This document shows positions 1 to 57,606 of a stretch of 57,606 nucleotides of DNA, in pieces. Source of the stretch: an uncultured Holophagales bacterium (GTDB lineage: Bacteria > Acidobacteriota > Thermoanaerobaculia > UBA5066); assembly GCA_964636395.1 (NCBI GenBank), contig CAZWRQ010000002.1, forward strand, positions 1 through 57,606, read 5' to 3'. A program made the translations under genes and the position numbers. The notes beneath the pieces were generated by a model. The model saw nothing but the letters and a program-made list of their open reading frames with translations, did not search any database and was not told the DNA's origin. Within the stretch, counting starts at the first letter, position 1; every line of letters begins with the position of its first letter.

Positions 1-542
1 GCCCTCTCGTCGGCGGGCCCGACCGCGAGTTCCACCCGGCCCTCTCGCCCGACGCGCGTCAGCTCGTCTTCGTCTCCTCGCGAGGCGGCGTCGAGCATCT
101 CTGCGCCGTCCCTCTGCGCGACGGGGCCGCCGACGGCGAGCCTCGGCCCATCACCTTCGGCGCGTCGGCGGACGCCTTCCCGGCGTTCTCCCCGGACGGC
201 TCACGGATCGCGTTCCTGCGCGACGGGGAGATCCACCTCGTCGACGCCGAGGGGCACGGCGAGCCCCGACGTCTCACGCGCGATGCCCGCCCCAACCACT
301 TCGCGTGGGACGCCGGCGGCGACGCTCTGGTCGTGGCCGGTCGCTTCTCCGGGCGCAGGCTCGTCCTCCGCCGCGTCCGCCTCGACGGCGTCGTCGAGCC
401 GATCGAGCCGGAGGTCGAGCTCGGCGGGGAGCTTCCCTCGGGCTATCTCTCCGTGAGCGCCGACGGCCGCTTCGTCGCCGTCCAGGTCGGCCGCCTGGAG
501 GCCGACGTCTGGGTCCGGGCTCCCTTCACGGGCGGACCGTGA
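1..542 (+). CDS. TolB-like PD40 beta-propeller repeat protein, C-terminal fragment (5' end lies outside the window)
   Basis: Frame 3 is open from the window edge to TGA 540-542. The translation carries PD40-type repeats (HPALSPDARQLVFVSSRGG; FPAFSPDGSRIAFLRDGEIHLVD). Confidence 0.6.
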   Translation, partial: PLVGGPDREFHPALSPDARQLVFVSSRGGVEHLCAVPLRDGAADGEPRPITFGASADAFPAFSPDGSRIAFLRDGEIHLVDAEGHGEPRRLTRDARPNHFAWDAGGDALVVAGRFSGRRLVLRRVRLDGVVEPIEPEVELGGELPSGYLSVSADGRFVAVQVGRLEADVWVRAPFTGGP

Positions 543-612
543 CCGATGAACGGGCGCCGGGACCGCCCCCGGCGCGCCCTCGACCGAGCGAATACGACGA
601 AAGGAGACCGGG

Positions 613-1038
613 ATGCCCACGACGCTCGTCCACCGCCTCGAGCTGATGAGGCTCCTCCACCGCTTCAAGGGGCTCGTCGAGTGGGAGCTCGAGAAGCTCG
701 CCGCGCTCGACACCAGGACGATCCCGCTCGAGCTCGAGCCTCCGGCCATCGCGGTACGGAAGCCCGAGCGGAAGCCTCCCCCGATCACTCCGGGGACGGA
801 GCCCGCAGCGGAGGCGCCGGCGGTTCCGGCGACTCCTTCCATTCCGGGAGCCGGCGCGCCGGACGGCTCGCTTGCCGACCTCTCACGCCCGTCCGGAGCG
901 CCGTCGCACCCGTTACAGAAGACGAAGGACCCCACGAACCTCGAGAGCTGCTGCCGCTCGGCCGACCTTCCCACCGGGGACTACGTCGCGCTCGTCGACG
1001 CGGCGACCCCGTACGTCCGGGCGCTCGCGGAGGAGTGA
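613..1038 (+). CDS. Hypothetical 141-aa protein, translationally coupled to the downstream radical SAM enzyme (possible substrate or partner)
   Basis: ATG 613 has AGGAG at 602-606. The protein has a helical N-terminus, a Pro/Ala-rich middle and a C-terminal ESCCRSADLPTGDYVALVD segment. Its TGA overlaps the next GTG (GTGA at 1035-1038). I recognise no family. Confidence 0.55.
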   Translation: MPTTLVHRLELMRLLHRFKGLVEWELEKLAALDTRTIPLELEPPAIAVRKPERKPPPITPGTEPAAEAPAVPATPSIPGAGAPDGSLADLSRPSGAPSHPLQKTKDPTNLESCCRSADLPTGDYVALVDAATPYVRALAEE

Positions 1039-2387
1039 CGCGCATCGACGGTCGCGCCGTCCGGCCGCTCGTCCCCGGGCCGCGTGCCGTGACGCTCCTC
1101 CTCACGACTCGGTGCAACCTCGCGTGCGCCTACTGCCCGCAGCGGCGCGGCGCGCCCCGCGAGATGGACGCCGCCGCTCTCGAGGCCGCCGTCCGCCTCG
1201 TGGCCACGTCCGGCCACGCGCGGCCGAAGCTCGTCCTCTTCGGCGGCGAGCCGCTCCTCGCGAAGGCGCTCGCCCGGAGAGCGCTGTCTCTCCTCGCGGC
1301 ATCCGCGCGCCCTGGCCTCGCGCCCGACGTGCACGTCGTGACGAACGGCCTCCTCCTCGACGAAGAGACGGCCGCGCTCCTCGACGCGGCGGGCGTCACG
1401 ATCGAGCTCTCCTGCGACGGCCTCGGCGCCGCGCAGGAGCGCCGCGGCGCCGGCACCGGCGCCGCTCTCCGCTCCCTTCTCATCCGCCTCGCGCGGAGCC
1501 GTCCTCGCCTCCTCGCGGAGCGCCTCGTCGCGCGCGTGACGGTCGACTCCGGGAACGTCGGTGCGCTCGGCCGTGCGGTCGCGGAGCTCCGCGCGGCGGG
1601 CGTCCGCGAGATCCGGGCCACGCCGGTCCAGACGCCCGACCCGGGATGGAACGAGGCCTCCGCGGACCTCCTCGACCGCGCCCTCGAGGAGATCGCCTCT
1701 CTCCCTTCGAACGGGAACGGGGACTCGGCCTTCGATCCGCTCCGCACTTCGGCGGGCTCTCGGAGCCCGTTCGGCGTCCCCGCATGCAGCCTCGGCGAAG
1801 CCGACGTTCTCTTCGTCGACGTCGACGGCCGCATCGCCCCGTGCGGAGCCTTCGCCCCGTCCGTCCTGCCGTCCCTTCCGCCCCTCGCGGAGGAGCTTCG
1901 GCAGCGGCTCGCGGGGCCGCGGGTGGACGACCCGGCGCTCGACGCGCGTCTCGCGCTCCGCTCGGCGGGGCGGCCCGGCCTCCCGGCGCTCGTCGCCTCG
2001 GCGGCGCGCCGCTCACCGCGTGGACCCTGCGCCTCCTGCGACGCTCTCGACGAGTGCTCCGTCTGCCCTGCCGCGATCGTCGGCGCGCCCGGGCAGGACC
2101 CGGACCTCGTCCCGGCGAGCTGGTGCGACTGGAACCGGCTCATTGCGCGACACCGCCGCGCGCTTCACCCGCGCGCCGCAGAAGCTCAGCGCGCGGGCAG
2201 CAGCTCGAGCGCCCCGGCGACGAGCGCCGTCACCCCCGTCCGAATCGCGGGAGAGGCGTCGGGGGCGAACTCGGCCGAGTGGAGCGGCGGGAGCGACGTC
2301 CCGTCGGCCTTCGCCTTCTCGAGCGCCGCGGGCTCCGCGACGCCGAGCCAGAAGAGCGACGCCGGCACTCCCTCGCGCCCGAAGTAG
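1035..2387 (+). CDS. Radical SAM protein with a SPASM-like C-terminal Cys cluster (peptide/protein maturase-like)
   Basis: GTG 1035 overlaps the upstream stop. CNLACAYC is the CX3CX2C radical SAM motif. Downstream are CSLGEADVLFVDVDGRIAPC (CX13GX4C) and CASCDALDECSVC (CX2CX5CX2C). The last ~65 codons are low-complexity and antisense to the M20 gene. Confidence 0.8.
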   Translation: MTRIDGRAVRPLVPGPRAVTLLLTTRCNLACAYCPQRRGAPREMDAAALEAAVRLVATSGHARPKLVLFGGEPLLAKALARRALSLLAASARPGLAPDVHVVTNGLLLDEETAALLDAAGVTIELSCDGLGAAQERRGAGTGAALRSLLIRLARSRPRLLAERLVARVTVDSGNVGALGRAVAELRAAGVREIRATPVQTPDPGWNEASADLLDRALEEIASLPSNGNGDSAFDPLRTSAGSRSPFGVPACSLGEADVLFVDVDGRIAPCGAFAPSVLPSLPPLAEELRQRLAGPRVDDPALDARLALRSAGRPGLPALVASAARRSPRGPCASCDALDECSVCPAAIVGAPGQDPDLVPASWCDWNRLIARHRRALHPRAAEAQRAGSSSSAPATSAVTPVRIAGEASGANSAEWSGGSDVPSAFAFSSAAGSATPSQKSDAGTPSRPK

Positions 2388-3499
2388 GAGAAGTCCTCGC
2401 TCACGCTCGCCGGCGGGAAGGAGGCGACGTTTGCCGCGCCGAGCGCCGCGGCGAAGGCCCCACGCAGACGCTCCGTGAGGGGCACGTCGTTCACGACTCC
2501 GGGCGTCGACTCGACGATCGAAAAGTCGGGCGCCTGCGGCGTGCCCCCCGCGATCGACTCCCCCGTCGCAACGCGGCGGATGCCGTCGAGGAGCCGCTGC
2601 CTCACCTCCTCGCGGTAGGCGCGGACCGTGATCTTCAGGCGGGCTTCGGGCGGGATGACGTTGTGCTTCGCGCCGGCCTGGAAAGAGCCGACCGAGACGA
2701 CGGCCGGCTCGAACGGGTCCTTCTCGCGCGAGACGAGCGCCTGCAGCGCGACGACCGTCCGGGCCGCGATCAGGACGGGGTCGACCGTCCGGTGCGGCAT
2801 CGCCCCGTGCCCCCCCTTGCCGTGGATCGTCAGGTCGACCGAATCGACGGAGGCGAAGGCCGCTCCCGGCGTCACGCCGACCGAGCCCGCCGGGAGCTCG
2901 GGCGTCACGTGCAGGGCGAGGGCGAAGCCGGGCCGCGGGAACCGCGTGAAGAGCCCGTCCTTCAGCATCGTCGCGGCCCCGGCTCCCTTCTCCTCGGCCG
3001 GCTGCCCGACCATCACGAGCGTCCCGCGCCAGCTCCCCTTCGCGCGCGCGAGGAGCGTCGCCGCGCCGGTCCAGGCGGTCATGTGGAGGTCGTGCCCGCA
3101 GGCGTGCATGACCGGGATCGGCGTGCCGTCGTCCGCCTTCCCCGTCGCGCGGCTCGCGAACGACAGGCCGGTCTTCTCCTCGACGGGCAGGGCGTCGAGG
3201 TCGGTCCGGAGCATCACGACCGGTCCGTCCCCGTTCCGGAGGACGCCGACGATCCCGGTCGCCCCGACTCCTTCGGTCACCTCGAACCCGAGGGCACGCA
3301 GGCGGACGGCGAGCTTCGCGGCCGTCGCCGTCTCCTGCATCGAGAGCTCCGGCGCGGCGTGAAGCTCGCGGTAGAGCTCTCCGAGCGGCTCCGCCTCGCC
3401 GCCGAGCGGCGCGAGGACCGCCTGAAGGCGCGGAGCGGGGGGCGCCGCGAGGGCGGGAACGGCGAGTCCGGCGGCGAGGGCAACGGCGGCTGGGCGCAT
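2186..3499 (-). CDS. M20 family amidohydrolase/peptidase (M20D, N-acyl-amino-acid amidohydrolase-like), secreted
   Basis: It has the MHACGHDLHM motif and M20 dimerisation-domain layout. Start chosen at ATG 3499 (MRPAAVALAAGLAVPALAA signal peptide) with GGAGG 5 nt upstream. The ORF track extends to 3511. Confidence 0.85.
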   Translation of the reverse strand: MRPAAVALAAGLAVPALAAPPAPRLQAVLAPLGGEAEPLGELYRELHAAPELSMQETATAAKLAVRLRALGFEVTEGVGATGIVGVLRNGDGPVVMLRTDLDALPVEEKTGLSFASRATGKADDGTPIPVMHACGHDLHMTAWTGAATLLARAKGSWRGTLVMVGQPAEEKGAGAATMLKDGLFTRFPRPGFALALHVTPELPAGSVGVTPGAAFASVDSVDLTIHGKGGHGAMPHRTVDPVLIAARTVVALQALVSREKDPFEPAVVSVGSFQAGAKHNVIPPEARLKITVRAYREEVRQRLLDGIRRVATGESIAGGTPQAPDFSIVESTPGVVNDVPLTERLRGAFAAALGAANVASFPPASVSEDFSYFGREGVPASLFWLGVAEPAALEKAKADGTSLPPLHSAEFAPDASPAIRTGVTALVAGALELLPAR

Positions 3500-3509
3500 C
3501 GGATCCTCC

Positions 3510-5057
3510 ATGAGGGACTCTCCCGCCTCCGACTATAGTGGAGGGGTGAGCCCCGAGACGCCCGGCTGGGTCCGCGACGCCGTCTTCTACCAGGTCTTCC
3601 CCGACAGGTTCGCGCGCAGCGAGCGCGTCACGAAGCCGGGGAACCTCGAGCCGTGGGACTCTCCGCCGACGCCCCACGGCTTCAAGGGGGGCGACCTCCT
3701 CGGCCTCGCCGAGAAGCTCGACGACCTCTCGGCGCTCGGCGTGACGGCGCTCTACCTCAACCCGGTCTTCGCCTCCGCGGCGAACCACCGCTACCACACC
3801 TGGGACTATCACCAGGTCGACCCGATCCTCGGCGGGAACGAGGCGCTTCGCGAGCTCCTCGACGCGGCCCACGCGCGCGGCATGAAGGTCGTCCTGGACG
3901 GCGTCTTCAACCACGTCGGGCGCGGCTTCTTCGCGTTCCACAGCGTCCTCGAGAACGGCGCCGACTCCCCCTACCTCGACTGGTTCCACCTCGACGTCGA
4001 GCGCCTGCAGGACGGCCGGCCCCTCGGCGCCTACGCCGAGCCGAAGCTCCTGCGCCGCTCGAAGAAGCCCAGGCCCGCGTTCGAGGAGCTCGGCTACGCG
4101 GCCTGGTGGGACGTCCCGGCCCTACCGAAGCTCGACACGCGCACGCCCGCCGTCCGGGAGTACCTCTGGGACGTGGCCGAGCGCTGGATCCGCTTCGGTG
4201 CGGACGGCTGGCGGCTCGACGTCCCGTCCGAGATCGACGACGACGAGTTCTGGCGCGAGCTGCGCCGCCGCGTGAAGCGCGCGAACCCCGAGGCATACCT
4301 CGTCGGCGAGATCTGGCACGACGCGCGGCGCTGGCTCGCGGGCGACCAGTTCGACGCCACGATGAACTACCCGCTCGCGAAGGCGGCCCTCGGCTTCTTC
4401 CTCCCGGACCTCGAGACGGCCGCCCTCCGGTCGGTCGGCGGCTACCGGGACGTCGTCGAGCTCGACGCCGCCGCGTTCGCCGCCGAGGTGGAGCGGGTGC
4501 TCGGCCTCTACGACCCGGCGGTCCGGGACGCCCAGCTGAACCTCATCGGAAGCCACGACACCCCCCGCTTCCTCACGCTCGCGGGCGGGGAGCTCGCCGC
4601 GCTCGAGATGGCGTTCCTCTTCCTCTTCACCCTCCCGGGGGCCCCCTGCATCTACTACGGCGACGAGATCGGCCTCGAGGGCGGGCCCGACCCCGACTGC
4701 CGGCGGACGTACCCGTGGGACGAGGGCTCGTGGGACCACGTCTTGCGCGAGCAGGTCCGGCGCCTCGCCGCCCTCCGCCGCGCCCACCCCGCGCTCCGTG
4801 GCGGCGCGTACCGGACGATCCTGGCCGAGGACGCGCTCGTCTCCTACGTCCGGGAGGAAGATAGCGGCGACGCGGTCGTCGTCGCCTTCAACGTCTCCCG
4901 CGAGGAGCGTCGCGTCGACCTCCCGGTCGGAGCGCTCCCCGAGCGCCTCCTCGACGCGGCCACCGGCGACGACCTCGTCGTGACCGACGGGGAGCTGCGC
5001 GGAATCGACCTCCCGGGCCGCTCGGGCCGCGCGTTCGTCACGCCGACGGCCGGCTGA
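3510..5057 (+). CDS. GH13 alpha-amylase-family glycoside hydrolase (neopullulanase / alpha-glucosidase-like)
   Basis: GH13 conserved regions are present: VLDGVFNHVG, GADGWRLDVPSEI, YLVGEIWHD, LIGSHDTPRF. The start is uncertain (ATG 3510 without an SD, or in-frame GTG 3546). Confidence 0.85.
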   Translation: MRDSPASDYSGGVSPETPGWVRDAVFYQVFPDRFARSERVTKPGNLEPWDSPPTPHGFKGGDLLGLAEKLDDLSALGVTALYLNPVFASAANHRYHTWDYHQVDPILGGNEALRELLDAAHARGMKVVLDGVFNHVGRGFFAFHSVLENGADSPYLDWFHLDVERLQDGRPLGAYAEPKLLRRSKKPRPAFEELGYAAWWDVPALPKLDTRTPAVREYLWDVAERWIRFGADGWRLDVPSEIDDDEFWRELRRRVKRANPEAYLVGEIWHDARRWLAGDQFDATMNYPLAKAALGFFLPDLETAALRSVGGYRDVVELDAAAFAAEVERVLGLYDPAVRDAQLNLIGSHDTPRFLTLAGGELAALEMAFLFLFTLPGAPCIYYGDEIGLEGGPDPDCRRTYPWDEGSWDHVLREQVRRLAALRRAHPALRGGAYRTILAEDALVSYVREEDSGDAVVVAFNVSREERRVDLPVGALPERLLDAATGDDLVVTDGELRGIDLPGRSGRAFVTPTAG

Positions 5058-5130
5058 GCGCCCCCCGCGGTCGCGGCGTCTTTCCGGGCGTGACGAGTCG
5101 CCCCGGTTCGGGTCTTCGCGTGCATTCGAC

Positions 5131-5148
5131 ATGATGCATTCGCATCAT
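5131..5148. promoter_or_regulatory. Perfect 7-bp inverted repeat ATGATGC-ATTC-GCATCAT in the lower-GC intergenic region upstream of the cco operon
   Basis: Read directly from the sequence. TGCATTCG also occurs as a direct repeat at 5121-5128 and 5135-5142. It sits in a 483-nt non-coding gap. Confidence 0.35.
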
Positions 5149-5540
5149 CCCGACGCTCCCGACGCCTTTGCGACGCCCGCGCAGAATCAGCACAAGGCAT
5201 GATCATTTCTTGAGTTATCGAAACGACCTCGAGGCCCATTCCTCCACGGTTTCCCCGTGAATCCGGCCATCTGTCGGCCTGAATTGAAGCATCTGGAGGA
5301 TGGTGCTGCGCTGCAACGGGACGGAACATGCCCGCCGGTTCAGGCATCAGGAGCCATGCCGCCAGGGGGCCGCGTGTCGGGAGAGATCCAGGGAGCCATG
5401 CACCTCGGGGAGGCGCCTCAGCGCCTCTGCGACTTTGTGCCCGGCCCCGCCGGCGCCGCGTCCGCTCCGCCCCGGCGACGCCTCCCGGCCCCGGCTCCGG
5501 ACCTTCCGCGGCAAACGCAGCGCAACAGGATGGGAGATCG

Positions 5541-7799
5541 ATGAGCGACACCGTTCGGTACGACGATCGAACCCCGCGGCTCTTCTTCCTCGCCGCGATC
5601 TTCTGGGCCGTGGTCGGGATGCTCGTCGGCGTCCTGGCCGCCGCGATGCTCTTCCTGCCGGAGCTGAACGTCGCCCCCTACCTCACGTTCGGGAGGCTCC
5701 GCCCGCTCCACACGAACGCGGTCATCTTCGCGTTCGTCGGGAACATGATCTTCGGCGGGACCTACCACTCCATGCAGCGGCTGCTGAAGGCGAGGCTCTT
5801 CAGCGACACGCTGTCGAAGATTCACTTCTGGGGGTGGCAGCTGCTCATCGTGGCCGCGGCGGTCTCCCTGGTCGGCGGCGTCACGCAGGCGAAGGAGTAC
5901 GCCGAGCTTCCCTGGGTCCTCGACATCGTCATCACGTTCCTCTGGGTCGTCTTCGCGGTCAACTTCTTCGGGACGATCGCGAGGAGGCGCGAGGAGCACC
6001 TCTACGTCGCGATCTGGTTCTACATCGCGACGATCGTCGCGGTCGCCATCCTCCACATCGGCAACAGCATGGCGATCCCCTACTCCTGGCTCGGCAGCTA
6101 CTCGGCCTACGCGGGCGTGAAGGACGCCCTGATGCAGTGGTGGTACGGCCACAACGCCGTCGCCTTCTTCCTGACGACGCCCTACCTCGGCCTCATGTAC
6201 TACTACCTGCCGAAGGCCGCCGAGCGCCCGGTCTTCAGCTACAAGCTCTCGATCATGCACTTCTGGTCGCTGGTCTTCGTCTACATCTGGGCGGGGCCGC
6301 ACCACCTCCACTACACGGCGCTCCCCGAGTGGGCCTCGACGCTCGGGATGCTCTTCTCGCTCATCCTCTGGATGCCCTCCTGGGGCGGCATGGTGAACGG
6401 CCTCCTGACGCTCCGCGGGGCGTGGAACAAGCTCCGCGACGACCCGGTCCTGAAGTTCCTCGTCGTCGCCGTGACCTACTACGGCATGTCGACGTTCGAG
6501 GGGCCGATGATGTCGATCAAGTCGGTGAACGCGGTCTCGCACTACACCGACTGGACGATCGGCCACGTCCACGCCGGGACGCTCGGCTGGAACTCGTTCC
6601 TCTCGTTCGGCATCCTCTACTGGGTCGTCCCCCGCCTCTGGAAGACGGAGCTCTTCTCGAAGAAGCTCGCCACGGCCCACTTCTGGATCGGGACGATCGG
6701 CCTGATCCTCTACCAGGTCTCGATGTGGGTCGCCGGCATCACCCAGTGGGCGATGTGGCGCGCCTTCGAGCCCGACGGCCGCCTCGTCTACCCCGACTTC
6801 ATCGAGACCGTCCTCCGGATCGTCCCGATGTACTGGGTCCGCCTCGTCGGCGCGCTCCTCTTCTTCGCGGGCCTCCTCGTCTTCCTCTACAACGTCGTGC
6901 GGACGATCCGGAGCGCCCCGGCCGGCTTCGACGAGGAGGCCGAGGTGAAGGCGCCGCCGCTCGTCGTCGACCGCTCGGCCCCCGGCGCCACGACGGCTCC
7001 CGGGACGTGGGACCACGCCTTCTTCCGCTTCCAGCACGTGATCCGGCACGGAGTCCACCGCGCCATCGAGGGGCGCGTCGTCCTCCTCACGGTCCTGACG
7101 GCCCTCGCGCTCTCCGTCGGCTCGCTCGTCGAGGCGATCCCGCTCTTCTTCGACGAGAGCAACGTGAAGACGATCGCGACCGTGAAGCCCTACACGCCGC
7201 TCGAGCTCCTGGGCCGCGACGTCTACATCCGCGAGGGCTGCTACAACTGCCACTCCCAGATGGTCCGGCCGTTCCGGCACGAGACGGAGCGGTACGGCGA
7301 GTACTCCAAGGCCGGCGAGTTCGTCTACGACCATCCGTTCCAGTGGGGCTCGAAGCGGACGGGGCCCGACCTTCACCGCGTCGGCGGGAAGTACCCGTCG
7401 CTCTGGCACGTCCGGCACATGGACCAGCCCCGCTCCACGACGCCCGGCTCCGTCATGCCGCGCTACCCGCACCTCCTGAAGGACCCGATCGACGACTCGA
7501 AGGTCGAGGCGAAAATGCGCGCGATGCGGGCCGTCGGCGTCCCGTACACCGACGGCGAGATCGCGACGGCGAGGGCCTCGATCGCCGCGCAGGCGCAGGC
7601 GATCGCCGCGGAGGTGGAGGCGCAGCAGGGCCCGCCCGGCCTCGCCGACCGCGAGATCATGGCGCTGACCGCCTACCTCCAGAGGCTCGGGACCGACATC
7701 CGCTGGCGCCGTCCCATGGTCCAGCCTCCGCTCGCGCTCCCGGCGACTCCGGCCGCCGACTCCGCGCCGGCCGCCGCGCCCGTCGCGGCCGCGAGGTAG
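5541..7799 (+). CDS. ccoNO: cbb3-type cytochrome c oxidase, fused subunits I and II (CcoN-CcoO)
   Basis: ATG 5541 has GGGAG upstream. The N-terminal ~480 aa is a haem-copper oxidase subunit I (HTNAVIFAFVGN, WYGHNAVAFFLTTP, HHLHYT, GHVHAG). The C-terminal part is CcoO (CYNCHSQMVRPF, GPDLHRVGGKY). Confidence 0.9.
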   Translation: MSDTVRYDDRTPRLFFLAAIFWAVVGMLVGVLAAAMLFLPELNVAPYLTFGRLRPLHTNAVIFAFVGNMIFGGTYHSMQRLLKARLFSDTLSKIHFWGWQLLIVAAAVSLVGGVTQAKEYAELPWVLDIVITFLWVVFAVNFFGTIARRREEHLYVAIWFYIATIVAVAILHIGNSMAIPYSWLGSYSAYAGVKDALMQWWYGHNAVAFFLTTPYLGLMYYYLPKAAERPVFSYKLSIMHFWSLVFVYIWAGPHHLHYTALPEWASTLGMLFSLILWMPSWGGMVNGLLTLRGAWNKLRDDPVLKFLVVAVTYYGMSTFEGPMMSIKSVNAVSHYTDWTIGHVHAGTLGWNSFLSFGILYWVVPRLWKTELFSKKLATAHFWIGTIGLILYQVSMWVAGITQWAMWRAFEPDGRLVYPDFIETVLRIVPMYWVRLVGALLFFAGLLVFLYNVVRTIRSAPAGFDEEAEVKAPPLVVDRSAPGATTAPGTWDHAFFRFQHVIRHGVHRAIEGRVVLLTVLTALALSVGSLVEAIPLFFDESNVKTIATVKPYTPLELLGRDVYIREGCYNCHSQMVRPFRHETERYGEYSKAGEFVYDHPFQWGSKRTGPDLHRVGGKYPSLWHVRHMDQPRSTTPGSVMPRYPHLLKDPIDDSKVEAKMRAMRAVGVPYTDGEIATARASIAAQAQAIAAEVEAQQGPPGLADREIMALTAYLQRLGTDIRWRRPMVQPPLALPATPAADSAPAAAPVAAAR

Positions 7800-7804
7800 C
7801 CACC

Positions 7805-8008
7805 GTGCTCCAGGAGCTCGCCCGCGAGAGCGGCGCCCCGGGGTGGGCGATCGCCTCGATGCTCTTCTTCCTCGGCGTCTGGGTCGTCCTCGCGGTCCGC
7901 GTCGTCCGCGCCCGGCCCGACGCGCTCGCAGCGCAGGCCCGCCTGCCGCTGGCCGACGACGAGGCCGCCGCGCCGGCGCTCGCCGCCGAGCCGGGGCGCG
8001 GGGCCTGA
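7805..8008 (+). CDS. ccoQ: CcoQ/FixQ-like small membrane subunit of cbb3 oxidase
   Basis: GTG 7805 lies 5 nt after the ccoNO stop. It has a single TM (WAIASMLFFLGVWVVLAV) followed by RARP...LPLADDE, which is typical of FixQ. Confidence 0.6.
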   Translation: MLQELARESGAPGWAIASMLFFLGVWVVLAVRVVRARPDALAAQARLPLADDEAAAPALAAEPGRGA

Positions 8009-8020
8009 CCGGAGGGGACG

Positions 8021-8608
8021 ATGGCCGAATACGAAGACAAGGTCCTCCACGACATCGACGGAATCAAGGAGTACGACAATCCGCTGCCGGGCTGGCTCAT
8101 GGCCATCTGGTGGGGGGCGATCGCCTTCTCCGTCCTCTACCTCGCGTTCTACGCCCTCAGGTTCGGCGAAAGGTCGATGGAGTCGGAGTACCGCGCGGAG
8201 ACGGAGAAGGCGCTCGCCTCGGTCCAGGCGCACTTCGACGCGAACCCGCTCGTCCCCCCGACCTCCGCCGAGCTCCTCGCCGGCGCCGCCGACCCGGCCG
8301 TCCTCGACCGGGGCGCCGGGCGCTTCGCGAAGTCGTGCGCCTCGTGCCACGGCGAGAAGGCGCAGGGGCTCATCGGCCCGAACCTGACCGACGACCGCTG
8401 GATCCACGGCGGCTCAGTCGAGCAGGTCTTCCAGACGATCGTGAAGGGCTGGCCGGCGAAGGGGATGCCCCCCTGGGGGCGGGCGATCCCTCCGGAAGAG
8501 ATCTCGGCGCTCGTCTCGTACGTGCGGAGCCTGCAGGGCTCGAGCCCCGCCAACGCCAAGCCCGCCGAGGGCGACCCGTTCCCGCCAGAGCCGATCCCGG
8601 GACGCTGA
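8021..8608 (+). CDS. ccoP: cbb3 oxidase subunit III (CcoP), monohaem variant
   Basis: It has the FixP N-terminal motif DGIKEYDNPLPGWLMAIWW and a single CASCH haem site. Canonical CcoP is dihaem. Confidence 0.8.
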   Translation: MAEYEDKVLHDIDGIKEYDNPLPGWLMAIWWGAIAFSVLYLAFYALRFGERSMESEYRAETEKALASVQAHFDANPLVPPTSAELLAGAADPAVLDRGAGRFAKSCASCHGEKAQGLIGPNLTDDRWIHGGSVEQVFQTIVKGWPAKGMPPWGRAIPPEEISALVSYVRSLQGSSPANAKPAEGDPFPPEPIPGR

Positions 8609-8609
8609 C

Positions 8610-10079
8610 GTGACCGGTCCCGCCGCCGCGAAGGAGGAGAGAGAGAGCGCCGCGAAGCCGGGCGGGCGGGAGCGCGTCTTCGACGTCGCCCCGGAGGACG
8701 AGCTCCTCTACAGCATGTCGGCGGACGGGAAGCGGAAGTTCATCCGCCCCGTCCTCCACCGCGGCCGCTACTGGAAGGTCCGGCGGGCGATGGCGTGGTC
8801 GCTCTTCGTCCTCTTCGTCGCGCTCCCGCTCGTCCCGCTCGGGGGCCACCCGGCCGTCCACCTCGACCTCGGCCAGCGGCTCTTCCACGTCCTCGGCGCG
8901 ACGTTCCACCCGACCGACAACCTTCTCCTCCTCCTCTTCGGCTTCGGCGTCATCGTCACCGTCTTCTTCGTCGGCTCGACGTTCGGCCGGATGTGGTGCG
9001 GCTACGCCTGCCCGCAGACCGTCTACCTCGAGTTCTTCTTCCGCCCCGTGGAGCTGCTCCTCGAGGGGACGCCGCTCGCCCAGCGCAAGCTGAACGCCGC
9101 GCCGATGAGCGCGCGCAAGGCGGCGATCAAGACGGCCAAATGGGCGATCTGGGCGCTCCTCGCGCTCCTCCTCGCCTCCACGTTCGTCGCCTACTTCGTC
9201 AGCTGGAAGGGGCTCCTCGCGGGCCTCGCCTCGCCTGCAGAGGCGACGGGGGCGCTCGGGACGATCGCGTTCCTCACCGGCCTGATCCTCTTCGACTTCG
9301 GCTGGTTCCGCGACCAGATGTGCACGGTCGCCTGCCCCTACGGCCGCCTCCAGAGCGTCATGGCCGACCCCGACACGATCCTCGTCGCCTACGACGCGAA
9401 GCGGGGCGACCCGAAGGTGAAGGTGAAGGACCGGGTCGCGGGCGTCGCCGCGGGCGACTGCATCGACTGCCGGAGCTGTGTGAACGCGTGCCCGACCGGC
9501 ACCGACATCCGCCGCGGCCTCCAGTCCGAGTGCATCGGGACGGCCCAGTGCATCGACGCCTGCGACGAGGTGATGCTCGGCCAGAAGAAGCCGATCGGGC
9601 TGATCAAGTACACCTCCGAGCGCGAGGAAGCGGGAGGGACGCGGCGCCTCGTGAGGCCCCGGAACCTGATCTACCTCGCGCTCCTGACGCTCGCCTGGGG
9701 CTCCCTCGCGTTCCTCCTCCTGACCCGCGCCGACGCCCTCGTCGAGATCGTCCGCGGCGGGCGCGAGCCGTACCGCGTCCTCGTCACCGGCGAGGTCGCG
9801 AACCAGCAGCGGCTCCGCGTCACGAACCAGCTCGACGTGCCGCAACGCTTCTCCGTCGAGGTCCTCTCCCCCGGCGGCGCTCGGTTCGTCCTGGCCGGCG
9901 GGCCGGTCGACGTCGCCCCGGAGAAGGTCGTCACCGTCAACGTCGTGACGACCGTCCCGGCCGAGGTCTTCCGCGACGGCCAGGCCACGGCCCGGTACGT
10001 CGTCACGTCCGACCGGGGCTTCCGGAAGGAGATCGAGTTCCTCCTCCTCGGGCCCTGGGGAAAGGGGGCCGGACGGTGA
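8610..10079 (+). CDS. ccoG: CcoG/FixG 4Fe-4S ferredoxin-type membrane protein (cbb3 assembly, cupric reductase)
   Basis: Motifs CPYGRLQSVM and CIDCRSCVNACPTGTDIR are present, with multiple TM segments. Confidence 0.9.
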   Translation: MTGPAAAKEERESAAKPGGRERVFDVAPEDELLYSMSADGKRKFIRPVLHRGRYWKVRRAMAWSLFVLFVALPLVPLGGHPAVHLDLGQRLFHVLGATFHPTDNLLLLLFGFGVIVTVFFVGSTFGRMWCGYACPQTVYLEFFFRPVELLLEGTPLAQRKLNAAPMSARKAAIKTAKWAIWALLALLLASTFVAYFVSWKGLLAGLASPAEATGALGTIAFLTGLILFDFGWFRDQMCTVACPYGRLQSVMADPDTILVAYDAKRGDPKVKVKDRVAGVAAGDCIDCRSCVNACPTGTDIRRGLQSECIGTAQCIDACDEVMLGQKKPIGLIKYTSEREEAGGTRRLVRPRNLIYLALLTLAWGSLAFLLLTRADALVEIVRGGREPYRVLVTGEVANQQRLRVTNQLDVPQRFSVEVLSPGGARFVLAGGPVDVAPEKVVTVNVVTTVPAEVFRDGQATARYVVTSDRGFRKEIEFLLLGPWGKGAGR

Positions 10080-10609
10080 AGCTCCGGGCGTTCCTCTCCG
10101 AGTACCGCTGGCCCCTCTACCTGACGGGCCTCCTGACGATGTCGATCGTCGCCTACGCCGTCCTCGTCTTCGTGGCGACGCGACCCACGGCGCCGCGCCC
10201 GATCGCCGGCTTCTACGAGTCCTCGCAGGAGTGGGACGCGGACGAGGCGGTCGTCGCGGCGAGCCGCGCGCTCGGCTGGACGGTGAGGTACGAGCTCCCG
10301 GCCGGCGTGCCTCACGTCGCCGGAACGCCCCGCCCCGTCGACGTCCACGTCGCCGACCGCGACGGGCAGGGTGTGACGGGGCTGACCGGCCGCCTCTACG
10401 CCCTGCGCGCGGCCGAGTCGCGGCGCGACGCACCCGGCACCCTCGTCGAGCTGCCCCACCTCCCCGGCTCCTACCGCGCGCTCCTGCGCGTGGACGAGCC
10501 GGGCTCCTGGGACTTCCGCCTCGACGCGGAGCGCGACGGCCAGCGCTTCGTCCACTCGGCGCGCGTCGCGGTCGAGAAGGACGCCCCCGAGGGAGGGAGC
10601 TCCCGGTGA
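10076..10609 (+). CDS. ccoH: FixH/CcoH family protein
   Basis: GTG 10076 overlaps the ccoG stop (GTGA). It has an N-terminal TM and then a FixH-like soluble domain, in the conserved ccoGHIS position. Confidence 0.7.
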   Translation: MKLRAFLSEYRWPLYLTGLLTMSIVAYAVLVFVATRPTAPRPIAGFYESSQEWDADEAVVAASRALGWTVRYELPAGVPHVAGTPRPVDVHVADRDGQGVTGLTGRLYALRAAESRRDAPGTLVELPHLPGSYRALLRVDEPGSWDFRLDAERDGQRFVHSARVAVEKDAPEGGSSR

Positions 10610-13134
10610 CGGAGCCCCGCGATCGGACGCACCTGCGCCCCGCGCCGACGGCGTGCGCGCACTGCGGCCTCGCGGTCCCCGAGGGGATGCTCCGCCCCGG
10701 CGAGGAAAAGCAGTTCTGCTGCAACGGCTGCCGGCAGGTCCACGACCTGATCCGCGACTGGGGCTACGAGAAGTTCTACGGCCTCGTCGAGCAGCAGGGG
10801 GGCGCGCTCGAGCCGGCCCGTCCGACCGGGCGTGGGTTCGAGGACCTCGACGACCCGCGCGCGCTCGAGGGAGCCTCCGAGGAGGCGACCGGGGGCCGCC
10901 GTCGGACCCGCCTCTACCTCGAGGGGGTCCACTGCGCCGCCTGCGTCTGGCTCGTCGAGAAGCTCCCCGAGGCGCTCGACGGCGTCGACTCCGTGCGGCT
11001 GAACCTCGCGAACGCCGTCGCCGAGGTGACCTGGCGCCCGGAGAGGGTGAAGCTCTCGGCGATCGCCCGCGCCCTCGACCGCCTCGGCTACTCGCCGCAC
11101 GTCCACCGGGCCGGTCCCGCCCGCGACGCCCGCCGCGCCGAGGACCGTGCCGCCCTCGTGAAGCTCGGCGTCGCCGTGGCCGGGTCGATGAACCTGATGT
11201 TCCTTCACGGGGCGCTCTACGCCGGCGAGGCGTCCGGCATGGCGTCCCCCTACGAGGCGTTCTTCCGGTGGGTCTCCCTCGGTATCGCGCTCCCGGTCCT
11301 CGCTTTCTCGGCGCGGCCGTTCTTCCAGACCGCGTACGCGGGCCTGCGGTCCCGCTTCGTCCACATCGACCTCCCCGTCGCCATCGGGATCGCCGTCACG
11401 TTCGCCACGAGCGCCGCGAACGTCGTCCGCGGGAGCGGCCCGGTCTACTTCGACTCGCTCGCGATGCTCGTGGCGGCCCTCCTCGGCGCGCGGCAGGTGC
11501 AACGCGCCGCGCAGCGGGCGGCGCTCGAGCGGGCCGACAGCCTCCGCGGCGTCGCCTTCCTCGAGTTCGCGAGGCGGCTCGAGGGGGACGGCCCCGTCGC
11601 ACCGGCCGTCGAGGTCCCGGTTGCGGCCCTCGAGCCGGGCGATCGCGTCGAGGTCCGTTCGGGCGAGCTCGTCCCGGCCGACGGCGTCGTCCTCGTCGGC
11701 CGGTCCACGCTCGACGCCTCGGTCCTCACCGGCGAGTCGGCGCCCGTCCGGGTCGCCGAGGGGGACGCGGTCCACGCCGGCGTGACGAACCTCGGGGCCC
11801 GGCTCGTCGTGAAGGTCGAGGCAGCCGGCGAGAAGACGCGCGTCGGCGCGCTCCTCGCCGTCGTCGAGGACGCCCTCGCGCGCCGCCCCGCCGTCCTCCG
11901 CCTCACCGACCTCCTCGCGCGACGCTTCGTCCAGGCGCTCCTCCTCCTCGCCGCGGCCGCGCTCCTCCTCGCCCTCCCGCTCGGACCGGAGGCGGCCGTC
12001 GAACGCGTCGTCGCCCTCCTCGTCGTCGCCTGCCCCTGCGCGCTCGGGCTCTCGGTCCCGCTCGCCGTCTCGGTCGGGCTGATGCGCGCCGCCCGCGCCG
12101 GGATCTTCGTGAAGGACCCGGACGCCCTCGACCGGCTCCGCCGCGTCGGCACCGTCCTCCTCGACAAGACCGGTACGCTCACCGAGGGGAAGGCTTCGTT
12201 CGCCCGCTACGTCGGAGACGAGGCGGCGCTCGAGCTCGCCACGACCCTCGAGGCGGAATCGTCGCACGCCGTCGCCCACGCCCTCCGCGCCTCCCTCGGC
12301 CGCCGCGTGAACGTCGTCCGCGAGGTGACCGGGGTCCGCGAAGTCCCGGGACGCGGCATCGCTGGCATCGTCGACGGGCGCCGTGTCGCCGTCGGCAACC
12401 GCGTGCACGTCGCGGCACACGCCGCTCCCGCCCCGGGCGAGCTCGCGGCGCACGCCGAGGCGCTCGTCGCCGAAGGCTTCAGCCCGGTCTGGGTCGCCGT
12501 CGACGGCCGCGTCGCCGGCGTCGGCGGGATCGGCGACGCGCTCCGCGCCGACGCCCGCGCCACCGTCGACGCGCTCCGCGCCCGCGGCGTCCGCGTCAGG
12601 GTCCTCTCCGGCGACGACCCGCGCGTCGTCGCCTCCGTCGCCGCCCGCCTCGGGATCGCCCCGGAGGACGCCCTCGGCGGCCGGACGCCGGAGGAGAAGC
12701 GCGACCTCGTCGCCTCGCTCGTCGCGGCACGCGATGGCGAGGCGCGGCGCACCCCCGCCGTCGTCATGGTCGGCGACGGCGTGAACGACGCCGCAGCCCT
12801 CGCCCTGGCCGACGTCGGCGTCGCCGTCCTCGGCGGGAAGGGAGCCTCCCTCGTCGCCGCCGACGTCGTCCTGACGCGCGAGGGGGTCGCCCCGCTCCTC
12901 GAGCTCCTCCGCGGGTCGCGACGGGTCTTCGGCGTGATCCGCCGGAACCTCGCGTTCTCCCTCGTCTACAACGTCGTGGGCGCAACGCTCGCGCTCCTCG
13001 GACTCGTCGGACCGCTCCTCGCGGCCGTCCTGATGCCCGTCTCCTCGCTGAGCGTCGTCCTGTCGTCCGCCTTTTCCCGGCCCTTCCCCGCGGCGGCGCG
13101 CCGGACCGCGCTCACCCCCTCGAGGGAGGCGTAG
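10606..13134 (+). CDS. ccoI: Copper-translocating P1B-type ATPase CcoI/FixI
   Basis: GTG 10606 overlaps the ccoH stop. It has an N-terminal CAHCG...CCNGC metal-binding domain, the CPC TM motif (VVACPCALG), DKTGTLT and MVGDGVNDAAAL. Confidence 0.9.
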   Translation: MTEPRDRTHLRPAPTACAHCGLAVPEGMLRPGEEKQFCCNGCRQVHDLIRDWGYEKFYGLVEQQGGALEPARPTGRGFEDLDDPRALEGASEEATGGRRRTRLYLEGVHCAACVWLVEKLPEALDGVDSVRLNLANAVAEVTWRPERVKLSAIARALDRLGYSPHVHRAGPARDARRAEDRAALVKLGVAVAGSMNLMFLHGALYAGEASGMASPYEAFFRWVSLGIALPVLAFSARPFFQTAYAGLRSRFVHIDLPVAIGIAVTFATSAANVVRGSGPVYFDSLAMLVAALLGARQVQRAAQRAALERADSLRGVAFLEFARRLEGDGPVAPAVEVPVAALEPGDRVEVRSGELVPADGVVLVGRSTLDASVLTGESAPVRVAEGDAVHAGVTNLGARLVVKVEAAGEKTRVGALLAVVEDALARRPAVLRLTDLLARRFVQALLLLAAAALLLALPLGPEAAVERVVALLVVACPCALGLSVPLAVSVGLMRAARAGIFVKDPDALDRLRRVGTVLLDKTGTLTEGKASFARYVGDEAALELATTLEAESSHAVAHALRASLGRRVNVVREVTGVREVPGRGIAGIVDGRRVAVGNRVHVAAHAAPAPGELAAHAEALVAEGFSPVWVAVDGRVAGVGGIGDALRADARATVDALRARGVRVRVLSGDDPRVVASVAARLGIAPEDALGGRTPEEKRDLVASLVAARDGEARRTPAVVMVGDGVNDAAALALADVGVAVLGGKGASLVAADVVLTREGVAPLLELLRGSRRVFGVIRRNLAFSLVYNVVGATLALLGLVGPLLAAVLMPVSSLSVVLSSAFSRPFPAAARRTALTPSREA

Positions 13135-13377
13135 GTGGAGACGATCTTCGTCCTCCTCCCGCTCGCCCTCCTCATCGCGGGGATCGCCCTCGCGCTCTTC
13201 GTCTGGGCCGCGAAATCGGGGCAGTTCGACGACCTCGAGACCCCCGCAGTCCGGATGCTCTTCGACGACGAGCCTGCTCCCGCCGCCCCGCGCCCCGCGT
13301 CCGGCGGGCCCGCCTCTCCCCCGAACCCGAATCCTCCGGAGACCACCTCCGACGCGCCGACAAGGAGGACCGAATGA
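13135..13377 (+). CDS. ccoS: CcoS/FixS cbb3 oxidase maturation protein
   Basis: It starts directly after the ccoI stop. The sequence ETIFVLLPLALLIAGIALALFVWAAKSGQFDDLE is characteristic of CcoS. Confidence 0.85.
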   Translation: METIFVLLPLALLIAGIALALFVWAAKSGQFDDLETPAVRMLFDDEPAPAAPRPASGGPASPPNPNPPETTSDAPTRRTE

Positions 13378-13997
13378 GCCGACCGAGAACGCCCGTCCGC
13401 ATCCTGATCCTCCTCCTCGGGATGGTCGCGGCGGGCTCCCTGGCGTACGCGCTGAGCAACGTGCGCAAGGGCTACGAGCCGCGACAGCCGATCCTCTTCC
13501 GGCACTCGCGGATGGCCGGGCCCGCCGTGATGCAGACGAACGAGAAGGGCGAGGCGGTGAACGTCGGGGGCTACGACATCCCCTGCCTCACCTGCCACAC
13601 GATGCCCTACAAGGGACGCCACTCGACCGTCCCGTCCACCGCCGTCTGCATGAACTGCCACACGACGGTCGGCCTGAACCGCGAGTGGGTCCTGAAGATG
13701 AAGGACTACTGGGACCGGGGAGAGCCGATCCCCTGGGTGAAGGTCCACGACCTTCCCGACTTCGTCTACTTCGACCACTCGGCCCACCTGAACGCGAAGG
13801 ACGGGAAGGGCAACCCGAAGCTGCCGCTCGCAGACGCGGAGGGGCGCCCCTGGCAGATCTGCGCGAACTGCCACGGCCGCGTCGAGGAGACCGACATCGT
13901 CTCCGTCACGAACGCCTTCAACATGCAGTGGTGCCTCGACTGCCACCGCAAGCCCGAGATGAAGGCCTCGACCGACTGCGTCGCCTGCCACCGCTAG
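13374..13997 (+). CDS. actA: Alternative Complex III pentahaem cytochrome c subunit ActA
   Basis: ATG 13374 overlaps the ccoS stop (ATGA), with AAGGAGGA upstream. It has an N-terminal TM and five CxxCH sites (CLTCH, CMNCH, CANCH, CLDCH, CVACH). Confidence 0.85.
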   Translation: MSRPRTPVRILILLLGMVAAGSLAYALSNVRKGYEPRQPILFRHSRMAGPAVMQTNEKGEAVNVGGYDIPCLTCHTMPYKGRHSTVPSTAVCMNCHTTVGLNREWVLKMKDYWDRGEPIPWVKVHDLPDFVYFDHSAHLNAKDGKGNPKLPLADAEGRPWQICANCHGRVEETDIVSVTNAFNMQWCLDCHRKPEMKASTDCVACHR

Positions 13998-14009
13998 AGG
14001 GAGACGAAC

Positions 14010-17000
14010 ATGAAACCGAACGAGACCTCCCCCCGGCCCGAGGCAGGCGTCGACCGGCGCGAGTTCCTCCGCCTCGGGAGCGCGCTCGCGGCGGCCGGCG
14101 CCCTCGCGAGCGCGGGCTGCCAGCCGCCGCAGGAAGCGACGATCCCGTTCCACGACATGCCCGAGAGCCTCGCAGAGGGGATCGGGCGGGCCCGCTTCTT
14201 CCACACCGTCGTCGACGGCACGCCCGTCCTCGTGAGGACGCGCGAGGGGCGCCCGATCCTCGTCGCGCCGAGTCCGACCGACGCGAGCGGCCGGGGCCTC
14301 ACGCTACGCCACCAGGCCGCGCTGATGGACCTCTACGACCCGGACCGGGCCCGCGGTCCGCTCTCCGTCCGGAGGGGCCAGGGGCCGACCGTCGCCTCGA
14401 GCTGGAAGACGGTCGGGTCCGAGGTCGTCTCCCGCCTCGCGAAGGCCGGCAGCGGCGCGGTCCTCCTGACGGGACCCGTCGCGAGCCCCGCCCTCTCCGA
14501 TGCGATCGGCGCGATCTCGGCCGCCACCGGCCTCCGTCATGTCGCCTGGGCCCCGCTCGCCTCCGACGCCGCGGCGGCCGCGCACCGGGCCGCGTTCGGC
14601 GACGAGCGCCTCCCGCGGCCGCTCCTCGGGAAGGCCGACCTGATCCTCGGCCTCGGCGCCGAGCTCCTCGACCGCCCGGCCGACGGCCTCGAGCGTGACT
14701 TCGCGATGCGCCGCTCCCCCGACGCGCCCGAAGCGCGGATGAGCCGCTTCGTCCAGATCGAAGGGCGCCTTTCGCTCACCGGCGCGAACGCCGACGAGCG
14801 GGTACGCGTCCGCGACTCGCAGCTCGCCTCCGTCGCCGCCGCCCTCGCGCACGAGCTCGTCGTGACCCGCAAGGCCGGCCCGCTCGCCGCCGACGCCGCG
14901 GTCGCCGCCGCCCTCGCGCCGTTCGCTCCCGAGGCCGTCGCGAAGAAGGCGGGCCTCGACCCGGCGCTCCTCTCCCGCCTCGCCGGCGAGCTCCTCGCCG
15001 CGCGCGGGAAGGCGATCGTCCTCGCGGGAGGCGCGGCGAGCGGCTCGGCCTCGGGCGAGGCGCTCGAGCTGGCGGCCCTCCTCCTGAACCTGACGCTCGA
15101 CGCCTACTCCGCCGGCCTCTTCGACGAAGCGGCCGCCGAGCGGCCCGCCACAGGCAGCGCCGCCGCCCTCGCGGCCCTCGCCGACGAGATGCGCGCCGGG
15201 AAAGTCTCGCTCCTCCTCGTCGCGGGCGCGAACCCCGTCTACGACGCGCCGTCGGCGCTCCGGATCGCCGAGGCGATCGCGAAGGTCCCCTTCGTCGTCT
15301 CGCTGAACGACCGCCTCGACGAGACGAGCCTCCTCGCCGACCTCTTCGCCCCGGCGAGCCATCCGTTCGAATGCTGGGGCGACGCGACGCTCCCGAAGGG
15401 GCTCCTCGCGATCCAGCAGCCGGTGATCCAGCCGCTCTACGACACGCGCGGTCTCCTCGACCTCCTCGTCGAGTGGGGCGCCGCTGCCGGGGCGGGCGGA
15501 GAGCTCGCCGCCGCCGTCGCCGCCGCCACGGCCGCGCTCGCGAAGGTCCCGCTCCCCGCCTCCGCGGCTCCCGCGCCGAGCCCCAGCTTCGCGTGGCACT
15601 TCCTCCGCGCTGCCTGGGCGCCCCGCTTCGGCGCGGCGTCCGGCTCGCCCGAGCTCGAGAAGGCCTGGAACGAGCTCCTCCGCTCCGGCGCCTTCCAGGG
15701 GCCCGCCCCCGTTGCGCCTCCCGCGCGTTCTCTCGCCCCAGCGGCGCTCGCGCTCCTCTCCGCGCTCCCCGAGGCCCCCGCCGGCCTCGAGCTCCAGCTC
15801 TACCCGCACCTCGCGCTCCACGACGGGCGCGCCGGGAACAACGCCTGGCTCCAGGAGCTCCCCGACCCGATCACGCGCATCTCCTGGGGCGGCGCGCTCT
15901 CGATCGCCCCCCGCCGCTTCGACGAGATGGGCCTCGCGAACGGCGACCTCGTCGAGGTCGACTCGGGGCATGGCAAGCTCGTCGCGCCGGCCTACCGCCA
16001 CGCCGGGATGCACGCCGACGAGGTCGCGCTCCCGCTCGGCCTCGGGCGCTCCGCCTGCGGCCCGATCGGCGCCGGCGTCGGCCCGAACGCCTTCGCGCTC
16101 GGCCTCCTTTCGAACGGTCGCCTCCTCTCCGCCGGCCTCCCCGTCACGATCCGCAAGGCCGGCGGGCGCGAGGAGCTCGCGTTCGCGCAGGGCTCCGACG
16201 TCATCGACCGCGACCGGCGCCCGCTCGTCCCGGTCACGACGCTCTCCGCATACGAGAAGGACCCGAAGTCGGGGACCGAGCAGCAGCACGGCGGCCCCTC
16301 GGCCTGGCCGGAGCACGACTACCCGAACGCCCGCTGGGCGATGGCGATCGACCTCAGCAAGTGCAACGGCTGCGGCAAGTGCGTCCTCGGCTGCCAGGCC
16401 GAGAACAACATCCCCGTCGTCGGCCGCCGGGGAATCCTCGACGGCCGCGAGATGTCGTGGATGCGGATCGACCGCTACTACGACGCCCCGAAGAAGGAGG
16501 GCCGCTGGGACGCGGAGGTCTGGGACGGCCCGCTCCCGGTCGTCGAGGAGCCGAAGGTCCTCTTCGAGCCGATGCTCTGCCAGCACTGCGAGAACGCGCC
16601 GTGCGAGACCGTCTGCCCGTTCGTGGCGACGATGCACAGCGAGGACGGCCTGAACCAGCAGATCTACAACCGCTGCGTCGGCACCCGCTACTGCGCGAAC
16701 AACTGCCCGTTCAAGGTGCGGCGCTTCAACTTCTTCGAGTACGGCAAGGCGCAGGAGAGCGCCCTCTTCCGGGCGCTCGAGCCCCGCATCAAGCGGAACG
16801 CGGAGCTGAACACCCGCGCCCCGATGCAGATGAAGAACAACCCCGAGGTGACCGTGCGGAGCCGCGGCGTGATGGAGAAGTGCTCCTTCTGCGTCCAGCG
16901 GATCCGGGAGGCGCGGGCCGCCGCGACGCGCGACGGGAAGGAGAAGACGCACTTCCCCGACGGCGCCGTCGTGCCGGCCTGCATGGAGGCCTGCCCGACC

Positions 17001-17147
17001 GGCGCGATCACGTTCGGCGACGTGAACGCCCCGGGGTCCAGGGTCGCCGCGCTCTCCGCCCACCCGCGGGCAATGCGCCTCCTCGACGCGCTGGGCGTTA
17101 AGCCCTCCATCTCCTATCTGACGAAGGTGCGCAATGACAAGGCCTGA
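14010..17147 (+). CDS. actB: Alternative Complex III subunit ActB (molybdopterin-like domain fused to an FeS domain)
   Basis: It has a Tat signal ([22 protein letters not shown]). The C-terminal ferredoxin-type clusters are [37 protein letters not shown] and CMEACPTGA. Length is 1045 aa. Confidence 0.9.
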
Positions 17148-18630
17148 GTCGAGCCCCTACGCCACGGTCATGGACGACAGCCAGCTCACGGGCCGGCCGA
17201 TCGTCCTCGCGGGAGCCGGCCCCTACGGCGGCGACCTCGAGGTCCCCGAGCCGCTCGTGACGGGCGGCAAGAAGTGGTGCGACGTCGACCAGGACATCTG
17301 CATGCACGCCGAGCGCTTCCCCACGAAGAGGTGGTGGGCCGCGTTCGCCGTCGCGCTGACGCTCCTCGGCGTCCTCGTCGTCTCGCTCGTCACCCTCCTC
17401 TACGCCGGCATGGGGATCGTCGGCGTCAACCACCCGGTCGGGTGGGGGACGTTCATCGTCAACTTCGTCTTCTGGATCGGCATCGGCCACGCCGGGACGC
17501 TCATCTCGGCGGTCCTCTACCTCTTCCGGCAGCAGTGGCGGACCGGCATCAACCGCGCCGCCGAGGCGATGACGCTCTTCGCCGTCGCCTGCGCCGGCAT
17601 CTTCCCGGTCATCCATCTCGGCCGCGCCTGGTTCGCCTACTGGCTGGTCCCCTACCCGAACGCGCGCGGCCCGCTCTGGATCAACTTCAACTCCCCGCTC
17701 GCCTGGGACATCTTCGCGATCTCGACCTACGGGCTCGTCTCGGCCGTCTTCTGGTACGTCGGCCTCCTGCCCGACCTCGCGACCGTGCGGGACCGGGCGA
17801 CCCACCCGTGGCGGAAGAGGATCTACAACGCCCTCAGCCTCGGCTGGAACGGCTCGCACCGGATGTGGCGGCACTACGAGTCGGCCTACATGGTCCTGGC
17901 CGCCCTCGCGACGCCGCTCGTCTTCTCGGTCCACACGATCGTCTCGTTCGACTTCGCCACCGCGGTCATGCCGGGCTGGCATACGACGATCTTCCCGCCC
18001 TACTTCGTCATCGGGGCGATCTTCTCCGGCTTCGCGATGGTCATCACGCTGATGACCTTCATGCGCGGCTACTTCGGCATGAAGAGCTACATCACGCTGA
18101 ACCACATGGAGTCGATGGCGAAGATCCTGATGCTGACGGGCATGCTCGTCGGGTTCGCCTACTCCACCGAGTTCTTCATGGCCTGGTACTCGGGGAGCGA
18201 GTGGGAAGGGTTCGTCTTCAAGAACCGCGCGTTCGGCCCGTACGGCTGGGCCTACTTCATCATGTTCACCTGCAACGCGATCGTGCCGCAGGTCTTCTGG
18301 TGGAAGAAGCTGCGCCGGCACACCTGGGTCCTCTTCGCCGTCTCGATCCTCGTGAACGTCGGGATGTGGTTCGAGCGGTACGTCATCGTCGTGACGTCGC
18401 TCCACCGCGACTTCCTCCCCTCCTCGTGGGGGATGTACCACCTGACGAAGTGGGACTGGTCGATCCTGATCGGCTCCTTCGGCCTCTTCTTCACCCTCTT
18501 CCTCCTCTTCGTGAGGTTCCTGCCGGTCGTCGCGATCTCGGAGGTGAAGGGCGTGATGGACCCGAAGGTCGCGAAGAGCGCCCCCACCGACGCCGACCTC
18601 ACCGCCGCACGGGCGGCCCAGGAGGCCTGA
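17134..18630 (+). CDS. actC: Alternative Complex III subunit ActC (NrfD/PsrC-like quinol-interacting membrane subunit)
   Basis: It is a polytopic membrane protein that overlaps actB by 14 nt, with NrfD-like sequence ([23 protein letters not shown]). Confidence 0.9.
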
Positions 18631-18633
18631 GCC

Positions 18634-19188
18634 ATGTTCACGCCCGTCTCGAAGAAAGGCGTGCTCGGACACTTCTGCGAGCCCGACGAGGCGCTCGCGG
18701 CCGCCGCGAAGGTCCGCGACGCCGGCTTCTCGCACTTCGACTTCCTGACTCCCTTCCCGATCCACGGGATGGAGGAGGCGATGGGACAGAAGCGCTCCTG
18801 GATCCCCTGGGCGACCGGGGCCCTCGCGCTCTGCGGCATCCTCTTCGCCCAGGGCCTCCAGAACTGGGTGATGATCTTCGACTGGCCGATGAACTTCGGC
18901 GGGAAGCCGTTCTGGTCGTGGCCGTCGTTCATCCCGATCACGTTCGAGGCGATGGTCTTCTGGGCCGCCATCGGGAGCGCGCTCGTGGCGATCGCCGCCG
19001 GGAAGCGGGACACCGTCCCACAGCCGCCGCCGACGGAGATCGAGACGGGGGCCACCGTCGACCGCTTCGTCCTCTGGATCAGCGCGACCGACCCGAAGTG
19101 GAGCGATTCCGCGACGCCGGAGTTCGTGAAGGGCCTCGGCGCGAACGGCGTGCGCCTCGTCGACCTCGAGGGAGGCTCCGATGCGTAG
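18634..19188 (+). CDS. actD: Alternative Complex III subunit ActD
   Basis: Position and size match ActD. It has a soluble N-terminal domain followed by two TM helices. Confidence 0.75.
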   Translation: MFTPVSKKGVLGHFCEPDEALAAAAKVRDAGFSHFDFLTPFPIHGMEEAMGQKRSWIPWATGALALCGILFAQGLQNWVMIFDWPMNFGGKPFWSWPSFIPITFEAMVFWAAIGSALVAIAAGKRDTVPQPPPTEIETGATVDRFVLWISATDPKWSDSATPEFVKGLGANGVRLVDLEGGSDA

Positions 19189-19846
19189 CCCCGCCCGCCT
19201 CCTCTCCATCTTCGTCCTCGCCTCCGCCGCCTCGCTCCTCGCGGCCTGCGACCTCGGCCTCCCAGCCGGCCGGACGCCGCACCGCGAGGGGAACCGCCTC
19301 GACATGGGCGACCAGAGGAAGCTCAAGCCGCAGCGGAAGGACCTCTTCCTCGCGCGAGCGACCGGCCTCATGGAGCCGCAGCCGGGCGCCGTCGCTTGGG
19401 GCGAGGCGCCCTACCCGTACGCCCAGAACGAGGCCGACCGGGCCGGCGCCGAGCTCGTCAACCCGCTCCAGCCGACCCCCGCGGTCCTCGCCCGGGGGAA
19501 GTTCGTCTACGAGAACTTCTGCATCACCTGCCACGGCGAGAAGGGGGCCGGCGACGGAAAGGTCACCGCCCTCTTCCCGAAGCCGCCGAGCCTGATGACG
19601 CAGAAGGTGCGCGACTGGCCCGACGGCCAGCTCGTCCACCGCCCGATGCGCGGCCAGAACTCGATGCCGAGCTACGCGCGGCAGATCGACCAGAACGAGG
19701 CATGGGCCGCCGTCCTCTGGATCCGCGAGATGCAGAAGGGCGAGCCGGTCGCCCCGCCACCGGCGGCGTCGGCCGTGACGCCGGCGACGACGGCCTCCGC
19801 GCCCGCCGCCCCGCAGGCCGCTCCCCCGTCCGGAGGGAAGTCATGA
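19181..19846 (+). CDS. actE: Alternative Complex III monohaem cytochrome c lipoprotein ActE
   Basis: It has a lipobox (LLAAC), a single CITCH haem site and a downstream Met-containing segment (MRGQNSMPSY). Confidence 0.8.
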   Translation: MRSPARLLSIFVLASAASLLAACDLGLPAGRTPHREGNRLDMGDQRKLKPQRKDLFLARATGLMEPQPGAVAWGEAPYPYAQNEADRAGAELVNPLQPTPAVLARGKFVYENFCITCHGEKGAGDGKVTALFPKPPSLMTQKVRDWPDGQLVHRPMRGQNSMPSYARQIDQNEAWAAVLWIREMQKGEPVAPPPAASAVTPATTASAPAAPQAAPPSGGKS

Positions 19847-21054
19847 GCCATCACGAAGCGCACCCTCTCCCCGAGCCTCCCGGCCGCATCGCGCTCCCGG
19901 GCGCCGTCCAGGGCGTCGCGATCGCCCTCGTCCTCCTCGGCGGCGCCGCCCTCGGGTGGGCCTTCACGAAGGACGCGCAGCTCGCCTGGAGCAGCTACCT
20001 CATCGGCGCCTTCTTCGCGCTCGGCCTCGGCGTCTTCGGGGCCGCGTGGCTCGCGATCCTCTACCTCACCCGCGGCAACTGGTCGGTCACGATGCGCCGC
20101 ATCCCCGAGGCGATGACGGCCTGGCTCCTTCCCGGCGGCGTCCTCGCCCTCGCCGCCGGCCTCGGCGCGCACTCGCTCTACCACTGGTCGCACGCCGACG
20201 TCGTCGCGAGCGACCCGCTGCTCCTTCACAAGTCGCCCTTCCTGAACCTTCCGATGTTCTGGGCGCTCACGGGCGCGAGCCTCCTCCTCTGGGTCGTCTT
20301 CGGCGCGGCGCTCGTCGGCGTCTCGCGGAAGCAGGACCGTGAAGGAGGGATCGGGCCGTCGCGCACCGCGCGGACCCTCTCGGCCGTCTTCCTCGTCGTC
20401 TTCGCGCTGACCCTCTCGATCGTCAGCTTCTACTTCCTCATGTCGCTCGACGCCCACTGGTTCTCGACGATGTGGGCCGTCCTCGCCTTCACCGACGTCG
20501 TCCAGACGGGGACCGCGTTCGTGGCGATCGTCGCCGGCTGGCTCGTCCTGACCGGGCGCCTCCGGGGCTTCCTGAACGAGAACCACCTCCACTCGCTCGG
20601 GAAGATGGTCTTCGCCTCGACCGGCTTCTGGGCCTACATCTACTTCTGCCAGCACATGCTCATCTGGTACGCGAACATCCCCGAGGAGACGATCTACTTC
20701 ATCAAGCGCTCCTCGAACGGCTGGCTTCCCTGGCTCCTCCTCCTGCCGGTCGTGAAGTTCGTCGTACCGTTCCTCCTCATGCTCCCCCGCGACGCGAAGC
20801 GCAGCCCGCGCAAGCTCCTCCCGGCGGCTGCGCTCGTCGTCCTCGCCCAGTTCCTGGAGCTCTACGTCATGGTCGCCCCCGCGATGGGGCACGGCGAGCA
20901 CGCCGCCCACGCCCACCTTCCCGTCGTCGAGCTCGCTGCGACGCTCGGCTTCCTCGGCCTCTTCGTCCTCGTCTTCGGGTGGGCGCTCGCACGGCACGAA
21001 GCCGTGCCGCTGAAGGACCCGGCGCTCGCCGAGTGCCTCGACTACCATTCGTGA
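19843..21054 (+). CDS. actF: Alternative Complex III subunit ActF (second NrfD-like membrane subunit)
   Basis: ATG 19843 overlaps the actE stop (ATGA). It is a polytopic membrane protein in the conserved ActF position. Confidence 0.8.
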   Translation: MSHHEAHPLPEPPGRIALPGAVQGVAIALVLLGGAALGWAFTKDAQLAWSSYLIGAFFALGLGVFGAAWLAILYLTRGNWSVTMRRIPEAMTAWLLPGGVLALAAGLGAHSLYHWSHADVVASDPLLLHKSPFLNLPMFWALTGASLLLWVVFGAALVGVSRKQDREGGIGPSRTARTLSAVFLVVFALTLSIVSFYFLMSLDAHWFSTMWAVLAFTDVVQTGTAFVAIVAGWLVLTGRLRGFLNENHLHSLGKMVFASTGFWAYIYFCQHMLIWYANIPEETIYFIKRSSNGWLPWLLLLPVVKFVVPFLLMLPRDAKRSPRKLLPAAALVVLAQFLELYVMVAPAMGHGEHAAHAHLPVVELAATLGFLGLFVLVFGWALARHEAVPLKDPALAECLDYHS

Positions 21055-21061
21055 GCCTCCG

Positions 21062-21595
21062 ATGAAGCTCCGCGAAACCCTCCTCGGCCTCCTCGTCCTC
21101 GCCGCCCTCGCGGGCGGCATCTGGTGGGCCCGCGCGCGGAGCGGCGCGACGAACGCCCCGGCCGCCGAATCCTCCACTGCCCCGTCCGCCGCACCCGTCG
21201 ACCCGGCCACCCTCCCGGACGCCACCCTGGCCGACGCCTCCGTCGACCTGGGCGACGTCCGGCTCGTCCTCTCCGCCGACCGCCCCGTCGTCGCGTTCGC
21301 GAAGGCCCGCTTCCGCGTCCGCGCCGAGAAGGACGGGTCGGCGGTGCCGATCGGCGACGGCCGCCTCTCCTTCGAGATGGCGATGCCGATGGGCGACCAC
21401 CGATACAGTCTCGTCGGCGGAGAGGACGGGTGGCACGTCGTCGAGGCGGTCCTCCCGATGTGCAAGAGCGGGAAGAGGACCTGGTTCGCGACGCTCGAAG
21501 GGAACGTGGCCGGCCAGCCCCGGACCGCCCGCTGGCGGATCGACCTGACGCCCGCGGCGGAGGCGCCCGCGCCCCCGCCGGCATCTGCCCCTTGA
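21062..21595 (+). CDS. Membrane-anchored hypothetical protein with a FixH/YtkA-like Met-rich domain
   Basis: It starts 7 nt after actF. It has an N-terminal TM and the segment RLSFEMAMPMGDHRYSL, which resembles FixH/YtkA-type domains. The family is not established. Confidence 0.5.
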   Translation: MKLRETLLGLLVLAALAGGIWWARARSGATNAPAAESSTAPSAAPVDPATLPDATLADASVDLGDVRLVLSADRPVVAFAKARFRVRAEKDGSAVPIGDGRLSFEMAMPMGDHRYSLVGGEDGWHVVEAVLPMCKSGKRTWFATLEGNVAGQPRTARWRIDLTPAAEAPAPPPASAP

Positions 21596-22251
21596 TCGAG
21601 ACGGTCAGCCTCCTCGGCTTCCTCTCCCTCGGTCTCCTCGGGGGCTTCGGGCACTGCGTCGGGATGTGCTCGCCCTTCGTACTCTTCGTCTCGCGACGCT
21701 ACGTCGCGCCCGAAGCGGGACGCGCCGCGGCGTTCCGCGCGCAGCTCTGGTACACGGCGGGGCGCGTCCTCACCTACGCGCTCCTGGGCGCCCTCGCCGG
21801 AGCGCTCGGCGGCGTCGTCCAGCTCGCCGGAGCGCTCCTCGGCCTCCAGCGCGCCGCCTCCGTCGTCGCGGGCACCGTCCTCGTCCTCTGGGCGCTCGTC
21901 GCCCTCTCCGACCTCGTCCCCGGCCTCGAGTCCGGAGGGAGCCTCTTCGCGAAGGTCGCGGCACGGCTCAAAGGGCGCGTCCCCGGCCACCCGTTCGCCA
22001 TCGGCCTCTTCCTCGGCCTCCTCCCCTGCGGCCTCCTCTACTCCGCCGTCATCGCGGCCGTCGCCCGCGGCGGACCGCTCGAGGGCGCCCTCGCGCTCAC
22101 CCTCTTCGGCCTCGGCACCGCCCCCGCCCTCCTCGGCGTCTCCCTCGCCGACGAGCTCCTCGCCCGCCACCGCACCTTCGTCAACCGTCTCTCGCAGCTC
22201 TTCCTGCTGGCGATGGGAGCGTGGTTCCTCTGGACGGGGCTCCGGGGATAG
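21592..22251 (+). CDS. DsbD_2 / TauE-SafE-like membrane protein (HCxxMC motif) commonly linked to cco/cytochrome biogenesis clusters
   Basis: TTG 21592 overlaps the upstream stop (TTGA). It has a GFGHCVGMCSPF motif and about 6 TM helices. Confidence 0.65.
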   Translation: MIETVSLLGFLSLGLLGGFGHCVGMCSPFVLFVSRRYVAPEAGRAAAFRAQLWYTAGRVLTYALLGALAGALGGVVQLAGALLGLQRAASVVAGTVLVLWALVALSDLVPGLESGGSLFAKVAARLKGRVPGHPFAIGLFLGLLPCGLLYSAVIAAVARGGPLEGALALTLFGLGTAPALLGVSLADELLARHRTFVNRLSQLFLLAMGAWFLWTGLRG

Positions 22252-22358
22252 CTCGCCGGACAGCCCGGCCCGGAGCCCGCCCCCGCGCCCCGAAGCTCTC
22301 CGTCACTCGTTGAGCTCCGTCACGCTGGACCTTCCCGGCGCGCATCGGCGCCTCGGCC

Positions 22359-24125
22359 TCACGCGCCGGGAGCGCCCCGCACCCTCCCGAACGCGACCGT
22401 CGAGCGGAGAACCTCGAAGAGGATGCGGAGGCGGGAGACCTTCGTCGGCGCGTCGAGCTGACCCGCCAGGAACCGCCGCAGCGCCTCGCCACGGCGCATC
22501 TTGCCGCTCGAGGTGCGCGGGATCGTCCCCGGCGCGAGGAGACGGACCGTGTGGGGCCGGATGCCCGTGCGGGCCAGGATCGCGCGCCGGATCGCGTCGA
22601 TCGTCCGCTCGTCGTCGTCCCCCGGGTCGGTCGCGCGGGCGCGCTCGGCCAGGACGAGGAGCTGCTCGCCGTCCTCCCCGTCCGGGACGAACCCGAGCGC
22701 GACGGCGCACCCCGCGCGGACGGACTGCAGGCCCGCGAGGCACTCCTCGAACTCCTGCGGCAGGTGATTCGCCCCGCGGATGACGATGACGTTCTTCTCG
22801 CGGCCGCAAACGTAGAGCTCGCCCCCGGCGACGAAGCCGAGGTCCCCGGTGTCGAGCCAGCCGCCGGACAGGACGCTCGCCGTCGCGGCGGGCTGACCGA
22901 AGTACCCCGCCATCACCGAAGGCCCGCGCACGAAGATCCGCCCGACGCGGCGCTCGTCGAGCACGCGGCCGTCGGGATCGCGCACCTCGACGTCCGTGCC
23001 TGGGACCGGCGTCCCGACCGAGGCGATCGCCCGCGTCCCGTCGACGACGTCGCCCGTGGCCGCGAGCCGCACCGGGTCGACGTGGAGCGACCTCACCTCG
23101 CGGCCGGCGGGCGTGAAGGTGACGGCGAGCGCGGCCTCGGCCAGGCCGTAGACGGGCCGCAGGCTCCGCCGGTCGAGCCCGAACGGCTCGAAACGCCGGG
23201 CGAAATCGTCCAGCGAATCGGGAGAGACGGGCTCGGCGCCGCAGAGGGCGTGCCGCCACGAGGAGAGGTCGGCACCGGAGAGCTCCTCGTCCCGCACCTT
23301 CCGGGCGCAGAGCGCGAAGGCGAAGCTCGGCGCCACGGAGATCGTGGCGCGATGGCGGGCGATCGCCCGCAGCCAGAGGGCCGGTTTCGCCAGGAAGAGC
23401 TCGGGGGGCATCAGGACGAGCGGGCCCGGGTAGTAGACGGCCTGGAGGAGGCAGCCGATCAGGCCCATGTCGTGGTAGAGCGGCAGCCAGGAGACTCCCT
23501 TCTGCGGCACGGCGTCCTCCGCGGGGAGCAGCGCCCGGAGGGCCGCGAGCTGGGCCATCAGGCTCGCGTGCGAGAGGGCGACGGGACTGGGCTCCGCCGT
23601 CGACCCGGACGAGAACTGGATCAACCCGAGCGCGTCGGGCCCGACGACCGCCTCGAGCTCGCCGCCCTCGCCGAGCTCTTCCGGCGTGAGGCACCCGAGC
23701 GCCGGGCGGGAGGCCTCGATCGCCTTCCCGAGGAGCCTGCGGGCCGCCGCGTCGGCGAGGACGAGGCGCGAGCCGACCGTGGCGATCATCCTCGACGTCG
23801 CGGCGAGGTACTCGGCGAGCCGCCCGAGGCGGACCGGCGGGTAGAGCGGGACGGGCACGCCGCCGGCGAGGAGGACGCCGAAGAAGCAATCGACGAACGC
23901 GGGCGAGGTCGGGAAGACGAGCGCCACGCGATCGCCGGCCGCGACGCCCCGGGCCCGGAGCGCCCCGGCCGTTCGGCGCGCGCGCGCGTGGACCTCCGCG
24001 TACGAATGGAACGTCTCGCGCTCGGCGAGGTCGACGAACGTGAGGCCCGCTCCGCTCGTCGCGCTCGCGGCGAGGGTCTCGTTGACGGTGCCGTGCTTCG
24101 GCCCCGGGAGGGTCGGCCCGTTCAC
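22359..24125 (-). CDS. Fatty acyl-AMP ligase (FAAL-type adenylating enzyme)
   Basis: It is AMP-binding superfamily with a FAAL-like N-terminal region (DRVALVFPTSPAFVDCFFGVLLAGGVPVPLYPP). Its GTG start overlaps the ACP stop. Confidence 0.85.
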   Translation of the reverse strand: MNGPTLPGPKHGTVNETLAASATSGAGLTFVDLAERETFHSYAEVHARARRTAGALRARGVAAGDRVALVFPTSPAFVDCFFGVLLAGGVPVPLYPPVRLGRLAEYLAATSRMIATVGSRLVLADAAARRLLGKAIEASRPALGCLTPEELGEGGELEAVVGPDALGLIQFSSGSTAEPSPVALSHASLMAQLAALRALLPAEDAVPQKGVSWLPLYHDMGLIGCLLQAVYYPGPLVLMPPELFLAKPALWLRAIARHRATISVAPSFAFALCARKVRDEELSGADLSSWRHALCGAEPVSPDSLDDFARRFEPFGLDRRSLRPVYGLAEAALAVTFTPAGREVRSLHVDPVRLAATGDVVDGTRAIASVGTPVPGTDVEVRDPDGRVLDERRVGRIFVRGPSVMAGYFGQPAATASVLSGGWLDTGDLGFVAGGELYVCGREKNVIVIRGANHLPQEFEECLAGLQSVRAGCAVALGFVPDGEDGEQLLVLAERARATDPGDDDERTIDAIRRAILARTGIRPHTVRLLAPGTIPRTSSGKMRRGEALRRFLAGQLDAPTKVSRLRILFEVLRSTVAFGRVRGAPGA

Positions 24126-24418
24126 CGGGCTCCCCCGCCGCCGTCGTCCCGCGGTACGCCTCCGCCCCCCGCTTCGCAGACGGCACGCTCGACGACGCCG
24201 ACGAGCTCCTCGACGGACGTGACCGAGGCGGCCTCGATGCCCGTGAGCTTCACCCGGAAGCGGTCCTCGAGCGCCACGGCGAGGACGAGGGCGCCGAGAG
24301 AATCGACCTGGAGGTCGGTCGCGAGGCCGTGGTGCAGCTCGACCGGGCCGCGGAAATCGAGGTCGGTCGCGAGGGTCCGGCGGATCTCGGCGAGGACCTC
24401 CTCGCGAAGCTCAGCCAC
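24122..24418 (-). CDS. Acyl carrier protein
   Basis: 98 aa with the phosphopantetheine attachment motif LQVDSLGALVL. Confidence 0.85.
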   Translation of the reverse strand: MAELREEVLAEIRRTLATDLDFRGPVELHHGLATDLQVDSLGALVLAVALEDRFRVKLTGIEAASVTSVEELVGVVERAVCEAGGGGVPRDDGGGGAR

Positions 24419-24989
24419 GCGGACCTCCCGGCACGAGCCGTCTTCGCGCTTCGAAGGCCTCGGCGTACGCCCTTCCGAGGGCTCGCTCCTCCGCGGGAAT
24501 GCGGTGGGCGAGGAGCGCCGCGTTCAGGGCCGAGAAGACGGCCGCGGTGAGCCAGGCCCCGTGGACCAGGGGGACGGCGGCCATCTCGAGGACGACCGCG
24601 AGGTAGTTCGGGTGACGGAGGAAGCGATACGGACCGTCGGTCACCGGCTCCGCGCCCGGGAAGACGATGACCCGCGTGCTCCAGCGCTCTCCGAGCGTCG
24701 CGACGGCCCACCAGCGCAGCGCCTGGGCCCCGAGGGCCACCGCCAGCGCGGCGAAACCCGGGACGCCCGGGAAGGGCCGCGACAGGAGGAGGACCTCGGC
24801 CGCGCACGCGGCCGGGAAGAGCGCATGGACCCCGACCATGATCGCGTAGGCCCGGCGACCCGTCTCCACGCCGCCGGCCGCGAACGCCCGGCGGGCGTTC
24901 CGGCGCGAGACGACGAGCTCGGCGCCCCTCTCGCAGCCGAGGAGGAGGAGCAGGCCCAGGTAGAGCGCGGCGGAGTCGGGGAACGTCAC
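24411..24989 (-). CDS. ICMT-family (isoprenylcysteine carboxyl methyltransferase-like) membrane methyltransferase
   Basis: It has the motif RFLRHPNYLAVVLEMAAVPL...HRIPAEERAL and multiple TM helices. This is the same family as SrsB in alkylresorcinol clusters. Confidence 0.8.
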   Translation of the reverse strand: MTFPDSAALYLGLLLLLGCERGAELVVSRRNARRAFAAGGVETGRRAYAIMVGVHALFPAACAAEVLLLSRPFPGVPGFAALAVALGAQALRWWAVATLGERWSTRVIVFPGAEPVTDGPYRFLRHPNYLAVVLEMAAVPLVHGAWLTAAVFSALNAALLAHRIPAEERALGRAYAEAFEARRRLVPGGPRG

Positions 24990-25002
24990 GTCGATCGCAC
25001 CT

Positions 25003-26082
25003 CTACCACTCGAGGAGGACGAGCTCCGAGCAGAAGCCGGGGCCCATCGCCAGGAGGAGCCCGCGATCTCCCTTCACCGGCTCACCGGAGGCCAGGAGCT
25101 CTCCGAGGACGAAGAGGACGGACGCGGAGGAGAGGTTCCCGATCTCCCGGAGCGACTGCCAGGAACGGGCGAGGGCCGACTCGGGAAGAGAGAGAGCGCC
25201 CTCGAACGCCTGGAGCACCCGCGGGCCGCCGGTGTGCGCGATCCAGTGGCGGATCGCCGAGCGGTCGAGGCCGTGCGCGGCGAGGAAGGCGTCGACGTCG
25301 CGGGCCACGTTCTCGCGCACGACGTCGGGCACCCGGGCCGAAAGGACCACCTTGAAGCCCGAGTCGACGACGTCCCACCCCATGACACGCTCCGTGCCGG
25401 GGTAGAACGAGGAGGCGGACGCGACGAGGGCGGGGCCGGCTCCCGGGCCGCGCTCGCCGCCCGTCAGGACGACCGCGGCCGCGCCGTCGCCGAAGAGGCC
25501 GGACGCGATGATGTTCGGGATCGACAGGTCGTCCCGCTGGAGGGTCAGCGAGCAGAGCTCCACGGAGAGGAGGACGGCGACTCCGCCGGGCACGGCGGCG
25601 AGGAGGTCCGCGGCGCGCGAGAGCCCGGCCGCCCCGCCGGCGCAGCCGAGGCCGAAGAGGGGCGAGCGCCTCACGTCGCGCCGCAGGCCGACCCGGTCGA
25701 CGAGCCGGGCGTCGATGCTCGGGGTCGCGATTCCGGTCGTCGTCACGAAGACGAGGTGATCGACGTCGGAAGGCGAGAGCCGGGCCCGCGCGAGCGCGTC
25801 CCGGACCGCGATCTCGCCGAGGCCGACCGCGGCCGCGGTCCACGCTTCGTTGCGCTCGGCGAACGTCCGGAGGTCCGGATACGCCGCCAGCGGGAGCGCC
25901 AGGTGCCTGCCCGAGACCTGGACGGCCCTGTGGATCGCCTCCAGGCGCTCCGGGTTGAAGTGGGCCTCGCCCCAGGCCGCGCTCAGCGCGGCGGTGAGGC
26001 TCTCCTGGTCGGCGTAGTGCGCCGGCAGGGCCCGGCCCACGGCGCGGATGCGGGCAGGTCCACGGGCGTCTGCTTCGAGCAT
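25003..26082 (-). CDS. Type III polyketide synthase (chalcone/stilbene synthase family)
   Basis: It has the catalytic Cys context (LFGLGCAGGAAG), the His context (WIAHTGGPRVL) and the Asn context (GNLSSASVLFVL). Start set at internal ATG 26082 (359 aa); the ORF track extends to 26238. Confidence 0.9.
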   Translation of the reverse strand: MLEADARGPARIRAVGRALPAHYADQESLTAALSAAWGEAHFNPERLEAIHRAVQVSGRHLALPLAAYPDLRTFAERNEAWTAAAVGLGEIAVRDALARARLSPSDVDHLVFVTTTGIATPSIDARLVDRVGLRRDVRRSPLFGLGCAGGAAGLSRAADLLAAVPGGVAVLLSVELCSLTLQRDDLSIPNIIASGLFGDGAAAVVLTGGERGPGAGPALVASASSFYPGTERVMGWDVVDSGFKVVLSARVPDVVRENVARDVDAFLAAHGLDRSAIRHWIAHTGGPRVLQAFEGALSLPESALARSWQSLREIGNLSSASVLFVLGELLASGEPVKGDRGLLLAMGPGFCSELVLLEW

Positions 26083-26167
26083 TCCGGCAGAGCGTACGCG
26101 ACTTCGGCCGCCGGCACTCGTGGCGGCCGGCCCGGGAGGGACCGCGCCCTGCCGTTTCGGCCCCGAG

Positions 26168-26196
26168 CCGATCCGTACCGATTGCGTACGGATTGG
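26168..26196. promoter_or_regulatory. Imperfect 11-bp inverted repeat (core ATCCGTAC-N7-GTACGGAT) in the divergent promoter region between the type III PKS operon and the lipoprotein gene
   Basis: Read directly: CCGATCCGTACCGATTGCGTACGGATTGG. The 8-bp core arms at 26171-26178 and 26186-26193 are perfect. Confidence 0.35.
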
Positions 26197-26239
26197 CCAC
26201 GGACGCCCCAGTACAATTGCCTCAAACAGGAGGTCCACG

Positions 26240-26770
26240 ATGAAGTCGAAGCCCTACGCGCTCGTCCTCGGGGCGGTCGTCCTGATCGTCCTTTCCGCGG
26301 CCTGCCGCAAGCCCGCCGAGACGCCTCAGCCTGCGGCCGAAGCGCCCGCGGCCGAGGCCCCCGCCCCCGCCCCGCCGGCCGAGGCAGCTCCCGCGCCGGC
26401 CGCCGACGCTCTCCCCGACGCGCTCCCGGCCGACCTGACGACCGCCCCGGCGCTGAACGGGTTCGCGGTCGACCTGATGCTGAAGAACGTGCCGCCGAAC
26501 GTCTTCGCGTCGACGACCGCGACCGAGGAAGAGAAGGCGAAGGCGCGGAAGGCGCTGAAGCTCGCGGTGGAGGCGTACGGAAAGGCGATCGGCCTCTACG
26601 ACAGGAACGAGAGCTTCTACTACGGCCGCGCGCAGGCGCTCCACACGCAGTTCGTCGACACGAAGGACGCCGCGCTGAAGGAGAAGGCCCTCGCCGACCT
26701 CGACAAGGCGCTCGCGATCAACCCGAACCACAGCCCGGCGAAGGCGCTCAAGGAGCTGATCTCGAAGTAG
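26240..26770 (+). CDS. Lipoprotein with a TPR-like C-terminal domain
   Basis: ATG 26240 has AGGAGG at 26228-26233. It has a lipobox (VLSAAC), a Pro/Ala-rich linker and a TPR-like helical repeat (YYGRAQALH...LADLDKALAINPNH). Confidence 0.7.
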   Translation: MKSKPYALVLGAVVLIVLSAACRKPAETPQPAAEAPAAEAPAPAPPAEAAPAPAADALPDALPADLTTAPALNGFAVDLMLKNVPPNVFASTTATEEEKAKARKALKLAVEAYGKAIGLYDRNESFYYGRAQALHTQFVDTKDAALKEKALADLDKALAINPNHSPAKALKELISK

Positions 26771-26777
26771 CCGAAGG

Positions 26778-26807
26778 GCGGGGTGGGCCCGCCCGGGCTC
26801 ACCCCGC
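26778..26807. terminator. GC-rich hairpin between convergent genes (candidate bidirectional terminator)
   Basis: GCGGGGTG-G-GCCC...GGGC-T-CACCCCGC gives about 13 bp of stem. It overlaps the stop codon of the CoA-transferase gene. There is no clear U-tract. Confidence 0.4.
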
Positions 26808-27935
26808 GACCGCGGCGATCTCCTCCACCGAGAAGCCCATCTCGTGGAGGACCCGGTAGGTGTCGGCCCCGAGGGCTGGAGCGGGCGCGTGCGGGCGGCG
26901 CACCCCCGGCAGGCCCAGGAAGGCCGCCGGAGTCGCGAGGACGCCGCCGCCCGGCAGGGAGGTCCGCTCCATCCGCGAGGCGAGCTCCTCCCGCGCTGCC
27001 GGGACGTCGTTCACCGGCGTGAGCGGGATGCCGAGGGCCTCCGCGAGATCGAGCCACTCCGCGCGCGGCCGGGTGCCGAACACGGCGGCGAGCCGCCCGG
27101 CGGCGTCGGCCCCCGCCGCGCCCGTGTCGAGGCCGTCGGCCGCGTGGTCGGAAAGGCCGGTCATCTCGCAGAGGGCGACCCAGAACTTCGGCTCGAGCGC
27201 GCCGAGGGCGATTCGCGCGCCGTCTCCGCAGCGATAGGTCCTGTAGGAGGGGCACTTCCCCGCGAGGAGGCCCTCGAGGACGCCGCCGCCCCCGGCCCCG
27301 AGCTCGGCGAAAGCCCACGTCAGGAACGGGAGGGGCCCGGAGACGAGCGGCTGGTCGACGTGGACGCCGCGCCCGGTCCGCACGCGCAGGAGGAGCGCGG
27401 CGAGAGTGGAGGAGGCCGCGAGGAGCCCCGCGGAAACGTCGGCCACCTGGACGCGCGGCTGCTCTCCGGCCGGGAGCTCGGAGAGGAACCCGGTGACGGC
27501 TGTGAAGTTCAGGTCGTGGCCGATGCGCGACGCCTCATGCCCCTCGGTCCCGAAGCTCGTGAGGGAGACGGCGACGAGCCCGGGGTTGAGGGCGGCGAGG
27601 CGCTCGTATCCGAGGTCCCAGCGCTCCAGCGTGCCGGGACGGAAGCTCTCGACGAGGACGTCGGCGTGCCGGACGAGCCGCCGGAGGGCGGCCGACCCGG
27701 CGGGGCTCTTCAGGTCGAGGGCCACCGATTCGACGCCGCGGAAGAAGGCGAGGAAGCCGGCGCCGATGCCGCCGACGACCGGCGGAGTGACGCGCATCGG
27801 GTCGCCCGAGTGGGGGTCCTCGATCTTGATCACGCGCGCGCCGAGGTCGACGAGCGTCCGGACGAGGACCGCGCCCGGGAGCATCCGCGAGACGTCGAGG
27901 ACGATCGTCCCCTCGAGCGGGAGCGGCGCGGTCAC
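26799..27935 (-). CDS. Family III CoA-transferase (CaiB/BaiF; alpha-methylacyl-CoA racemase-like)
   Basis: GTG 27935 overlaps the upstream stop. The N-terminal region (LEGTIVLDVSRMLPGAVLVRTLVDLGARVIKIEDP) is typical of the family. Confidence 0.85.
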   Translation of the reverse strand: MTAPLPLEGTIVLDVSRMLPGAVLVRTLVDLGARVIKIEDPHSGDPMRVTPPVVGGIGAGFLAFFRGVESVALDLKSPAGSAALRRLVRHADVLVESFRPGTLERWDLGYERLAALNPGLVAVSLTSFGTEGHEASRIGHDLNFTAVTGFLSELPAGEQPRVQVADVSAGLLAASSTLAALLLRVRTGRGVHVDQPLVSGPLPFLTWAFAELGAGGGGVLEGLLAGKCPSYRTYRCGDGARIALGALEPKFWVALCEMTGLSDHAADGLDTGAAGADAAGRLAAVFGTRPRAEWLDLAEALGIPLTPVNDVPAAREELASRMERTSLPGGGVLATPAAFLGLPGVRRPHAPAPALGADTYRVLHEMGFSVEEIAAVAG

Positions 27936-29890
27936 GGTGCGACCTTGCGGAAGAGCTTCCCGAAGCGGGTCATCGCCGCGACGTTCGAGACCTTCACTTT
28001 CCCGAGGAGGAAGGCGGTCTCCGGCGACTGCTGCCCGCTCTCGATCGCGAGGTAGGTCTTCTCCGTCGTCGTGACGACGCAGTCGGGCGCTCCCTCGTGC
28101 CCCTCGAGCGTCCGGCAGAAGCCGTCCTCGACGAGGACCGTCCAGTCGCTCCGCGCGGCGTCCCGGAATCGGAAGTGGAACCGGGCGTTCCAGCCCTGCG
28201 CACGGTCGGCGCGGAAGCGGAGCGGGAGCGTCTCGAAGAGCTCCTCGACGCTCCGCGGGACCGGGAGCTTCATCGCCAGGGAGGTCGAACCGACCTCCGG
28301 AACGGCCCGGAACGAGGCCGGCGCGGGGGCCGGCTCCGGGAAGAAGGCGGGTTCCGTCAACTCGACGTCCGCGGGCGGCGGCGCCGGCGCCGGCGGGGCG
28401 AACGACGGGACCGTCGCATCGACGGCGGGCGTCGCGGGCTCGGGCCCGGGCTCGGGCACGCCTGCGAACGTGGTCTCGGGCGCGGGCCCGAACGACGCGT
28501 CCGGCGGCGGGAGCTCGGGGCCGGCGCCGGGAGGCGCCGGGAACTCCGAGAAGACCGCGTCGAGCGACTCGGTGGCGTCGGCGACGAAGAGGTCCGGGAC
28601 GAGCTCGCCCGCGAACCCGTCGGGAGAGGCGTCGGCTTCCGGGTCGGCGGTCTCGGCGGCGGGAGGCCGTTCGTCCGCGCCGACGCCCCCGGCGGCGCCT
28701 CCGCCGGCTTCCGCGTCCGCGCGCTCCTTTCTCCCCGGGAAGACGACGCCGTCGATCGCGGACTTCGCGATCACCTCCCGCATGATCTCGCTCGTCCCGG
28801 CGACGATCGTCCCGAAGCGCGCGTCGCGGAAGAAGCGCTCCATCGGGAACTCCTCGACCGTGCCGTAGCCCCCGAAGAACTGGAGGCACTCGTCGGCCGT
28901 CCGCTTCGCGAGCTCCGTGGCGAGGAGCTTCGCCATGCACGCCTCGGCGACGGGGTTCTCGCCCCTCTCGTGGAGCCAGGCGGCGTGGTAGACGAGCTGA
29001 GCGGCCGCCTCGAGCTCGGCGTGGAGGTCGGCGAGGCGGTGGCGGATCGCCTGGAACTTCCCGATCGGCCTGCCGAACGCCTCCCGCGAGAGGACGTAGC
29101 GCCGGGTCTCCTCGAGCGCGAGGCGAGCGCTCCCGACCGAGGTCGCCGCCGTGACGAGCCGCTCGAGGACGAACGTCTCCATGATCAGGAAGAAGCCCTC
29201 GTTCTCGGCACCGACGAGGTTGCCGAGCGGGACGCGGACGTCCGTGAACGTCAGCTCGGCCGTGTCCGAGCAGTGCCAGCCCATCTTCCGGAGGCGCGAG
29301 CGCGAAAAGCCGGGCGTGTCGGCCTCGACGACGACGAGGCTGATCCCGCCGGCGCCGGCGTCCGCGGCGGTCCGGCAGGCGACGACGACGAAGTCCCCCT
29401 CGACGCCGTTCGTGATCCAGGTCTTCGCGCCGTCGATCACCCAGGCGTCGCCCTCGCGCCGCGCGGTCGTCCGGATCGCGGCGACGTCGGAGCCTGTATC
29501 GGGCTCGGAGATCGCGATCGCGCCGACCTTCGTCCCGGCCACGGACGGGACGAGCCAGCGGCGCTTCTGCTCTTCGGTACCGTGGAGGGCGATCGCCCCC
29601 GTCGCGATGAACTGCTGCACCGAGACGGCCGCGACGAACCCGCCCATGCGCGAGCGCGGCAGCTCCTCGAGGAGGGCGATCGCGTGGAAGATCGAGGCGT
29701 CGGCCCCGCCGACCTCCTCCGGTGAGAGGACGCCGAGGAAGCCGAGGTCTCCCATCCGGCGGAAGACGTCCCGCGGGATCCGCCGCGCCTCTTCCCACTC
29801 GCGCGCGCGCGGCGCGACCTCTCCCTCGAGGAACTGGCGGACCGAGCGACGAAAGCTCTCGTGCTCTTCGCCGAAGTAGATCGACGTCAT
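27932..29890 (-). CDS. Acyl-CoA dehydrogenase fused through a Pro/Ala-rich linker to a C-terminal SCP2 sterol-carrier-like domain
   Basis: ATG 29890. ACAD motifs are present (AISEPDTGSDVAAI, FGRPIGKFQAIRHRLADL, GGYGTVEEFPMERFFRDAR). About 190 aa of low-complexity linker follows, then an SCP2-like end (WTVLVEDGFC...TYLAIESGQQSPETAFLLGKVKVSN). Confidence 0.85.
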   Translation of the reverse strand: MTSIYFGEEHESFRRSVRQFLEGEVAPRAREWEEARRIPRDVFRRMGDLGFLGVLSPEEVGGADASIFHAIALLEELPRSRMGGFVAAVSVQQFIATGAIALHGTEEQKRRWLVPSVAGTKVGAIAISEPDTGSDVAAIRTTARREGDAWVIDGAKTWITNGVEGDFVVVACRTAADAGAGGISLVVVEADTPGFSRSRLRKMGWHCSDTAELTFTDVRVPLGNLVGAENEGFFLIMETFVLERLVTAATSVGSARLALEETRRYVLSREAFGRPIGKFQAIRHRLADLHAELEAAAQLVYHAAWLHERGENPVAEACMAKLLATELAKRTADECLQFFGGYGTVEEFPMERFFRDARFGTIVAGTSEIMREVIAKSAIDGVVFPGRKERADAEAGGGAAGGVGADERPPAAETADPEADASPDGFAGELVPDLFVADATESLDAVFSEFPAPPGAGPELPPPDASFGPAPETTFAGVPEPGPEPATPAVDATVPSFAPPAPAPPPADVELTEPAFFPEPAPAPASFRAVPEVGSTSLAMKLPVPRSVEELFETLPLRFRADRAQGWNARFHFRFRDAARSDWTVLVEDGFCRTLEGHEGAPDCVVTTTEKTYLAIESGQQSPETAFLLGKVKVSNVAAMTRFGKLFRKVAP

Positions 29891-29945
29891 GCGCACCCTC
29901 GGGGTGAAATAATCGGGCCGGCCCCGGAACGAAGAGATTACGCCT

Positions 29946-31340
29946 GTGCTCGACGCCCTGCCCGCACCCCCGGCCTCCTCCCTGGCCCCTTCCGGCTTCG
30001 GGACGCTCGAGACGGTCTTCGCCGCGCTCGGGCGGGTCCTCGTCGTCCTCGACCGCGACTTCCGTGTCCTCCGCGCGAGCCGATCGCTGGACGACCTCGC
30101 CCGTCCCGGGGCCGTCGAGGCGGCCCTCGGCCGCCCGATCGAGGAGCTCGTCGGGGCGCGCCTCTTCGGGCCGTCGGAATCGCTCCGGGAAGCGCTCGAG
30201 CAGGGGCACCGCGAGGAGGGCCGCCGGGCCATCCTCCGCTGCGGAGAGGAGAGCGCCCGCCTCGTCTCGCTCACCGCCGCGGTCCTCCCGAGCGACGTGA
30301 CGAGCCACTGCGACCCGCGGGCGCGCTACATCGTCGTCCTTCGTCCGGCGGAGACCGACAACGGCCTCGTGCAGTCGATGCTCTCGTCCCACGGCCTCGT
30401 GGCTCGCTCCCCGGCGATGCGCGGGATCGTCCACCTCGTCGAGTCGCTCCACCGGAGCGAGGCGACGGTCCTCGTCACCGGAGAGAGCGGCACCGGCAAG
30501 GAGCTGATCGCCCGGGCGCTCCACGCGAACTCCCCGCGCTGCACCGGGCCGTTCGTCGCCGTCAACTGCGGGGCCCTGCCGGGCGACCTCCTCGAGAGCG
30601 AGCTCTTCGGCCACGTCCGCGGCGCCTTCACCGGGGCCGTCCGCGACCGCGTGGGGCGCATCGACCTCGCCCGGGGCGGGACGCTGTTCCTCGACGAGGT
30701 CGGGGACATCCCGCCGCACCTGCAGGTCAAGCTCCTCCGCGTCCTCCAGGAGAGGCGGTTCGAGCGGGTCGGCGAGAGCACCCCCCGCCCGATGGACGCC
30801 CGGGTCATCGCCGCCACGAACGTCGACCTCGCGGAGGCGATCCGGATCGGGCGCTTCCGCGACGACCTCTACTACCGCCTGCGCGTCGTCCCGATCCACG
30901 TCCCTCCGCTCCGGGAGCGGGTCGAGGACATCCCCCTCATCGCCCACCACCTCCTCGCCCACATCGGAGGGCGCGAGGGGCGGGCTCTCCTCCTCTCTCC
31001 CGACACGATCGTCGCGATGGCCCGCTATCCGTGGCCCGGGAACGTCCGCGAGCTCGGCAACGCCCTCGAGTACGCCGTCGCGACCTGCACGGGCCAGACG
31101 ATCCAGATCGAGAACCTGCCGCCCGAGCTGCGACAGGGAGCGGAGCGGAGCGCCCTCGAGCCGGCCTCCCCGCAGGACGCCGCGCCGCTCGGCGACGCTC
31201 TCGCGGAAGACCCGGCCGAAAGGCTCCGGATCCTCCAGACCCTCGAGTCTGCGCGGTGGAACCGAGGGCGCGCCGCCGAGCTGCTCGGCATGAGCCGGAG
31301 CACGCTCTGGCGGCGGATGAAGGAGCTCGGGATCGAGTGA
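29946..31340 (+). CDS. Sigma-54-dependent transcriptional activator (PAS-like sensor, AAA+ domain and Fis-type HTH)
   Basis: It has Walker A (GESGTGKELIARALH), the GAFTGA motif (RGAFTGAV), ESELFGH and a C-terminal HTH (AAELLGMSRSTLWRRMKELGI). Confidence 0.9.
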   Translation: MLDALPAPPASSLAPSGFGTLETVFAALGRVLVVLDRDFRVLRASRSLDDLARPGAVEAALGRPIEELVGARLFGPSESLREALEQGHREEGRRAILRCGEESARLVSLTAAVLPSDVTSHCDPRARYIVVLRPAETDNGLVQSMLSSHGLVARSPAMRGIVHLVESLHRSEATVLVTGESGTGKELIARALHANSPRCTGPFVAVNCGALPGDLLESELFGHVRGAFTGAVRDRVGRIDLARGGTLFLDEVGDIPPHLQVKLLRVLQERRFERVGESTPRPMDARVIAATNVDLAEAIRIGRFRDDLYYRLRVVPIHVPPLRERVEDIPLIAHHLLAHIGGREGRALLLSPDTIVAMARYPWPGNVRELGNALEYAVATCTGQTIQIENLPPELRQGAERSALEPASPQDAAPLGDALAEDPAERLRILQTLESARWNRGRAAELLGMSRSTLWRRMKELGIE

Positions 31341-31741
31341 GCTCCCGCCGGGACTTCCTCGGGACCGCCTGGGCCGCCGCGGGCACGGCCGCGGCCGCCG
31401 CCGGCACGGCCGTCCTCGGCCGGGCCCTCTCCGGGTCGCCCGAGCCCGAGAGGAGCGTCCGCCTCCCCGCCGAGCTCCTCGCGCGCGCCGAGAAGGAGGG
31501 AGGGCTCGTCCACGAAGGGCTCCACGTCCGCGGCCCGGCCGCCGCCCCGGTCGTCCTCGACCTCACCTGCACGCACCTGCGCTGCCGCGTCGCTCCGGTC
31601 GAGGGCGGAGGCTTCTCGTGCCCCTGCCACGCGAGCCGGTACGACGCCGAAGGGCGCGTGACGGCGGGCCCCGCCGCGCGGCCGCTGGTCCGGCCACGCC
31701 TCTCTCCCGACGGCGCGGGATTCGTGGCACGCCTCTCGTGA
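31337..31741 (+). CDS. Rieske [2Fe-2S] protein with a Tat signal
   Basis: GTG 31337 overlaps the regulator stop (GTGA). It has SRRDFLG twin-arginine signal plus a TM, and the Rieske boxes CTHLRC and CPCHAS. Confidence 0.85.
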   Translation: MSSRRDFLGTAWAAAGTAAAAAGTAVLGRALSGSPEPERSVRLPAELLARAEKEGGLVHEGLHVRGPAAAPVVLDLTCTHLRCRVAPVEGGGFSCPCHASRYDAEGRVTAGPAARPLVRPRLSPDGAGFVARLS

Positions 31742-32559
31742 TCCTCGGCCGCGTCACGTTCGGCCTCCTCGCCGTCGCGCTCCTCTCCGGCCTCGCCCTC
31801 GCCCCGTTCTGGTCGGCGGGACGCGCGCTCGAGAGCCTCGAGACGCTCAACGGGGCCACCCCGTGGGGCTTCTTCCTCCGCGGCGTCCACGCGTTCTCCG
31901 CGTGGGGGTTCCTCCTCGGGACGCTCGCCCACCTCGCGGAAGTCCTCTGGAAGCGGACCGAGCGCCGTCTTCGGCCCGCCGTCTGGTGGCGCTCGATCTC
32001 CCTCCTCCCCGTAGCCGTCCTCGCGCTCCTCGGCGGCTTCCTGATGCGAGGCGACGCCGAGGCTCAGGCGGCGGTCGCCGTCTGGCGCGAGATCTCGACG
32101 AGCGTCCCGATCGCAGGCCGAGCCCTCGCCGCGCTCCTCCTCGGCCTCCCCGGCTCCGACCTCGCCCCGGTCGCGCTCCACCATGCCGGGACCTTCACGC
32201 TCCTCGCCTGGCTCCTGACGGCCGAGCACGGCGGGACGCTCGTCCCCGATCTCCGCTCGACCGTCCTCGCCGCGCTCGCGAGCTTCGCGGCCGCGGGCCT
32301 CTTCCCCGTCTCTCTCGGGCCGCCGGTCGCGCCCGTCGGCGCTCTCCTCCTCGGCCCCTGGTACCTCCTCGGCCTCCAGGGAGCCCTCCTCGTCCTTCCC
32401 GTCGCGGCCGGCTGGCTCCTGCCGCTCGCCCTCCTCCTCGCGGTCGGGCTCGTGAGGCACGTCGACGGGCGCGCCCGGGCGGCCCTCCTCGCGCTGGCGG
32501 CCGCCTGGGGCGCGGGCTACCTCGCCCTGACGCTCCGCCTCCTCCTCGCCGTCCGCTGA
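31738..32559 (+). CDS. Cytochrome b (b6-like) membrane subunit of a Rieske/cyt b complex
   Basis: GTG 31738 overlaps the Rieske stop. A His pair is spaced 13 residues apart (H-AFSAWGFLLGTLA-H) and a second pair 14 apart (H-AGTFTLLAWLLTAE-H). A GPWY motif sits where PEWY is expected. Confidence 0.75.
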   Translation: MILGRVTFGLLAVALLSGLALAPFWSAGRALESLETLNGATPWGFFLRGVHAFSAWGFLLGTLAHLAEVLWKRTERRLRPAVWWRSISLLPVAVLALLGGFLMRGDAEAQAAVAVWREISTSVPIAGRALAALLLGLPGSDLAPVALHHAGTFTLLAWLLTAEHGGTLVPDLRSTVLAALASFAAAGLFPVSLGPPVAPVGALLLGPWYLLGLQGALLVLPVAAGWLLPLALLLAVGLVRHVDGRARAALLALAAAWGAGYLALTLRLLLAVR

Positions 32560-34370
32560 TGTTCCGGGCCCAGGCGCTCCTCCTCGCGCTCCTCCTCGCG
32601 CTCGCGGGGCTGCTCGGGGCCCTCGGGCGCGAGCGGCAGCGCGCCGCGGCTCTCGGGCGCGCTCCCGATCGCGCCGGCGGGAAGGTGGAGCGCTGCGTGA
32701 CGTGCCACGTCCGCCCCGAGGAGGACCCCGGCGGGGCGCACGCCCGCGCCGCCGTCGGCTGCTCCTCCTGCCACCTCGGCAACCCGCTCGCGTTCGACAA
32801 GGGGCGCGCGCACGCCGGAATGGAGCCGGAGCCGGGCGCGCTCCGGAGCGTCGCGCGCACCTGCGGCCGGAGCGGCTGCCACGTTCGCGAGACGGCCCGC
32901 GTCGCCTCTTCGCTCATGGCGCGGGCGAGCGGGATCGTCTCGGTGAACCGGTGGGCCTTCGGCGAGATCCCCCAGCCGCGCGGCACGGCCACGATGGCCG
33001 ACCTCCTCGCGAAGGAGGAGCGGACCCCCGCGGAAGATCACCTCGCGAAGCTCTGCGCGGGCTGCCACCTCCACGCGCTCCGCGCCAGCCGGGACGACGC
33101 GATTCACGGCAACGGCAGCGGCTGCTCCGCCTGCCACGTCGCGCGCCGGCTCCCGGGCGCGGTGCCGCGGCCGCATCCCGCCGTCGACGCCCGCGTCACC
33201 GACGACCGCTGCCTCGGCTGCCACAGCCGGAGCGGGAGGATCGCGCTGACGTACGAAGGGCTCTACGAAGTCGAGCCGGCGCAGGCCGCCGCGCTCGGCT
33301 CGGCCGCGACGACGCTCCACGACGGGCGCCCCGCCGCGCACGCCGAGGTGGACGTCCACCGCCGCGCCGGCCTCTCGTGCGTCGACTGCCACCTCCACAC
33401 CGACCTGATGGGCGACGGGACCACGCACGAGCACTCCGAGAGCCAGGTCGAGATCACCTGCGAGGCATGCCACGGCCCCGTCCGCGAGGGAGGCGAGACG
33501 ACCTGGGCCGAGGTGAGGGACCCGATCACCCGCGACCTGCTCCGGCAGCAGGGGGAGACGCGGCCGCCCGGCGAGCGTGTCCGCCTCGGCCGGCACGGGA
33601 CGCCGGTCTGGAACCTCCGCCCGTCGGAGGGCGGGTGGTCGACGCTCCGCAAGCGGCAGGGAGTCGCGCTCGCCACGAGGCCGACTCCGGCCGACGCGAA
33701 CCATCGCCTCCCCGGCCACGAGCGCCTCACGTGCAGCGCCTGCCACTCCGCCTGGGCGCCGACCTGCTCGACCTGCCACACGCGTTACGACCCCGCGGGC
33801 GCGCAGTGGGACTTCGCGAAGGCGGCCGAGACGCCGGGGCGCTGGGTCGAGAGCTCCGAGGGGTACGACGCACGGCCTCCGGCGCTCGCCGTGAGGCCGG
33901 ACGGCCGAATCGCCCCGGCGATCCCCGGGATGGTGATGGAGCTCGACGCCGCCGCGGTCTCCGGCCCGCGCGTCTCGCGCCGGCTCTACGCGTCCCTCGA
34001 CCCGCACTCCACCGGGAAGAAGGCGCGCGACTGCGCGAGCTGCCATCTCTCCGCGTGGGCGCTCGGACTGGGCACCGGGGCGCTCTCCTTCGGGAGCGCC
34101 GCGGCGACGTTCCGTCCGGTCGAGCCTGCCGCGGAGGACGCCCGGATGGCCGCCGACGGCTGGACCCGCCTCGACGCCCACTCGCCCGGGATCGGCACCC
34201 GCGTCGGCCTCCGCTCGCTCGACGCGAGCGAGCTCCGCCGCGCCCTCGCCGTCGGCGCCTGCCTCCCCTGCCACGCGAAGGCAACCGACCCGGTCTGGAG
34301 AGACTTCGCCGCCTCGAAGGCGCGTCTCGCGCGGGGCGGGACGAGGTGCGGGTTCCGAGCCGGCGCGTAG
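32559..34370 (+). CDS. Multihaem cytochrome c (11 CxxCH plus one CX4CH), membrane-anchored or secreted
   Basis: ATG 32559 overlaps the cyt b stop (TGATG). It has an N-terminal hydrophobic helix. Haem motifs are CVTCH, CSSCH, CGRSGCH, CAGCH, CSACH, CLGCH, CVDCH, CEACH, CSACH, CSTCH, CASCH and CLPCH. Confidence 0.85.
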   Translation: MFRAQALLLALLLALAGLLGALGRERQRAAALGRAPDRAGGKVERCVTCHVRPEEDPGGAHARAAVGCSSCHLGNPLAFDKGRAHAGMEPEPGALRSVARTCGRSGCHVRETARVASSLMARASGIVSVNRWAFGEIPQPRGTATMADLLAKEERTPAEDHLAKLCAGCHLHALRASRDDAIHGNGSGCSACHVARRLPGAVPRPHPAVDARVTDDRCLGCHSRSGRIALTYEGLYEVEPAQAAALGSAATTLHDGRPAAHAEVDVHRRAGLSCVDCHLHTDLMGDGTTHEHSESQVEITCEACHGPVREGGETTWAEVRDPITRDLLRQQGETRPPGERVRLGRHGTPVWNLRPSEGGWSTLRKRQGVALATRPTPADANHRLPGHERLTCSACHSAWAPTCSTCHTRYDPAGAQWDFAKAAETPGRWVESSEGYDARPPALAVRPDGRIAPAIPGMVMELDAAAVSGPRVSRRLYASLDPHSTGKKARDCASCHLSAWALGLGTGALSFGSAAATFRPVEPAAEDARMAADGWTRLDAHSPGIGTRVGLRSLDASELRRALAVGACLPCHAKATDPVWRDFAASKARLARGGTRCGFRAGA

Positions 34371-34380
34371 CGCCGCCCGG

Positions 34381-36645
34381 TCACCCCGTCGCGACGACGA
34401 CGCGGTTCTTCCCCGAGCGCTTGGCCTCGTAGAGCGCCGCGTCGGCGCGGGCGACGAGGTCTTCCAGCCGCTCGCCCCGGACGAAGGCCGCGACTCCGAT
34501 CGAGACCGTCACCCGGAGCGGCGCGCCGGCGTAGACGAGCGGCAGCGCCTCGAGCTTCGCGCGCACCTTCTCGAGCGCGATCCGCCCCCCTTCCCGCTCC
34601 GTCTCCGGGAGGAGGACGAGGAACTCCTCGCCGCCCCACCGGCCGACGAGGTCGGTGCGCCGGAAGCTCTCGGAGAGGAGCCGGGCCGTCGACCGGAGGA
34701 CCTCGTCCCCGCAGTCGTGCCCGAGCGTGTCGTTCACGTTCTTGAAGTCGTCGAGGTCGCACATCGCCACGAGGAACGGCGTTCCGTAGCGGCTGGCGCG
34801 CTCCACCTCGAGCGCCAGGCGCTCCTGGACGTGGCGCCGGTTCGCGAGCCGGGTCAATGGGTCGGTCCGCGAGAGCCGCTCCACCTGTCGGAGCCGCCGG
34901 GCCTTCTGGACCGCCGAGATGATGTGCTCGTGAAGCGTCTTCACCTGACGAACGTCGATCCGGTCGAACGCGGCAGGATCGTCGACGCTCTCCAGGACGA
35001 GGTAGCCGAGCGTCGAGCTCTCGTCCCGTATGACGAAGACGAGGAGCGATTCGGCCGGCCGGTACGCCTCTCCCAGGCCCTCCAGCGATCCCGGCCGCCT
35101 CACGACGTGGAGCCCCTCGGCGACTTCCTCCCCCGCCTCGACGTACCTCGCCCGGGCCACCTCCTCCGCGAGCGCGACCTTCTCGAGCGCCGACTCGGGA
35201 TAGCCGAACGAGACGAGGGAGCGAAAGCGGCAATCCTCGTCGGAGAGGGTGAGGAACCCGCCCCGCCCCGCCTGGGGGAAGTGCTCGAGGGAGTGCCGGA
35301 GGATCGACTCGATCAGAGCCCGGAGGTCGACCTCCTTGTTGATGTCCCGCGCGATCCGGTCGATCGCGAGGAGCTCGGCGTTCTGCCGGCCGATCGTCTC
35401 GGCGGCGCGCTTCTTCTGAGCGTAGGCCCGATAGGCCCCCGCGCCGGCGGCGAGCGCGACCGCCAGGAGGGCGATCAGGTAGTTGCGGATCGTCCTCTGG
35501 CTCCGGAGCGCGAGCTCGCCAAGCTCCTGCTCCTTGCGGAGGAGGCGGATCTGCCCCTCCCGCTTCTCGATCTCGAGCTGCTCCTGGACCGCCGAGACCT
35601 TCCGATGGACCTCGGCGCCCTGGATCTCCTCGAGGAGCGTCAGTCCCTGCTTCAGGGAACGGTAGCCCTGTTCCGGCCTCCCGGCGGCCTCGTGGCTCGC
35701 GCCGAGCTCGAGGAGGACGTTCTTCTCCTCGAACCTGTTCCCGATCTGCCGGGCGAGCGCGAGAGCCGCCTCCGCCTCCGGGAGCGCCCGGCCGGGCTGT
35801 CCGAGGGCGCGCCACGTCCGCGCGAGGAACTTGCGGGTCACGACCTCGTTGACCCGGTCGTCCCCCGCGATCGCGATCGCGCGGGCCCGGAGGAGGTACT
35901 CCTCCGCCTCCGCGGGCCGTCCCAGCTCGAGCAACGCGACCCCGGCGTTGATGAGCGGGTACCTGACGAGGCTCGTCTCGCCGACCGCCTCGTACGCCGC
36001 GAGCGCCCGCTTCGCGAAATCGAGCATCCGGTCGTACTCCCGCTTCCGGTAGTGGAGGTACGCCATGTTGCTCAGGTAGGCGCCGCGGCTGAAGGAGTCC
36101 CCGACCTCCTCCGCGAGCGCCAGCGCCCGCTCCCCGAAGGCCAGCGCGCGCTCGTAGTCGCCCAGCTGGGTCAGGATCGTGAAGGCCCGGCTGCTCGCCT
36201 TCGCGAGCCGCCGCTTCGCCCCGAGCTCGCCGAACGCCTGGATCGCCCGGCTGACCTCGGCGTAGGCTTCACCGTAGTCGCTCGTCCGGAAGAGGATCGT
36301 CGCCCGGTTGAGGGAGGTCGTCGCGATCTCGAGCGGCATCGACGCCCTGCGTGCGGCCTCCTCCGCCTCGGCGAGGACGGCCCGCGCCTCGTCCAGCTCG
36401 CTGAGGTAGATGAGGGCGCCGGCCCGGACGTTCAGGAGCTGGGCCCGCTCGTCCGGCTCCGTGGCTCCCTCCAGCCGGGCCGACAGGCTCTCGAGCGCCG
36501 GCCGGGGCCGGGACTCCGCCTCCCGCTCGAGTCGGGCGAGCTCCGGCTCGGTGAGCCTCGCCGCCCCGGCCGCCCCGCCGAGGCCCGAAACGAGGAGGGC
36601 GACGAGCGCTCCCAGACGGCGGGCGAGGAGCACGGGCCGCGACAC
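34381..36645 (-). CDS. Diguanylate cyclase with N-terminal TPR repeats, a TM segment and a GAF-like domain (GGDEF output)
   Basis: It has a GGEEF active site (RWGGEEFLVLL) and the RxxD-region context, with TPR-like repeats over the N-terminal ~350 aa. Confidence 0.85.
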   Translation of the reverse strand: MSRPVLLARRLGALVALLVSGLGGAAGAARLTEPELARLEREAESRPRPALESLSARLEGATEPDERAQLLNVRAGALIYLSELDEARAVLAEAEEAARRASMPLEIATTSLNRATILFRTSDYGEAYAEVSRAIQAFGELGAKRRLAKASSRAFTILTQLGDYERALAFGERALALAEEVGDSFSRGAYLSNMAYLHYRKREYDRMLDFAKRALAAYEAVGETSLVRYPLINAGVALLELGRPAEAEEYLLRARAIAIAGDDRVNEVVTRKFLARTWRALGQPGRALPEAEAALALARQIGNRFEEKNVLLELGASHEAAGRPEQGYRSLKQGLTLLEEIQGAEVHRKVSAVQEQLEIEKREGQIRLLRKEQELGELALRSQRTIRNYLIALLAVALAAGAGAYRAYAQKKRAAETIGRQNAELLAIDRIARDINKEVDLRALIESILRHSLEHFPQAGRGGFLTLSDEDCRFRSLVSFGYPESALEKVALAEEVARARYVEAGEEVAEGLHVVRRPGSLEGLGEAYRPAESLLVFVIRDESSTLGYLVLESVDDPAAFDRIDVRQVKTLHEHIISAVQKARRLRQVERLSRTDPLTRLANRRHVQERLALEVERASRYGTPFLVAMCDLDDFKNVNDTLGHDCGDEVLRSTARLLSESFRRTDLVGRWGGEEFLVLLPETEREGGRIALEKVRAKLEALPLVYAGAPLRVTVSIGVAAFVRGERLEDLVARADAALYEAKRSGKNRVVVATG

Positions 36646-36773
36646 GCGGCGATTCTAGCCGCCGGCCGTCCGCGATCCGGACCGCGAGTGCGCCCTTTGT
36701 GCCGGTCCCGGAACCTTCTATGCTGGGCTCCGCTCCGGTTCTCCGTGGGCCCCGGCCGCGACGAGGAAACCGA

Positions 36774-38126
36774 ATGACCGAACACTGCACGCCGCACCCG
36801 GAGGGCTCCGCGAAGGTCGCCACGCGAGGAACCGCGTCGCCGGAGCTCACGGAGACGGGGAAGCTCCGGATCCTCACGGCGCAGGAGATCGAGGCGGCGA
36901 GGAGCGAGACGGCGCGCACCCAGGAGGCGCTGAAGGAGAGCGAGGCGCGTTTCCGGACCCTCTTCGAGAGCAGCCCCAACGGGATCTTCATAACGGACCC
37001 GGAGACGCTCGAGATCCTCGACTGCAACACCCAGGCGTGCCGGATGAACGGGTACGCCCGCGAGGAGCTCGTCGGGCGGAGCATCAACCTCCTGCACCCT
37101 GAAGAGGTCCGGGCGCAGACGAAGGGGGGCCCGGAGGGCCGCGCGCGCTTCGTCGAGCAGCTGCGGGCGAAGGGTGTCATCACGGTCGAGTCGGTCCACG
37201 TCCGCAAGGACGGGACGACCTTCCCGATGGAGACGTCGATGTGCCTGCTCGAGCTCGGGGGGCGCGACGTCGTCATGGGGATCGACCGGGACATCAGCGA
37301 GCGAAAGCGGGCGGAGGAGGAGCTCGCGCGACACCGCGAGCACCTCGAGGAGCTCGTGGCCTCGCGCACGGCCGAGCTCGCCGTCGAGCGCGACCGGGCC
37401 GAGGCGGCCGACCGGCTCAAGTCGGCGTTCCTCGCCACGATGTCGCACGAGCTCCGGACGCCCCTCAACTCGATCATCGGGTTCACGGGAGTCCTCCTGA
37501 AGGGGCTCAGCGGTCCTCTGACGGAGGAGCAGTCCCGCCAGCTCGGGATGGTGAAGTCGAGCGCGCAGCACCTCCTCGCCCTGATCAACGACGTCCTCGA
37601 CCTTTCGAAGATCGAGGCGGGCCAGCTCCGCGTGTCGTCCGCGCCGTTCGTGCTGAGGGAGGCCGTCGAGGGATGCCTGCGCGCCCTCGCGCCGGCCGCC
37701 GAAAGGAAGGGCCTCTTCCTCGTGGCGGAGGTCGACCCCGCCATCGGGACGGTCCGGAGCGACCGGCGGCGCGTGGAGCAGGTCCTCCTGAACCTCGTCT
37801 CCAACGCGGTGAAGTTCACGGAGACGGGGAGCGTGACGGTGAGCGCCTCCCGCGAGGGTCCGTGGGTCGTCACACGCGTCCGCGACACCGGCATCGGCGT
37901 CGCCGCCGAGGACCTCCCGAACCTGTTCCGGCCGTTCCAGCAGCTCGAGTCGGGCCTCACCCGTCGCTTCGAAGGGACCGGCCTCGGGCTCTCCATCTGC
38001 CGGCGGCTCGCCGAGATGCTCCAGGGCGAGATCACCGTCGAGAGCGCTCCCGGCGCAGGGAGCACGTTCAGCTTCCGGCTTCCCGCCGGAGAGGCCCCGG
38101 CCGACATCGGCACGGAGGGGCGATGA
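36774..38126 (+). CDS. PAS-domain sensor histidine kinase
   Basis: ATG 36774 has GAGGA upstream (the ORF track starts at GTG 36699 with no SD). It has a PAS domain (FESSPNGIFITD), an H-box (MSHELRTPLNSIIGF) and a G2 box (GTGLGLSICRRL). Confidence 0.85.
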   Translation: MTEHCTPHPEGSAKVATRGTASPELTETGKLRILTAQEIEAARSETARTQEALKESEARFRTLFESSPNGIFITDPETLEILDCNTQACRMNGYAREELVGRSINLLHPEEVRAQTKGGPEGRARFVEQLRAKGVITVESVHVRKDGTTFPMETSMCLLELGGRDVVMGIDRDISERKRAEEELARHREHLEELVASRTAELAVERDRAEAADRLKSAFLATMSHELRTPLNSIIGFTGVLLKGLSGPLTEEQSRQLGMVKSSAQHLLALINDVLDLSKIEAGQLRVSSAPFVLREAVEGCLRALAPAAERKGLFLVAEVDPAIGTVRSDRRRVEQVLLNLVSNAVKFTETGSVTVSASREGPWVVTRVRDTGIGVAAEDLPNLFRPFQQLESGLTRRFEGTGLGLSICRRLAEMLQGEITVESAPGAGSTFSFRLPAGEAPADIGTEGR

Positions 38127-38503
38127 GCGGAAACGTCCTGGTCGTCGAGGACAACGAGCAGAACCTCTACCTCGTCCGTTTCCTGCTCGAGGGAGCCGGA
38201 TGGACCGTCGTCGCGGCGCCGGACGGCCCGCGTGCGCTCGAGGAGGCGCGGTCCGGCCGCTTCGAGCTCGTCCTCCTCGACATCCAGCTCCCCGGAATGG
38301 ACGGCCACGCCGTGGCGCGCGAGCTGCGCCGGATTCGGGCCCTCGACGGCGTCCCGATCGTGGCCGTCACGTCGTATGCGATGCTCGGCGACCGCGAACG
38401 CTGCCTCGAAGCCGGCTGCACCGGCTACGTCGAGAAGCCGATCAATCCCGACACGTTCCTCGACGAGGTCGTGAGCTACGTGCGACCGGAGGTCCGTCCG
38501 TGA
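38123..38503 (+). CDS. Single-domain response regulator (receiver only)
   Basis: ATG 38123 overlaps the kinase stop (ATGA). It has VLVVEDNEQN and the phospho-acceptor context LVLLDIQLPGMDG. Confidence 0.85.
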   Translation: MSGNVLVVEDNEQNLYLVRFLLEGAGWTVVAAPDGPRALEEARSGRFELVLLDIQLPGMDGHAVARELRRIRALDGVPIVAVTSYAMLGDRERCLEAGCTGYVEKPINPDTFLDEVVSYVRPEVRP

Positions 38504-40077
38504 CCCGCGTCCTCGTCGTGGACGACGAATCGCAGAACCGATACCTCCTCGAGGTCCTCCTCGGGGGCGAGGGGCTCGAGGTGGAGTCGGCCTCGAACGG
38601 CCGCGAGGCCCTCGCCGCGGCCCGGCGCCGCGCTCCCGACCTCGTCATCTCCGACATCCTGATGCCCGAGATGGACGGTTTCCTCCTCTGCCGCGCGATG
38701 AAGGGGGACGCGTCCCTCCGGAACGTGCCGTTCGTCTTCTACACCGCGACCTATACCGAGGCCGAGGACGAGCGGGTCGCCCTCGAGGCGGGAGGAGACC
38801 TCTTCCTCCGCAAGCCGACGGAGCCGGACACCCTGCTCGCCGCGATCCGGCGGCTCCTCGAGGAGAGGATCCCGGTGAGCGACGACGCGCGGACGGGAGG
38901 CCTCGCCGAGGAGGTCGCGTTCCTGGCCCGGCACGACCAGGCGCTGGCCCGGAAGCTCGAGAAGAAGCACCACGAGCTGCAGGAGAGCGAGGCGCGCTAC
39001 CGGAGCTATTTCCGGAGCTCGCCGGTGGCGATCCTCGTGACCGACGACGCGGGGCGGCTGCTCGACGTCAACCCGGCGGCGAGCCTCCTTTCCGGGTACG
39101 ACGCCGTCGAGCTGCTCGGCGCGAACGTCTCGTTCCTGCTGGGCGAAGGGGGCGGCGACTCGCCCCTCCGGCTCGCGGCCGGCGAGCCGTCCGCCCCCTC
39201 CCGGACGACCGAGTGGCGCCTCCGGCGGAAGGACGGCACGCCCCGGCACGTCTCCCTCACGGCGATCCGGCTGGAGGACGGCCGCGTCCTGGCGTTCTGC
39301 GAGGACGACACGGAGCGGGTCCGCGCGCAGGAGGCGGTGCTGAAGGCGAACGCCGAGCTCGAGACGAGGGTCCGGGAACGGACCGCCCAGCTCGAGCACC
39401 TCAACCGCGAGCTCGAGGCGTTCACCTCCTCCGTCTCGCACGACCTGCGCGCGCCGCTCCGAGCGCTCGACGGCTACGCGGCGCTGCTGGCGGAGGAAGA
39501 GGATCGCCTCGACGAGGACGGCCGCCGGCACCTCGGCGCGATCCGGCGAAACGTCCGCCGGATGTCCGAGCTGGTGGAGAGTCTCCTCGCCCTCTCGAGA
39601 GCCGGGCGCCAGCCGCTCCGGACGGGACCGATCGACATGGAGCGCCTCGCCCGCTCCGTGCTCGACGAGCTGCTCGTCCCCGGGGAGCGCGAGAGGACCG
39701 ACGTCCTCATTCACCCTCTCCCGGCCGCAGTCGGCGACGAGAGCCTCGTCCGCCAGGTGCTCGCGAACCTCGTCGGGAACGCCCTCAAGTTCAGCGCGCG
39801 GCAAGACCGCAGGCGACTCGAGATCGGCGCCCGAAACGAGGGAGGGCGGACCTTCTGGTTCGTCTCGGACGACGGAATCGGCTTCGAGCCCGCGCAGGCG
39901 GAGAGGATCTTCCGGACTTTCGAAAGGCTCCCCGGCGCCGAGGGTTTCGAGGGGACCGGGGTCGGGCTCGCCGTAGTGCGGCGGATCGTCGAGCGCCACG
40001 GGGGCGTCGTCCGGGCCGAAGGCGCGCCCGGGGCAGGCGCGACGATCTCGTTCTCTCTGGAGGAAGGCGCCGGCTGA
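38500..40077 (+). CDS. Hybrid receiver-PAS-histidine kinase
   Basis: GTG 38500 overlaps the upstream stop (GTGA). It has a receiver (LVISDILMPEMDG), a PAS domain, an H-box (SVSHDLRAPLRAL) and an HATPase domain (GTGVGLAVVRRIV). Confidence 0.85.
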   Translation: MTRVLVVDDESQNRYLLEVLLGGEGLEVESASNGREALAAARRRAPDLVISDILMPEMDGFLLCRAMKGDASLRNVPFVFYTATYTEAEDERVALEAGGDLFLRKPTEPDTLLAAIRRLLEERIPVSDDARTGGLAEEVAFLARHDQALARKLEKKHHELQESEARYRSYFRSSPVAILVTDDAGRLLDVNPAASLLSGYDAVELLGANVSFLLGEGGGDSPLRLAAGEPSAPSRTTEWRLRRKDGTPRHVSLTAIRLEDGRVLAFCEDDTERVRAQEAVLKANAELETRVRERTAQLEHLNRELEAFTSSVSHDLRAPLRALDGYAALLAEEEDRLDEDGRRHLGAIRRNVRRMSELVESLLALSRAGRQPLRTGPIDMERLARSVLDELLVPGERERTDVLIHPLPAAVGDESLVRQVLANLVGNALKFSARQDRRRLEIGARNEGGRTFWFVSDDGIGFEPAQAERIFRTFERLPGAEGFEGTGVGLAVVRRIVERHGGVVRAEGAPGAGATISFSLEEGAG

Positions 40078-40084
40078 AGGAGGT

Positions 40085-40570
40085 TCAGCCCGGGAGGACC
40101 TTCTCGATCGCGGCCGCGAGGCTCTCCGGGGCGTCGTTCGGGGCGAATCGGGTCACCGTCGTGCTCCCCGGGGCGACGAGGAATTTCGTGAAGTTCCACT
40201 TGATCGCCTCGGTCCCGAGCAGCCCCGGAGCCGCCTTCTTCAGGTGCCGAAAGAGCGGATGGGCGCCGTCCCCGTTCACCTCCACCTTCGCGAACATCGG
40301 GAACGTCACGCCGTAAGTCCGCGAGCAGAAGGCCTGGATCTCCTCCTCGCTTCCCGGCTCCTGGTGGCCGAACTGGTCGCACGGGAAGCCGAGGACGACG
40401 AGGCCCCGGTCGCGGTACTTCCTCCAGAGCGCCTCGAGCCCCGAGTACTGCGGCGTGAAGCCGCACTTGCTCGCGACGTTCACGACGAGGAGCGCCTTCC
40501 CCGCGTGCTTCGCGAGCGTCTCGGCCTTCCCGTCGATCGTCCGGACCTCGATGCCGTCGAGAGATCCCAT
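40085..40570 (-). CDS. Glutathione peroxidase (Cys-type)
   Basis: It has LLVVNVASKCGFTPQY, with Cys rather than UGA at the active site, plus GFPCDQFGHQEPG and WNFTKFLV. Confidence 0.9.
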   Translation of the reverse strand: MGSLDGIEVRTIDGKAETLAKHAGKALLVVNVASKCGFTPQYSGLEALWRKYRDRGLVVLGFPCDQFGHQEPGSEEEIQAFCSRTYGVTFPMFAKVEVNGDGAHPLFRHLKKAAPGLLGTEAIKWNFTKFLVAPGSTTVTRFAPNDAPESLAAAIEKVLPG

Positions 40571-40648
40571 CCCGCTCCTCCTTCGAGTCCCCCTACGCCC
40601 CCGGCCGGAGGTCGGATCGCGGCCCGGAACGAGAGCGTTGCTCGCCCT

Positions 40649-40891
40649 CTAGGGAAGCTTCTCGTGCGTCCCGTCGCAGAACGGGGCGTTCCCGGTCCGC
40701 TTGCACTGGCAGAGCCACGCCTCCTTCGCCTCCTCGGCTTTCCAGACGAGGGGCGCGAGCTCCGTCCCCCGGTGCGAGCCGTCGCAGAACGGCTGGCTCT
40801 TCGAGAGCCCGCAACGGCACCAGGCGTACGTCTTCCCCGCCTCGAGGCTCACGCGGACGGGCTCCTGCGCGGCGATCTTCGGCTCGGACAT
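40649..40891 (-). CDS. CDGSH-type iron-sulfur domain protein (two CDGSH motifs)
   Basis: Two motifs are present: CRCGLSKSQPFCDGSH and CQCKRTGNAPFCDGTH. Confidence 0.85.
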   Translation of the reverse strand: MSEPKIAAQEPVRVSLEAGKTYAWCRCGLSKSQPFCDGSHRGTELAPLVWKAEEAKEAWLCQCKRTGNAPFCDGTHEKLP

Positions 40892-40964
40892 CGGCGTCCT
40901 CCTCGGCGCAGCGGTCGTGGCCGCGACATCATAGCGTCGCGCCCGGCCGTTCTCGCACGCAGGG

Positions 40965-42341
40965 TCAGAACGCCAGGTTCAGCTCCGCGCGGGCGAAGTA
41001 CGACTCGTCCCTCCGGTGAGCGGCGTAGAAGTCGCCCGGGCGGAAGTACTCGGCGTGGAGGTGCGCCGAGACGTGTGCGTCGAACGCCTTGCGCCAACGC
41101 CCCGTGACGAGCAGCCCGCGGTCTCGGCCCCCTCCGAGGTTCGCCGCCTGCGCGGCGTAACGGGCGTTCCTCTCGTCCGCGCCGAGGAGGTGGAAGTCCA
41201 GCGCGAGCGACGAGTCCGCCCCGAGCTGCAGCAGGAGCCCCGCGCCGAGCCGCCGCACGTTCGTCGCCTCGCCCACGCGGGAGTCGAGCGGCCACTGGTA
41301 GATCAGGAGCTCGCTCCACTGCGGCCAGCGGCCCCAGAGGGGGTCGAACGCTTCGTCGCGGCCGCTCGCCGGGTCGTCGCCCGAGAGGTGCTCGAACCCC
41401 AGGTGCGCTCGGTGCTCGCGGCCCCGGCCGAACCGCCGCGTCACCCGCCCGGTGACCCCGAACGATCGGAGGTCGCTGCCGTTGCGCCGACCGCTCTGGG
41501 CCGCTCCTTCGGCCTTCAGCTCCCAGCCCGCCGCCGGTACGACCTCGACACGCCCTCCGAGCGTGAGGACCTCTCCCGAGTCGGAAGGAGAAGGGAAGGG
41601 AGCCCCGTTGTTCACGCGGAGGTTCCCCGAAGCCGCGTTCGCACGTGCGTCTTTCCAGACGACGTACGCGTCGAGCTTCGTCCGCTTCACGAGCCTTTCG
41701 TCGTGCGCCCAGAGGATCGCCCCGCGCTCGCCCTGCTCCAGCTGGTCTTCGGAGCCGCCGAGGAGCGGACGAGGGAATCGCCCGGTGTCCGCGGACTGGT
41801 CGAGCCAGACGAGGTCGATCGTCCTTCCCGCCGAGGCGGCGCCGAACGTGAGCCGGGCGGCGTCGAAGTAGCCCGTCCGCGAGCCGTCGATCGGCGTCCC
41901 GTCCTGCACGAGCCAGCCGTCGCCGAGGAGGATCTCCTGTCGCCCGACCCGAGCGACGAACGGCAGCCTGCCGGGGGCCTCGACTTCGAGCGCGAGGAGG
42001 TCGAAGAGGAGCGCCCCGCCGTACCACGACTCGAAGCCCGCCACCGGCCAGGCGGCGCCGTCGGGCTTCGCGTAGTGCCGGCCTTCCCAGAGGAGCCTCG
42101 CGGTCGCGCGGACCGGACCGGCCAGCGCCGCGTCGGCGCGGAGCCGGAGACGATAGCGCTGGAACGTCCGGTCGGCGTTCGGATCGACGTCCCTGAGGCC
42201 GACGTTGCCGAGGACCGTATGCCGCAGGCGGAGGTCGCCCGAGAGCGTGAACCGCTCGTCCGCCCTCGCCACGGCGCCGGCTGCGAGCAGGAACGTCGCG
42301 GCGAGCAGCCGGCTCGAGCGACCTCCGAGCCGGAGCTTCAC
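40965..42341 (-). CDS. Outer-membrane beta-barrel protein (possibly alginate-export-like porin)
   Basis: It has a signal peptide (LLAATFLLAAGAVARA), an alternating beta-strand pattern and a C-terminal ...RAELNLAF. The family assignment is tentative. Confidence 0.55.
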   Translation of the reverse strand: MKLRLGGRSSRLLAATFLLAAGAVARADERFTLSGDLRLRHTVLGNVGLRDVDPNADRTFQRYRLRLRADAALAGPVRATARLLWEGRHYAKPDGAAWPVAGFESWYGGALLFDLLALEVEAPGRLPFVARVGRQEILLGDGWLVQDGTPIDGSRTGYFDAARLTFGAASAGRTIDLVWLDQSADTGRFPRPLLGGSEDQLEQGERGAILWAHDERLVKRTKLDAYVVWKDARANAASGNLRVNNGAPFPSPSDSGEVLTLGGRVEVVPAAGWELKAEGAAQSGRRNGSDLRSFGVTGRVTRRFGRGREHRAHLGFEHLSGDDPASGRDEAFDPLWGRWPQWSELLIYQWPLDSRVGEATNVRRLGAGLLLQLGADSSLALDFHLLGADERNARYAAQAANLGGGRDRGLLVTGRWRKAFDAHVSAHLHAEYFRPGDFYAAHRRDESYFARAELNLAF

Positions 42342-42506
42342 GGCCGGTCCCGCCCCGACGTCCTGCGAGCCATCGCGTCAGGATAGGGGCGCGAAGCGGG
42401 CGGGACAAGCGCGGATCGGGCGGGCGGGGGCGGCCGTCTCACGAGCGGCGGCGAGGCCCCTGTCCCTCGCCTGCTCCAGCCGCGTCCCGCTTCGTCCCGA
42501 GGCCCG

Positions 42507-45500
42507 TCAGTCCGACGCCGGCACGAAGGCCCCGTCGTCGCTCCTCTGCTGGGGGGCGCCGCCGTCGTTGATGACGGCGTAGGCGAGGAACGGGTTGGCG
42601 CCGGAGGTCCGCCGCACGCGCGCGTAGCCGTTCGTGACGCCGGGCGCCCACCGCGACAGCACCACGTTCTCCTGCCTCCACCTCCGGGCCTTCACGACGA
42701 TGCCGCTCTCGGTGTGGACGAGCCGTCCGGTCGCGCCGTCGTAGACGTCGACCGCGAAGACGTCCTCGCCGCCGCCGCCCTCCCCGGTGTTCACGATCGC
42801 GAGGTTCGTCCGGTTCGTCGCGTCCTGCCGGAGGCCGTAGATCCAGGCCGAGTCGTCGGAGCCGGCGCCCGCCGGCGTGGCCGGGTAGAAGAGACCGTAG
42901 CGGCCGCCGCCCCCGGGCGAGGAGGTGCGGGCACCGACGACGATGCCGGAGAGGTCGCCGTCCGCCGACGTGACGAAGAGGGCGCCGACGTACCCGCTCC
43001 CGGCGGCGCCGATCCCCGGGGCGCCGTGGTCGCGGAAGTACTGAAAGACGTTCGGGAGGATCGCCTGCGACCCGGCGCCGAGCGGGAGCGCGACCGAGGC
43101 GGCGTTCCCCGCGAGGCCGACCTGGTCGGAGACGAACGTGAGCGTGAGCGTCCGCGCGCGGTCCGACCAGTTCGTCGCCACGAGCTCGCTCGTGTAGACG
43201 CCCGACTCCAGGACGACCGGGACCGTCAGGCCGGAGAGGGAGACGGTCGTCGCGGGCTGCGGCGGGACGAAGGAGCCGTCGGAGTTCGCCTGGTCGTTCA
43301 CGACGCCGTAGGCGTAGAAGGGCGCCGCGCCGCCGACACGTTCCACCTTCACGTAGCCGTTCGTCAGCCCGTGCAGGCCGAGGATGCCGCTCACCTGCAG
43401 GAACCCGCCGGGCGGAAGGGTCTCGTCGGCGCGGACGAAACGCGCCGACGAGTCGCCGGAGCAGACGGTGAGGCGGAGCGTGACGGTCCCGTCCGCCGGA
43501 CCGCCCGCGTTCTGGATCGCCACGTTCGATCGGTCCGTCGCGTTCTCGCGGAGCCCGCAGACCCAGGCCGTCCCCGCGAGAGCCTTCCAGACCGGAACGG
43601 AGCCGTAGGCGAGCCCCGCCTGCCCGTTCGACACGGCCGTCGTCGTCCGGACGGTGGCGGCCACTTCCGACAGCGACGAGACGCCGCTGACCCCGACCGC
43701 GAGGGTCCCTCCCCTGTTCCCCGAGGACGGGACCGGCGCGCCGAGCCGCAGGAGGTAGGCGAGGGCGTCGGGCTCGACGACCTGCCGGCCCGCCGGCAGC
43801 GTCAGCTCCGCCGAGCCGGAGCCGCCGCCGATCGTCCCGGCGCCCGTGTAGGCGAGCCGGACGTGGGCGTCGCGGGAAGAGCGGTTCGTCAGCGTCAGCT
43901 CGGACGTGTAGTGCGACGGGGCGACGCCGAAGACGTCGAGGACGACCGGGACGAACAGGACCCCCTCGGTCGAGGGCGTGCCGCCCGACTGGTCGACGGT
44001 GAACGTCGCCGTCCCGATCCGGAGCGTCCCGGAGCGCGACGACGGATCGAGGTTCGGCGCGACCGAGTAGGTGAGCGAGCCGGAGCCGGCGCCTCTCCCG
44101 CCCTCCGTGACGACGACCCATGGGACCTCCGACGCCGCCGTCCATGGACAGCCGGCGGAGGAGGTCACCTGGATCGAGCCGCGTCCCCCCGCGGCCGCGA
44201 ACGACTGCGAGAAGGGAGGGTTCAGGCCCGTGAAGCCGCACGAGACGATCTGAAACGGGGCGTCGCTCGTGTCCGAGGCGGCGCCGCCGACGTCGCTCAC
44301 CCGGACGTGGCAGACGGGAGACATCGACTCCGCGACCATCCACGGGTAGGAGCCCGTGTTCGGGACGCTCGCGACGATCGTCTTCGGGTCGACCAGCTCC
44401 CCGCCCCAGGGCGACGTCGTCGAGTACTCGATCCTCACGTTCGCGATGGGACCCGTCGAGGTCCAGGTGATCGGCTGGGTGGTCCCCGCCGGCCAGACCT
44501 CGCCGCCGTTCGGCGAGGTGACCCGGAGCGTCGGAGCGCCGCCCGAGCCGACCGTCATCGCGAAGACGCCGCCGCCGTTCGTCCCCGCGTAGAGACGCGT
44601 GTGGTCGGACGGGTCGATCGCGAGCGCGTTCACGTCGAGGTTCGTGAGGCCCGCGTCGAGGTGGTTCCAGGTCGCGCCCCCGTCGGCCGTGTGGACGACG
44701 CCGTTCGACCCCGCCGCGTAGAACGTGCCGGGAGCGGCCCGGTCGGCCACGAGGTCCCCGTCGGATCCCCAGAGGTCCACGACGCCGTTCCAGGTCGCTC
44801 CCCCGTCCGTGGTTCGCGCCACGCCGCTCATCCCGAGGACGAGGACGGTCGAGGACGTCGTCGGGTGGACGGCGATCGCCGAGATCCCCATCGGGGCCGC
44901 CCCGGAGACCGCGCTCCAGGTCGCGCCGCCGTTCATGCTCTTCTGGAGCCCGCCGAACGTCATCGCGGCCCAGACGACCCGGGGGTCGATGGGGTCGACG
45001 GCGATCGCGTTCACGAAGCTGTGGCCGGGGCCGGTGTAGACCGGCGTCCAGTGGAGGCCTCGATCGACGCTCTTGTAGACGTGGTCCGTCGTCCCGGCAT
45101 AGACGACGTGCGGCGAGGTCGGGTCGATGACGACGCAGTACGCCGAGTCCAGGAGGACGGGGGTGTACGTGGCGCCGCCGTCGGCGCTCCGGGCGAGGGC
45201 GCCTCCGGTCGCTGCGTAGACGATGGCGGGGTCCGACGGGTCGAAAGCGAGCGCGAACGTCTCGTATCCGGTCGTCACGGCGTTCCAGCTCGCGCCGCCG
45301 CTCGTCGTGACCGCGTAGCCGCTCGGCGTCCCGGCGACTATGGTCGACGGGCTCGCGGGCGAGACCGCGAGCGCCTTCACCTCGACGCCCGCGGGGCCGA
45401 TCGGGGCCCATGTGTTCGTCGCCGCGTCCAGGCGCAGGGACGTGGCGCACAGGACGCTCGCGAGCGCGAGGAGCGCGGCCGCGGATCGCGGGCCGCTCTC

Positions 45501-45560
45501 TTCCCGAGAACCGGCGCCGTCGCGCCGCGTGCCTTCGGCCGGATACACCGTTTCGTACAT
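42507..45560 (-). CDS. Large secreted protein: BNR/Asp-box (Ycf48/sialidase-like) beta-propeller, then Ig/BACON-like domains and two tandem copies of an uncharacterised ~235-aa domain
   Basis: ATG 45560 has AGGAGG upstream. SxDGGxTW-type repeats recur many times ([51 protein letters not shown]). It also has a [14 protein letters not shown]...FTVDQ module and a duplicated C-terminal domain. Confidence 0.75.
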
Positions 45561-45814
45561 GGGCGTCTTCCTCCTGCCCGTCCGGGCGCGAAGACCCGGG
45601 CAAACGCCCGGGGAGACGATGGATCTGGAGCGGGGTTCGAACGATAGGCCGCGCTCGCGGCCCTCGCAACAAAGCGGACCTGACCGGGACGGATGGGCCT
45701 GTGAGCACCCCGCGCGCGGGCGGGCGAGCTCGTCTCTCCGGAGCGTCCCGCGTGCTACGTTCTCGCCGTGCGGGCGCGGGCCACCGCCCCTCCATCCCGC
45801 GCAGGAGGTCGCCC

Positions 45815-46801
45815 ATGGAATCACGCACGCTCGGAACGCAGGGCCTCGTCGTCTCGGCCCAGGGGCTCGGTTGCATGGGGATGTCGGAGTTCTACGCGGG
45901 GCGCGACGACGCCGAGTCGGTCGCGACGGTCCACCGCGCGCTCGACCTCGGCGTCACGTTCCTCGACACGGCCGACATGTACGGCCCGCACACGAACGAG
46001 CTCCTCGTCGGAAAGGCGATCCGCGGGAGGCGGAGCGAGGTCGTCCTCGCGACGAAGTTCGGGAACATGCGCGGGGCCGACGGGGCCTTCCTCGGCGTCA
46101 ACGGCCGGCCCGAGTACGTCCGGTCGTGCTGCGAGGGCTCCCTCGCGCGCCTCGGGGTCGAGGTGATCGACCTCTACTACCAGCACCGCGTCGACAAGTC
46201 CGTCCCGATCGAGGAGACGGTCGGCGCGATGTCCGAGCTCGTGAAGGAGGGGAAGGTCCGCTTCCTCGGGCTCTCGGAGGCCTCCCCCGCCACGATCCGC
46301 CGGGCGCACGCCGTCCACCCGGTCTCCGCGCTCCAGACCGAGTACTCCCTCTGGACGCGGGACCCCGAGGAGGGCCCCCTGGCGGTCTGCCGCGAGCTCG
46401 GCATCGGGTTCGTCGCCTACAGCCCGCTCGGCCGAGGGTTTCTCACGGGGCGGTTCCGGCGCTTCGCGGACCTCCCCGAAGGGGACTACCGCCGCCTCGC
46501 CCCGCGCTTCCAGGGCGAGAACTTCGCGAAGAACCTCGACGTCCTCGCGAAGGTCGAGGAGATCTCGCGCGAGAAGGGGTGCACGCCGGCCCAGCTCGCC
46601 CTCGCCTGGCTCCACGCGCAGGGGGCTGACGTCGTCCCGATCCCCGGCACGAAGCGCCGCGCCCGACTCGAGGAGAACGTCGGCGCGCTCGGCGTCTCGC
46701 TCGCCCCCGCCGACCTCGCGCGGATCGAAGCCGTCGCCCCGAAGGGATTCACCGCGGGGCCGCGCTACCCGGAGATGGCGATGAGGGCGATCGACGCCTG
46801 A
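45815..46801 (+). CDS. Aldo/keto reductase
   Basis: ATG 45815 has AGGAGG at 45803-45808. It has [27 protein letters not shown] and [13 protein letters not shown]. Confidence 0.9.
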
Positions 46802-46804
46802 GGT

Positions 46805-46830
46805 GAGCGGCCCCGACCGGGGCGCCGCTC
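46805..46830. terminator. Hairpin between convergent genes (candidate bidirectional terminator)
   Basis: GAGCGGC-CCC..GGG-C-GCCGCTC gives a 7 + 3 bp stem. It overlaps the stop of the minus-strand OMP gene. Confidence 0.4.
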
Positions 46831-47869
46831 AGAACCGCCGGCCGACACCGAGGAGGAAGACGTCCGTGTCGCGGTGGTACGAGCTCGCCATCCGGTTCCA
46901 GCTGAAGCGCGCGAGGGCGCGCGAGCCGAACCGATAGCTCACGCTCGGCGTGATCAGGCCGGCGATCGTCCTCGAATCACCCTCCGTGTGCAGCGGCTTG
47001 TACTCGTCGGTTGCGAGGTAGACGCCGACGCCGAGCGAGACCGTGAGCCTCCGGTCGAGGAACGCCCGGCCGAGCCAGCCCTGCACGCCGAACCCCGCCC
47101 GACGGACGAGCCGCGAGTCCCCCTCGTGGACGTACGAGACGGAGGCGTCGAAGAAGCGGCCGAACCCCTTCCGGAGCTCCACGGCCCAGGCGAGCGCCTT
47201 CGCGCTCTCGAAGCCGTTGACGACGGTCTGGCCCACGAACACCGTCACCTCGTTTCGGGTCGTCGGCTCGTCCTGACTCGCAGGCCTCGGGCGCGATCCA
47301 GGCGCTTCCGGAGGCGCGAGCTGGTAGCCGAGGCCCGCGAGGACGTTCCAGGCGTCGGTGCTCGACGGAGGCGCCCAGGCGACGTTCGCCTCGGCCCGCA
47401 CGACCCAGCGGTTCCCGAAGTAGTAGGCCGCGTCGGCGCTGAAGAGCCCGGCAACGCCGTGCTCGTTCGCGTAAGGCCGCCAGGGGTGCGAGTCCACCGT
47501 GTCGTAGTACCGCATCGCCCCGGCCCCGACGGCGAGCGAGAGCCGCCCGTCGCGAAGCCTCTCGCGAGCCCAGAGCTGCAACCCGTGACCGTCCCGGTGG
47601 TGCCCCGTGACGTGCCCCTCGTTCAGCCACGAGTACGTGACCTCGAAGTGCTCGCCGAGCCCCTGGCGGTACTCCACCTTCCAGGCGTAGGTGCTCTCGT
47701 CCAGGTCGCGCGCAGTGGAGGCGCCGCCGAAGAGGGTGAGCTCCTGAGCGGCCGCGGGACGCGCGGCGAGGAGCGCGAGGAGGGCGAACGCCGCCCGAAC
47801 GCCGCGGAGGGCGCACGTGCCTCCGCGGCCGACCGCCCCAGTTGTGACGCGCATGAGAGCCCGGATCAT
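46829..47869 (-). CDS. Outer-membrane beta-barrel protein made of two internally duplicated ~150-aa modules
   Basis: It has a signal peptide ending AAAQE and C-terminal ...LLGVGRRF. The two halves align (ELTLFGG..AWKVEYRQGLG..SWLNEGH.. versus EVTVFVG..AWAVELRKGFG..SYVHEGD..). The start is ATG 47869 or 47854. Confidence 0.6.
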   Translation of the reverse strand: MIRALMRVTTGAVGRGGTCALRGVRAAFALLALLAARPAAAQELTLFGGASTARDLDESTYAWKVEYRQGLGEHFEVTYSWLNEGHVTGHHRDGHGLQLWARERLRDGRLSLAVGAGAMRYYDTVDSHPWRPYANEHGVAGLFSADAAYYFGNRWVVRAEANVAWAPPSSTDAWNVLAGLGYQLAPPEAPGSRPRPASQDEPTTRNEVTVFVGQTVVNGFESAKALAWAVELRKGFGRFFDASVSYVHEGDSRLVRRAGFGVQGWLGRAFLDRRLTVSLGVGVYLATDEYKPLHTEGDSRTIAGLITPSVSYRFGSRALARFSWNRMASSYHRDTDVFLLGVGRRF

Positions 47870-47947
47870 GCCACCCGACGCCGGCGCGCCGGCCCCGCGC
47901 CGAAACCGGCGCGCCCTTCGCGGCATCGGATCGGGAAAGGAGACTCG

Positions 47948-48415
47948 ATGATCCGCCGCCTGCTCGCCGCCCGCACGTTCGTCCTCCGCGCCTCATCCTC
48001 CCTCTCCTGGCTCCCGCTCGCCGCCGCGCGTGTCGCGCTCGGAACCGTCTTCGTCCAGTCGGGCTGGGGGAAGCTCCACGACCTGCCGCGCGTCGTCGGC
48101 TACTTCGAGAGCCTCGGCATCCCGGCCCCGCAGCTGCAGGCGCCGTTCGTGGCGGGCGTCGAGATTGCCGGAGGAGCTCTCCTCCTCGCGGGGCTCTTCA
48201 CGCGTGTCGCCTCCGTCCCGCTCGCAGCGACGATGGTCGTCGCGCTCCTCACCGCGAGGCGCGCCGACCTCGGGAGCGCTTCCGACCTCTTCGGCGCAAT
48301 CGAGCTCCTCTACCTCCTCCTCCTCGGGTCGCTCGCGGGGTTCGGGGCGGGCGCGCTCTCGCTCGACGCGCTCCTCGTCCGGCGCTTCGCACCGGACGAG
48401 GAGCCGAAGGGCTAG
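47948..48415 (+). CDS. DoxX family membrane protein
   Basis: It has LAAARVALGTVFVQSGWGKL...FVAGVEIAGGALLLAGLFTR, typical of DoxX. Its 3' end overlaps the convergent DUF2063 gene by 4 nt. Confidence 0.8.
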   Translation: MIRRLLAARTFVLRASSSLSWLPLAAARVALGTVFVQSGWGKLHDLPRVVGYFESLGIPAPQLQAPFVAGVEIAGGALLLAGLFTRVASVPLAATMVVALLTARRADLGSASDLFGAIELLYLLLLGSLAGFGAGALSLDALLVRRFAPDEEPKG

Positions 48416-49266
48416 CTCGCGACGCTCGGGCCGGGGGCGACCCCGGCCCGGGCGAAGGCGCCGAGCGCGCTCCACTCCGCGAGCCAGCCCGCCACGATTT
48501 GCGCCGGAGGGCGCGGGCTCGCCGCACGGGCGAGCGCCTCTCCGAGCGGGAAGCCCGCGACGAGAGCCGCGAGGAGCCGGCCCGGTACCGGGTCTAGGGT
48601 GCGGCGGAGGACGGTGAAGTCCCTCCGGTAGAACGCGACGTGGACGATGCCTCGCCCGGCGGAGGTGGGGGCCGGAGAGTCCTCGAGGACCGCGTCGAGG
48701 GCCGCGACCGCTCCCGGCCGTACGGTGAGGATCGCGAACGCGGGCGCGGCGACGAGGCGGAGCGATTCCCCCTCCGACTCGAGCGCCTCCGCCAGCGCGG
48801 GGGCGCCGAGGAGAGCGACGTCCGCGGCGTCGAAGACGGCCGCCGCGGCTTTCTCGAGGCGGGCGACGTCCTCGCGAAGGCCCCGTCCGCGCATCGGCCC
48901 CCACGCGGCGACGAACGACGGAAGCCGGTCGCCGAGCCGGGCGAGCGTGAAGCTCGTGGAGGGGTGCGCCGCGACGTACTCCCGAACGAACGCGCCGAAC
49001 CTCTTCTCGCCGAGAAGCTTCGCGAGGGCCGGGTAGTCGGAGCGGAGAGCCTCGACCGTCCGGAGGGGATACATCGACGCGTAGATCCCGAGGCGCTCGA
49101 CGGGAGAGAGCGCTCCGTGCGCGCGGACGACGGCGCCGAGCCGAGACGGCGGGAGGAGCTGCCGCGCGGAGGGCGAACGGAGGCCCGCGTCGACGCCGCC
49201 GGGGTGGACGATCACCGTCTGCATCCACGCCTGGAAGCGCGCGAGGGGGAGGCCGGCCGCCGTCAC
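48412..49266 (-). CDS. DUF2063-family protein (BufC/HvfC/MbnC-like partner of MNIO enzymes)
   Basis: GTG 49266 overlaps the DUF692 stop (GTGA). The N-terminal region FQAWMQTVIVHPGG...LGIYASMYPLRTVEAL...FGAFVREYVAAHPS is typical of DUF2063. Confidence 0.75.
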   Translation of the reverse strand: MTAAGLPLARFQAWMQTVIVHPGGVDAGLRSPSARQLLPPSRLGAVVRAHGALSPVERLGIYASMYPLRTVEALRSDYPALAKLLGEKRFGAFVREYVAAHPSTSFTLARLGDRLPSFVAAWGPMRGRGLREDVARLEKAAAAVFDAADVALLGAPALAEALESEGESLRLVAAPAFAILTVRPGAVAALDAVLEDSPAPTSAGRGIVHVAFYRRDFTVLRRTLDPVPGRLLAALVAGFPLGEALARAASPRPPAQIVAGWLAEWSALGAFARAGVAPGPSVAS

Positions 49267-50129
49267 GCCGCCTCCCGCGCGCGACGCCCGTCGCGATCGC
49301 CGAGGGCGACCTCGGCCACGGATCGCGCCTTCCGCGCCTCGGCGAGGACGACGTCGAGCGCCGGGATCTCCTCGTCCCACTCGACGAGCGTCGTCACGGG
49401 GCCCGTGCGGCGGACGAGCCGCGCGTAGAGGGTCCAGACCTCGTCCCTCACGTGGTCGGAGTGCGTGTCGAGGAGGTGCGTCCCGAGGTCGGTGTGCCCC
49501 GCGAGGTGGACCTGGACGACCCGGTCGGCCGGGATCTCGTCGATCCACGCCTCGGCGTCCTGGCCGTGGTTGAAGGAGGAGACGAAGACGTTGTTCACGT
49601 CGACGAGGAGTCCGCAGCCGGAGAGGTCGGCGAGGCGGCCGAGGAACTCGGCTTCTCCCATCGTGGAGGCGGCGAGCTCGAGGTAGGTGGAGGGGTTCTC
49701 GAGGTGGACCGGCCTCTCGAGGACCTCCTGCACGACGCGGAGGCGCGCGGCGACGTGCGCGAGCGTCTCCTCGTTCCGCGGGAGCGGCAGGAGGTCGTGC
49801 GTGTTCCGGCCGGCGACGCCCGTGAAGCAGAGGTGGTCGGTCACCCAGCGCGCGTCGACGCGCCGGGCGAGCTTCTTCACCGCCCGGAGGTACTCGAGGT
49901 CGAGCGGGTCGACGCTCCCGACGTTCAGCGAGACGCCGTGCAGGACGATGGGCGTCCTCTCCGCGAGCTGCTCGAGGACGTGGAGGGGCCGCCCTCCGGT
50001 GTCGAGGAAGTTCTCGGTGATCGCCTCGAGGAAGTCGGCCGTGCCCGGCCGTTCGAGGTGGTCGGCGAAGTGGACCGTCCGGAGGCCCACGCCGTAGCCG
50101 AGCATCGGCAGGCCGAATCGGTTTCGCAT
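49263..50129 (-). CDS. DUF692 / MNIO (multinuclear non-haem iron oxidase, MbnB/BufB-like) RiPP maturase
   Basis: ATG 50129 has GGAGG upstream. It has [71 protein letters not shown] and [10 protein letters not shown]. Confidence 0.85.
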
Positions 50130-50188
50130 GTCGTCCTCCGGTCGGGCGGGGCGGCCCCTCGGCGCGGGGCCGCCCTCGCGCGGTCCGA

Positions 50189-50575
50189 TCAGGCCGGCTT
50201 CGCCGTCGGCTGCGCCGCAGCCTTGCCGTCCGTGCGGCATCCGCCCATTCCCTTGCAGGCGTTGTGGCCGCGACAGGCGTTCTTCTCCGTCTTGCAGCCC
50301 CCCTTCCCCTTGCACGCGTTCTGACCCTTGCAGGCGTGCTTGTCGGTCGCCTCGGGACCGGCCTTCTTGTCCCCCTTCTCGTCTCCCGCCTTCTTGCCCC
50401 CGCAGCCGTTCGGGCCGCCGCAGGCGTTCTTGTCCTTCTGCGTCGCGGCCGGCGTCCCCGAAGGGGCGGGCGTCTTCTCGTCGGCGCGGAGCGAGCCCGC
50501 CGCGAGAGCGGAGCTCGCGACGAGGCCGGCCACGAGGGCGGACAGGTAGACGTTGGACGGACGGTTCCTCTTCAT
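50189..50575 (-). CDS. Secreted Cys-rich Lys/Gly-rich precursor peptide (bufferin-like RiPP precursor candidate)
   Basis: It has AGAGGAG upstream and a Sec signal peptide ([19 protein letters not shown]). Eight Cys lie in repeated motifs: [45 protein letters not shown]. It lies immediately upstream of the DUF692 and DUF2063 genes. Confidence 0.75.
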
Positions 50576-50692
50576 GGTGTCTCCTCTTTCGACAGGCCTC
50601 GCCTGCCACGTTCGTTTCGGCCGGCCACGCTGGCCGGTCCGCGGGTTTCAGCACTCGGGATGCCGGCGCGGCGAAAAGGTTTCAGCCGAGGA

Positions 50693-50727
50693 AACGGATC
50701 GCCCGATGGACTTCCGGGCGATCCGTT
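50693..50727. promoter_or_regulatory. Perfect 13-bp inverted repeat AACGGATCGCCCG-N9-CGGGCGATCCGTT in the divergent precursor/msrBA intergenic region
   Basis: Read directly from the sequence. The region is flanked by three copies of GAAACC (two on the minus strand as GGTTTCAGC at 50644-50652 and 50678-50686, one on the plus strand at 50731-50736). Confidence 0.4.
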
Positions 50728-50773
50728 CGCGAAACCGGAGCGGACCTGCGAGCATCAAGGGAGCGTGACGACG

Positions 50774-51895
50774 ATGCTCGCAACCCCTGCCCCCCGCCCT
50801 CCCCGGCCGGTCCCGCATCGCACGAGGCCTCGCGCCGCGCGCCTCCTCGCCGGCCTCGCCTTCGCGGCCGGCTTCGCCGCCTGCGGCCCGTCGAGCTCGC
50901 TCGCGGGGCCTCCGGCCGGCGAGCAGACGAAACCCGAGAAGGTGGAGAAGATGAAGCACGTCCTCTCGAAGTCCGGCTACGACGTCACGCCCCGTTCGCG
51001 CGAGGAAGTCGCCGTCCTCGCGAAGAGGCTCTCCCCGGAGTCGTACCGCGTGACGCAGAAGGCCGGGACGGAAGCCCCGTTCTGCGGGAACCTCCTCGAC
51101 AACAAGAAGGAGGGGACATACCTCTGCGTCGTCTGCGGCCTCCCGCTCTTCTCGAGCGAGCACAAGTTCGACTCGGGGACCGGCTGGCCGAGCTTCTTCC
51201 GGGAGGTCGACCCCGCTCACGTGGCGCGGACCGTGGACCGCTCGCTCGGCATGGAGCGGGTCGAGATCGACTGCGCCCGCTGCGGCGCCCACCTCGGGCA
51301 CGTGTTCGAGGACGGACCGGCCCCGACGGGCGAGCGCCACTGCCTGAACTCCGCCTCGCTCACGTTCCTCGAGAAGGGGGCGCCGGTCCCGCCGGAGAGC
51401 CGCCCCGTAAAGACCGAGACCGCCTACTTCGCGGCCGGCTGCTTCTGGGGCGTCCAGCACTGGTTCTCGCGCGGGCCGGGTGTCCTCGAGGCGACGAGCG
51501 GCTACATGCAGGGACGGACGGAGAAGCCGACCTACCGGCAGGTCTGCGACGGGGACACCGGGCACGCCGAGACGGTGAAGGTCGTCTACGACGCGAACCG
51601 GATCTCCTACCGCAGGCTCGTCGAGGCGTTCTTCGCCATGCACGACCCGACGCAGCTGAACCGCCAGGGACCCGATGTCGGCGACCAGTACCGCTCGGGG
51701 ATCTGGACCGTCGACGCCGGGCAGGAGAAGGTGGCGCGGGAGGTCCTCGCGGAGCGGGCCGCACAGAAGGCGTACGGCGCGAGGAAGATCGTGACGGTCG
51801 TCGAGCCGGCGAAGACGTTCTGGCCCGCCGAGGAGTACCACCAGGAGTACCTCGCGAAGAACGGCGCCGCCTGCCACGTGACGAACCCGTGGTGA
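50774..51895 (+). CDS. msrBA: Bifunctional peptide methionine sulfoxide reductase MsrB-MsrA, lipoprotein/secreted
   Basis: It has a lipobox-like AAGFAAC. The MsrB part has [21 protein letters not shown] and RHCLNS. The MsrA part has AGCFWGVQ and [19 protein letters not shown]. In-frame GTG 50765 is an alternative start. Confidence 0.9.
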
Positions 51896-51972
51896 TCGGC
51901 GAGTGAGCGGAGCGTGACCGCGGGCGAGCCGCGATTTCCCCGGAGTCGGTCCGGGCGGCTACGATCCGCGCG

Positions 51973-52530
51973 TTGTCCGAGATCGAGGCGCGGGAGAGGC
52001 TGGCGAAGCTGATGGTGGCGTACCAGGGCGGTGACGAGTCCGCGTTCGAGAGTCTCTACGGCGAGCTCGCGGGCCCCGTGAGGGCGTTCCTCGCATCGCT
52101 CACGCGGAACGCGGCCCGAGCGGACGACCTCCTCCAGGAGACGTTCTTCAACGTCCACCGCGCACGGCTGACGTACGACCCGACGCGCTCCGCGAAGGCG
52201 TGGGTCTACGCCATCGCGCACAACGTCTTCCTGATGGCCTGCCGCACGGACCGGAGGCGCGGCCGGAACGAGGAGCTCCCCGCGGACGAGCTGCCCGACC
52301 TCCCCGTCCCGGCCGAGGCCGAGTCGCTCGCCTCGAGGGACCTCGTCTCGCGCGCCCTCGCGACGCTCCCCGTCGACCGCCGCGAGGCGCTCCTCCTCCA
52401 CCACGTCGAAGGGCTCTCGTTCCAGGAGGTGGGGGCCGTCCTCGGCGTCACGACGATGGCCGCGAAGCTCCGCTCGCACCGCGCCATGGGTCAGCTCCGG
52501 GAGCTCCTCGCCCGCGAGGGGGCGCGATGA
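51973..52530 (+). CDS. ECF-type RNA polymerase sigma factor (SigF-like group)
   Basis: Region 2 (LLQETFFNVHRARLTYDP...AWVYAIAHN) and region 4 (LLLHHVEGLSFQEVGAVLGVTTMAAKLRSHRA) are present. The TTG start is from the ORF track. Confidence 0.85.
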   Translation: MSEIEARERLAKLMVAYQGGDESAFESLYGELAGPVRAFLASLTRNAARADDLLQETFFNVHRARLTYDPTRSAKAWVYAIAHNVFLMACRTDRRRGRNEELPADELPDLPVPAEAESLASRDLVSRALATLPVDRREALLLHHVEGLSFQEVGAVLGVTTMAAKLRSHRAMGQLRELLAREGAR

Positions 52531-53240
52531 GCGGCACACCGCTCCCGCCCGCGCTTCGCGCCGCCGTCGAGAGAGACCTTCGGCCGGTCCGCCCGCTCGC
52601 CTCGCCGGCGCGGCGCGCCCTCGTCCTCCTCGCCTGGGCCGCCGTCGCCGCGGCCCTCGTCCTCGCCCTCCGGGGCCTCCGCTCCGACGCCTCAGAGCTG
52701 GGCGTCCTCCTGACGTGGGGCGTCGTCCTCGCCGAGGTCGCCGCAGGCGCCGGGCTCGTCGCGCTCGCGCTCGCCGAGGCGGTTCCCGCGCGGGGACCGG
52801 GGCGCGGCGCCGCGCTCCTCGCCCTCGGCGGTGCCGCGGCCCTCTTCGTCGCCCTCGCCGTCGCGGCCCGCCGCGCGAGCCACGGGATGGAGGTCGACGA
52901 CCCGCTCCTGAGGTTCGGCCCCTCCTGCGCCGGCCTTCAGGGCTTCATCGGCCTGACGGCCTTCGCCGTCGCCGCCCTCCTCGTCCTTCGGGCCGCGCCG
53001 CTCCGCGCCCGGCTCGCGGGGCTCCTCGCCGGCGCCGGGACCGGCTTCCTCGCCGAGGGGGTCTACCACCTCGACTGCCCCATCACGCACCTTTCTCACG
53101 TCCTCGTCTGGCACGGCTCCGCCATACTCCTCCTCGCGCTCTTCGGGCTCGGCTTCGGCCTCGTCCTCGAGGCGAGGGAGCGGGCTCGAATGGAACGACG
53201 GCGCGCCGACACGGCCGCGCGGAAAGGAGGCGAGGGTTGA
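52527..53240 (+). CDS. NrsF-like (DUF1109) membrane anti-sigma factor
   Basis: ATG 52527 overlaps the sigma stop (ATGA). It has about 6 TM helices and two Cys 50 residues apart (Cys134, Cys184). From memory, that matches the spacing reported for Caulobacter NrsF. Confidence 0.7.
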   Translation: MSGTPLPPALRAAVERDLRPVRPLASPARRALVLLAWAAVAAALVLALRGLRSDASELGVLLTWGVVLAEVAAGAGLVALALAEAVPARGPGRGAALLALGGAAALFVALAVAARRASHGMEVDDPLLRFGPSCAGLQGFIGLTAFAVAALLVLRAAPLRARLAGLLAGAGTGFLAEGVYHLDCPITHLSHVLVWHGSAILLLALFGLGFGLVLEARERARMERRRADTAARKGGEG

Positions 53241-54286
53241 GCGACGAGGTCTTCCGGAAGCTCACGAGCCTCTCTTCCTGCGCGGGGTGAGCGTCGAAGC
53301 TGCCCCCCGGGCAGACCGCGCAGGTCCTGCGCGTCCTCGGTGACCTCTTCCCCGCGGCCTCCCGCCCCGACGTCCTCGTCGGGCTCGCCGAGCCGGACGA
53401 CGCCGCGGTCCTCGACCTCGGGGACGGGCGGGCGCTCATCCTGACGACCGACTTCTTCACGCCGGTCGTGGACGAGCCGTACGACTTCGGCGCCATCGCG
53501 GCCGCGAACGCGATGAGCGACGTCTGGGCGATGGGGGGCGAGCCCGTCCTCGCTCTGAACCTCGTCGCCTTCCCGCCGCAGCTCTCGGCCGCGACGCTCG
53601 CCGAGCTGCTCCGAGGGGGCGCCGAGGCCGTCCGCGCCGCAGGGGCCGTGATCGCCGGAGGGCACTCCATCCAGGACAAGGAGCCGAAGTACGGGCTCTG
53701 CGTCGTCGGCTTCGGCGAGACCGGCCGTCTCCTGACGAAGGGGGGCGCGCGGCCGGGTGACGGGCTCTGGCTGACGAAGCCGCTCGGGACGGGGACGGTC
53801 ACGACGGCCCTCAAGCGCGGCCTCGCTTCGGAGGGCGAGGTCGCCGCGGCGGTCGCCTCGATGAAGGCGCTGAACCGGGGCGCGGCGCGCGCCGCGTGGG
53901 CGGCGGGAGCGAAGGCCGCGACCGACGTCACCGGCTTCGGCCTCCTGGGGCACGCGCTCGAGATGGCCGAGGCGTCGGGCGTCCGCTTCCGCTTCGAGTG
54001 GGACGCGCTCCCCTTCCTTCCCGGGGCGGCGCGCCTCGCGGCCGACATGGTCTTCCCCGGCGGCGCCTTCGGGAACCTCGAGCACTTCGGATCGCGCCTG
54101 GCGCGCTCGCGCCCCCTGACCGACGCCGAGGCGATGCTCCTCGCCGACCCGCAGACCTCGGGCGGCCTCCTCGTCGCGGTGCCGGCGGGAGGAGAGGAGC
54201 CGTTTCGCGCTTCGATCGGGCGCGAGGGCGGTCCGGCGTGGCGGGTCGGCGAGGTCGTCGAAGGCGACGGGCTCGAGGTGTCCTGA
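53237..54286 (+). CDS. selD: Selenide, water dikinase (selenophosphate synthetase) SelD, with in-frame UGA (selenocysteine) at 53288-53290
   Basis: TTG 53237 overlaps the anti-sigma stop (TTGA). FRKLTSLSSCAG-U-ASKLPPG aligns with E. coli SelD IRLTQYSHGAG-C-GCKISP. The same frame continues into DDAAVLDL and TTDFFTPVVDEPYDFGAIAAANAMSDVWAMGG. The ORF track only reports 53468-54286. Confidence 0.85.
53300..53333 (+). promoter_or_regulatory. SECIS-like stem-loops downstream of the selD UGA
   Basis: CTGCCC-CCC-GGGCAG lies at 53300-53314. CGCGCAG-GUC-CUGCGCG lies at 53317-53333 (7-bp stem, G-first loop). The second resembles the GCAGGUCUGC apex of the E. coli fdhF SECIS. Confidence 0.55.
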
Positions 54287-54299
54287 GCGAACGTCTCAG

Positions 54300-54330
54300 A
54301 ACCGTTTCGTCGTCTCACGAAATAGCGGTT
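54300..54330 (+). terminator. AT-richer interrupted hairpin 14 nt after the selD stop (possible terminator or regulatory RNA structure)
   Basis: AACCG-TTTCG-(tcgtctca)-CGAAA-(tag)-CGGTT. There is no clear U-tract. Confidence 0.3.
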
Positions 54331-54562
54331 GACTTCGGTCCGGATTGCCCTCACCCTTCCGGGCCGTGGTTCGCGCCTCGATCGCCTGGCCCCGCCGGCC
54401 GTACTTCCGGAAGAAGGGCTGAGCCCGCGTCAGCTGCTCCGGCGGAGCGGCTCCGGCGAGGGCGGTCAGGATCGTCCGAGGTCCTCCGGGGCGCTGAGCC
54501 CCACCCCGCCGGAATCCCCATCAATCCAGCATCCGATCCTGCTCCCCGAGGAGGGGGCATCC

Positions 54563-55447
54563 ATGAGAGTTGGAGCGATCGTGTCGACGCTCCTCGCGCT
54601 CCTGTGGGCAGCGCCCGCCGTCACCGCGGAAGCGGTCGACTGCGCCGCCTGCCACGAGGAGATCGCGAAGGCGACGACGAACCAGGTCCACATGCGGATC
54701 GCACCGTTCGAGGTGAAGGGGCACGCCGTGGGCTGCGAGGGATGCCACGGGAACGGGCAGGTCCACGCCGAGAGCGGTGACAAGGCGCAGATCCGCGTCC
54801 TCGGCGAGGACAAGGCCTCCGACAAGGCCTGCCTCGAATGCCACCGGTTGAAGGGCTTCCCGGCCTGGCACGCCTCGACCCACGCGGCCGAGGACCTTCA
54901 CTGCACGAGCTGCCACACGATCCACAAGGAAAGCCGGCCCCTCGAGACGTGCGCGAAGTGCCACGCCGCAGAGCGGGCCCAGTTCGAGCTCCCCTCGCAC
55001 CACCCTCTCCGCGAGGGGAAGATGACGTGCGCGAGCTGCCACGACCCGCACGCGGCGACCGAGGCGCAGCTGAAGACGAAGCAGCGGCAGAACGACCTCT
55101 GCACGAAGTGCCACCAGGCGCAGGAAGGCCCGTTCGTCTTCGAGCACGCCCCCGTCCAGGAGAGCTGCGCCACGTGCCACGTCCCGCACGGCTCGGTGGC
55201 CGGCCGGCTCCTGACCGCGAACGAGCCGATGCTCTGCCTCCAGTGCCACGAGCTCCATTTCCACACGAGCTACGAGGCGACGGACGGCGTCCAGATGCTC
55301 GGCGGCATTCCCCGGCAGAGCCCGAACGGCCCCCAGGGAATGAACATGGCGTTCGCGACGAAATGCACGCAGTGCCACCCGAAGGTCCACGGCTCCGACC
55401 TCCCCTCGCAGGGGATCTCGAGCGGCGGGCGTTCGCTGACGAGGTAG
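54563..55447 (+). CDS. Periplasmic decahaem cytochrome c, MtrA/DmsE/PioA/MtoA family
   Basis: ATG 54563 has GAGGAGGGGG upstream, followed by a signal peptide. Ten CxxCH sites are present (CAACH, CEGCH, CLECH, CTSCH, CAKCH, CASCH, CTKCH, CATCH, CLQCH, CTQCH) in 294 aa. It lies immediately upstream of an MtrB-like barrel. Confidence 0.85.
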   Translation: MRVGAIVSTLLALLWAAPAVTAEAVDCAACHEEIAKATTNQVHMRIAPFEVKGHAVGCEGCHGNGQVHAESGDKAQIRVLGEDKASDKACLECHRLKGFPAWHASTHAAEDLHCTSCHTIHKESRPLETCAKCHAAERAQFELPSHHPLREGKMTCASCHDPHAATEAQLKTKQRQNDLCTKCHQAQEGPFVFEHAPVQESCATCHVPHGSVAGRLLTANEPMLCLQCHELHFHTSYEATDGVQMLGGIPRQSPNGPQGMNMAFATKCTQCHPKVHGSDLPSQGISSGGRSLTR

Positions 55448-55457
55448 GAGAGGAGAG

Positions 55458-57188
55458 ATGCAGAACCGCACCACCACGCTCCTCCTCGCCGCCGCGGTCC
55501 TCGTGGCGCCCGGCCTCCGGGCGGAGGATCCACCCGCGAAGACCACTCAGGGGAGCCTCGAGCTCGGCGGCTACGGCACGAGCGTCGACGGCGCCCCCGG
55601 GAAGGCGATGGAGTACGAGCCGACCGGCAAGTACATGCCCTACCGGCTCTTCGCGTCCGCCCACGAGAGCTGGGGAAGCCTGAAGATCTCCTCGGAGAAG
55701 AAGGCGGGGGACGACGAATCGCATCGCCTCGCCTTCGACGTGAAGCGGACGGTCCGGGCGAAGGCCTGGCTCGACCAGGTGGCCCACCGCCAGCCTCACG
55801 ACCCGATGAAGAACCTGACGGCCGCCGTCGCCGACGGAAAGTTCGTCTGGAACACCGACCTCGACCCGACGGCCGCCTACAAGACGTCGTACACGACGTG
55901 GGGCGGCCGCGCCGAGGTCCAGCTCCCGTCCCTGTCGGCGGCCACTCTCGGCGTCTCCTACGGAGAGCAGCGCCGAAAGGGGCACGTCCAGCTCATGGCG
56001 CTCTCGCACTGCGACAGCTGCCACGTCACGAGCCAGTCGCGAGCCGTCGACGAGAAGACGCGCGACGCCGCCGTCGACCTCCTCGTCGCCTTCCGCGGAG
56101 GGAGCGCCCGGGTCGGGTACAACCACCGCGAGCTGAAGAACGAGGAGCCCTACGCCCTCTACACCTACGACCGCGCGATGCACCCGGTGGCGCGGACGCC
56201 CATCTTCGACAACCGCCTCCAGTACGACGCGACCGAGGGCGTCCAGCGGATCGACGAGCGCCCCGACACCCGGAAGAACACCGGGAGCCTCGACTTCTCG
56301 CTCGACAGTCTGGCCGGCTTCGCCGTGACCGGGATCGGGGTCGTCTCGAAGACCGAGAACCGGTTCGCCGGCCTCGAGGCCTCCTATGCCGGAGGCGCGC
56401 TCGCGCTCGCCCGGAGCTGGGACTCGGGCCTCAGGCTCCGGTTCCGGACCCGCTACTACACGATGGACAACGACGACGTCTTCGTCGACGTCATCGAGCG
56501 GAAGTCGGTCGCCGGGCCCCAGGCGGGGAAGACCTACCGCGAGATCTACAAGTACGACCCCGACTTCCTCCGGACCTCCGCGCTCGGCCGGGACGTCTAC
56601 GAGTCGAACCTCGAGGCCGCGTACCGGCTCGGGAAGGCCGCCGGAACCCTCAAGGCGGTCTGGAGCTTCCAGAGCCTCTCCCGCGACAACGTCGAGGCGA
56701 CCCCGGGCGAGGAGACGACGGTGACGAACGTCGTCGGCCTCTCCTGGCGGGCCCAGGTCGCGAAAGGCTTTCGGCTCTTCGCGGACGCCCGCCACGGCGC
56801 GGTCTCGCACCCGCTCCTCGCGCTCGACGGCACCTGCTCGCAGCTGCAGTTCCCGACGTCGGGGACGAGCGGCCTCGACCCGAAGCTCGCTCAGTACTGG
56901 CAGTCCCACGCGGCGCGCGTGGGCGACGGCACCGCGTACCCCGAGAGCTGGAACGAGCTGAAGGCCGGCGCGACGTGGACCACCGGCGCGCTCGGGCTCA
57001 CCGCGAACTACCGCTACTACACCGGCGACAACGACGCGGGCGACTTCACCGACTGGTCGAAGACGAACCACTCGGCCACCGTCACTCTCTGGTCGATGCC
57101 CTCCCCGACCTGGGACTGGTACGTCGCCTGGGCCTTCCAGAAGAGCGAGCTCGGAGGTCACACCTGCGTCTCGCTCTTCGATGGGTGA
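55458..57188 (+). CDS. MtrB/PioB-family decahaem-associated outer-membrane beta-barrel, as terminated at UGA 57186-57188
   Basis: ATG 55458 has AGGAGAGGAGAG upstream, followed by a signal peptide (LLLAAAVLVAPGLRA). It has long alternating beta-strand sequence and an internal HCDSCH motif, and it is adjacent to the decahaem gene. It ends at a TGA after which the frame stays open. Confidence 0.8.
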   Translation: MQNRTTTLLLAAAVLVAPGLRAEDPPAKTTQGSLELGGYGTSVDGAPGKAMEYEPTGKYMPYRLFASAHESWGSLKISSEKKAGDDESHRLAFDVKRTVRAKAWLDQVAHRQPHDPMKNLTAAVADGKFVWNTDLDPTAAYKTSYTTWGGRAEVQLPSLSAATLGVSYGEQRRKGHVQLMALSHCDSCHVTSQSRAVDEKTRDAAVDLLVAFRGGSARVGYNHRELKNEEPYALYTYDRAMHPVARTPIFDNRLQYDATEGVQRIDERPDTRKNTGSLDFSLDSLAGFAVTGIGVVSKTENRFAGLEASYAGGALALARSWDSGLRLRFRTRYYTMDNDDVFVDVIERKSVAGPQAGKTYREIYKYDPDFLRTSALGRDVYESNLEAAYRLGKAAGTLKAVWSFQSLSRDNVEATPGEETTVTNVVGLSWRAQVAKGFRLFADARHGAVSHPLLALDGTCSQLQFPTSGTSGLDPKLAQYWQSHAARVGDGTAYPESWNELKAGATWTTGALGLTANYRYYTGDNDAGDFTDWSKTNHSATVTLWSMPSPTWDWYVAWAFQKSELGGHTCVSLFDG

Positions 57189-57602
57189 GCGGCGACCATC
57201 CTATCGGGCCAGTTCGGCTCGAACGCGTCCCGGGTCACCTCCGACTCCACCAGCAGCACCGTCATGGCCGGCGTGAACCTCCGCCCCGCGGGGCCGGTCA
57301 CGCTCGCCCTCCTCGCCTCCTACACCGCCTCCGATTTCTCCATGGACCCCTGGACCCTTAACGGAGGCGAGTTCGCCGCGCGGAGCCACCTCCAGCCGTA
57401 CGACTACTCCCTGACCCACACCTTCTCGGACCTCGACGTCTCGCGTTTCGACGCGAGCGCCGAGCTCCGCTACAGGCTCTCCAAGAGCTTCTCGCTCCGC
57501 GGCCTCTACAGGTTCATCGACTACCAGGACGACGCCCCGTACCTCGAGGACGCCTCGGGCAGGGTCAACGTCGTCTCCGGAGGCTTCGGGCTCGTCTTCT
57601 AG
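57189..57602 (+). CDS. In-frame continuation of the MtrB/PioB-like barrel beyond the UGA (C-terminal strands ending GGFGLVF)
   Basis: It is in the same frame as 55458-57188, with no stop until TAG 57600-57602. There is no SD before the internal ATG 57264. It has an OMP-type C-terminal Phe. The joined length of 714 aa is close to MtrB (~700 aa). Confidence 0.6.
   Translation, partial: AATILSGQFGSNASRVTSDSTSSTVMAGVNLRPAGPVTLALLASYTASDFSMDPWTLNGGEFAARSHLQPYDYSLTHTFSDLDVSRFDASAELRYRLSKSFSLRGLYRFIDYQDDAPYLEDASGRVNVVSGGFGLVF
57204..57222 (+). promoter_or_regulatory. Candidate SECIS-like hairpin downstream of the mtrB-like UGA
   Basis: U-CGGGCC-AGUUC-GGCUCG-A gives 7 bp including one G-U. The loop starts 22 nt after the UGA and has G at its second position. 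It is weaker than the selD element. Confidence 0.3.
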
Positions 57603-57606
57603 GAGC

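What the first reader, a model, noticed from the sequence alone, without database searches (positions are those of the whole stretch)
29946..34370. Sigma-54 activator, Rieske, b6-like cytochrome b and ~12-haem cytochrome c as one overlapping unit: an atypical quinol-oxidising complex
**Gene arrangement**
- Four genes are chained by start/stop overlaps: GTGA at 31337, GTGA at 31738 and TGATG at 32557-32561.

**Cytochrome b**
- It is only 273 aa.
- Its haem-ligand spacing is b6/Firmicute-like: 13 residues in helix B and 14 in helix D.
- It carries GPWY (32353-32364) where bc1/b6f complexes have the Qo-site PEWY motif. This suggests a compact fused cyt b/subunit IV with an altered Qo site.

**Cytochrome c partner**
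- Instead of cytochrome c1 or f, the partner is a 603-aa cytochrome with 11 CxxCH sites plus an unusual CGRSGCH (CX4CH, 32862-32882).

**Interpretation**
- Having the enhancer-binding protein as the first cistron of the structural operon is itself unusual.
- With ACIII also present, the cell would have two non-canonical quinol:cytochrome c modules. This one may feed a long periplasmic haem wire, possibly toward the MtrAB-like conduit.
Basis: partly seen in the sequence, partly recalled or inferred. Interest (0 to 1): 0.65.

Follow-up and report, generated by a model that had tools for sequence, protein, structure and literature searches.

The report
Rieske/cytochrome b complex with 12-haem partner
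Four overlapping genes in an acidobacterial genome encode a sigma-54 regulator plus a compact respiratory quinol-oxidising complex with a 12-haem cytochrome; it is a real member of a complex type already recognised from genomes but never studied biochemically.

Summary
All the sequence observations hold. Four genes are chained by GTGA/GTGA/TGATG overlaps: a sigma-54 activator, a 134-aa TAT-exported Rieske protein, a 273-aa cytochrome b with GPWY, and a 603-aa cytochrome c with 11 CxxCH sites plus CX4CH.

The cytochrome b models confidently as a 7-helix fused b6/subunit IV fold and has no haem-ci cysteine. The CX4CH site is an ordinary CxxCH in some homologues, so there are 12 haems. About 25 of the top 150 representative relatives are natural cytochrome b::12-haem fusions, which argues that the two proteins form one complex.

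The type is not new. Kao & Hunte (2014) defined a 'GPWY clade' with predicted high-potential Rieske proteins. The 12-haem protein is a full-length homologue of Geobacter ExtM, from the extMNOPQS 'bc complex' cluster.

Two things look undescribed. First, the activator-first arrangement is conserved in about 24 Thermoanaerobaculia/Holophagales genomes and in one deltaproteobacterial genome. Second, in at least four phyla the module sits next to a PhsABC-like molybdoenzyme and YeeE/YedE transporters, behind a sigma-54 promoter. The window's own clade lacks that partner nearby.

A link to the Mtr-like conduit is unsupported. Verdict: a new member of a known but uncharacterised kind.

The parts
29891..29945 (+). 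55-nt intergenic region between the divergent acyl-CoA dehydrogenase gene and the EBP gene. It holds conserved AT-rich GTGAAATAATCGGG (29904-29917) and AGAGATTACGCC (29933-29944), a possible -10-like element and ribosome-binding site.
   Evidence: Conserved in the 10 closest loci and, more loosely, in L025. No sigma-54 (GG-N10-GC) match here. No sigma-70 consensus was scored. Function is inferred only.
29946..31340 (+). Sigma-54 enhancer-binding protein, 464 aa. It has an N-terminal PAS-like sensor (about 30024-30239) with conserved Cys98 and Cys121, an AAA+ domain (30399-30899) with Walker A at 30480-30503 and GAFTGA at 30621-30638, and a Fis-type HTH (31218-31328).
   Evidence: Pfam Sigma54_activat 2.6e-68, AAA_lid_14, HTH_8 and a weak PAS_4 hit. 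Motif coordinates. Sensor-domain conservation. Full-length orthologues lie next to the same module in L037 (52%), L069 (55%) and L067 (51%).
31337..31741 (+). Small Rieske [2Fe-2S] protein, 134 aa. It has a TAT signal SRRDFL (31343-31360), a transmembrane anchor, and cluster boxes CTHLRC (31568-31585) and CPCHASRY (31619-31642). The latter is the 'S-Y' signature predicted to mean high potential.
   Evidence: Pfam Rieske 1.3e-08; NCBIfam Rieske_proteo 2.1e-13; TAT_signal_seq 0.0014. Motifs are conserved in 21 relatives, which carry S-Y or S-F. The signature rule comes from PMC4122944.
31738..32559 (+). Compact 7-helix cytochrome b, 273 aa, a fused b6 + subunit IV equivalent. Inferred ligands: haem bL H51 (31888-31890) and H149 (32182-32184); haem bH H65 (31930-31932) and H164 (32227-32229). 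The Qo motif GPWY is at 32353-32364. There is no haem-ci cysteine.
   Evidence: AF2 model pLDDT 95.2, pTM 0.92, 7 transmembrane helices. Foldseek matches full-length cytochrome b of bc1/bcc complexes, TMq 0.7-0.81. The profile matches b6 residues 35-196 (3e-15) and aligns H51/H65 with b6 H86/H100. Invariant residues.
32559..34370 (+). Membrane-anchored dodecahaem cytochrome c, 603 aa, ExtM-like. It has an N-terminal hydrophobic helix (32565-32654), 11 CxxCH motifs (first at 32694, last at 34274) and CX4CH at 32862-32882.
   Evidence: NCBIfam ExtM 6e-75, 252.7 bits, covering 41-581 of the protein and 17-585 of 599 profile positions. Haem sites are invariant and the CX4CH site is CxxCH in some homologues. 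It is 36% identical (1e-90) to the C-terminal part of the natural cytochrome b::MHC fusion P0254. The N-terminal helix comes from the AF2 model.

Best explanation
**What the genes encode**
- The last three genes encode one inner-membrane Rieske/cytochrome b-type quinol:cytochrome c oxidoreductase of the 'GPWY' clade.

**How it most likely works**
- Shown from sequence and model: all the parts of a Qo-type site are present. These are a TAT-exported Rieske protein with the disulfide-type cluster boxes, and a bis-haem cytochrome b with a cd loop and a GPWY ef loop.
- Inferred: (mena)quinol is oxidised at this periplasmic-side site. One electron goes to the [2Fe-2S] cluster and on to the nearest haem of a membrane-anchored ExtM-like 12-haem cytochrome. 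That cytochrome replaces c1/f and acts as a periplasmic wire or electron store towards a terminal acceptor.
- Inferred, less certain: the second electron crosses the membrane through haems bL and bH to re-reduce quinone, as in a Q cycle.

**Regulation**
- The first gene encodes a PAS-type sigma-54 activator that is translationally coupled to the structural genes.
- In relatives its orthologue sits beside the same module. There, a sigma-54 promoter preceded by GTTTC/GAAAC inverted repeats drives a neighbouring PhsABC-like molybdoenzyme/YeeE-YedE operon.
- The family therefore most likely serves respiration linked to sulfur or selenium compounds.
- In the window's own clade only the activator and the bc-like module remain together, and the terminal partner is unknown.
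For: **One complex**
- Overlapping start and stop codons are conserved across relatives.
- Among the top 150 representative relatives, 27 are longer than 700 aa and 25 of these carry 12 haem motifs fused to the cytochrome b.
- The haem spacing in the fusions matches the window protein and the linker has no extra transmembrane helix.
- Pairwise comparison with fusion P0254 gives 2e-32 for the cytochrome b part and 1e-90 for the MHC part.

**Cytochrome b fold and ligands**
-.

**Rieske features and S-Y signature**
-, with the signature rule from PMC4122944.

**Twelve haems**
-.

**ExtM homology**
-. The Geobacter cluster is described in PMC2825233 and PMC5877670.

**Sigma-54 link**
- The EBP has GAFTGA, a Walker A motif and an HTH.
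- Orthologous EBPs lie next to the module in L037, L067 and L069.
- Sigma-54-type promoters lie directly upstream of the Rieske gene in L034 (TGGCGCGCCCCTTGCT) and L030.
- Sigma-54-type promoters also lie upstream of the PhsA-like gene in L012-L015, L017, L024, L033, L034, L036, L067, L069 and L072. GTTTC/GAAAC repeat clusters were seen in front of them; among the 26 loci scanned for such clusters they occur in L012, L013, L067 and L069, each time as the only cluster in the locus.

**Phs-like association**
-.
Against: - No biochemical data exist for any member of the clade.
- The direction of electron flow, the quinone species and the existence of a Qi site were not tested. The N-terminus that helps build the Qi pocket in bc1 is almost absent in the window's clade.
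- A predicted high-potential Rieske protein paired with mostly bis-His multihaem centres is energetically awkward for forward flow.
- No sigma-54 promoter was found in front of or inside the window's four-gene unit.
- The PhsABC-like genes are not in the 57.6-kb window or near the module in the window's clade. The sulfur/selenium link is therefore guilt by association from more distant relatives.
- The AF2 model of the MHC is poor (pLDDT 60).
Confidence: 0.6

Rival explanations
1. Same complex, run in reverse. Electrons enter from the periplasm through the 12-haem cytochrome, for example from oxidation of Fe(II) or of a reduced sulfur compound. They pass via the high-potential Rieske centre and are pushed onto the quinone pool at the expense of proton-motive force, as in the 'uphill' bc1 of Acidithiobacillus.
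For: The Rieske protein has the S-Y signature predicted to mean above 260 mV. Kao & Hunte group the APWY/GPWY clades as a system distinct from PEWY/PDWY and argue that APWY complexes work in reverse. The window also encodes cbb3 oxidase and ACIII, which could form a downhill branch.
Against: Reverse operation was proposed for APWY, not GPWY. No donor-oxidising enzyme is adjacent in the window. Geobacter proteomics cited in PMC5877670 associate the Ext proteins with Fe(III) reduction, which implies forward flow.
Confidence: 0.2
2. A non-bifurcating quinol dehydrogenase or transmembrane electron shuttle. The compact cytochrome b has no functional Qi site, so there is no Q cycle. The module would simply connect the quinone pool, or a cytoplasmic-side partner via haem bH, to periplasmic multihaem chemistry, functionally like CymA/NapC or CbcL.
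For: The N-terminal segment is very short in the window's clade. The C-terminal three helices are too divergent for any sequence match to solved cytochrome b or subunit IV. Dibrova et al. note there is no evidence of Q-cycling outside the bc1 and b6f subfamilies.
Against: Both b-haem ligand pairs and the n-side WWRS motif are invariant. Conserving a complete low-potential chain is most easily explained by a working bifurcation.
Confidence: 0.15
3. The 12-haem cytochrome is not a subunit of the Rieske/cytochrome b pair. It would be an independent periplasmic reductase, for example for selenite, tellurite or a metal, that merely shares an operon.
For: In L002 and L005 the MHC gene is separated from the cytochrome b gene by an 8.8-kb cassette. 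The Desulfurivibrionaceae pair has no adjacent MHC.
Against: Covalent cytochrome b::MHC fusions are common and have matching haem spacing. TGATG-type coupling is conserved. The MHC is retained downstream even after the insertion.
Confidence: 0.05

Closest known systems
'GPWY clade' Rieske/cytochrome b complexes (Kao & Hunte 2014, Genome Biol Evol, PMC4122944)
   Same: The Qo motif is GPW[Y/F]. The partner Rieske protein has the S-Y or S-F signature (predicted Mid+ to high potential). The cytochrome b is associated with, or fused to, a multihaem c-type cytochrome (Ignavibacterium album example). No member has been characterised biochemically.
   Different: [quoted passage not shown] The published description does not mention the sigma-54 activator or the PhsABC-like neighbour, and it describes the fused cytochrome domain as a 'triheme c7' domain. 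I could not place the window protein on their tree because the sequences and supplements were not available.
Geobacter sulfurreducens extMNOPQS (GSU2930-2935) 'bc complex' cluster, part of extHIJKLMNOPQS
   Same: It combines a 12-haem ExtM homologue (full-length HMM match), a roughly 14-kDa Rieske protein and a b6-like cytochrome b in one cluster. It is also linked to rhodanese and selenium- or sulfur-type genes, and to selenite/tellurite reduction via ExtI.
   Different: In Geobacter the cytochrome b is split (ExtP 23 kDa plus membrane protein ExtQ). The gene order is M-N-O-P-Q. Extra cytochromes (ExtN, ExtS, ExtKL), a porin and a rhodanese are present, and no EBP is described as the first cistron. 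The window proteins score far below the NCBIfam equivalog cut-offs (ExtM 253 versus 800; ExtP 51 versus 290).
Cytochrome b6f and Firmicute menaquinol:cytochrome c reductase
   Same: The four-helix N-terminal core aligns with b6 (3e-15). The His spacing is 13/14. The total is seven transmembrane helices.
   Different: This is a single fused polypeptide. It has no CxGG cysteine, so no haem ci/cn. It has GPWY instead of PEWY/PDWY, and a 12-haem partner instead of cytochrome f or a dihaem c.
Anammox (Kuenenia) Rieske/cytochrome b complexes with multihaem subunits
   Same: A Rieske/cytochrome b core is combined with large multihaem c-type subunits instead of c1, and unusual energetics have been proposed (PMC12954380).
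   Different: The multihaem proteins belong to different families (hexahaem, octahaem HAO-like) and extra NAD(P)-linked subunits are present. Homology of the c-type subunits was not tested here.
Desulfobulbaceae / cable-bacteria 'truncated bc' (Rieske + cytochrome b only)
   Same: The same compact cytochrome b family (GPWF, about 30% identity over the full length) and the same small Rieske protein. A sigma-54-like motif and an NtrC-type EBP lie nearby.
   Different: No adjacent multihaem cytochrome. The genomic context is different (asd-rsmD-coaD).
Alternative complex III (also encoded in the window, 14010-21054)
   Same: The presumed role is the same: quinol oxidation feeding periplasmic c-type haems.
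   Different: The architecture is unrelated (NrfD-type membrane subunits and a molybdopterin-like/FeS subunit). It has no Rieske protein and no cytochrome b.

Membership tests
Rieske/cytochrome b (bc-type) complex superfamily | Cytochrome b with two His pairs on helices B and D that ligate haems bL and bH | tested here: met
   H51/H65 and H149/H164 are invariant in 65 sequences. H51/H65 align with b6 H86/H100. A confident 7-helix model superposes on solved cytochromes b.
Rieske/cytochrome b (bc-type) complex superfamily | Rieske protein with CxHxGC...CxCH boxes (including the disulfide cysteines) and TAT export | tested here: met
   CTHLRC, CPCH and SRRDFL are present. The features are conserved in 21 relatives.
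Rieske/cytochrome b (bc-type) complex superfamily | Qo motif (xxW[Y/F]) at the start of the ef helix | tested here: met
   GPWYLLGLQGALLVLP lies at the start of helix 208-217. G206-P207-W208 are invariant. GPWY is listed as a natural Qo-motif variant.
GPWY clade (Kao & Hunte 2014) | GPW[Y/F] motif, a Rieske protein with S-Y/S-F signature, and frequent fusion to or association with a multihaem cytochrome c | tested here: met
   Among the 104 representatives in which the motif search matched, 93 carry GPWY or GPWF.
GPWY clade (Kao & Hunte 2014) | Phylogenetic placement inside the published clade | not testable with these tools
   The published sequences and supplements are not held, and no named clade members were retrievable.
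Cytochrome b6f-type complex | Separate b6 (4 transmembrane helices) and subunit IV (3 helices); CxGG cysteine binding haem ci/cn | tested here: not met
   It is a single 273-aa chain with 7 helices. The position aligned to b6 Cys35 is Ile/Leu, giving xLGR.
Cytochrome b6f-type complex | His spacing of 13 (helix B) and 14 (helix D) | tested here: met
   Classifying this spacing as b6-like rests on established knowledge (Widger et al. 1984).
Cytochrome bc1-type complex | 8-helix cytochrome b, 13/13 His spacing, monohaem cytochrome c1 | tested here: not met
   It has 7 helices, 13/14 spacing and a 12-haem partner.
Geobacter Ext (extMNOPQS) system | Equivalog-level matches to ExtM, ExtO, ExtP and ExtQ, plus the presence of ExtN and ExtS | tested here: not met
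   ExtM scores 252.7 bits against a cut-off of 800, and ExtP 51.2 against 290. There is no ExtN- or ExtS-like gene in the unit. The system is homologous but is not the same system.
Bacterial sigma-54 enhancer-binding proteins | AAA+ domain with GAFTGA, Walker A/B motifs and a C-terminal HTH | tested here: met
Bacterial sigma-54 enhancer-binding proteins | A cognate -24/-12 promoter with upstream activator sites | tested here: inconclusive
   Found in relatives, in front of the PhsA-like and Rieske genes. Not found at the window's unit. The only GTTTC/GAAAC cluster in the window (50614-50743) lies before a bufferin-like operon and could equally be an ECF-type promoter.

The most novel reading that the evidence does not exclude
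The activator-Rieske-GPWY cytochrome b-dodecahaem unit may be the quinol-side half of an undescribed respiratory system for chalcogen compounds (thiosulfate, polysulfide or selenite). This system would be controlled by sigma-54, conserved across at least four phyla, and evolutionarily related to the Geobacter ext cluster. Its other half would be a PhsABC-like molybdoenzyme with YeeE/YedE transporters and rhodanese. The window's clade would have uncoupled the bc-like half and rewired it, with its activator, to a different and still unknown acceptor.
Probability: 0.3. Interest if true: 0.7.

Novelty: new member of a known kind. Interest (0 to 1): 0.45.

Why it matters
GPWY-type Rieske/cytochrome b complexes with multihaem partners are widespread. 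The profile search found 2,514 representative clusters, and they occur in Acidobacteriota, Myxococcota, Desulfobacterota (including relatives of cable bacteria), Bacteroidota and Gemmatimonadota. Yet none has been purified, so their direction, energetics and substrates are unknown.

This analysis adds three practical handles:
- The natural cytochrome b::12-haem fusions argue that the cytochrome is a true subunit.
- A conserved dedicated sigma-54 activator and its probable operator/promoter could be used to find the inducing signal.
- A recurrent PhsABC-like/YeeE partner suggests a chemistry to test, and ties the family to the unexplained Geobacter ext 'selenite/tellurite' cluster.

For the window organism, the finding means a third quinol-oxidising route besides ACIII and the oxidases.

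Tried and rejected
- **Sigma-54 promoter in the window.** I searched upstream of the EBP gene, in its 3' end and across the whole window. Matches were at or below chance (13 observed versus about 44 in shuffles at the same score). A conserved GG-N10-GC at -1836 lies inside the acyl-CoA dehydrogenase coding sequence and is explained by coding constraint.
- **Apparent 601-aa EBP+Rieske fusion in L065.** This is a frameshift artefact.
- **C-terminal 108 aa of cytochrome b against PDB.** A profile search gave no hit even at E = 10. Only fold comparison shows the relationship.
- **AF2 model of the MHC.** It reached pLDDT 60, so the Foldseek hits (choline-binding repeats and similar, E above 1) are meaningless. 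A PDB profile search gave only marginal c-type hits.
- **Literature not held.** The Kao & Hunte supplements and Dibrova 2013 were unavailable.
- **Cluster-member names.** Only 'hypothetical protein' was returned.
- **PhsA-like gene in the window's clade.** None of the top 120 homologues sits on a contig of those genomes, and there is none in the window. Absence elsewhere in the genome cannot be shown.
- **GTTTC/GAAAC cluster at 50614-50743.** I considered it as the EBP's target site. It is statistically unique in the window but precedes a bufferin-like RiPP operon next to an ECF sigma gene, so an ECF-type -35 'GAAAC' is an equally good reading.
- **Consensus sigma-70 and terminator scans.** They found nothing, which is uninformative at 73% GC.
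- **Desulfurivibrionaceae sigma-54-like motif.** It lies inside the 3' end of coaD, so its conservation may be due to coding.

Full report
**1. Observation**

The window is about 73% G+C. Its closest relatives are metagenome-assembled genomes labelled Thermoanaerobaculia or Holophagales, in the phylum Acidobacteriota.

- The genes are EBP 29946-31340, Rieske 31337-31741, cytochrome b 31738-32559 and the multihaem cytochrome (MHC) 32559-34370.
- They are joined by GTGA, GTGA and TGATG overlaps.
- The cytochrome b is 273 aa with His at 51, 65, 148, 149 and 164, and GPWY at 32353-32364.
- The MHC is 603 aa with 11 CxxCH motifs and CGRSGCH at 32862-32882.

Profile searches agree with these assignments:
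- The EBP matches Sigma54_activat, AAA_lid and HTH_8, with a weak N-terminal PAS hit. GAFTGA is at 30621-30638.
- The Rieske protein is small and TAT-exported.
- The cytochrome b is recognised only over residues 3-136.
- The MHC matches the NCBIfam model of Geobacter ExtM end to end (6e-75). It scores far below the equivalog cut-off (253 versus 800 bits).

**2. The features are conserved**

- In 65 homologues of the cytochrome b (52-93% identity), H51, H65, H148, H149, H164, WW(83-84) and G206-P207-W208 are invariant.
- In 20 MHC homologues all 11 CxxCH motifs are invariant. The CX4CH site is a plain CxxCH (CGKCH, CGRCH or CGSCH) in five of them, so it is a genuine twelfth haem site carrying a two-residue insertion.
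- The Rieske boxes CTHLxC and PCHxSR[Y/F] and the RR signal are kept in 21 relatives.

**3. Anatomy of the cytochrome b**

- AlphaFold2 with the 65-sequence alignment gives a very confident model (pLDDT 95, pTM 0.92). It has seven transmembrane helices plus the ab, cd1/cd2 and ef surface helices.
- Foldseek aligns the model with full-length cytochromes b of bc1/bcc complexes (TM-score on the query 0.7-0.81).
- By sequence, only the four-helix core is recognisable. It is closest to cytochrome b6 (3e-15), with H51/H65 on b6 H86/H100. A profile of the last 108 residues finds nothing in PDB.
- The residue aligned to the haem-ci cysteine of b6 is Ile/Leu.
- The protein is therefore a compact fused 'b6 + subunit IV' without haem ci. 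It has the b6-like 13/14 His spacing. GPWY sits exactly where PEWY starts the ef helix, and the downstream Leu-Pro also matches my recollection of the bovine and chloroplast sequences.
- With seven helices the C-terminus is periplasmic.

**4. The cytochrome c is a subunit**

- A profile search of 1.84 billion representative proteins finds 2,514 relatives, 84 of them below 1e-30.
- Of the best 150, 115 are at least 240 aa long. Of these, 73 are stand-alone proteins of 240-320 aa and 27 are longer than 700 aa.
- 25 of those 27 long proteins carry 12 haem motifs C-terminal to the cytochrome b, with the same spacing as the window MHC.
- The linker in these fusions has no extra hydrophobic helix, as the topology requires.
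- Fusion P0254 aligns with the window cytochrome b (39% identity, 2e-32) and with the window MHC (36% identity, 1e-90), and the alignment includes the CX4CH site.
- This is Rosetta-stone evidence that the 12-haem protein replaces cytochrome c1/f in one complex.
- The split form in the window uses its own N-terminal hydrophobic helix as an anchor.
- The MHC has no solved relative.

**5. Gene order and regulation**

Gene order:
- The order EBP-Rieske-cytochrome b-MHC recurs in about 24 Thermoanaerobaculia/Holophagales loci. The EBP stop always overlaps the Rieske start as NTGA.
- The same four-gene overlapping unit occurs in a deltaproteobacterial MAG (L069).
- Orthologous EBPs, 51-55% identical over the full length including the sensor domain, also flank the module in Terracidiphilus (L037) and in L067.
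- The sensor is PAS-like with a conserved Cys.

Promoters:
- I found no sigma-54 promoter upstream of or within the window's unit.
- Relatives do show them. TGGCGCGCCCCTTGCT lies just before the Rieske ribosome-binding site in L034, and TGGCAATGCCCGTGCT in L030.
- A conserved -24/-12-type element also lies about 40-60 nt before a downstream PhsA-like gene. It reads TGGCCCGCTTCTTGTA, TGGCTCGGTTCTTGAA, TGGTCCGGGCGTTGCT or CGGAGCGATTTTTGCT in different loci.
- These elements are preceded by GTTTC(A)/(T)GAAAC inverted repeats. In L012, L013, L067 and L069, among the 26 loci scanned, this is the only such cluster in the locus.
- The simplest reading, which is an inference, is this: the EBP is made together with the bc-like module and activates the neighbouring sigma-54 operon, and in some lineages also the module itself.

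**6. The recurrent neighbour**

- In many relatives the module is contiguous with four kinds of genes: a TAT-exported molybdopterin oxidoreductase, a 4Fe-4S subunit, an NrfD-type membrane subunit and one or two YeeE/YedE-family transporters. Rhodanese domains are often present as well.
- The molybdoenzyme's best NCBIfam match is thiosulfate reductase PhsA (461-485 bits, cut-off 694). JGI annotates it as 'thiosulfate/polysulfide reductase chain A'.
- The relatives concerned are:
  - a second Thermoanaerobaculia group (L012-15, 17, 24, 28, 33, 35, 36);
  - Myxococcota/Deltaproteobacteria (L031, L034, L062, L069);
  - Terracidiphilus (L037) and L038;
  - Gemmatimonadales (L039);
  - Bacteroidales (L047);
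  - L066 and L067.
- This parallels the Geobacter ext cluster, in which ExtM/N, Rieske ExtO and cytochrome b ExtP/Q sit with a rhodanese (ExtH), a selenocysteine cytochrome (ExtKL) and a porin implicated in selenite/tellurite reduction (PMC5877670; PMC2825233).
- The window's own clade lacks these genes near the module, and there are none in the 57.6-kb window.
- In its closest outgroup (L025/L072) the Phs-like genes lie about 20 kb away.
- In L002/L005 a lysine-fermentation cassette of about 8.8 kb has been inserted between the cytochrome b and MHC genes.

**7. Comparison with what is known**

- Kao & Hunte (2014) already list GPWY/GPWF among the natural Qo motifs. They define a 'GPWY clade' (delta-Proteobacteria, Ignavibacteria, Nitrospinae; the Ignavibacterium cytochrome b is fused to a multihaem domain).
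- They show that the partner Rieske proteins carry Mid+ to high-potential signatures (S-F or S-Y). They note that nothing is known biochemically.
- The window Rieske protein is CPCH-A-S-R-Y, that is S-Y.
- The system is therefore a member of a recognised but uncharacterised kind.
- It fails the defining tests for b6f (split subunits, haem ci), for bc1 (8 helices, 13/13 spacing, cytochrome c1) and for the Geobacter Ext equivalogs.
- I found no paper in the held library that describes either the activator-first arrangement or the Phs-like association.
- The Ignavibacterium genome paper states that the organism has ACIII instead of the cytochrome b-Rieske complex of its green-sulfur relatives. 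It therefore does not register the fused GPWY cytochrome b that Kao & Hunte later listed for this organism.

**8. Mechanism and uncertainty**

- Shown: the components and their conservation, the fold, the 12 haem sites, the fusions, the operon structure and the sigma-54 elements in relatives.
- Inferred: quinol oxidation at a Qo-type site, with one electron going to the Rieske centre and the 12-haem wire.
- Inferred, less certain: Q-cycle recycling through bL and bH.
- Open questions are the direction of flow, the existence of a Qi site, the quinone type and the terminal partner in this organism. A high-potential Rieske protein paired with multihaem centres leaves room for reverse operation.

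**9. Verdict**

This is a new member of a known, uncharacterised kind. Interest is moderate: the clade is an open problem, and the regulator, the fusions and the Phs-like neighbour make it experimentally approachable.

Noticed in passing
window 50614-50743 (minus strand), with genes 50575-50189 (-) and about 50180-49263 (-): This is the only cluster of GTTTC/GAAAC pentamers in the window: 5 within 140 nt against 0.08 expected. It lies next to a GG-N10-GC element (CGGCATCCCGAGTGCT, 50665-50650) and a 13-nt perfect inverted repeat. It is upstream of a Cys-rich 128-aa secreted protein (bufferin/DUF2282-like NACKGxGGC repeats) and an MbnB/TglH/ChrH (DUF692) gene. It could be the EBP's target site or an ECF-sigma promoter; an ECF sigma gene lies at 51973-52530.
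   Followed up: partly
window 29861-31741 (+): A 626-aa 'shadow' ORF in the Rieske reading frame stays open through the whole EBP gene because of the high G+C content. Gene callers can mis-call it. In relative L065 a 601-aa 'EBP+Rieske' product is a frameshift artefact, not a fusion.
   Followed up: yes
L005 6800-6890; L070 1181-10001; L002: In two close relatives a cassette of about 8.8 kb is inserted between the cytochrome b and 12-haem genes. It carries lysine-fermentation genes (kdd, kce, lysine 2,3- and 5,6-aminomutase). In L005 it begins with a perfect inverted repeat of about 40 nt directly after the cytochrome b stop codon.
   Followed up: partly
L019 9025-10353; L021 2959-4326; L025 8794-10119; L026 8696-10025: A second EBP paralogue lies just downstream of the 12-haem gene in several Thermoanaerobaculia relatives. 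It is 63-69% identical where the alignment is intact and has the same PAS-Cys sensor. In L026 the match is split into two segments.
   Followed up: no
L013, L014, L015, L019, L024, L026, L028 and L036, about 60-100 nt upstream of the EBP start; L012, L017, L033, L035: A conserved palindrome resembling TGATGCAGCTGCATCA, followed by GGCGGATAAT, lies upstream of the EBP gene in one group. In another group the EBP start overlaps the stop of ispH (GTGA), which extends the operon upstream.
   Followed up: no
L040-L064, e.g. L053 5502-6783 (Hydrosulfovibrio ferrireducens CB1MN): Desulfurivibrionaceae carry a stand-alone small Rieske protein plus a compact GPWF cytochrome b after asd-rsmD-coaD, with no multihaem gene. 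A histidine kinase and an NtrC-type EBP lie convergently downstream. A conserved sigma-54-like GGGCGCGGTAYYTGCA lies inside the 3' end of coaD. This is a cultured organism, so it offers an experimental handle.
   Followed up: partly
L037 3876-5306; L072 15630-16886: In Terracidiphilus an unannotated 476-aa gene with a predicted signal peptide lies between the EBP and the Rieske gene. A Toluene_X/FadL-type outer-membrane gene follows the Phs-like/YeeE genes in L072. This may be an outer-membrane uptake channel belonging to the system.
   Followed up: no
window 5328-7799, 14010-21054, 54329-57188: The window also encodes a fused CcoNO cbb3 oxidase, an ACIII-like cluster (ActB-like 1045 aa, NrfD-type ActC, ActD, a monohaem subunit), and a GSU2203-family decahaem cytochrome next to a GSU2204-family CXXCH-containing protein of 576 aa. 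The organism therefore has several parallel quinol-to-periplasm routes.
   Followed up: partly
window 22359-26238 (-): A type III polyketide synthase (chalcone/stilbene synthase-like), a small acyl-carrier-like ORF and an AMP-binding ligase lie between ACIII and the acyl-CoA dehydrogenase. They appear unrelated to the finding.
   Followed up: no
L072 5217-7479 (-): In the closest outgroup genome a second multihaem cytochrome (522 aa) paired with a Ni_hydr_CYTB-type cytochrome b sits next to further YeeE/rhodanese genes. This is another candidate quinol-linked sulfur module in the same neighbourhood.
   Followed up: no

Follow-up and report, generated by a model that had tools for sequence, protein, structure and literature searches.

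A probable Buf2-type bufferin gene cluster with a shared ECF-type promoter motif in an uncultured acidobacterium

The stretch of DNA that was analysed, hereafter the window, comprises 57,606 nucleotides from an uncultured acidobacterium. It contains a minus-strand bufA-bufB-bufC cluster, a convergent doxX gene and, divergent from bufA, genes encoding a fused methionine sulfoxide reductase, an ECF sigma factor, an NrsF-like anti-sigma and a selenophosphate synthetase (Table 1). In bufferin systems, a Cys-rich, copper-binding bacterial peptide is modified by enzymes and exported (PMC11626156, PMC12452194, PMC13097082). A sequence-only reading had proposed a system of this type here, and every item and coordinate that it listed was found again; three of the four genes concerned were identified by HMM, and the precursor matched the BufA2 model (E=1.1e-10) below its curated cut-off of 60.

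Table 1. Genes, predicted promoters and other sequence features of the locus (positions in the window)
Feature	Position	Strand	Evidence or remark
Predicted doxX promoter, GAAACC-N15-GCATC	47902..47927	+	Motif; -10 element ends 20 nt before ATG
doxX (bufD-like), membrane protein, 155 aa	47948..48415	+	PF07681 78.5 bits (cut-off 23.6)
bufC, DUF2063 partner of MNIO, 284 aa	48412..49266	-	PF09836 64.8 bits (cut-off 27.2)
bufB, MNIO (DUF692) maturase, 288 aa	49263..50129	-	NF050167 331.8 bits; PF05114 329.7 bits
GC-rich stem-loop between bufA and bufB	50139..50187	-	MFE -37.4 kcal/mol; without T-tract
bufA precursor, 128 aa	50189..50575	-	ORF; NF050166 BufA2 41.5 bits; 640 homologues
Hairpin in 5'UTR, conserved (ACAGG...CCTGT), close upstream of bufA RBS	50590..50608	-	
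Predicted bufABC promoter, GAAACC-N14-GCATC	50659..50683	-	Motif; kept upstream of bufA in L006, L007, L009, L011
Perfect 13-bp inverted repeat, AACGGATCGCCCG-N9-CGGGCGATCCGTT	50693..50727		Read directly from sequence
Predicted msrBA-sigma-nrsF(-selD) promoter, GAAACC-N15-GCATC	50731..50756	+	Motif
msrBA, fused methionine sulfoxide reductase B/A	50765..51895	+	NF004042 365.9 bits (cut-off 330); SelR and PMSR domains
ECF sigma factor, 185 aa	51973..52530	+	Sigma70_r2 51.7 bits, r4_2 46.1 bits, TIGR02937 82.7 bits
nrsF-like (DUF1109) membrane anti-sigma	52527..53240	+	PF06532 68.9 bits (cut-off 26.8)
selD, selenophosphate synthetase, Sec at residue 18	53237..54286	+	TIGR00476 355.1 bits; translated with TGA=U

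The two maturation genes lie on the minus strand as had been described, with the GTG start of bufC overlapping the TGA stop of bufB as GTGA, and their products matched PF05114 and PF09836. The DUF692 search suggested in the sequence-only reading placed BufB above the cut-off (310) of the curated equivalog model NF050167 (MNIO_BufB), and the nearest PDB entry was 3BWW (E=5.6e-44). BufC reached only 18.3 bits against the HvfC model (cut-off 142), and a PDB sequence search with BufC gave no match; a C-terminal RRE is presumed. In MNIO enzymes a selectivity site beside the catalytic Asp is occupied by Phe in Lys-Cys enzymes and by Asp in Cys-Lys enzymes (PMC13097082). We infer the corresponding position in BufB from the ERDF motif of 3BWW, which leads to the motif E-W-D-E at residues 251-254 with Glu after the catalytic Asp. 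Among 35 acidobacterial MNIO homologues the residue was Asp in 15, Ala in 13, Glu in six, Gln in one and Phe in none. The acidic, non-Phe residue of BufB (Glu, not Asp) would fit the Cys-Lys class.

The bufA gene has a strong RBS, GAGGAG. As read from the sequence, its product starts with a Sec-type signal consisting of MKRNR, a 19-residue hydrophobic stretch and ALAAG; the AlphaFold model, predicted with low confidence (pLDDT 45.8), has a helix at residues 9-21. The Lys/Gly-rich mature region contains exactly eight Cys residues in two near-identical 17-residue units and an 11-residue upstream unit, as claimed before. Six of these Cys (C82, C88, C94, C101, C107 and C113), each followed by Lys or Arg, form a Buf2 core of two C-x5-C-x5-C units containing NACKG, which aligned without gaps to positions 26-66 of the NF050166 profile. 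The other two form an accessory module, C52-x5-C58, N-terminal to the core and also in a Lys/Gly-rich region. BufA2 was the only model matched by the precursor, a Pfam search giving no match. Homologues with at least 12 Cys and the same C-x5-C-x5-C unit passed this model (P0038 with 65.3 bits, P0029 with 89.6 bits), and other relatives with six to eight Cys scored 40-57 bits; judged by these scores, the shortfall of BufA reflects its length and not membership of another family.

The eight-Cys repeat architecture had been called distinctive. This did not hold, the repeat being the defining unit of the Buf2 or 'Cys-Lys' family, in which NACKG is a common 5-mer and a named Cys-Lys motif (PMC13097082). 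A precursor of an unusual repeat type, as had also been suggested, is correct for the extra C-x5-C pair, which falls outside the 6/12-Cys scheme, but not for the C-x5-C-x5-C/NACKG unit. The accessory module was also carried by relatives with 14 Cys, and in some relatives it was located at the C-terminus instead. It is conceivable, if on the doubtful side, that the invariant N-terminal module defines an unrecognised '+2' subclass of Buf2, with eight Cys in the case of two units and 14 in the case of four. The module could provide an extra metal site, an additional Cys-Gly-type target pair for the MNIO enzyme or a docking motif for the recognition domain of BufC. The core has GGC as its last residues and is without the Trp-helix-Cys tail of a second precursor, with six Cys, that is encoded on another contig (C222) of the same genome; we take such a tail to be present in Buf1 and Buf2 precursors. 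Because of this ending, conversion might extend to all six Cys of the core, and the product might then be a flexible multi-site chelator rather than a disulphide-clamped mini-protein.

The locus is judged not to be a chance assembly, because all eight Cys were invariant in 27 homologues with identities down to 54% (alignment A1) and because the gene order recurs in the genomes of relatives; the order bufA-bufB-bufC with short gaps was found in 31 of 36 acidobacterial loci. The same gene order speaks against the view that the eight-Cys peptide is exported unmodified, as a plain periplasmic metal-binding or disulphide-rich protein, while the MNIO and DUF2063 proteins serve another substrate such as the six-Cys precursor on contig C222. 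That precursor adjoins a fused BufB-BufC enzyme of its own and the residue at the selectivity site of BufB fits Cys-Lys substrates, so that we regard an unmodified peptide as highly improbable, even though BufA is below the BufA2 cut-off, a second precursor is present and orphan precursor genes do exist (locus L012; PMC12452194).

Downstream of the divergent msrBA gene, an ECF sigma factor was seen together with a DUF1109 anti-sigma that has two Cys at a spacing of exactly 50 residues, as had been reported. MsrBA has an N-terminal export signal with a possible lipobox (FAAC). Its mRNA is probably leaderless, starting at GTG 50765 (alternative start, ATG 50774), and the N-terminus (M)TT was kept in the related genomes L007 and L009. 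As no copy of the promoter motif described below was found in the 77-nt gap upstream of the sigma gene, we assume that this gene is transcribed together with msrBA. It is directly followed by nrsF with a 4-nt overlap (52527-52530), and selD, which overlaps the nrsF stop by 4 nt and is arranged likewise in L009, is predicted to be the last gene of the transcription unit. The NrsF-like protein reached 19.3 bits against the NF042994 equivalog (cut-off 300) and is a distant family member. Its Cys134 and Cys184 were invariant in four relatives and match in spacing the functional C131 and C181 of Caulobacter NrsF (PMC3511200), their presumed equivalents as judged by this spacing.

A single ECF-type promoter motif, GAAACC-N14/15-GCATC, precedes bufA, doxX and msrBA, which is what is new at this locus. 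It occurred three times in the window against 0.06 matches expected, a count reached in none of 100 shuffles. In the whole genome (4.97 Mb) there were seven matches, three of them within this 3-kb stretch and each properly placed ahead of a start codon; the other four were not before genes. Ten more sites were identified at orthologous positions in four related genomes (L006, L007, L009 and L011), including, besides those upstream of bufA, sites before doxX in L006 and L007, before msrBA in L007 and L009 and before the sigma gene in L006 and L011. At the msrBA and sigma sites of these genomes the start codon follows 8 nt after the -10 element. The motif is built like the sites of the ECF16 sigma factor RpoE7 of S. 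meliloti (TGTAAC-N17-CGAAT; PMC6180224), though both boxes differ. By preceding all three genes it supports one ECF regulon of bufA, doxX and msrBA with predicted transcription starts, in line with the regulon link that the sequence-only reading had taken from other bacteria.

An alternative is that the neighbourhood is coincidental, the sigma factor controlling only msrBA and itself and other regulators driving bufABC and doxX. The buf operon of L007 is without a nearby sigma/NrsF pair and lies beside two-component sensor genes, and more distant acidobacterial loci have a ZAS-like anti-sigma, not NrsF. However, every genome examined has the motif before bufA and doxX; in L007, which is among them, it is also retained by msrBA at a distance of 7 kb from the buf operon. 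Together with the concentration of genome-wide matches in the 3-kb stretch, this makes coincidence very unlikely.

Convergence of doxX with bufC was seen as described, both stop codons lying within the palindrome CTAG (48412-48415), a 4-nt overlap, and the protein passed the DoxX HMM (PF07681); against the HvfX family, NF050144, it scored 65 bits, below the cut-off of 80. Its position on the opposite strand had been considered unusual, but it is conserved in relatives (L006 and L007) and is explained by doxX having its own copy of the ECF-type promoter. Caulobacter requires DoxX neither for modification nor for function (PMC11626156).

Taken as a whole, the locus is very probably a Buf2-type (Cys-Lys, BUF_6/12Cys) bufferin/captophorin cluster under an NrsF-gated ECF sigma factor. 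It is of a kind known from published bufferin systems and is a fairly ordinary example from an uncultured acidobacterium. The closest known system is Buf2 of Caulobacter vibrioides (bufA2-bufB2-bufC2, NF050166/NF050167; PMC11626156, PMC12452194, PMC13097082), which shares a precursor that has a Sec signal and six Cys in Cys-Lys/Arg dyads forming two C-x5-C-x5-C units, an MNIO of the BufB type overlapped by the DUF2063 partner that follows it, and regulation through an ECF sigma factor gated by NrsF. Unlike Caulobacter Buf2, the system described here comes from an acidobacterium (Thermoanaerobaculia/Holophagae-like), its precursor has two additional invariant Cys (eight instead of six or 12) and scores below the BufA2 cut-off, and a convergent doxX with its own predicted promoter is present, a gene absent from Caulobacter buf2. 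The sigma factor and nrsF are in the same locus, whereas a 2025 survey reported sigma/NrsF genes with Buf1 but not with Buf2 clusters (PMC12452194).

Comparable gene sets under an ECF sigma factor are already known from Caulobacter (PMC3511200, PMC11626156), Neisseria (PMC2893595) and Haemophilus (PMC7907618), and published work confirms the regulons of Caulobacter SigF and Neisseria Ecf that the sequence-only reading had named (PMC3511200, PMC2893595, PMC7907618). Caulobacter buf1ABCD with sigF-nrsF (CC3252-CC3257) likewise combines precursor, MNIO, DUF2063 and DoxX genes beside an ECF sigma factor and a DUF1109 anti-sigma in which 50 residues separate two Cys, and has one promoter type across the regulon. 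In contrast to buf1, the present precursor does not belong to DUF2282, doxX forms a convergent unit of its own, and msrBA and selD are the first and last genes of the sigma operon; the GAAACC...GCATC boxes in turn set it apart from the related ECF16 promoters of RpoE7. Neisseria sigma-E/Ecf and Haemophilus RpoE2 also co-regulate exported MsrAB with a DoxX/MNIO/DUF2063/Cys-peptide cluster (PMC2893595, PMC7907618), but with small cytoplasmic ZAS anti-sigmas and EGKCG (Lys-Cys) precursors instead of an NrsF in the membrane and a precursor of the Cys-Lys type.

Under the Buf2 reading, envelope stress would act on the two conserved Cys of NrsF and free the ECF sigma factor; the inducing stress could be copper, another thiophilic metal or an oxidant. 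The freed sigma factor would start transcription of msrBA-sigma-nrsF-selD, bufA-bufB-bufC and the convergent doxX at the three predicted promoters, the first amounting to positive autoregulation. BufB and BufC would oxidise BufA Cys to 5-thiooxazoles in the cytoplasm, and the Lys-rich peptide, once modified, would reach the periplasm by way of its Sec signal and buffer copper there. Exported MsrBA would repair oxidised methionines, and DoxX may have an accessory redox role.

The same machinery might instead serve in defence against oxidants, be it hypochlorite or another reactive species of chlorine or oxygen, and the predicted transcription of the sigma/nrsF pair with msrBA from the shared promoter type is in keeping with this. 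NrsF systems of Azospira respond to reactive chlorine species (PMC4436054), Haemophilus ECF sigmas drive msrAB and a DoxX/MNIO cluster under HOCl stress (PMC7907618), and AhpC/TSA, glutathione peroxidase and rhodanese genes are found nearby in relatives. The thiol- or thiooxazole-rich periplasmic peptide would then be a sacrificial scavenger acting with exported MsrBA, comparable to the Met-rich MrpX and YedY under Azospira SigF/NrsF. The Azospira suillum SigF/NrsF-YedY1Z1-MrpX system (PMC4436054) shares the NrsF-gated ECF sigma and the divergent promoters, and it likewise pairs a periplasmic methionine sulfoxide reductase with a small exported peptide in which an oxidisable residue is abundant; its peptide, however, is Met-rich and unmodified, its reductase is the molybdoenzyme YedY and it has no MNIO. 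Copper is bound by every MNIO-DUF2063 product that has been characterised, and bufferins confer protection from it (PMC11626156, PMC13097082); moreover, in one relative a CzcCBA-type metal efflux operon adjoins doxX. Oxidant defence in place of copper buffering, in the scavenger version as well, is considered unlikely, although the two roles are not mutually exclusive.

Three further elements flank bufA. The stem-loop in the bufA-bufB gap was also present in L006, L007, L009 and L011, with differing stem sequences, and is probably a partial attenuator or stabiliser setting the precursor-to-enzyme ratio; placed 3' of bufA, it would keep precursor mRNA above enzyme mRNA. The 5'UTR hairpin was present in all five genomes, its loop and inner stem varying, and an Rfam search with it gave no match. 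The 13-bp inverted repeat, which is only partly conserved in L009, is located between the two divergent -35 boxes and could be an operator.

Bufferins/captophorins form a very large class of modified, copper-binding peptides that was recognised only recently and, to our knowledge, has so far been studied almost only in Proteobacteria. The genes of the window (G+C approximately 72%) were identified from an ORF listing with inspection of start codons, and those of the locus were assigned to families by Pfam and NCBIfam profile scans (see table). The locus works like, and belongs with, the Buf2 (BUF_6/12Cys, or 'Cys-Lys') bufferins, comprising genes for a precursor (bufA), an MNIO (DUF692) enzyme (bufB) and its DUF2063 partner (bufC). 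The features stated in the sequence-only reading were all confirmed at the sequence level: the GTG start of bufC and the TGA of bufB overlap as GTGA, the stop codons of bufC and the convergent doxX share the palindrome CTAG (48412-48415), the precursor contains exactly eight Cys, and the two Cys of the NrsF-like protein, 50 residues apart, are residues 134 and 184. A sequence search of the PDB identified 3BWW as the closest solved MNIO structure to BufB; neither the precursor nor the DUF2063 protein had a match.

Features of the bufferin locus, its promoter motifs and the second bufferin locus of the same genome (positions in the window unless a locus or contig is named)
Feature	Position	Strand	Profile match or remark
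Promoter motif of doxX	47902-47927	+	20 nt before doxX ATG
doxX	47948-48415	+	PF07681 78.5 bits (cut-off 23.6); NF050144 (HvfX family) 65 bits, below cut-off 80
bufC (DUF2063 partner)	48412-49266	-	PF09836 64.8 bits (cut-off 27.2)
bufB (MNIO)	49263-50129	-	PF05114 329.7 bits (cut-off 25); NF050167 (bufferin maturase BufB) 331.8 bits (cut-off 310)
bufA (precursor, 128 aa)	50189-50575	-	strong RBS; NF050166 (BufA2) 41.5 bits, below cut-off 60
Promoter motif of bufA	50683-50659	-	83 nt before bufA
Promoter motif of msrBA	50731-50756	+	8 nt before GTG 50765
msrBA	50765/50774-51895	+	NF004042 365.9 bits (cut-off 330)
ECF sigma gene	51973-52530	+	regions 2 and 4, both ECF type
nrsF (NrsF-like anti-sigma)	52527-53240	+	PF06532 68.9 bits (cut-off 26.8); NF042994 (NrsF equivalog) 19.3 bits vs cut-off 300
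selD	53237-54286	+	in-frame TGA = Sec at residue 18; TTG start, 4-nt overlap with nrsF stop
Sites with 8-nt spacing	window 50765-50960 (msrBA 5' end); L007 1173-1198; L006 7283-7308; L011 7794-7819		
Second bufferin locus	contig C222 6383-7536 (L001 466-2654)	-	precursor and fused enzyme

The only NCBIfam match of the precursor was BufA2 (E=1.1e-10), with residues 75-115 aligning without gaps to profile positions 26-66, a comparison made through the NF050166 profile in place of the Caulobacter BufA2 sequence; no Pfam match was obtained for the precursor. A search of 5.8 billion proteins revealed 640 homologues, the nearest of them in Thermoanaerobaculia and Holophagales MAGs, which places the host among the acidobacteria. 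The family is modular, being built from HACKGxNxCKGxGGC units to give 6, 8, 12, 13, 14, 17 or 25 Cys. Homologues with at least four units exceeded the BufA2 threshold (65.3 and 89.6 bits) and those with two units scored 40-57 bits, so that the sub-threshold score of the window precursor reflects its length and not a different family. A new family of repeat-type precursors was ruled out, as the homologues grade continuously into proteins above the cut-off. The repeat architecture had been considered distinctive; it is the family signature of the Buf2/'Cys-Lys' group (PMC12452194, PMC13097082), in which 90% of Buf2 members have 6 conserved Cys and the remainder 12 (PMC12452194), and NACKG is one of the common 5-mers of 'Cys-Lys' captophorin precursors (PMC13097082).

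The part of the precursor beyond the 6/12-Cys scheme is an accessory C52-x5-C58 module. All eight Cys were invariant across an alignment of 27 homologues (A1) down to 54% identity. In other acidobacterial genomes, the same module (NGCxGxxGCG) stands ahead of four-unit cores, for a total of 14 Cys, and in a few proteins it is found at the C-terminus instead. The locus hints at a '+2' variant of the precursor with 8 or 14 Cys. Both Cys of the C52-x5-C58 module precede Gly rather than Lys; they may serve as MNIO substrates, form a thiolate site of their own or belong to a recognition motif. An AlphaFold2 model of the precursor based on the 27-sequence alignment (mean pLDDT 45.8, pTM 0.20) was too poor for fold comparison.

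In MNIO enzymes, the residue following the catalytic Asp is Phe in the Lys-Cys and Asp in the Cys-Lys class (PMC13097082). Placing this selectivity site by inference from the ERDF motif of 3BWW gave E-W-D-E in the window's MNIO, that is, Glu at the predicted position. Among 35 acidobacterial homologues encoded beside Cys-Lys precursors, the residue so placed was Asp (15), Ala (13), Glu (6) or Gln (1), and never Phe. The predicted selectivity residue of the window's enzyme fits the Cys-Lys class in kind, though it is not identical.

Alignment of five genomes revealed a conserved TGAAACC-N14-GGCATC element upstream of bufA. A strict search for GAAACC-N14-16-GCAT across the whole 4.97-Mb assembly resulted in seven matches, three of which lay in the buf locus, before doxX, bufA and msrBA (0.06 expected in the window; 0 of 100 shuffles reached three). 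The four others (contigs C7, C109, C229 and C362), sought as further regulon members, were not convincingly placed before genes. The motif is alike in build to the promoters of the Sinorhizobium meliloti ECF16 factor RpoE7, TGTAAC-N17-CGAAT (PMC6180224, Table 1); that sigma factor drives a DUF692/DUF2063 operon. It recurred at orthologous sites in four loci from related genomes: at bufA, doxX and the sigma gene in L006, at bufA, doxX and a remote msrBA in L007, at bufA and msrBA in L009, and at bufA and the sigma gene in L011. The opposite strand of doxX, previously noted as unusual, is accounted for by its own promoter copy, which makes the gene a transcription unit in its own right within the regulon, at a conserved convergent position. 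No promoter motif was found in the 77-nt gap between msrBA and the sigma gene, from which we infer an autoregulated msrBA-sigma-nrsF operon; since selD overlaps the nrsF stop, the operon runs on into selD. Selenophosphate synthetase is apparently the last gene of this stress-sigma operon and likewise in L009, the closest relative, but not in L006 and L011.

The distance from the -10 element to the start codon of msrBA or sigma genes was exactly 8 nt in four genomes and the (M)TT N-terminus of MsrBA was conserved, suggesting that mRNAs of these genes are leaderless, based on predicted starts, and favouring GTG 50765 as the msrBA start. In contrast, bufA and doxX have leaders and strong RBSs. 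A long ORF for an outer-membrane beta-barrel-like protein (46829-47926, minus strand) has its ATG inside the doxX -10 box; translation probably begins at ATG 47869 or 47854 instead, immediately ahead of a typical signal peptide (AFALLALLAARPAAAQE). A sigma-70 promoter scan gave no match, and the single terminator-like match lay inside bufA, on the wrong strand.

A BufA precursor of this kind was encoded in 37 of 401 sampled Acidobacteriota genomes, representing 22 of 228 genera. MNIO and DUF2063 genes were adjacent in 31 of 36 fetched acidobacterial loci, with doxX nearby in approximately 20, in varied orientation, and an ECF sigma gene in approximately 15. In L009, whose precursor is 90% identical, nrsF-sigma-msrBA is divergent from bufABC and a selD-sized gene overlaps nrsF. 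L006 contains a divergent nrsF-sigma pair, bufABC and a convergent doxX with a 4-nt overlap; in L011, bufABC and nrsF-sigma are directly divergent and doxX is absent. L007 has bufABC and a convergent doxX; its msrBA is at a distance of 7 kb, and the neighbourhood lacks a sigma gene. In L012 the precursor gene is an orphan. Directly beside doxX in L007 lies a CzcCBA-type RND metal-efflux operon (10727-16328), which fits a metal-stress role of the cluster. Buf2-type clusters of other acidobacterial families also adjoin an ECF sigma gene, but a tblastn search for NrsF beside the sigma genes of such more distant loci gave no match. In L053 (5846-6121, minus strand), the one distant locus where the gene after the sigma gene could be read, this encodes a short ZAS-like anti-sigma factor with an HxxxCxxC motif (HLEHCEIC) and not NrsF. 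The association with NrsF is thus limited to the close clade, and the stress sensor to which the peptide system has been coupled differs between lineages.

In the scheme proposed here, chemistry, metal and inducer are inferred. In Caulobacter, NrsF needs C131 and C181 to respond to chromate and cadmium (PMC3511200), and by analogy the two Cys of the window's NrsF would gate release of the sigma factor, which, once freed, would activate all three promoters. In the cytoplasm, BufB and BufC would turn Cys of BufA into 5-thiooxazoles, modification of BufA1 being independent of the signal peptide (PMC11626156), and the product would be exported by Sec to chelate, presumably, copper in the periplasm. 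MsrBA, whose export signal includes a possible lipobox (FAAC), would act as a repair enzyme on methionine sulfoxide in the periplasm; DoxX, dispensable in Caulobacter (PMC11626156), would be accessory. Oxidant defence is a live alternative role, compatible with copper buffering; it would have parallels in Azospira, where SigF/NrsF goes with MrpX and YedY (PMC4436054), and in Haemophilus, where RpoE2 goes with MsrAB and the DoxX cluster (PMC7907618).

Regulons that join an ECF sigma factor to an exported Msr and to an MNIO cluster containing DoxX are published for Caulobacter, Sinorhizobium, Neisseria and Haemophilus (PMC3511200, PMC6180224, PMC2893595, PMC7907618), and the departures of the window locus are modest. 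Its sigma operon begins with msrBA and ends with selD, and its doxX is convergent and separately promoted; compared with Buf2 bufferins, the precursor has the additional two-Cys module. The sigma/NrsF pair lies inside a Buf2-type locus, whereas a 2025 survey reported such pairs with Buf1 clusters only (PMC12452194); Buf2-type clusters can thus bring their own sigma/NrsF switch, a layout not among the major ones of that survey. The family picture is unchanged, and the locus provides a clean acidobacterial case in which the entire regulon is readable from DNA, as three transcription units under one ECF promoter that connects periplasmic methionine repair with the peptide and DoxX and, strangely, with selenophosphate synthesis.

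The second bufferin locus, on contig C222, lacked the GAAACC...GCATC promoter. Its precursor, which scores 53 bits against the BufA2 model, contains 6 Cys and combines a Tat-like signal (RRQMFG) with a Trp-helix-Cys tail; it is followed by a single ORF in which an MNIO (residues 137-397, BufB 358.5 bits) is fused to a DUF2063 partner (501-576).

Rfam searches at E<=1 over 47500-53500 identified no family for three further elements. All five genomes have a short hairpin (ACAGG...CCTGT) ahead of the RBS of bufA. Between bufA and bufB, the five genomes share a GC-rich stem-loop without a T-tract, differing in stem sequence, for which attenuation or mRNA stabilisation favouring the precursor is plausible. 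A 13-bp perfect inverted repeat, AACGGATCGCCCG-N9-CGGGCGATCCGTT (50693-50727), lies exactly between the -35 boxes of the divergent bufA and msrBA promoters; it is conserved only in part in L009 and may act as an operator for another regulator.

Follow-up and report, generated by a model that had tools for sequence, protein, structure and literature searches.

What does a decahaem cytochrome gene followed by the gene for a large outer-membrane barrel do in an acidobacterium, and does it belong with the respiratory genes encoded on the same piece of DNA? The question arises from a 57,606-nucleotide stretch of an uncultured Holophagales bacterium, here called the window, which is the entire contig C2 of a genome in 417 contigs and 95.5% complete. 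A sequence-only reading had placed the gene pair among the PioAB/MtoAB-type conduits and, from the neighbouring respiratory genes, had invoked models of Fe(II) oxidation, with outward metal reduction as an equal alternative. We consider it likely that the locus encodes a two-protein conduit of the OmcK/OmcL type (GSU2203/GSU2204 type) for taking electrons through the outer membrane, whose porin would bear redox sites of its own.

The cytochrome and porin genes

The two genes lie on the forward strand at the end of the window. The omcK-like gene (54563–55447) stops with TAG and is followed by a 10-nt spacer, GAGAGGAGAG (55448–55457), which holds the Shine-Dalgarno-like ribosome-binding site of the barrel gene. 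The omcL-like gene starts with ATG at 55458 and runs to 57602, and the window ends 4 nt past its stop codon. A 294-aa cytochrome with ten CxxCH motifs, encoded 10 nt 5′ of a large barrel gene, is what had first been described, and the sequence bears this out. The spacing points to operon-like coupling. The decahaem gene stands directly upstream of the barrel gene in nearly all relative loci, and the genes flanking the module vary between lineages. Promoter and terminator scans at the locus found nothing.

The omcK-like product, a predicted periplasmic protein, has an SPase-I signal peptide and no lipobox. It scores 213 bits against TIGR03508 (DmsE/MtrA family; cut-off 192.2), and its haem motifs align with those of MtrA (chain 6r2q_A of PDB 6R2Q; E 2e-38) in ten of ten cases and collinearly, in agreement with the affiliation suggested earlier. 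Against NF041028 (OmcK/GSU2203 family) it reaches 324.1 bits, 0.9 bit below the cut-off of 325. In a tree with only two outgroups, MtrA (6R2Q) and the second decahaem of this genome, each sitting on a very long branch, it falls inside a clade of decahaems partnered with selenocysteine-containing (OmcL-type) barrels, with 99/99 support. By its sequence, this cytochrome genuinely belongs to the DmsE/MtrA family.

The barrel matches NF041027, the OmcL/GSU2204 family, with 510.7 bits (cut-off 350) over residues 12–576, up to an in-frame UGA codon, and the same profile is matched by all 57 aligned relatives. TIGR03509 and the Pfam model MtrB_PioB (PF11854) gave no match to the window barrel at E ≤ 10 (NCBIfam) or E ≤ 0.01 (Pfam), and the MtrB/PioB family HMMs matched nothing in the whole genome. 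Among the relatives, 29 of 57 match PF11854 (best 3e-33) and 15 of 57 match TIGR03509 (best 3e-19), which ties the OmcL-type family to MtrB at the superfamily level. Searching PDB sequences with a profile of the barrel family found no MtrB, which surfaced only by fold comparison. The AF2 model of the 714-aa barrel (pLDDT 86.5, pTM 0.79) has MtrB (6r2q_B) as its top PDB match in Foldseek (E 9.9e-23, TM 0.65/0.71), and the next matches are TonB-dependent receptors at a TM of about 0.4. DSSP assigns the model 26 strands in an MtrB-like arrangement, and a second model, of a Desulfobacterium homologue at 28% identity, has an identical layout. The earlier label of an MtrB/PioB-like barrel thus holds for the modelled fold and fails for the family profiles. 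As judged from its profile match, the window barrel is a GSU2204/OmcL-family protein, and the pair belongs to the catalogued OmcK/OmcL (GSU2203/GSU2204) family, NF041028/NF041027. What had been called PioAB/MtoAB-type is very probably the already named OmcK/OmcL conduit.

No MtrC/OmcA-like gene occurs in the window, as had been noted, or in the 9.6 kb downstream on L011, a related contig at 98% identity, in which the barrel gene is followed by one of the OmpA family. A separate MtrCAB-like cluster of OmcA/MtrC, MtrA-like and barrel genes is found on contig C89, and it contains the sole TIGR03507 match in the genome, with its own MtrA-like partner. The OmcL-type family and the second putative barrel on C89 showed no relationship in hhalign (probability 9%). 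The genome thus appears to encode two separate conduits, one OmcKL-type and one MtrCAB-like. A weak match to a 'TGA-containing' multihaem gene on contig C157 was rejected, since the gene there is a normal ActA-like one whose stop codon is TGA.

Predicted redox sites of the barrel and the proposed path of electrons

The barrel contains a haem c attachment motif, C185-D-S-C-H189 (56010–56024, forward strand). The sequence-only reading did not mention it. C185, C188 and H189 do not vary among the aligned relatives (57 of 57), and the motif is also kept in six further Cys-type or Sec-less paralogues. Because of this invariance, the barrel is predicted to carry one extra c-type haem. Further along the gene is the UGA (57186–57188, forward strand), whose reading as selenocysteine, U577 in the motif FDG-U-A, is strongly supported; across the family this conserved site reads FDG-U-A/G, with Sec or Cys at the U position. 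In both models, the CxxCH lies at the tip of an extra-long β-hairpin between strands 7 and 8, and the U577 site lies at the tip of a second such hairpin. Seven major strands precede the CxxCH loop, 14 stand between the two loops, and five follow the selenocysteine loop. Both tips, along with 34 of the 36 conserved family positions, map to the outer barrel end, where modelled loops span 2–46 residues; the periplasmic turns have 2–7. These are AlphaFold models without cofactors, in which the membrane side and the spacing between haem and selenocysteine were judged by strand counting and the usual rules for outer-membrane proteins.

We propose that the 294-aa decahaem, once exported to the periplasm, would occupy the lumen of the 714-aa barrel and serve there as a wire of ten haems, much as MtrA is threaded into MtrB. 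The barrel would be made by inserting selenocysteine at the UGA, a strongly supported step, via the 3′ hairpin and SelA, SelB, SelC and SelD, and would bind its further haem at the invariant CxxCH. Since the haem motif, the selenocysteine and nearly all conserved positions gather at the outer end of the modelled 26-strand barrel, the outermost redox site, at the place taken by MtrC in MtrCAB, is probably provided by the porin itself. Candidate physiological partners are a mineral, a partner cell, or a soluble chalcogen or oxyanion.

The outer barrel face could instead be a catalytic haem-selenocysteine site, with the haem His/Sec-ligated or the selenocysteine adjacent to it, much like the haems with His/Cys ligation in TsdA, SoxAX and DsrJ. 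On that view the pair would form a haem-selenoenzyme at the cell surface, supplied by the ten-haem wire, in place of a passive mineral conduit, and might act as a reductase or an oxidase on substrates such as polysulfide, thiosulfate/tetrathionate or selenite/tellurite. The invariant Sec/Cys and CxxCH do share one barrel end, but on the models their hairpins are 14 strands apart, on roughly opposite sides of the barrel. The shared end also has invariant Asp and Arg residues (R372, R378, R409), and exchange of Sec for Cys is what catalytic or ligand residues typically show, yet two distant barrel paralogues keep the haem motif with neither Sec nor Cys. Gene neighbourhoods are similarly divided: selD adjoins the module in the Holophagales-like lineage, and in 15 relatives the module stands directly behind genes for a tetrathionate-reductase-family octahaem and a DUF3373 protein, although only one group of related genomes shows this octahaem (OTR) synteny, and the window locus lacks it. 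On balance, we regard a catalytic outer site, and with it an enzymatic role for the pair, as unlikely, and retain the electron conduit as our preferred reading.

Could the conduit run inwards and oxidise iron? Electrons from extracellular Fe(II) would then pass through the decahaem and barrel to periplasmic carriers and ACIII or the Rieske/cytochrome b complex, and on to the cbb3 oxidase. Every component type is indeed encoded in the window. The cbb3 genes comprise a CcoNO fusion (5328–7799; NF011053, 1163.9 bits, cut-off 1080), CcoP (8021–8608) and CcoG (8610–10079), with which a P-type ATPase (10231–13134) is listed. The ACIII genes encode an ActA-like protein (about 13350–13997), ActB (14010–17147), ActC (17134–18630), ActD (18634–19188; PF11821, 172.8 bits) and ActE (19181–19846). 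The third group consists of a Rieske protein (31337–31741), cytochrome b (31618–32559) and a multihaem cytochrome (31863–34370). All the complexes named in the sequence-only reading are thus present; a regex counts 11 CxxCH in the multihaem frame, for which about 12 haems had been given.

Against a shared pathway, however, the conduit lies at least 33 kb from the ACIII and cbb3 genes, with unrelated genes between. Among five other carriers of the module, ccoN is absent in four and lies 845 kb from the module in the remaining one, and ActD is never near it. Because this linkage is not conserved, the Fe(II)-oxidation model drawn from co-location is unsupported. The nearness of the module to the cbb3, ACIII and Rieske/cytochrome b genes is most likely incidental and gives no basis for iron-oxidation models. 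The two-gene layout without MtrC recalls pioAB/mtoAB, and the 'OmcKL conduit' is highly expressed in HotSeep-1, one of the ANME partner bacteria that accept electrons, and inward flow is therefore possible for the family (PMC10553843). On the other side, the Geobacter pair responds to Fe(III) oxides, in that Geobacter sulfurreducens up-regulates OmcK/GSU2204 on haematite and magnetite (PMC4070692), and many carriers are Thermoanaerobaculia or Desulfobacterales MAGs. Further, MtoA and PioA form no function-specific clades, so the direction of electron flow cannot be taken from sequence (PMC8805035), a caution already voiced when the locus was first read. We judge an Fe(II)-oxidising role to be improbable.

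The in-frame UGA codon

The barrel frame (55458–57602) contains one in-frame TGA and ends in ...GFGLVF before a TAG stop. This TGA had been overlooked when the gene was first described. Past it, the frame continues without a stop for about 137 codons and finishes with an aromatic C-terminus typical of outer-membrane proteins; GC3 is 0.95 upstream of the codon and 0.96 downstream. At the aligned position, TGA is found in all 58 readable loci and never TAA or TAG, down to about 20% identity, and the database homologues are all cut there (24 of 24). Cysteine replaces the selenocysteine codon in four lineages. Within a sample of the phylum, 47 of 401 genomes are carriers, most with a single TGA and four with Cys instead.

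A SECIS-like hairpin (TCGGGCC-AGTTC-GGCTCGA; 57204–57222, forward strand) begins 15 nt past the UGA, and the second base in its loop is G. Across 57 compared sequences, 86% of cells pair in register, against 25–52% when the register is slid, and base changes in the stem are compensated (GC/CG and TA/AT/GC/CG). When the 81 nt that follow the UGA were folded as a single sequence, the structure was no more stable than shuffles (z = 0.33), and an Rfam scan around the UGA returned no SECIS or other credible family; the hairpin is convincing only because so many sequences were compared. The genome also encodes the selenocysteine machinery, with tRNA-Sec (SelC), selA, selB and selD. The selenophosphate synthetase gene selD (53237–54286, forward strand) has an in-frame TGA of its own, scores 355 bits against TIGR00476 when read with U, and lies 276 nt upstream of the omcK-like gene. 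Elsewhere, selD is beside the module only in L011 and L047, a linkage limited to the Holophagales-like lineage.

The conserved TGA, the covarying hairpin and the cysteine of a few lineages together strongly support selenocysteine at this codon, and OmcL-type barrels are listed as a selenoprotein family (PMC13188914, PMC9312934). We reject as very improbable that the TGA is a true stop, leaving a pseudogene or two genes with a 576-aa truncated protein and a small ORF: gene callers do split the barrel in every database entry, and neither the single fold nor Rfam contradicts them, but the invariable TGA, the open frame with its unchanged GC3, the Cys variants, the hairpin and the complete Sec machinery all stand against it, and on the model a barrel without its last five strands could not close.

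Comparison with known conduits

The OmcK/OmcL family, present in the phylum as sampled here and also in Desulfobacterales, would represent a second, widespread way to build an outer-membrane electron conduit. Like OmcK/OmcL of Geobacter sulfurreducens and the pairs of ANME-partner sulfate reducers, the window locus has the order decahaem then barrel and no third cytochrome gene. Like OmcL, its barrel exceeds the NF041027 cut-off and has a CxxCH and a Sec codon about 137 codons from the end. It differs from the Desulfobacterota pairs in its acidobacterial host, with a Holophagales MAG at 73% identity as the nearest named relative, and it departs from OmcK/OmcL in having selD directly upstream and a decahaem that narrowly misses the NF041028 cut-off. 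Murali et al. take OmcK to be extracellular and not an inserted wire, whereas all haem motifs of the window decahaem align with those of the inserted MtrA.

PioAB and MtoAB, the MtrAB homologues linked to Fe(II) oxidation, share with the window pair the number and order of genes and the lack of a surface decahaem. Their barrels, unlike that of the window, are TIGR03509/PF11854 members and have neither CxxCH nor selenocysteine. Cyc2 of Fe(II) oxidisers is described as a small barrel with an N-terminal haem motif that acts without a partner decahaem. As far as its description allows comparison, it resembles the window barrel in being an outer-membrane barrel polypeptide bearing its own CxxCH; the window protein, however, has this motif at residue 185, within a barrel of 26 strands, alongside a decahaem partner and a selenocysteine.

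The closest structural parallel is Shewanella MtrAB (6R2Q), to which the decahaem is homologous through MtrA and which provides, in the 26-strand MtrB, the best match to the barrel model. Unlike MtrCAB, the window locus has no adjacent MtrC, and its barrel, 14% identical to MtrB and without a direct HMM match to it, adds a haem motif and a selenocysteine that MtrB lacks. The sequence and models suggest that this porin itself holds both the outermost redox centre and a selenocysteine. If so, a haem- and selenium-bearing porin would extend the MtrCAB paradigm and would explain why a rare amino acid has been kept at the cell surface.

The gene pair and its in-frame TGA

The decahaem cytochrome gene (54563-55447, + strand) encodes 294 aa with ten CxxCH motifs, beginning with a signal peptide (…AAPAVTA|EA) without a lipobox. 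Its TAG stop codon is followed by a ten-base, Shine-Dalgarno-like spacer, GAGAGGAGAG, and then by the ATG of the barrel gene at 55458. The sequence-only reading had placed these genes 10 nt apart, and its coordinates are correct. The barrel gene (55458-57602, +) ends in …GFGLVF-TAG and contains one in-frame TGA at 57186-57188, where a plain ORF list splits the frame into 576 aa and a separate 112-aa piece. The window, one of 417 contigs of a 95.5%-complete genome (G+C ~73%), ends 4 nt after the barrel stop codon.

Sequence comparison indicates that this TGA is a selenocysteine (Sec) codon. Eight loci were compared first, followed by a scan of species-representative genomes; all eight, and each of the 58 loci of the scan that could be read, have exactly one in-frame TGA at an aligned FDG-U-A/G motif. 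Across these 58 loci the codon is never TAA or TAG, and it is followed by ~137 further in-frame codons and an aromatic final residue. Identity to the window barrel falls as low as ~20% among TGA-bearing loci. The 24 homologues in the database have lengths of 481-604 aa (22 at 572-582 aa), as would be expected if gene calling had ended each of them at this TGA. Barrel carriers make up 47 of 401 sampled genomes of the phylum, most of them showing a single TGA.

GC3 of the barrel gene is 0.95 on the 5′ side of the TGA and 0.96 on the 3′ side. A hairpin with loop AGTTC (57204-57222, +) starts 15 nt 3′ of the UGA, at a position kept in nearly all aligned sequences. Its pairing holds in 86% of cells in register, against 25-52% with the partner slid, and at two of the pairs both bases have changed (GC/CG and TA/AT/GC/CG); in a divergent subgroup the hairpin is one base out of register. 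Four full-length copies (G145:C307, G297:C135, G085:C11 and G156:C19; loci L104-L107) carry Cys at the Sec site, in the motif EG-C-GG, and have no stop there. Two distant paralogues (G182:C1 and G023:C34; L108-L109) have lost the Sec/Cys site, keeping the CxxCH and the upstream decahaem. The genome encodes tRNA-Sec (anticodon TCA), selA, selB and selD. Together, the conserved TGA, open frame, GC3, hairpin, Cys variants and Sec machinery rule out a pseudogene.

The selD gene (53237-54286) lies 276 nt upstream of the conduit and itself contains an in-frame TGA that must be read as Sec. Its position next to the conduit is common only to the window, to L011 (a 98% identical contig from a public run; SelD 96% identical) and to L047, from a Holophagales MAG (barrel 73% and SelD 82% identical). 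An ECF sigma/NrsF pair 5′ of selD is common only to the window and L011.

Family, phylogeny and predicted fold

Membership of the decahaem in the DmsE/MtrA group is borne out by TIGR03508 (DmsE family; 213 bits, cut-off 192.2). It scores 324.1 bits against NF041028, the GSU2203 family (cut-off 325), and among PDB sequences it matches MtrA (6r2q_A, E 2e-38), with haem motifs collinear in 10 of 10 cases. In a tree of 50 decahaems, made up of 48 that partner OmcL-type barrels together with MtrA of 6R2Q and this genome's second copy on contig C89, it pairs with a Holophagales MAG decahaem (support 100/100). Both sit within a 24-member acidobacterial clade (99/99), every member of which partners a Sec barrel. 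Very long branches lead to MtrA and the C89 copy, both outside this clade, which leaves their exact position uncertain. Published MtrA trees recover no function-specific clades for PioA/MtoA (Baker et al., PMC8805035), so comparison with them in a tree would not tell which way electrons flow.

The barrel, previously described as MtrB/PioB-like, retains that description at the level of superfamily and fold, although the window protein itself matches neither TIGR03509 nor Pfam MtrB_PioB, and a TIGR03509 search of the entire genome found no match. Read through, it scores 510.7 bits (cut-off 350) against NF041027, ‘GSU2204 family CXXCH-containing (seleno)protein’, in a match ending exactly at the TGA. 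Among 57 aligned relatives, all match NF041027, 29 match PF11854 (best 3e-33) and 15 match TIGR03509 (best 3e-19); these profile matches make the OmcL/GSU2204 family a divergent offshoot of the MtrB/PioB superfamily.

AlphaFold2, run on the 57-sequence alignment, predicts an all-beta barrel (pLDDT 86.5, pTM 0.79). Foldseek places MtrB (6r2q_B) first in the PDB (E 9.9e-23, TM 0.65/0.71), followed by TonB-dependent receptors (TM ~0.4). The DSSP string of the model contains 26 membrane-length strands; under this count, periplasmic turns all span 2-7 residues and outer loops 2-46. In the model, the CxxCH (185-189) occupies a hairpin tip after seven strands, between unusually long strands 162-182 and 189-212. 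Sec577 lies in a loop flanked by two other long strands (552-573 and 587-611), with five strands left before the C-terminus. A second model, of a Desulfobacterium homologue 28% identical, has the same 7, 14 and 5 strands and the same long hairpins.

Outer-membrane proteins usually have both termini in the periplasm. If this holds here, the model would put the CxxCH and Sec577 at the outer end of the barrel. That same end holds 34 of the 36 (nearly) invariant family positions in the model, against 56% expected from composition, including R372, R378, R409, D691 and D698. Fourteen strands separate the two hairpins, placing them on roughly opposite sides of the barrel. We speculate that the porin-bound haem and the invariant Sec may form a single surface-exposed site, redox or catalytic in function. 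This is the most interesting question raised, and it concerns the OmcK/OmcL family at large rather than this locus.

Genomic surroundings and respiratory genes

The lack of an MtrC-like surface cytochrome also holds in L011, which extends past the window end: the genes that follow the barrel there include an OmpA-family gene, a NifX-like gene and a PLP decarboxylase, but no cytochrome gene. More distant carriers have unrelated neighbours on either side, and the omcK/omcL pair is a self-contained cassette. Its occurrence is patchy (none of three genomes of the same family, none of four of the same order). Near-identical modules in MAGs labelled Planctomycetaceae and Methylomirabilota (L022, L050) lie amid acidobacterial sequences and could reflect recent transfer or mis-binning.

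Fifteen related loci (L024:1123-4344 and 14 others), from Thermoanaerobaculia and ‘Sulfomarinibacteraceae’ MAGs, have a DUF3373 gene and an octahaem gene directly 5′ of omcK/omcL; the octahaem belongs to the tetrathionate-reductase family (TIGR04315, 298.7 bits, short of the 375-bit cut-off). In one relative (L020:3677-6940), the gene directly 3′ of the barrel encodes a 1088-aa protein that has 23 CxxCH and ends in an FdnI-like cytochrome b domain; this protein is a candidate for a quinol-linked electron supply to the conduit. Neither arrangement occurs at the window locus.

The respiratory genes reported from the window are present: cbb3 (CcoNO fusion 5328-7799, with CcoP, CcoG and a P-type ATPase), ACIII (~13350-19846; ActA-like, ActB, ActC, ActD (PF11821) and ActE) and a module of Rieske protein, cytochrome b and multihaem cytochrome (31337-34370). 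The ATPase gene (10231-13134, 3′ of ccoG) encodes an N-terminal metal-binding domain weakly resembling the ‘UxxU metal-binding (seleno)protein’ NF041115 (38.8 bits, cut-off 95). A stretch of at least 33 kb that holds unrelated genes separates the conduit from ACIII and cbb3. Five other carriers with strong matches were compared: only one has ccoN, 845 kb from the module, and four have ActD, never near it. Consequently, the co-location is not a conserved association and lends no support to the proposed link with Fe(II) oxidation coupled to microaerobic respiration, or to a chain dedicated to passing electrons from Fe(II) to O2. The organism may nevertheless use conduit, ACIII and cbb3 together.

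The window's OmcL-type barrel is the only one in its genome. Contig C89 (10385-15279; L094:4385-9280) holds what looks like a separate MtrCAB-like cluster, with an OmcA/MtrC-family decahaem (TIGR03507, 337 bits) and the genome's second DmsE-family decahaem (195 bits). The third member of this cluster is a putative barrel of 646 aa with no family-model match, unrelated to the OmcL family by hhalign. A NapC/NirT/CymA-family candidate lies on contig C1. A second ActA-like pentahaem gene on contig C157 (7104-7577; L078) suggests another ACIII-type cluster; its TGA is an ordinary stop codon, not a Sec codon.

Relation to known OmcK/OmcL systems

The sequence-only interpretation of the locus is upheld in part, and the observation behind it is confirmed. 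The locus is an acidobacterial addition to a known kind of predicted conduit, OmcK/OmcL. On haematite and magnetite, G. sulfurreducens up-regulates both OmcK (GSU2203) and OmcL (GSU2204) (PMC4070692). Two reviews count the barrel family among the selenoprotein families and propose no function (PMC9312934, PMC13188914). An ‘OmcKL’ porin:cytochrome conduit has been described in ANME-partner sulfate reducers, and its expression in HotSeep-1 is four-fold above that of OetABI (PMC10553843). There, OmcK was treated as an extracellular cytochrome, and a periplasmic cytochrome was noted as missing. The window decahaem, however, aligns motif for motif with MtrA, which argues that OmcK would instead be the inserted wire, with the outer haem supplied by the porin.

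What the first reader, a model, noticed from the sequence alone, without database searches (positions are those of the whole stretch)
55458..57602. In-frame UGA splits an MtrB/PioB-like outer-membrane barrel two genes downstream of a Sec-containing selD: possible selenoprotein porin, or a fresh pseudogene
**What the sequence shows**
- The barrel ORF stops at TGA 57186-57188, but the same reading frame (55458 and 57264 are both 0 mod 3) runs with no further stop to TAG 57600-57602.
- The 138 codons after the UGA look like the missing C-terminal strands of the barrel and end in GGFGLVF, an OMP-type terminal Phe.
- The internal ATG 57264 has no Shine-Dalgarno (upstream is ccaccagcagcaccgtc), so it is unlikely to be an independent gene.
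- Joined, the protein is 714 aa, close to Shewanella MtrB.
- The local context is HTC-VSLFDG-U-AATIL, a Cys six residues before the UGA, which could form a selenenylsulfide pair.
- A 7-bp hairpin (57204-57222) has a 5-nt loop with G at position 2, starting 22 nt after the UGA. As far as I recall, this fits the loose bacterial SECIS rules.

**Context and interpretation**
- selD, two genes upstream on the same strand, itself uses UGA-Sec, so the cell should have the Sec machinery.
- TGA is otherwise the common stop codon in this window.
- I know of no selenocysteine in an outer-membrane electron-conduit barrel.
- The null explanations are a nonsense mutation or a sequencing/assembly error. The intact downstream frame means any inactivation would be very recent.
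Basis: partly seen in the sequence, partly recalled or inferred. Interest (0 to 1): 0.8.

Follow-up and report, generated by a model that had tools for sequence, protein, structure and literature searches.

The report
Known selenoprotein outer-membrane barrel gene
The "stop" inside this outer-membrane barrel gene is a conserved selenocysteine codon, so the gene makes one 714-residue heme-binding barrel paired with a ten-heme cytochrome; this family is already catalogued as a selenoprotein, but nobody knows what the selenium does.

Summary
The selenoprotein reading is right; the pseudogene and sequencing-error readings are refuted.

- **Conserved UGA:** all 53 homologous loci that reach the site have TGA at this exact column, never TAA or TAG. 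Their true terminal stops are mixed.
- **Conserved extension:** 137-142 in-frame codons follow, and all 51 complete extensions end in Phe.
- **Sec/Cys pair:** three rare full-length homologues carry Cys at the UGA column.
- **Fold:** the predicted structure matches MtrB (PDB 6r2q_B) best.

It is not new. The N-part scores 501 bits (cutoff 350) on NCBIfam NF041027, "GSU2204 family CXXCH-containing (seleno)protein", and that model ends at the UGA. A 2026 review lists the family as a selenoprotein.

This is therefore an unannotated acidobacterial member of a known family, split into two ORFs by gene callers. The barrel has an invariant CXXCH heme motif and always follows a GSU2203/DmsE-type decaheme cytochrome gene. 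The role of Sec is unknown. The proposed Cys partner is present in 41 of 53 loci and absent from the Cys forms checked.

The parts
55458..57602 (+). Complete selenoprotein gene: 714-residue GSU2204-family outer-membrane barrel precursor (576 aa + U577 + 137 aa + TAG)
   Evidence: frame; NF041027, 501 bits vs cutoff 350, model positions 3-580 of 580 end at the UGA; conserved TGA plus extension; barrel fold, best match MtrB 6r2q_B.
55458..55523 (+). Predicted signal peptide (MQNRTTTLLLAAAVLVAPGLRA | EDPP)
   Evidence: Read from the sequence: hydrophobic core followed by LRA. Helix 2-15 in the model. The cleavage site is inferred, not computed.
56010..56024 (+). CXXCH c-type heme-binding motif (C185-D-S-C188-H189, preceded by H184)
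   Evidence: H184, C185, C188 and H189 are invariant in alignment A1. The motif is also present in the Cys-form and non-Cys homologues P0066, P0085, P0160, P0168 and P0154. In the model it sits at the tip of the long hairpin formed by strands 162-184 and 189-212.
57165..57167 (+).
   Evidence: Present in 41 of 53 loci; otherwise V, S, T or G. Ala in two of the Cys-form homologues, P0066 and P0160. Not a conserved partner.
57186..57188 (+). UGA read as selenocysteine (U577)
   Evidence: TGA in 53 of 53 homologous loci, while terminal stops are TAG 27, TGA 21, TAA 3. Cys aligned here in P0066, P0085 and P0160. 114 of 118 cluster representatives that reach this column end exactly here.
57204..57222 (+). 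bSECIS upper stem-loop (7 bp, loop AGUUC 57211-57215, 22 nt after the UGA)
   Evidence: -10.4 kcal/mol. Across 32 sequences, 87% of cells are paired vs 72% in shuffles (0 of 500 reach it), 7 of 9 pairs show compensatory changes, and slid controls give 27-55%. RNAalifold predicts the same helix. The loop G (column 27) is invariant. Meets the bSECIS criteria quoted in PMC13188914.
57189..57599 (+). C-terminal 137 residues: the last barrel strands, ending in the GGFGLVF beta-signal
   Evidence: GC3 0.96 in this frame. dN/dS 0.28-0.60 against relatives. Pfam OMP_b-brl E = 2.8e-4. Six strands in the model. Terminal Phe in 51 of 51. In the public record it is called as a separate 112-aa ORF starting at ATG 57264 (P0030).
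54563..55447 (+). Partner gene: periplasmic decaheme c-type cytochrome (GSU2203/DmsE/MtrA type, 10 CXXCH motifs), ending 10 nt before the barrel start
   Evidence: NF041028 at 324.3 bits (cutoff 325) and TIGR03508 DmsE family at 213 bits (cutoff 192.2). Ten CXXCH motifs read. Immediately upstream of the barrel in every locus with enough upstream DNA except the rearranged L042.
53237..54286 (+). selD (selenide, water dikinase), itself with a Sec codon at 53288-53290 and a downstream hairpin at 53317-53333
   Evidence: The hairpin has loop GUC, -11.4 kcal/mol, and 33 nt between the UGA and the loop. Syntenic in the close relatives L053-L056.

Best explanation
55458-57602 is one gene for a selenoprotein of the GSU2204 family.

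**Proposed mechanism**
1. During translation, the hairpin at 57204-57222 acts as a bacterial SECIS. It recruits SelB with Sec-tRNA(Sec), so UGA 57186-57188 is read as selenocysteine (U577) and a 714-residue precursor is made.
2. After export, one c-type heme is attached at C185/C188 (CXXCH).
3. The C-terminal GGFGLVF signal directs insertion into the outer membrane as an MtrB-like barrel, probably of 26 strands.
4. The barrel sheathes the decaheme cytochrome encoded just upstream. Together they form a two-gene porin-cytochrome electron conduit.
5. By loop-length topology, U577 and the heme motif both lie in loops on the outer side of the barrel. My best guess is that Sec is a redox or ligand residue at the outer mouth of the conduit.

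**What is shown**
- Conserved UGA, a Sec/Cys pair, a covarying SECIS, and a coding extension.
- Family membership, the MtrB-like fold, and the conserved decaheme neighbour.

**What is inferred**
- Actual Sec insertion, heme attachment, complex formation, topology, and the chemical role of Sec.
For: **Family**
- NF041027 hit: 4.8e-150, 501 bits (cutoff 350), covering the model to its last position, which is the residue before the UGA.
- The family is listed as a selenoprotein in PMC13188914.

**Conserved UGA**
- All 29 database homologues (28-98% identity) end at the same FDG column.
- At DNA level, 53 of 53 loci from Acidobacteriota and other MAGs, including Desulfuromonadales, have TGA there. 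It is followed by 137-142 in-frame codons ending in Phe (51 of 51).
- If the internal stop were drawn like the terminal stops, P would be about 4e-21. That figure is naive because the loci are related.

**Close relatives**
- Relatives at 98%, 82% and 68% identity keep the TGA. Their extensions have dN/dS of 0.28-0.60.

**Wider family**
- In the profile search of 1.84 billion representatives, 114 of 118 hits that reach the column stop there.
- Four continue: three with Cys aligned to U and one with Gly.

**SECIS**
- 7 of 9 pairs show compensatory changes (for example pair 20-36 is GC in 15 and CG in 13 sequences). The loop G is invariant, and the helix beats both shuffled and slid controls.
- The window hairpin meets all four published bSECIS criteria.

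**Sec machinery**
- A Sec-type selD lies two genes upstream.

**Fold and context**
- The AF2 model of the N-part has MtrB (6r2q_B) as its best PDB match: E = 5.8e-11, TM 0.51-0.56, against about 0.35 for the next hits.
- The decaheme gene is adjacent in every locus with upstream DNA except the rearranged L042, amid otherwise unrelated flanks.
Against: **Not demonstrated**
- There is no direct evidence of selenium in the protein.
- selA, selB and tRNA-Sec are not in the window: ARAGORN found no tRNA, and the nearby genes scanned are unrelated.

**Weak on a single sequence**
- The window hairpin in its 60-nt context is not distinguishable from shuffles, so the SECIS case rests on comparison.

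**Limits of the family counts**
- The 114 truncated representatives were not all checked at DNA level.
- The window protein does not reach Pfam MtrB_PioB, and a profile of the family finds no MtrB by sequence in the PDB.

**Weak topology and role**
- The N-part and C-part had to be modelled separately (pLDDT 72 and 67), and no coordinates were available.
- The C-part model shows 6 strands, which fits a 26-strand barrel only if its first strand belongs to a loop.
- Homologues with Gly or no Cys at the column keep the CXXCH motif. Sec is therefore not an obligatory heme partner.
Confidence: 0.93

Rival explanations
1. Fresh pseudogene: a recent nonsense mutation truncated an MtrB-like barrel, and the downstream frame has not yet decayed.
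For: TGA is the usual stop codon in this window (23 of 30 ORFs). At 72% G+C, a 137-codon open frame arises by chance with P about 0.12.
Against: - The same TGA at the same column is present in 53 of 53 homologous loci, down to about 23% identity and across phyla.
- The extension is under purifying selection and always ends in the beta-signal Phe.
- A real decayed copy looks different: L047 carries multiple frameshifts.
Confidence: 0.01
2. Sequencing or assembly error created the TGA.
For: The window is a metagenome-assembled contig (NCBI contig of 57606 nt), and no reads were available.
Against: Independent assemblies from different samples and technologies carry the same codon. These include the 98%-identical L053 and L054 from two separate runs and 50 further loci.
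Confidence: 0.01
3. Genuinely split barrel: translation stops at the UGA, and the C-terminal strands are made separately from ATG 57264, as current gene callers annotate it. The two pieces then assemble in trans.
For: Gene callers output a 576-aa ORF plus a 109- or 112-aa ORF in the window clade. The ATG is conserved in that clade.
Against: - There is no Shine-Dalgarno before ATG 57264.
- The ATG position is V, L, S or F in other clades, while the 25 residues between U and that position are conserved as protein (U-A-[GA]-x-[IV]-x-[GS]-G-Q-x-G).
- Cys-form homologues are single 723-810-aa polypeptides.
- The stop is always TGA, with a covarying hairpin.
Confidence: 0.03
4. The UGA is read through as something other than Sec, for example Trp or Cys by near-cognate decoding, or through a reassigned code.
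For: Sec insertion has not been shown chemically for this family, as far as the literature searched here shows.
Against: - TGA serves as a normal terminator in this window and in the homologues' own terminal stops, so the code is not reassigned.
- The aligned residue in full-length homologues is Cys, the classical Sec counterpart.
- A SECIS-type hairpin at the canonical distance covaries.
- A Sec-dependent selD is adjacent.
Confidence: 0.02

Closest known systems
NCBIfam NF041027, GSU2204 family CXXCH-containing (seleno)protein (Geobacter sulfurreducens GSU2204; listed in Zhang et al. [quoted passage not shown]
   Same: - End-to-end HMM match above the curated cutoff, with the model ending at the UGA.
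- CXXCH motif.
- A GSU2203-type decaheme gene immediately upstream.

This is the family the gene belongs to.
   Different: - The host is an acidobacterium (Holophagales-like, 72% G+C), not Geobacter.
- selD is fused into the same gene string in this clade only.
- The public record for this contig splits the gene into two unnamed ORFs.
MtrB of the Shewanella MtrCAB complex (PDB 6r2q chain B; Pfam PF11854 MtrB_PioB)
   Same: - Best structural match of the model (E = 5.8e-11, TM 0.51-0.56).
- Similar size (714 aa).
- Paired with a DmsE/MtrA-type decaheme cytochrome gene.
- Homologues P0066, P0085 and P0154 pass PF11854.
   Different: - The window protein itself does not reach PF11854, and there is no sequence-level PDB hit.
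- From my own knowledge, MtrB carries neither a CXXCH heme site nor Sec, and it works with a surface decaheme MtrC.
- No MtrC-like gene accompanies this cassette.
ExtKL (GSU2937-2936) of Geobacter sulfurreducens, a multiheme c-type cytochrome predicted to contain Sec (NF040886)
   Same: Another selenoprotein inside an extracellular-electron-transfer gene cluster, also split into two ORFs by the UGA (PMC5877670; PMC13188914).
   Different: ExtKL is a soluble or lipoprotein multiheme cytochrome, not a barrel. There is no sequence relationship. It has been linked experimentally only indirectly, to selenite reduction.
Bacterial SECIS as modelled from E. coli fdhF and bSECISearch (criteria quoted in PMC13188914, section 5)
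   Same: - Hairpin inside the coding region.
[quoted passage not shown]
- 16-37 nt from the UGA.
- MFE at or below -7.5 kcal/mol.

All are met, and the helix covaries.
   Different: The sequence is unrelated to the fdhF element. The loop is 3 nt in most relatives and 5 nt in the window, because the closing A-U pair becomes A·C.

Membership tests
GSU2204 family CXXCH-containing (seleno)protein (NF041027) | HMM score at or above the curated cutoff over the full model | tested here: met
   501.1 bits vs cutoff 350; residues 12-576 on model positions 3-580 of 580.
GSU2204 family CXXCH-containing (seleno)protein (NF041027) | Single CXXCH heme-binding motif | tested here: met
   C185-x-x-C188-H189, invariant in 19 of 19 aligned members and present in distant homologues. 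Heme attachment itself was not testable.
GSU2204 family CXXCH-containing (seleno)protein (NF041027) | In-frame UGA (or Cys) at the end of the 'part 1' model, followed by a conserved C-terminal extension | tested here: met
   TGA at 57186-57188 plus 137 codons. The same in 53 of 53 loci, with Cys in 3 full-length homologues.
GSU2204 family CXXCH-containing (seleno)protein (NF041027) | Adjacent GSU2203-family decaheme cytochrome | tested here: inconclusive
   NF041028 scores 324.3 bits against a cutoff of 325, just below. The DmsE family TIGR03508 is passed (213 vs 192.2). Adjacency is conserved in every locus with upstream DNA except the rearranged L042.
Bacterial selenoprotein gene | UGA conserved among orthologues and aligned with Cys in homologues | tested here: met
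Bacterial selenoprotein gene | [quoted passage not shown] | tested here: met
   7 bp, loop AGUUC, 22 nt spacing, -10.4 kcal/mol. Covariation in 7 of 9 pairs.
Bacterial selenoprotein gene | Sec machinery (selA, selB, selC, selD) in the genome | tested here: inconclusive
   selD is present and itself Sec-type. No tRNA in the window, and selA/selB were not seen among the genes scanned. The rest of the genome is not available.
Bacterial selenoprotein gene | Selenium demonstrated in the protein | not testable with these tools
   Needs 75Se labelling or mass spectrometry.
MtrB/PioB outer-membrane barrel (Pfam PF11854) | Pfam gathering score (23 bits) | tested here: not met
   The joined protein gives no PF11854 hit; the C-part alone scores 11.9 bits, E = 0.079. 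Homologues P0066, P0085 and P0154 pass (41.9-54.8 bits), so the relationship is transitive.
MtrB/PioB outer-membrane barrel (Pfam PF11854) | Large MtrB-type barrel fold | tested here: met
   Foldseek top hit is 6r2q_B (E = 5.8e-11, TM 0.51-0.56), well ahead of TonB-dependent transporters at TM about 0.35. The model's mean pLDDT is 71.9.
MtrB/PioB outer-membrane barrel (Pfam PF11854) | Encoded next to an MtrA/DmsE/PioA-type decaheme cytochrome | tested here: met
   TIGR03508 at 213 bits. The decaheme gene ends 10 nt before the barrel start.

The most novel reading that the evidence does not exclude
The two-gene cassette (decaheme cytochrome plus barrel) may be a self-sufficient electron conduit that needs no MtrC-type surface cytochrome.

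In this reading the barrel's own covalently bound heme and U577 both sit in outward-facing loops. Together they would form the terminal, possibly catalytic, redox site at the cell surface, for example for metal, metalloid or chalcogen substrates. Sec would be strongly preferred over Cys there, since 114 of 118 family representatives appear to be Sec forms.

This would be the first selenium-based redox centre in a bacterial outer-membrane protein with a defined role.
Probability: 0.2. Interest if true: 0.75.

Novelty: new member of a known kind. Interest (0 to 1): 0.4.

Why it matters
**Annotation.** This contig, and more than a hundred homologues in public protein sets, are mis-annotated as a 576-aa protein plus a small orphan ORF. 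Reading the UGA as Sec restores a complete barrel.

**Biology.** The family puts a c-type heme site and a selenocysteine into the barrel of a porin-cytochrome conduit. It is widespread in uncultured Acidobacteriota (Thermoanaerobaculia, Holophagae, Vicinamibacteria), not only in Geobacter relatives, and it is almost always the Sec form rather than the Cys form. In Geobacter, the GSU2203/GSU2204 pair is induced about 2.4-2.7-fold by hematite (PMC4070692).

**Open question.** No function for the Sec has been tested in the literature I could search. The family is a ready-made target for asking what selenium does in extracellular electron transfer. The discovery that it is a selenoprotein has already been made.

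Tried and rejected
- By the same rule it could not be used for structure prediction. The N-part and C-part were therefore modelled separately, and the Sec-to-heme distance could not be measured.
- **PDB by sequence.** A profile of the family gave no MtrB hit, only a chance 6.6 E-value match. The link to MtrB needed fold comparison.
- **Rfam.** No family matched anywhere in the window.
- **Literature.**
  - The review cites reference 61 (Zhang and Gladyshev 2008, PMC2398784) for the family, but its main text mentions no cytochrome or outer-membrane selenoprotein. I could not trace the original description.
  - Haft and Tolstoy 2025 (PMC12013261) is not held.
- **Selenenylsulfide with C570.** Rejected as a general mechanism, because the Cys is not conserved.
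- **Sec as obligatory heme ligand.** Made unlikely by homologues that keep CXXCH but have Gly or no Cys at the column.
- **Lower stem including the UGA.** UGAGCAGG pairing with CCUGCUCA is seen in several relatives. It is not formed in register in the window and overlaps conserved codons, so I did not count it as part of the element.
- **Split YeeE/YedE gene pair.** A pair downstream in L055 looked like a possible further UGA-split selenoprotein, but the frame after its stop is not coding.
- **Source names.** Cluster look-up gave no names or accessions for these proteins.
Full report
**1.

The ORF starts at ATG 55458, behind a purine-rich ggagaggagag, and stops at TGA 57186-57188 after 576 codons. 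The same frame then runs for 137 more sense codons to TAG 57600-57602, four bases before the end of the window. The local context is HTCVSLFDG-TGA-AATIL and the C-terminus is GGFGLVF. ATG 57264 is in frame and lacks a Shine-Dalgarno.

The hairpin at 57204-57222 is a 7-bp stem with loop AGUUC. It folds at -10.4 kcal/mol and its loop begins 22 nt after the UGA.

selD lies two genes upstream (TTG 53237 to 54286). It has its own in-frame TGA at 53288-53290 in the context SCAG-U-ASK, and the part after the UGA matches TIGR00476 from model position 13 at 1.3e-100. A hairpin with a GUC loop follows 33 nt after that UGA.

- At about 72% G+C, a 137-codon frame stays open by chance with P about 0.12.
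- The 60-nt fold is no better than shuffles (z = +0.45).
- The frame after the UGA does keep the coding signature: GC3 is 0.96 against 0.57 and 0.50 in the other frames.

**2. What the gene is**

The 576-residue N-part hits one NCBIfam model, NF041027, 'GSU2204_Se_pt_1, GSU2204 family CXXCH-containing (seleno)protein'. The score is 501 bits against a cutoff of 350, and the match covers model positions 3-580 of 580. The curated model therefore ends exactly where the UGA lies.

The gene just upstream (54563-55447) has ten CXXCH motifs. It scores 324.3 bits on NF041028, 'GSU2203 family decaheme c-type cytochrome' (cutoff 325), and passes the DmsE-family model TIGR03508.

**3. Comparative test of the UGA**

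*Protein databases.* A search with the joined sequence found 29 homologues at 28-98% identity. All are 518-607 residues long and cover only 67-81% of the query. All 18 of these that were aligned end at the same column...FDG or ...FSG.

*DNA level.* A scan of one genome per species returned 52 loci. Most are Acidobacteriota MAGs (Thermoanaerobaculia, Holophagae, Vicinamibacteria, 'Sulfomarinibacteraceae'); a few are labelled otherwise, and three are Desulfuromonadales.
- Every locus that reaches the site has TGA right after the Gly.
- 137-142 in-frame codons follow, ending in Phe.
- With three non-redundant close relatives added, the counts are 53 of 53 internal TGA, terminal stops TAG 27, TGA 21 and TAA 3, and terminal Phe in 51 of 51.

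*Close relatives.* Loci at 98%, 82% and 68% identity (L053-L057) keep the TGA. Their extensions have dN/dS of 0.28-0.60, similar to the N-part at the greater divergences.

*Residues after U.* These are conserved as protein: U-A-[GA]-x-[IV]-x-[GS]-G-Q-x-G.

*Exceptions.* All are explainable:
- L024 and L029 are cut by contig ends.
- L047 carries several frameshifts.
- L042 is an N-terminally truncated copy next to a selD. It keeps the Sec codon and has a second TGA 40 codons later.

**4. Sec/Cys pair**

A profile of the N-part was searched against 1.84 billion cluster representatives. It gave 546 hits at E up to 1e-3 and 198 at E up to 1e-30. Of the 150 hits listed, 118 reach the last profile position and 114 of those end there.

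Four continue:

| Protein | Length (aa) | Residue aligned to U577 |
|---|---|---|
| P0066 | 725 | Cys |
| P0085 | 723 | Cys |
| P0160 | 810 | Cys |
| P0168 | 767 | Gly |

A more distant hit, P0154, has no Cys there.

A search with the C-part alone found only short, separately called ORFs of 86-134 aa. One is the window's own 112-aa ORF on an NCBI contig of 57606 nt, and another is named as coming from a Holophagales MAG.

The family is thus overwhelmingly the Sec form with rare Cys forms. The caveat is that the 114 truncated representatives were not individually checked at DNA level.

**5. SECIS**

Sixty nucleotides starting at the UGA were aligned without gaps for 32 diverse members. RNAalifold predicts one helix, columns 19-26 with 30-37, and 6 of its 8 pairs show double changes.

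Counting a 9-pair version gave these results:
- 87.2% of cells are paired, against 71.8% in shuffles (0 of 500 shuffles reach the observed value).
- 7 pairs show compensatory changes. Pair 20-36 is GC in 15 and CG in 13 sequences; pair 21-35 is GC 13, UA 7, AU 7.
- The covariation score is 0.405 against 0.139 in shuffles.
- Slid controls give only 27-55% pairing.

Some of this covariation links a synonymous third position of a Gly codon to the second position of a Tyr/Phe codon. That is hard to explain by protein constraints alone.

The first loop base, G at column 27, is invariant. The window's version meets all four criteria of the published bacterial SECIS model (PMC13188914 section 5). Those criteria are a 4-16-bp stem, a 3-9-nt loop with G in its first two positions, 16-37 nt spacing, and MFE at or below -7.5 kcal/mol.

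**6. The protein**

*Heme motif.* H184-C185-x-x-C188-H189 is invariant in the alignment. The CXXCH is kept even in the homologues without Sec or Cys. The heme site is therefore the more ancient family feature, and Sec cannot be an obligatory heme partner.

*Upstream Cys.* The Cys seven residues before U occurs in 41 of 53 loci and is Ala in two of the Cys forms, P0066 and P0160. A fixed selenenylsulfide with it is unlikely.

*Fold.* An AlphaFold2 model of the N-part (pLDDT 71.9) shows about 21 long strands, with the CXXCH at the tip of an extended hairpin formed by strands 162-184 and 189-212. Its best PDB match is MtrB, 6r2q chain B (E = 5.8e-11, TM 0.51-0.56). The next matches are TonB-dependent transporters at TM about 0.35.

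*Sequence-level link to MtrB.* The window protein does not reach Pfam MtrB_PioB, but homologues P0066, P0085 and P0154 do. A family profile finds no MtrB in the PDB by sequence.

*C-part.* The model (pLDDT 66.7) has six strands.

*Topology (inference).*
- All even-to-odd turns in the N-part are 2-7 residues, as expected for periplasmic turns.
- All long loops are odd-to-even, as expected for extracellular loops.
- A closed barrel with both ends in the periplasm then needs five C-part strands, giving 26 in total, which from my own knowledge is the number in MtrB.
- This places residues 565-596, including C570 and U577, in outward-side loop 11, and the CXXCH in outward-side loop 4.

**7. Context**

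*Window clade.* The gene order is ECF sigma factor, NrsF-like protein, selD (Sec), decaheme, barrel.

*Divergent loci.* Only the decaheme-barrel pair is conserved, the flanks are unrelated, and no MtrC-like surface cytochrome gene is present. The functional unit is therefore a two-gene cassette.

*Expression.* In G. sulfurreducens, GSU2203 (OmcK) and GSU2204 rise 2.7-fold and 2.4-fold with hematite (PMC4070692).

*Precedent.* Another Geobacter cytochrome in an electron-transfer cluster, ExtKL, is also a predicted selenoprotein (PMC5877670).

**8. Verdict**

The TGA at 57186-57188 is a selenocysteine codon, with confidence about 0.93. The gene is an unannotated acidobacterial member of a known, curated selenoprotein family. 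The pseudogene, sequencing-error, split-gene and non-Sec readthrough readings are each at or below a few percent.

What remains open is the chemistry of Sec in an outer-membrane heme-bearing barrel, and the strong preference for Sec over Cys. That keeps some interest in the family, but the discovery itself is not new.

Noticed in passing
window 53237-54286 (+): selD is itself a selenoprotein gene. It has TGA at 53288-53290 (SCAG-U-ASK), followed by a 7-bp hairpin at 53317-53333 with loop GUC, 33 nt after the UGA (-11.4 kcal/mol). Gene callers truncate it to 272 aa.
   Followed up: partly
window 51973-53237 (+): An ECF sigma factor (51973-52530) and an NrsF-family protein (Pfam PF06532 on the relatives' product; about 52527-53237) sit directly upstream of selD, the decaheme gene and the barrel. 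The order is conserved in relatives L053 and L054. This suggests envelope-stress or metal-responsive control of the cassette in this clade.
   Followed up: partly
window 48415-50102 (-): A bufferin-type RiPP maturase gene (MNIO family BufB, NF050167, 332 bits vs cutoff 310) lies at 49266-50102. An adjacent ORF downstream of it on the minus strand (48415-49548) gave no NCBIfam hit. A bifunctional MsrB/MsrA gene (50750-51892, +) lies next to it. The precursor peptide was not looked for.
   Followed up: no
L042:5033-7248: An N-terminally truncated copy of the barrel, starting at about residue 299, lies directly after a selD gene in a Thermoanaerobaculia MAG. It keeps the Sec TGA and the whole C-part but has a second in-frame TGA 40 codons after the first. 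This could be a rearranged pseudogene, an assembly problem or a second recoding site.
   Followed up: partly
L047:6001-8073: This homologue in an Acidobacteriota MAG is broken by at least three frameshifts and several stops around the Sec region. It is either a decayed copy or long-read assembly errors. It shows what a real broken copy looks like, in contrast to the window gene.
   Followed up: partly
A2 columns 1-8 with 45-52 (e.g. L010:3241-3292, L013:7696-7747, L036:7636-7687): In several relatives the UGA itself is part of a perfect 8-bp lower stem (UGAGCAGG with CCUGCUCA) below the SECIS hairpin. The window forms only a shifted, weaker version (GG.GACC with GGUC.CC). It overlaps conserved codons, so its significance is unclear.
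   Followed up: partly
L055:5086-9058: In the 82%-identical relative, the barrel gene is followed by a Cytochrome_cB-family multiheme cytochrome gene, a cytochrome b (Ni_hydr_CYTB) gene and two YeeE/YedE-type (Sulf_transp) genes. The window ends before this region. The split between the two YeeE/YedE genes is not an in-frame UGA readthrough.
   Followed up: partly
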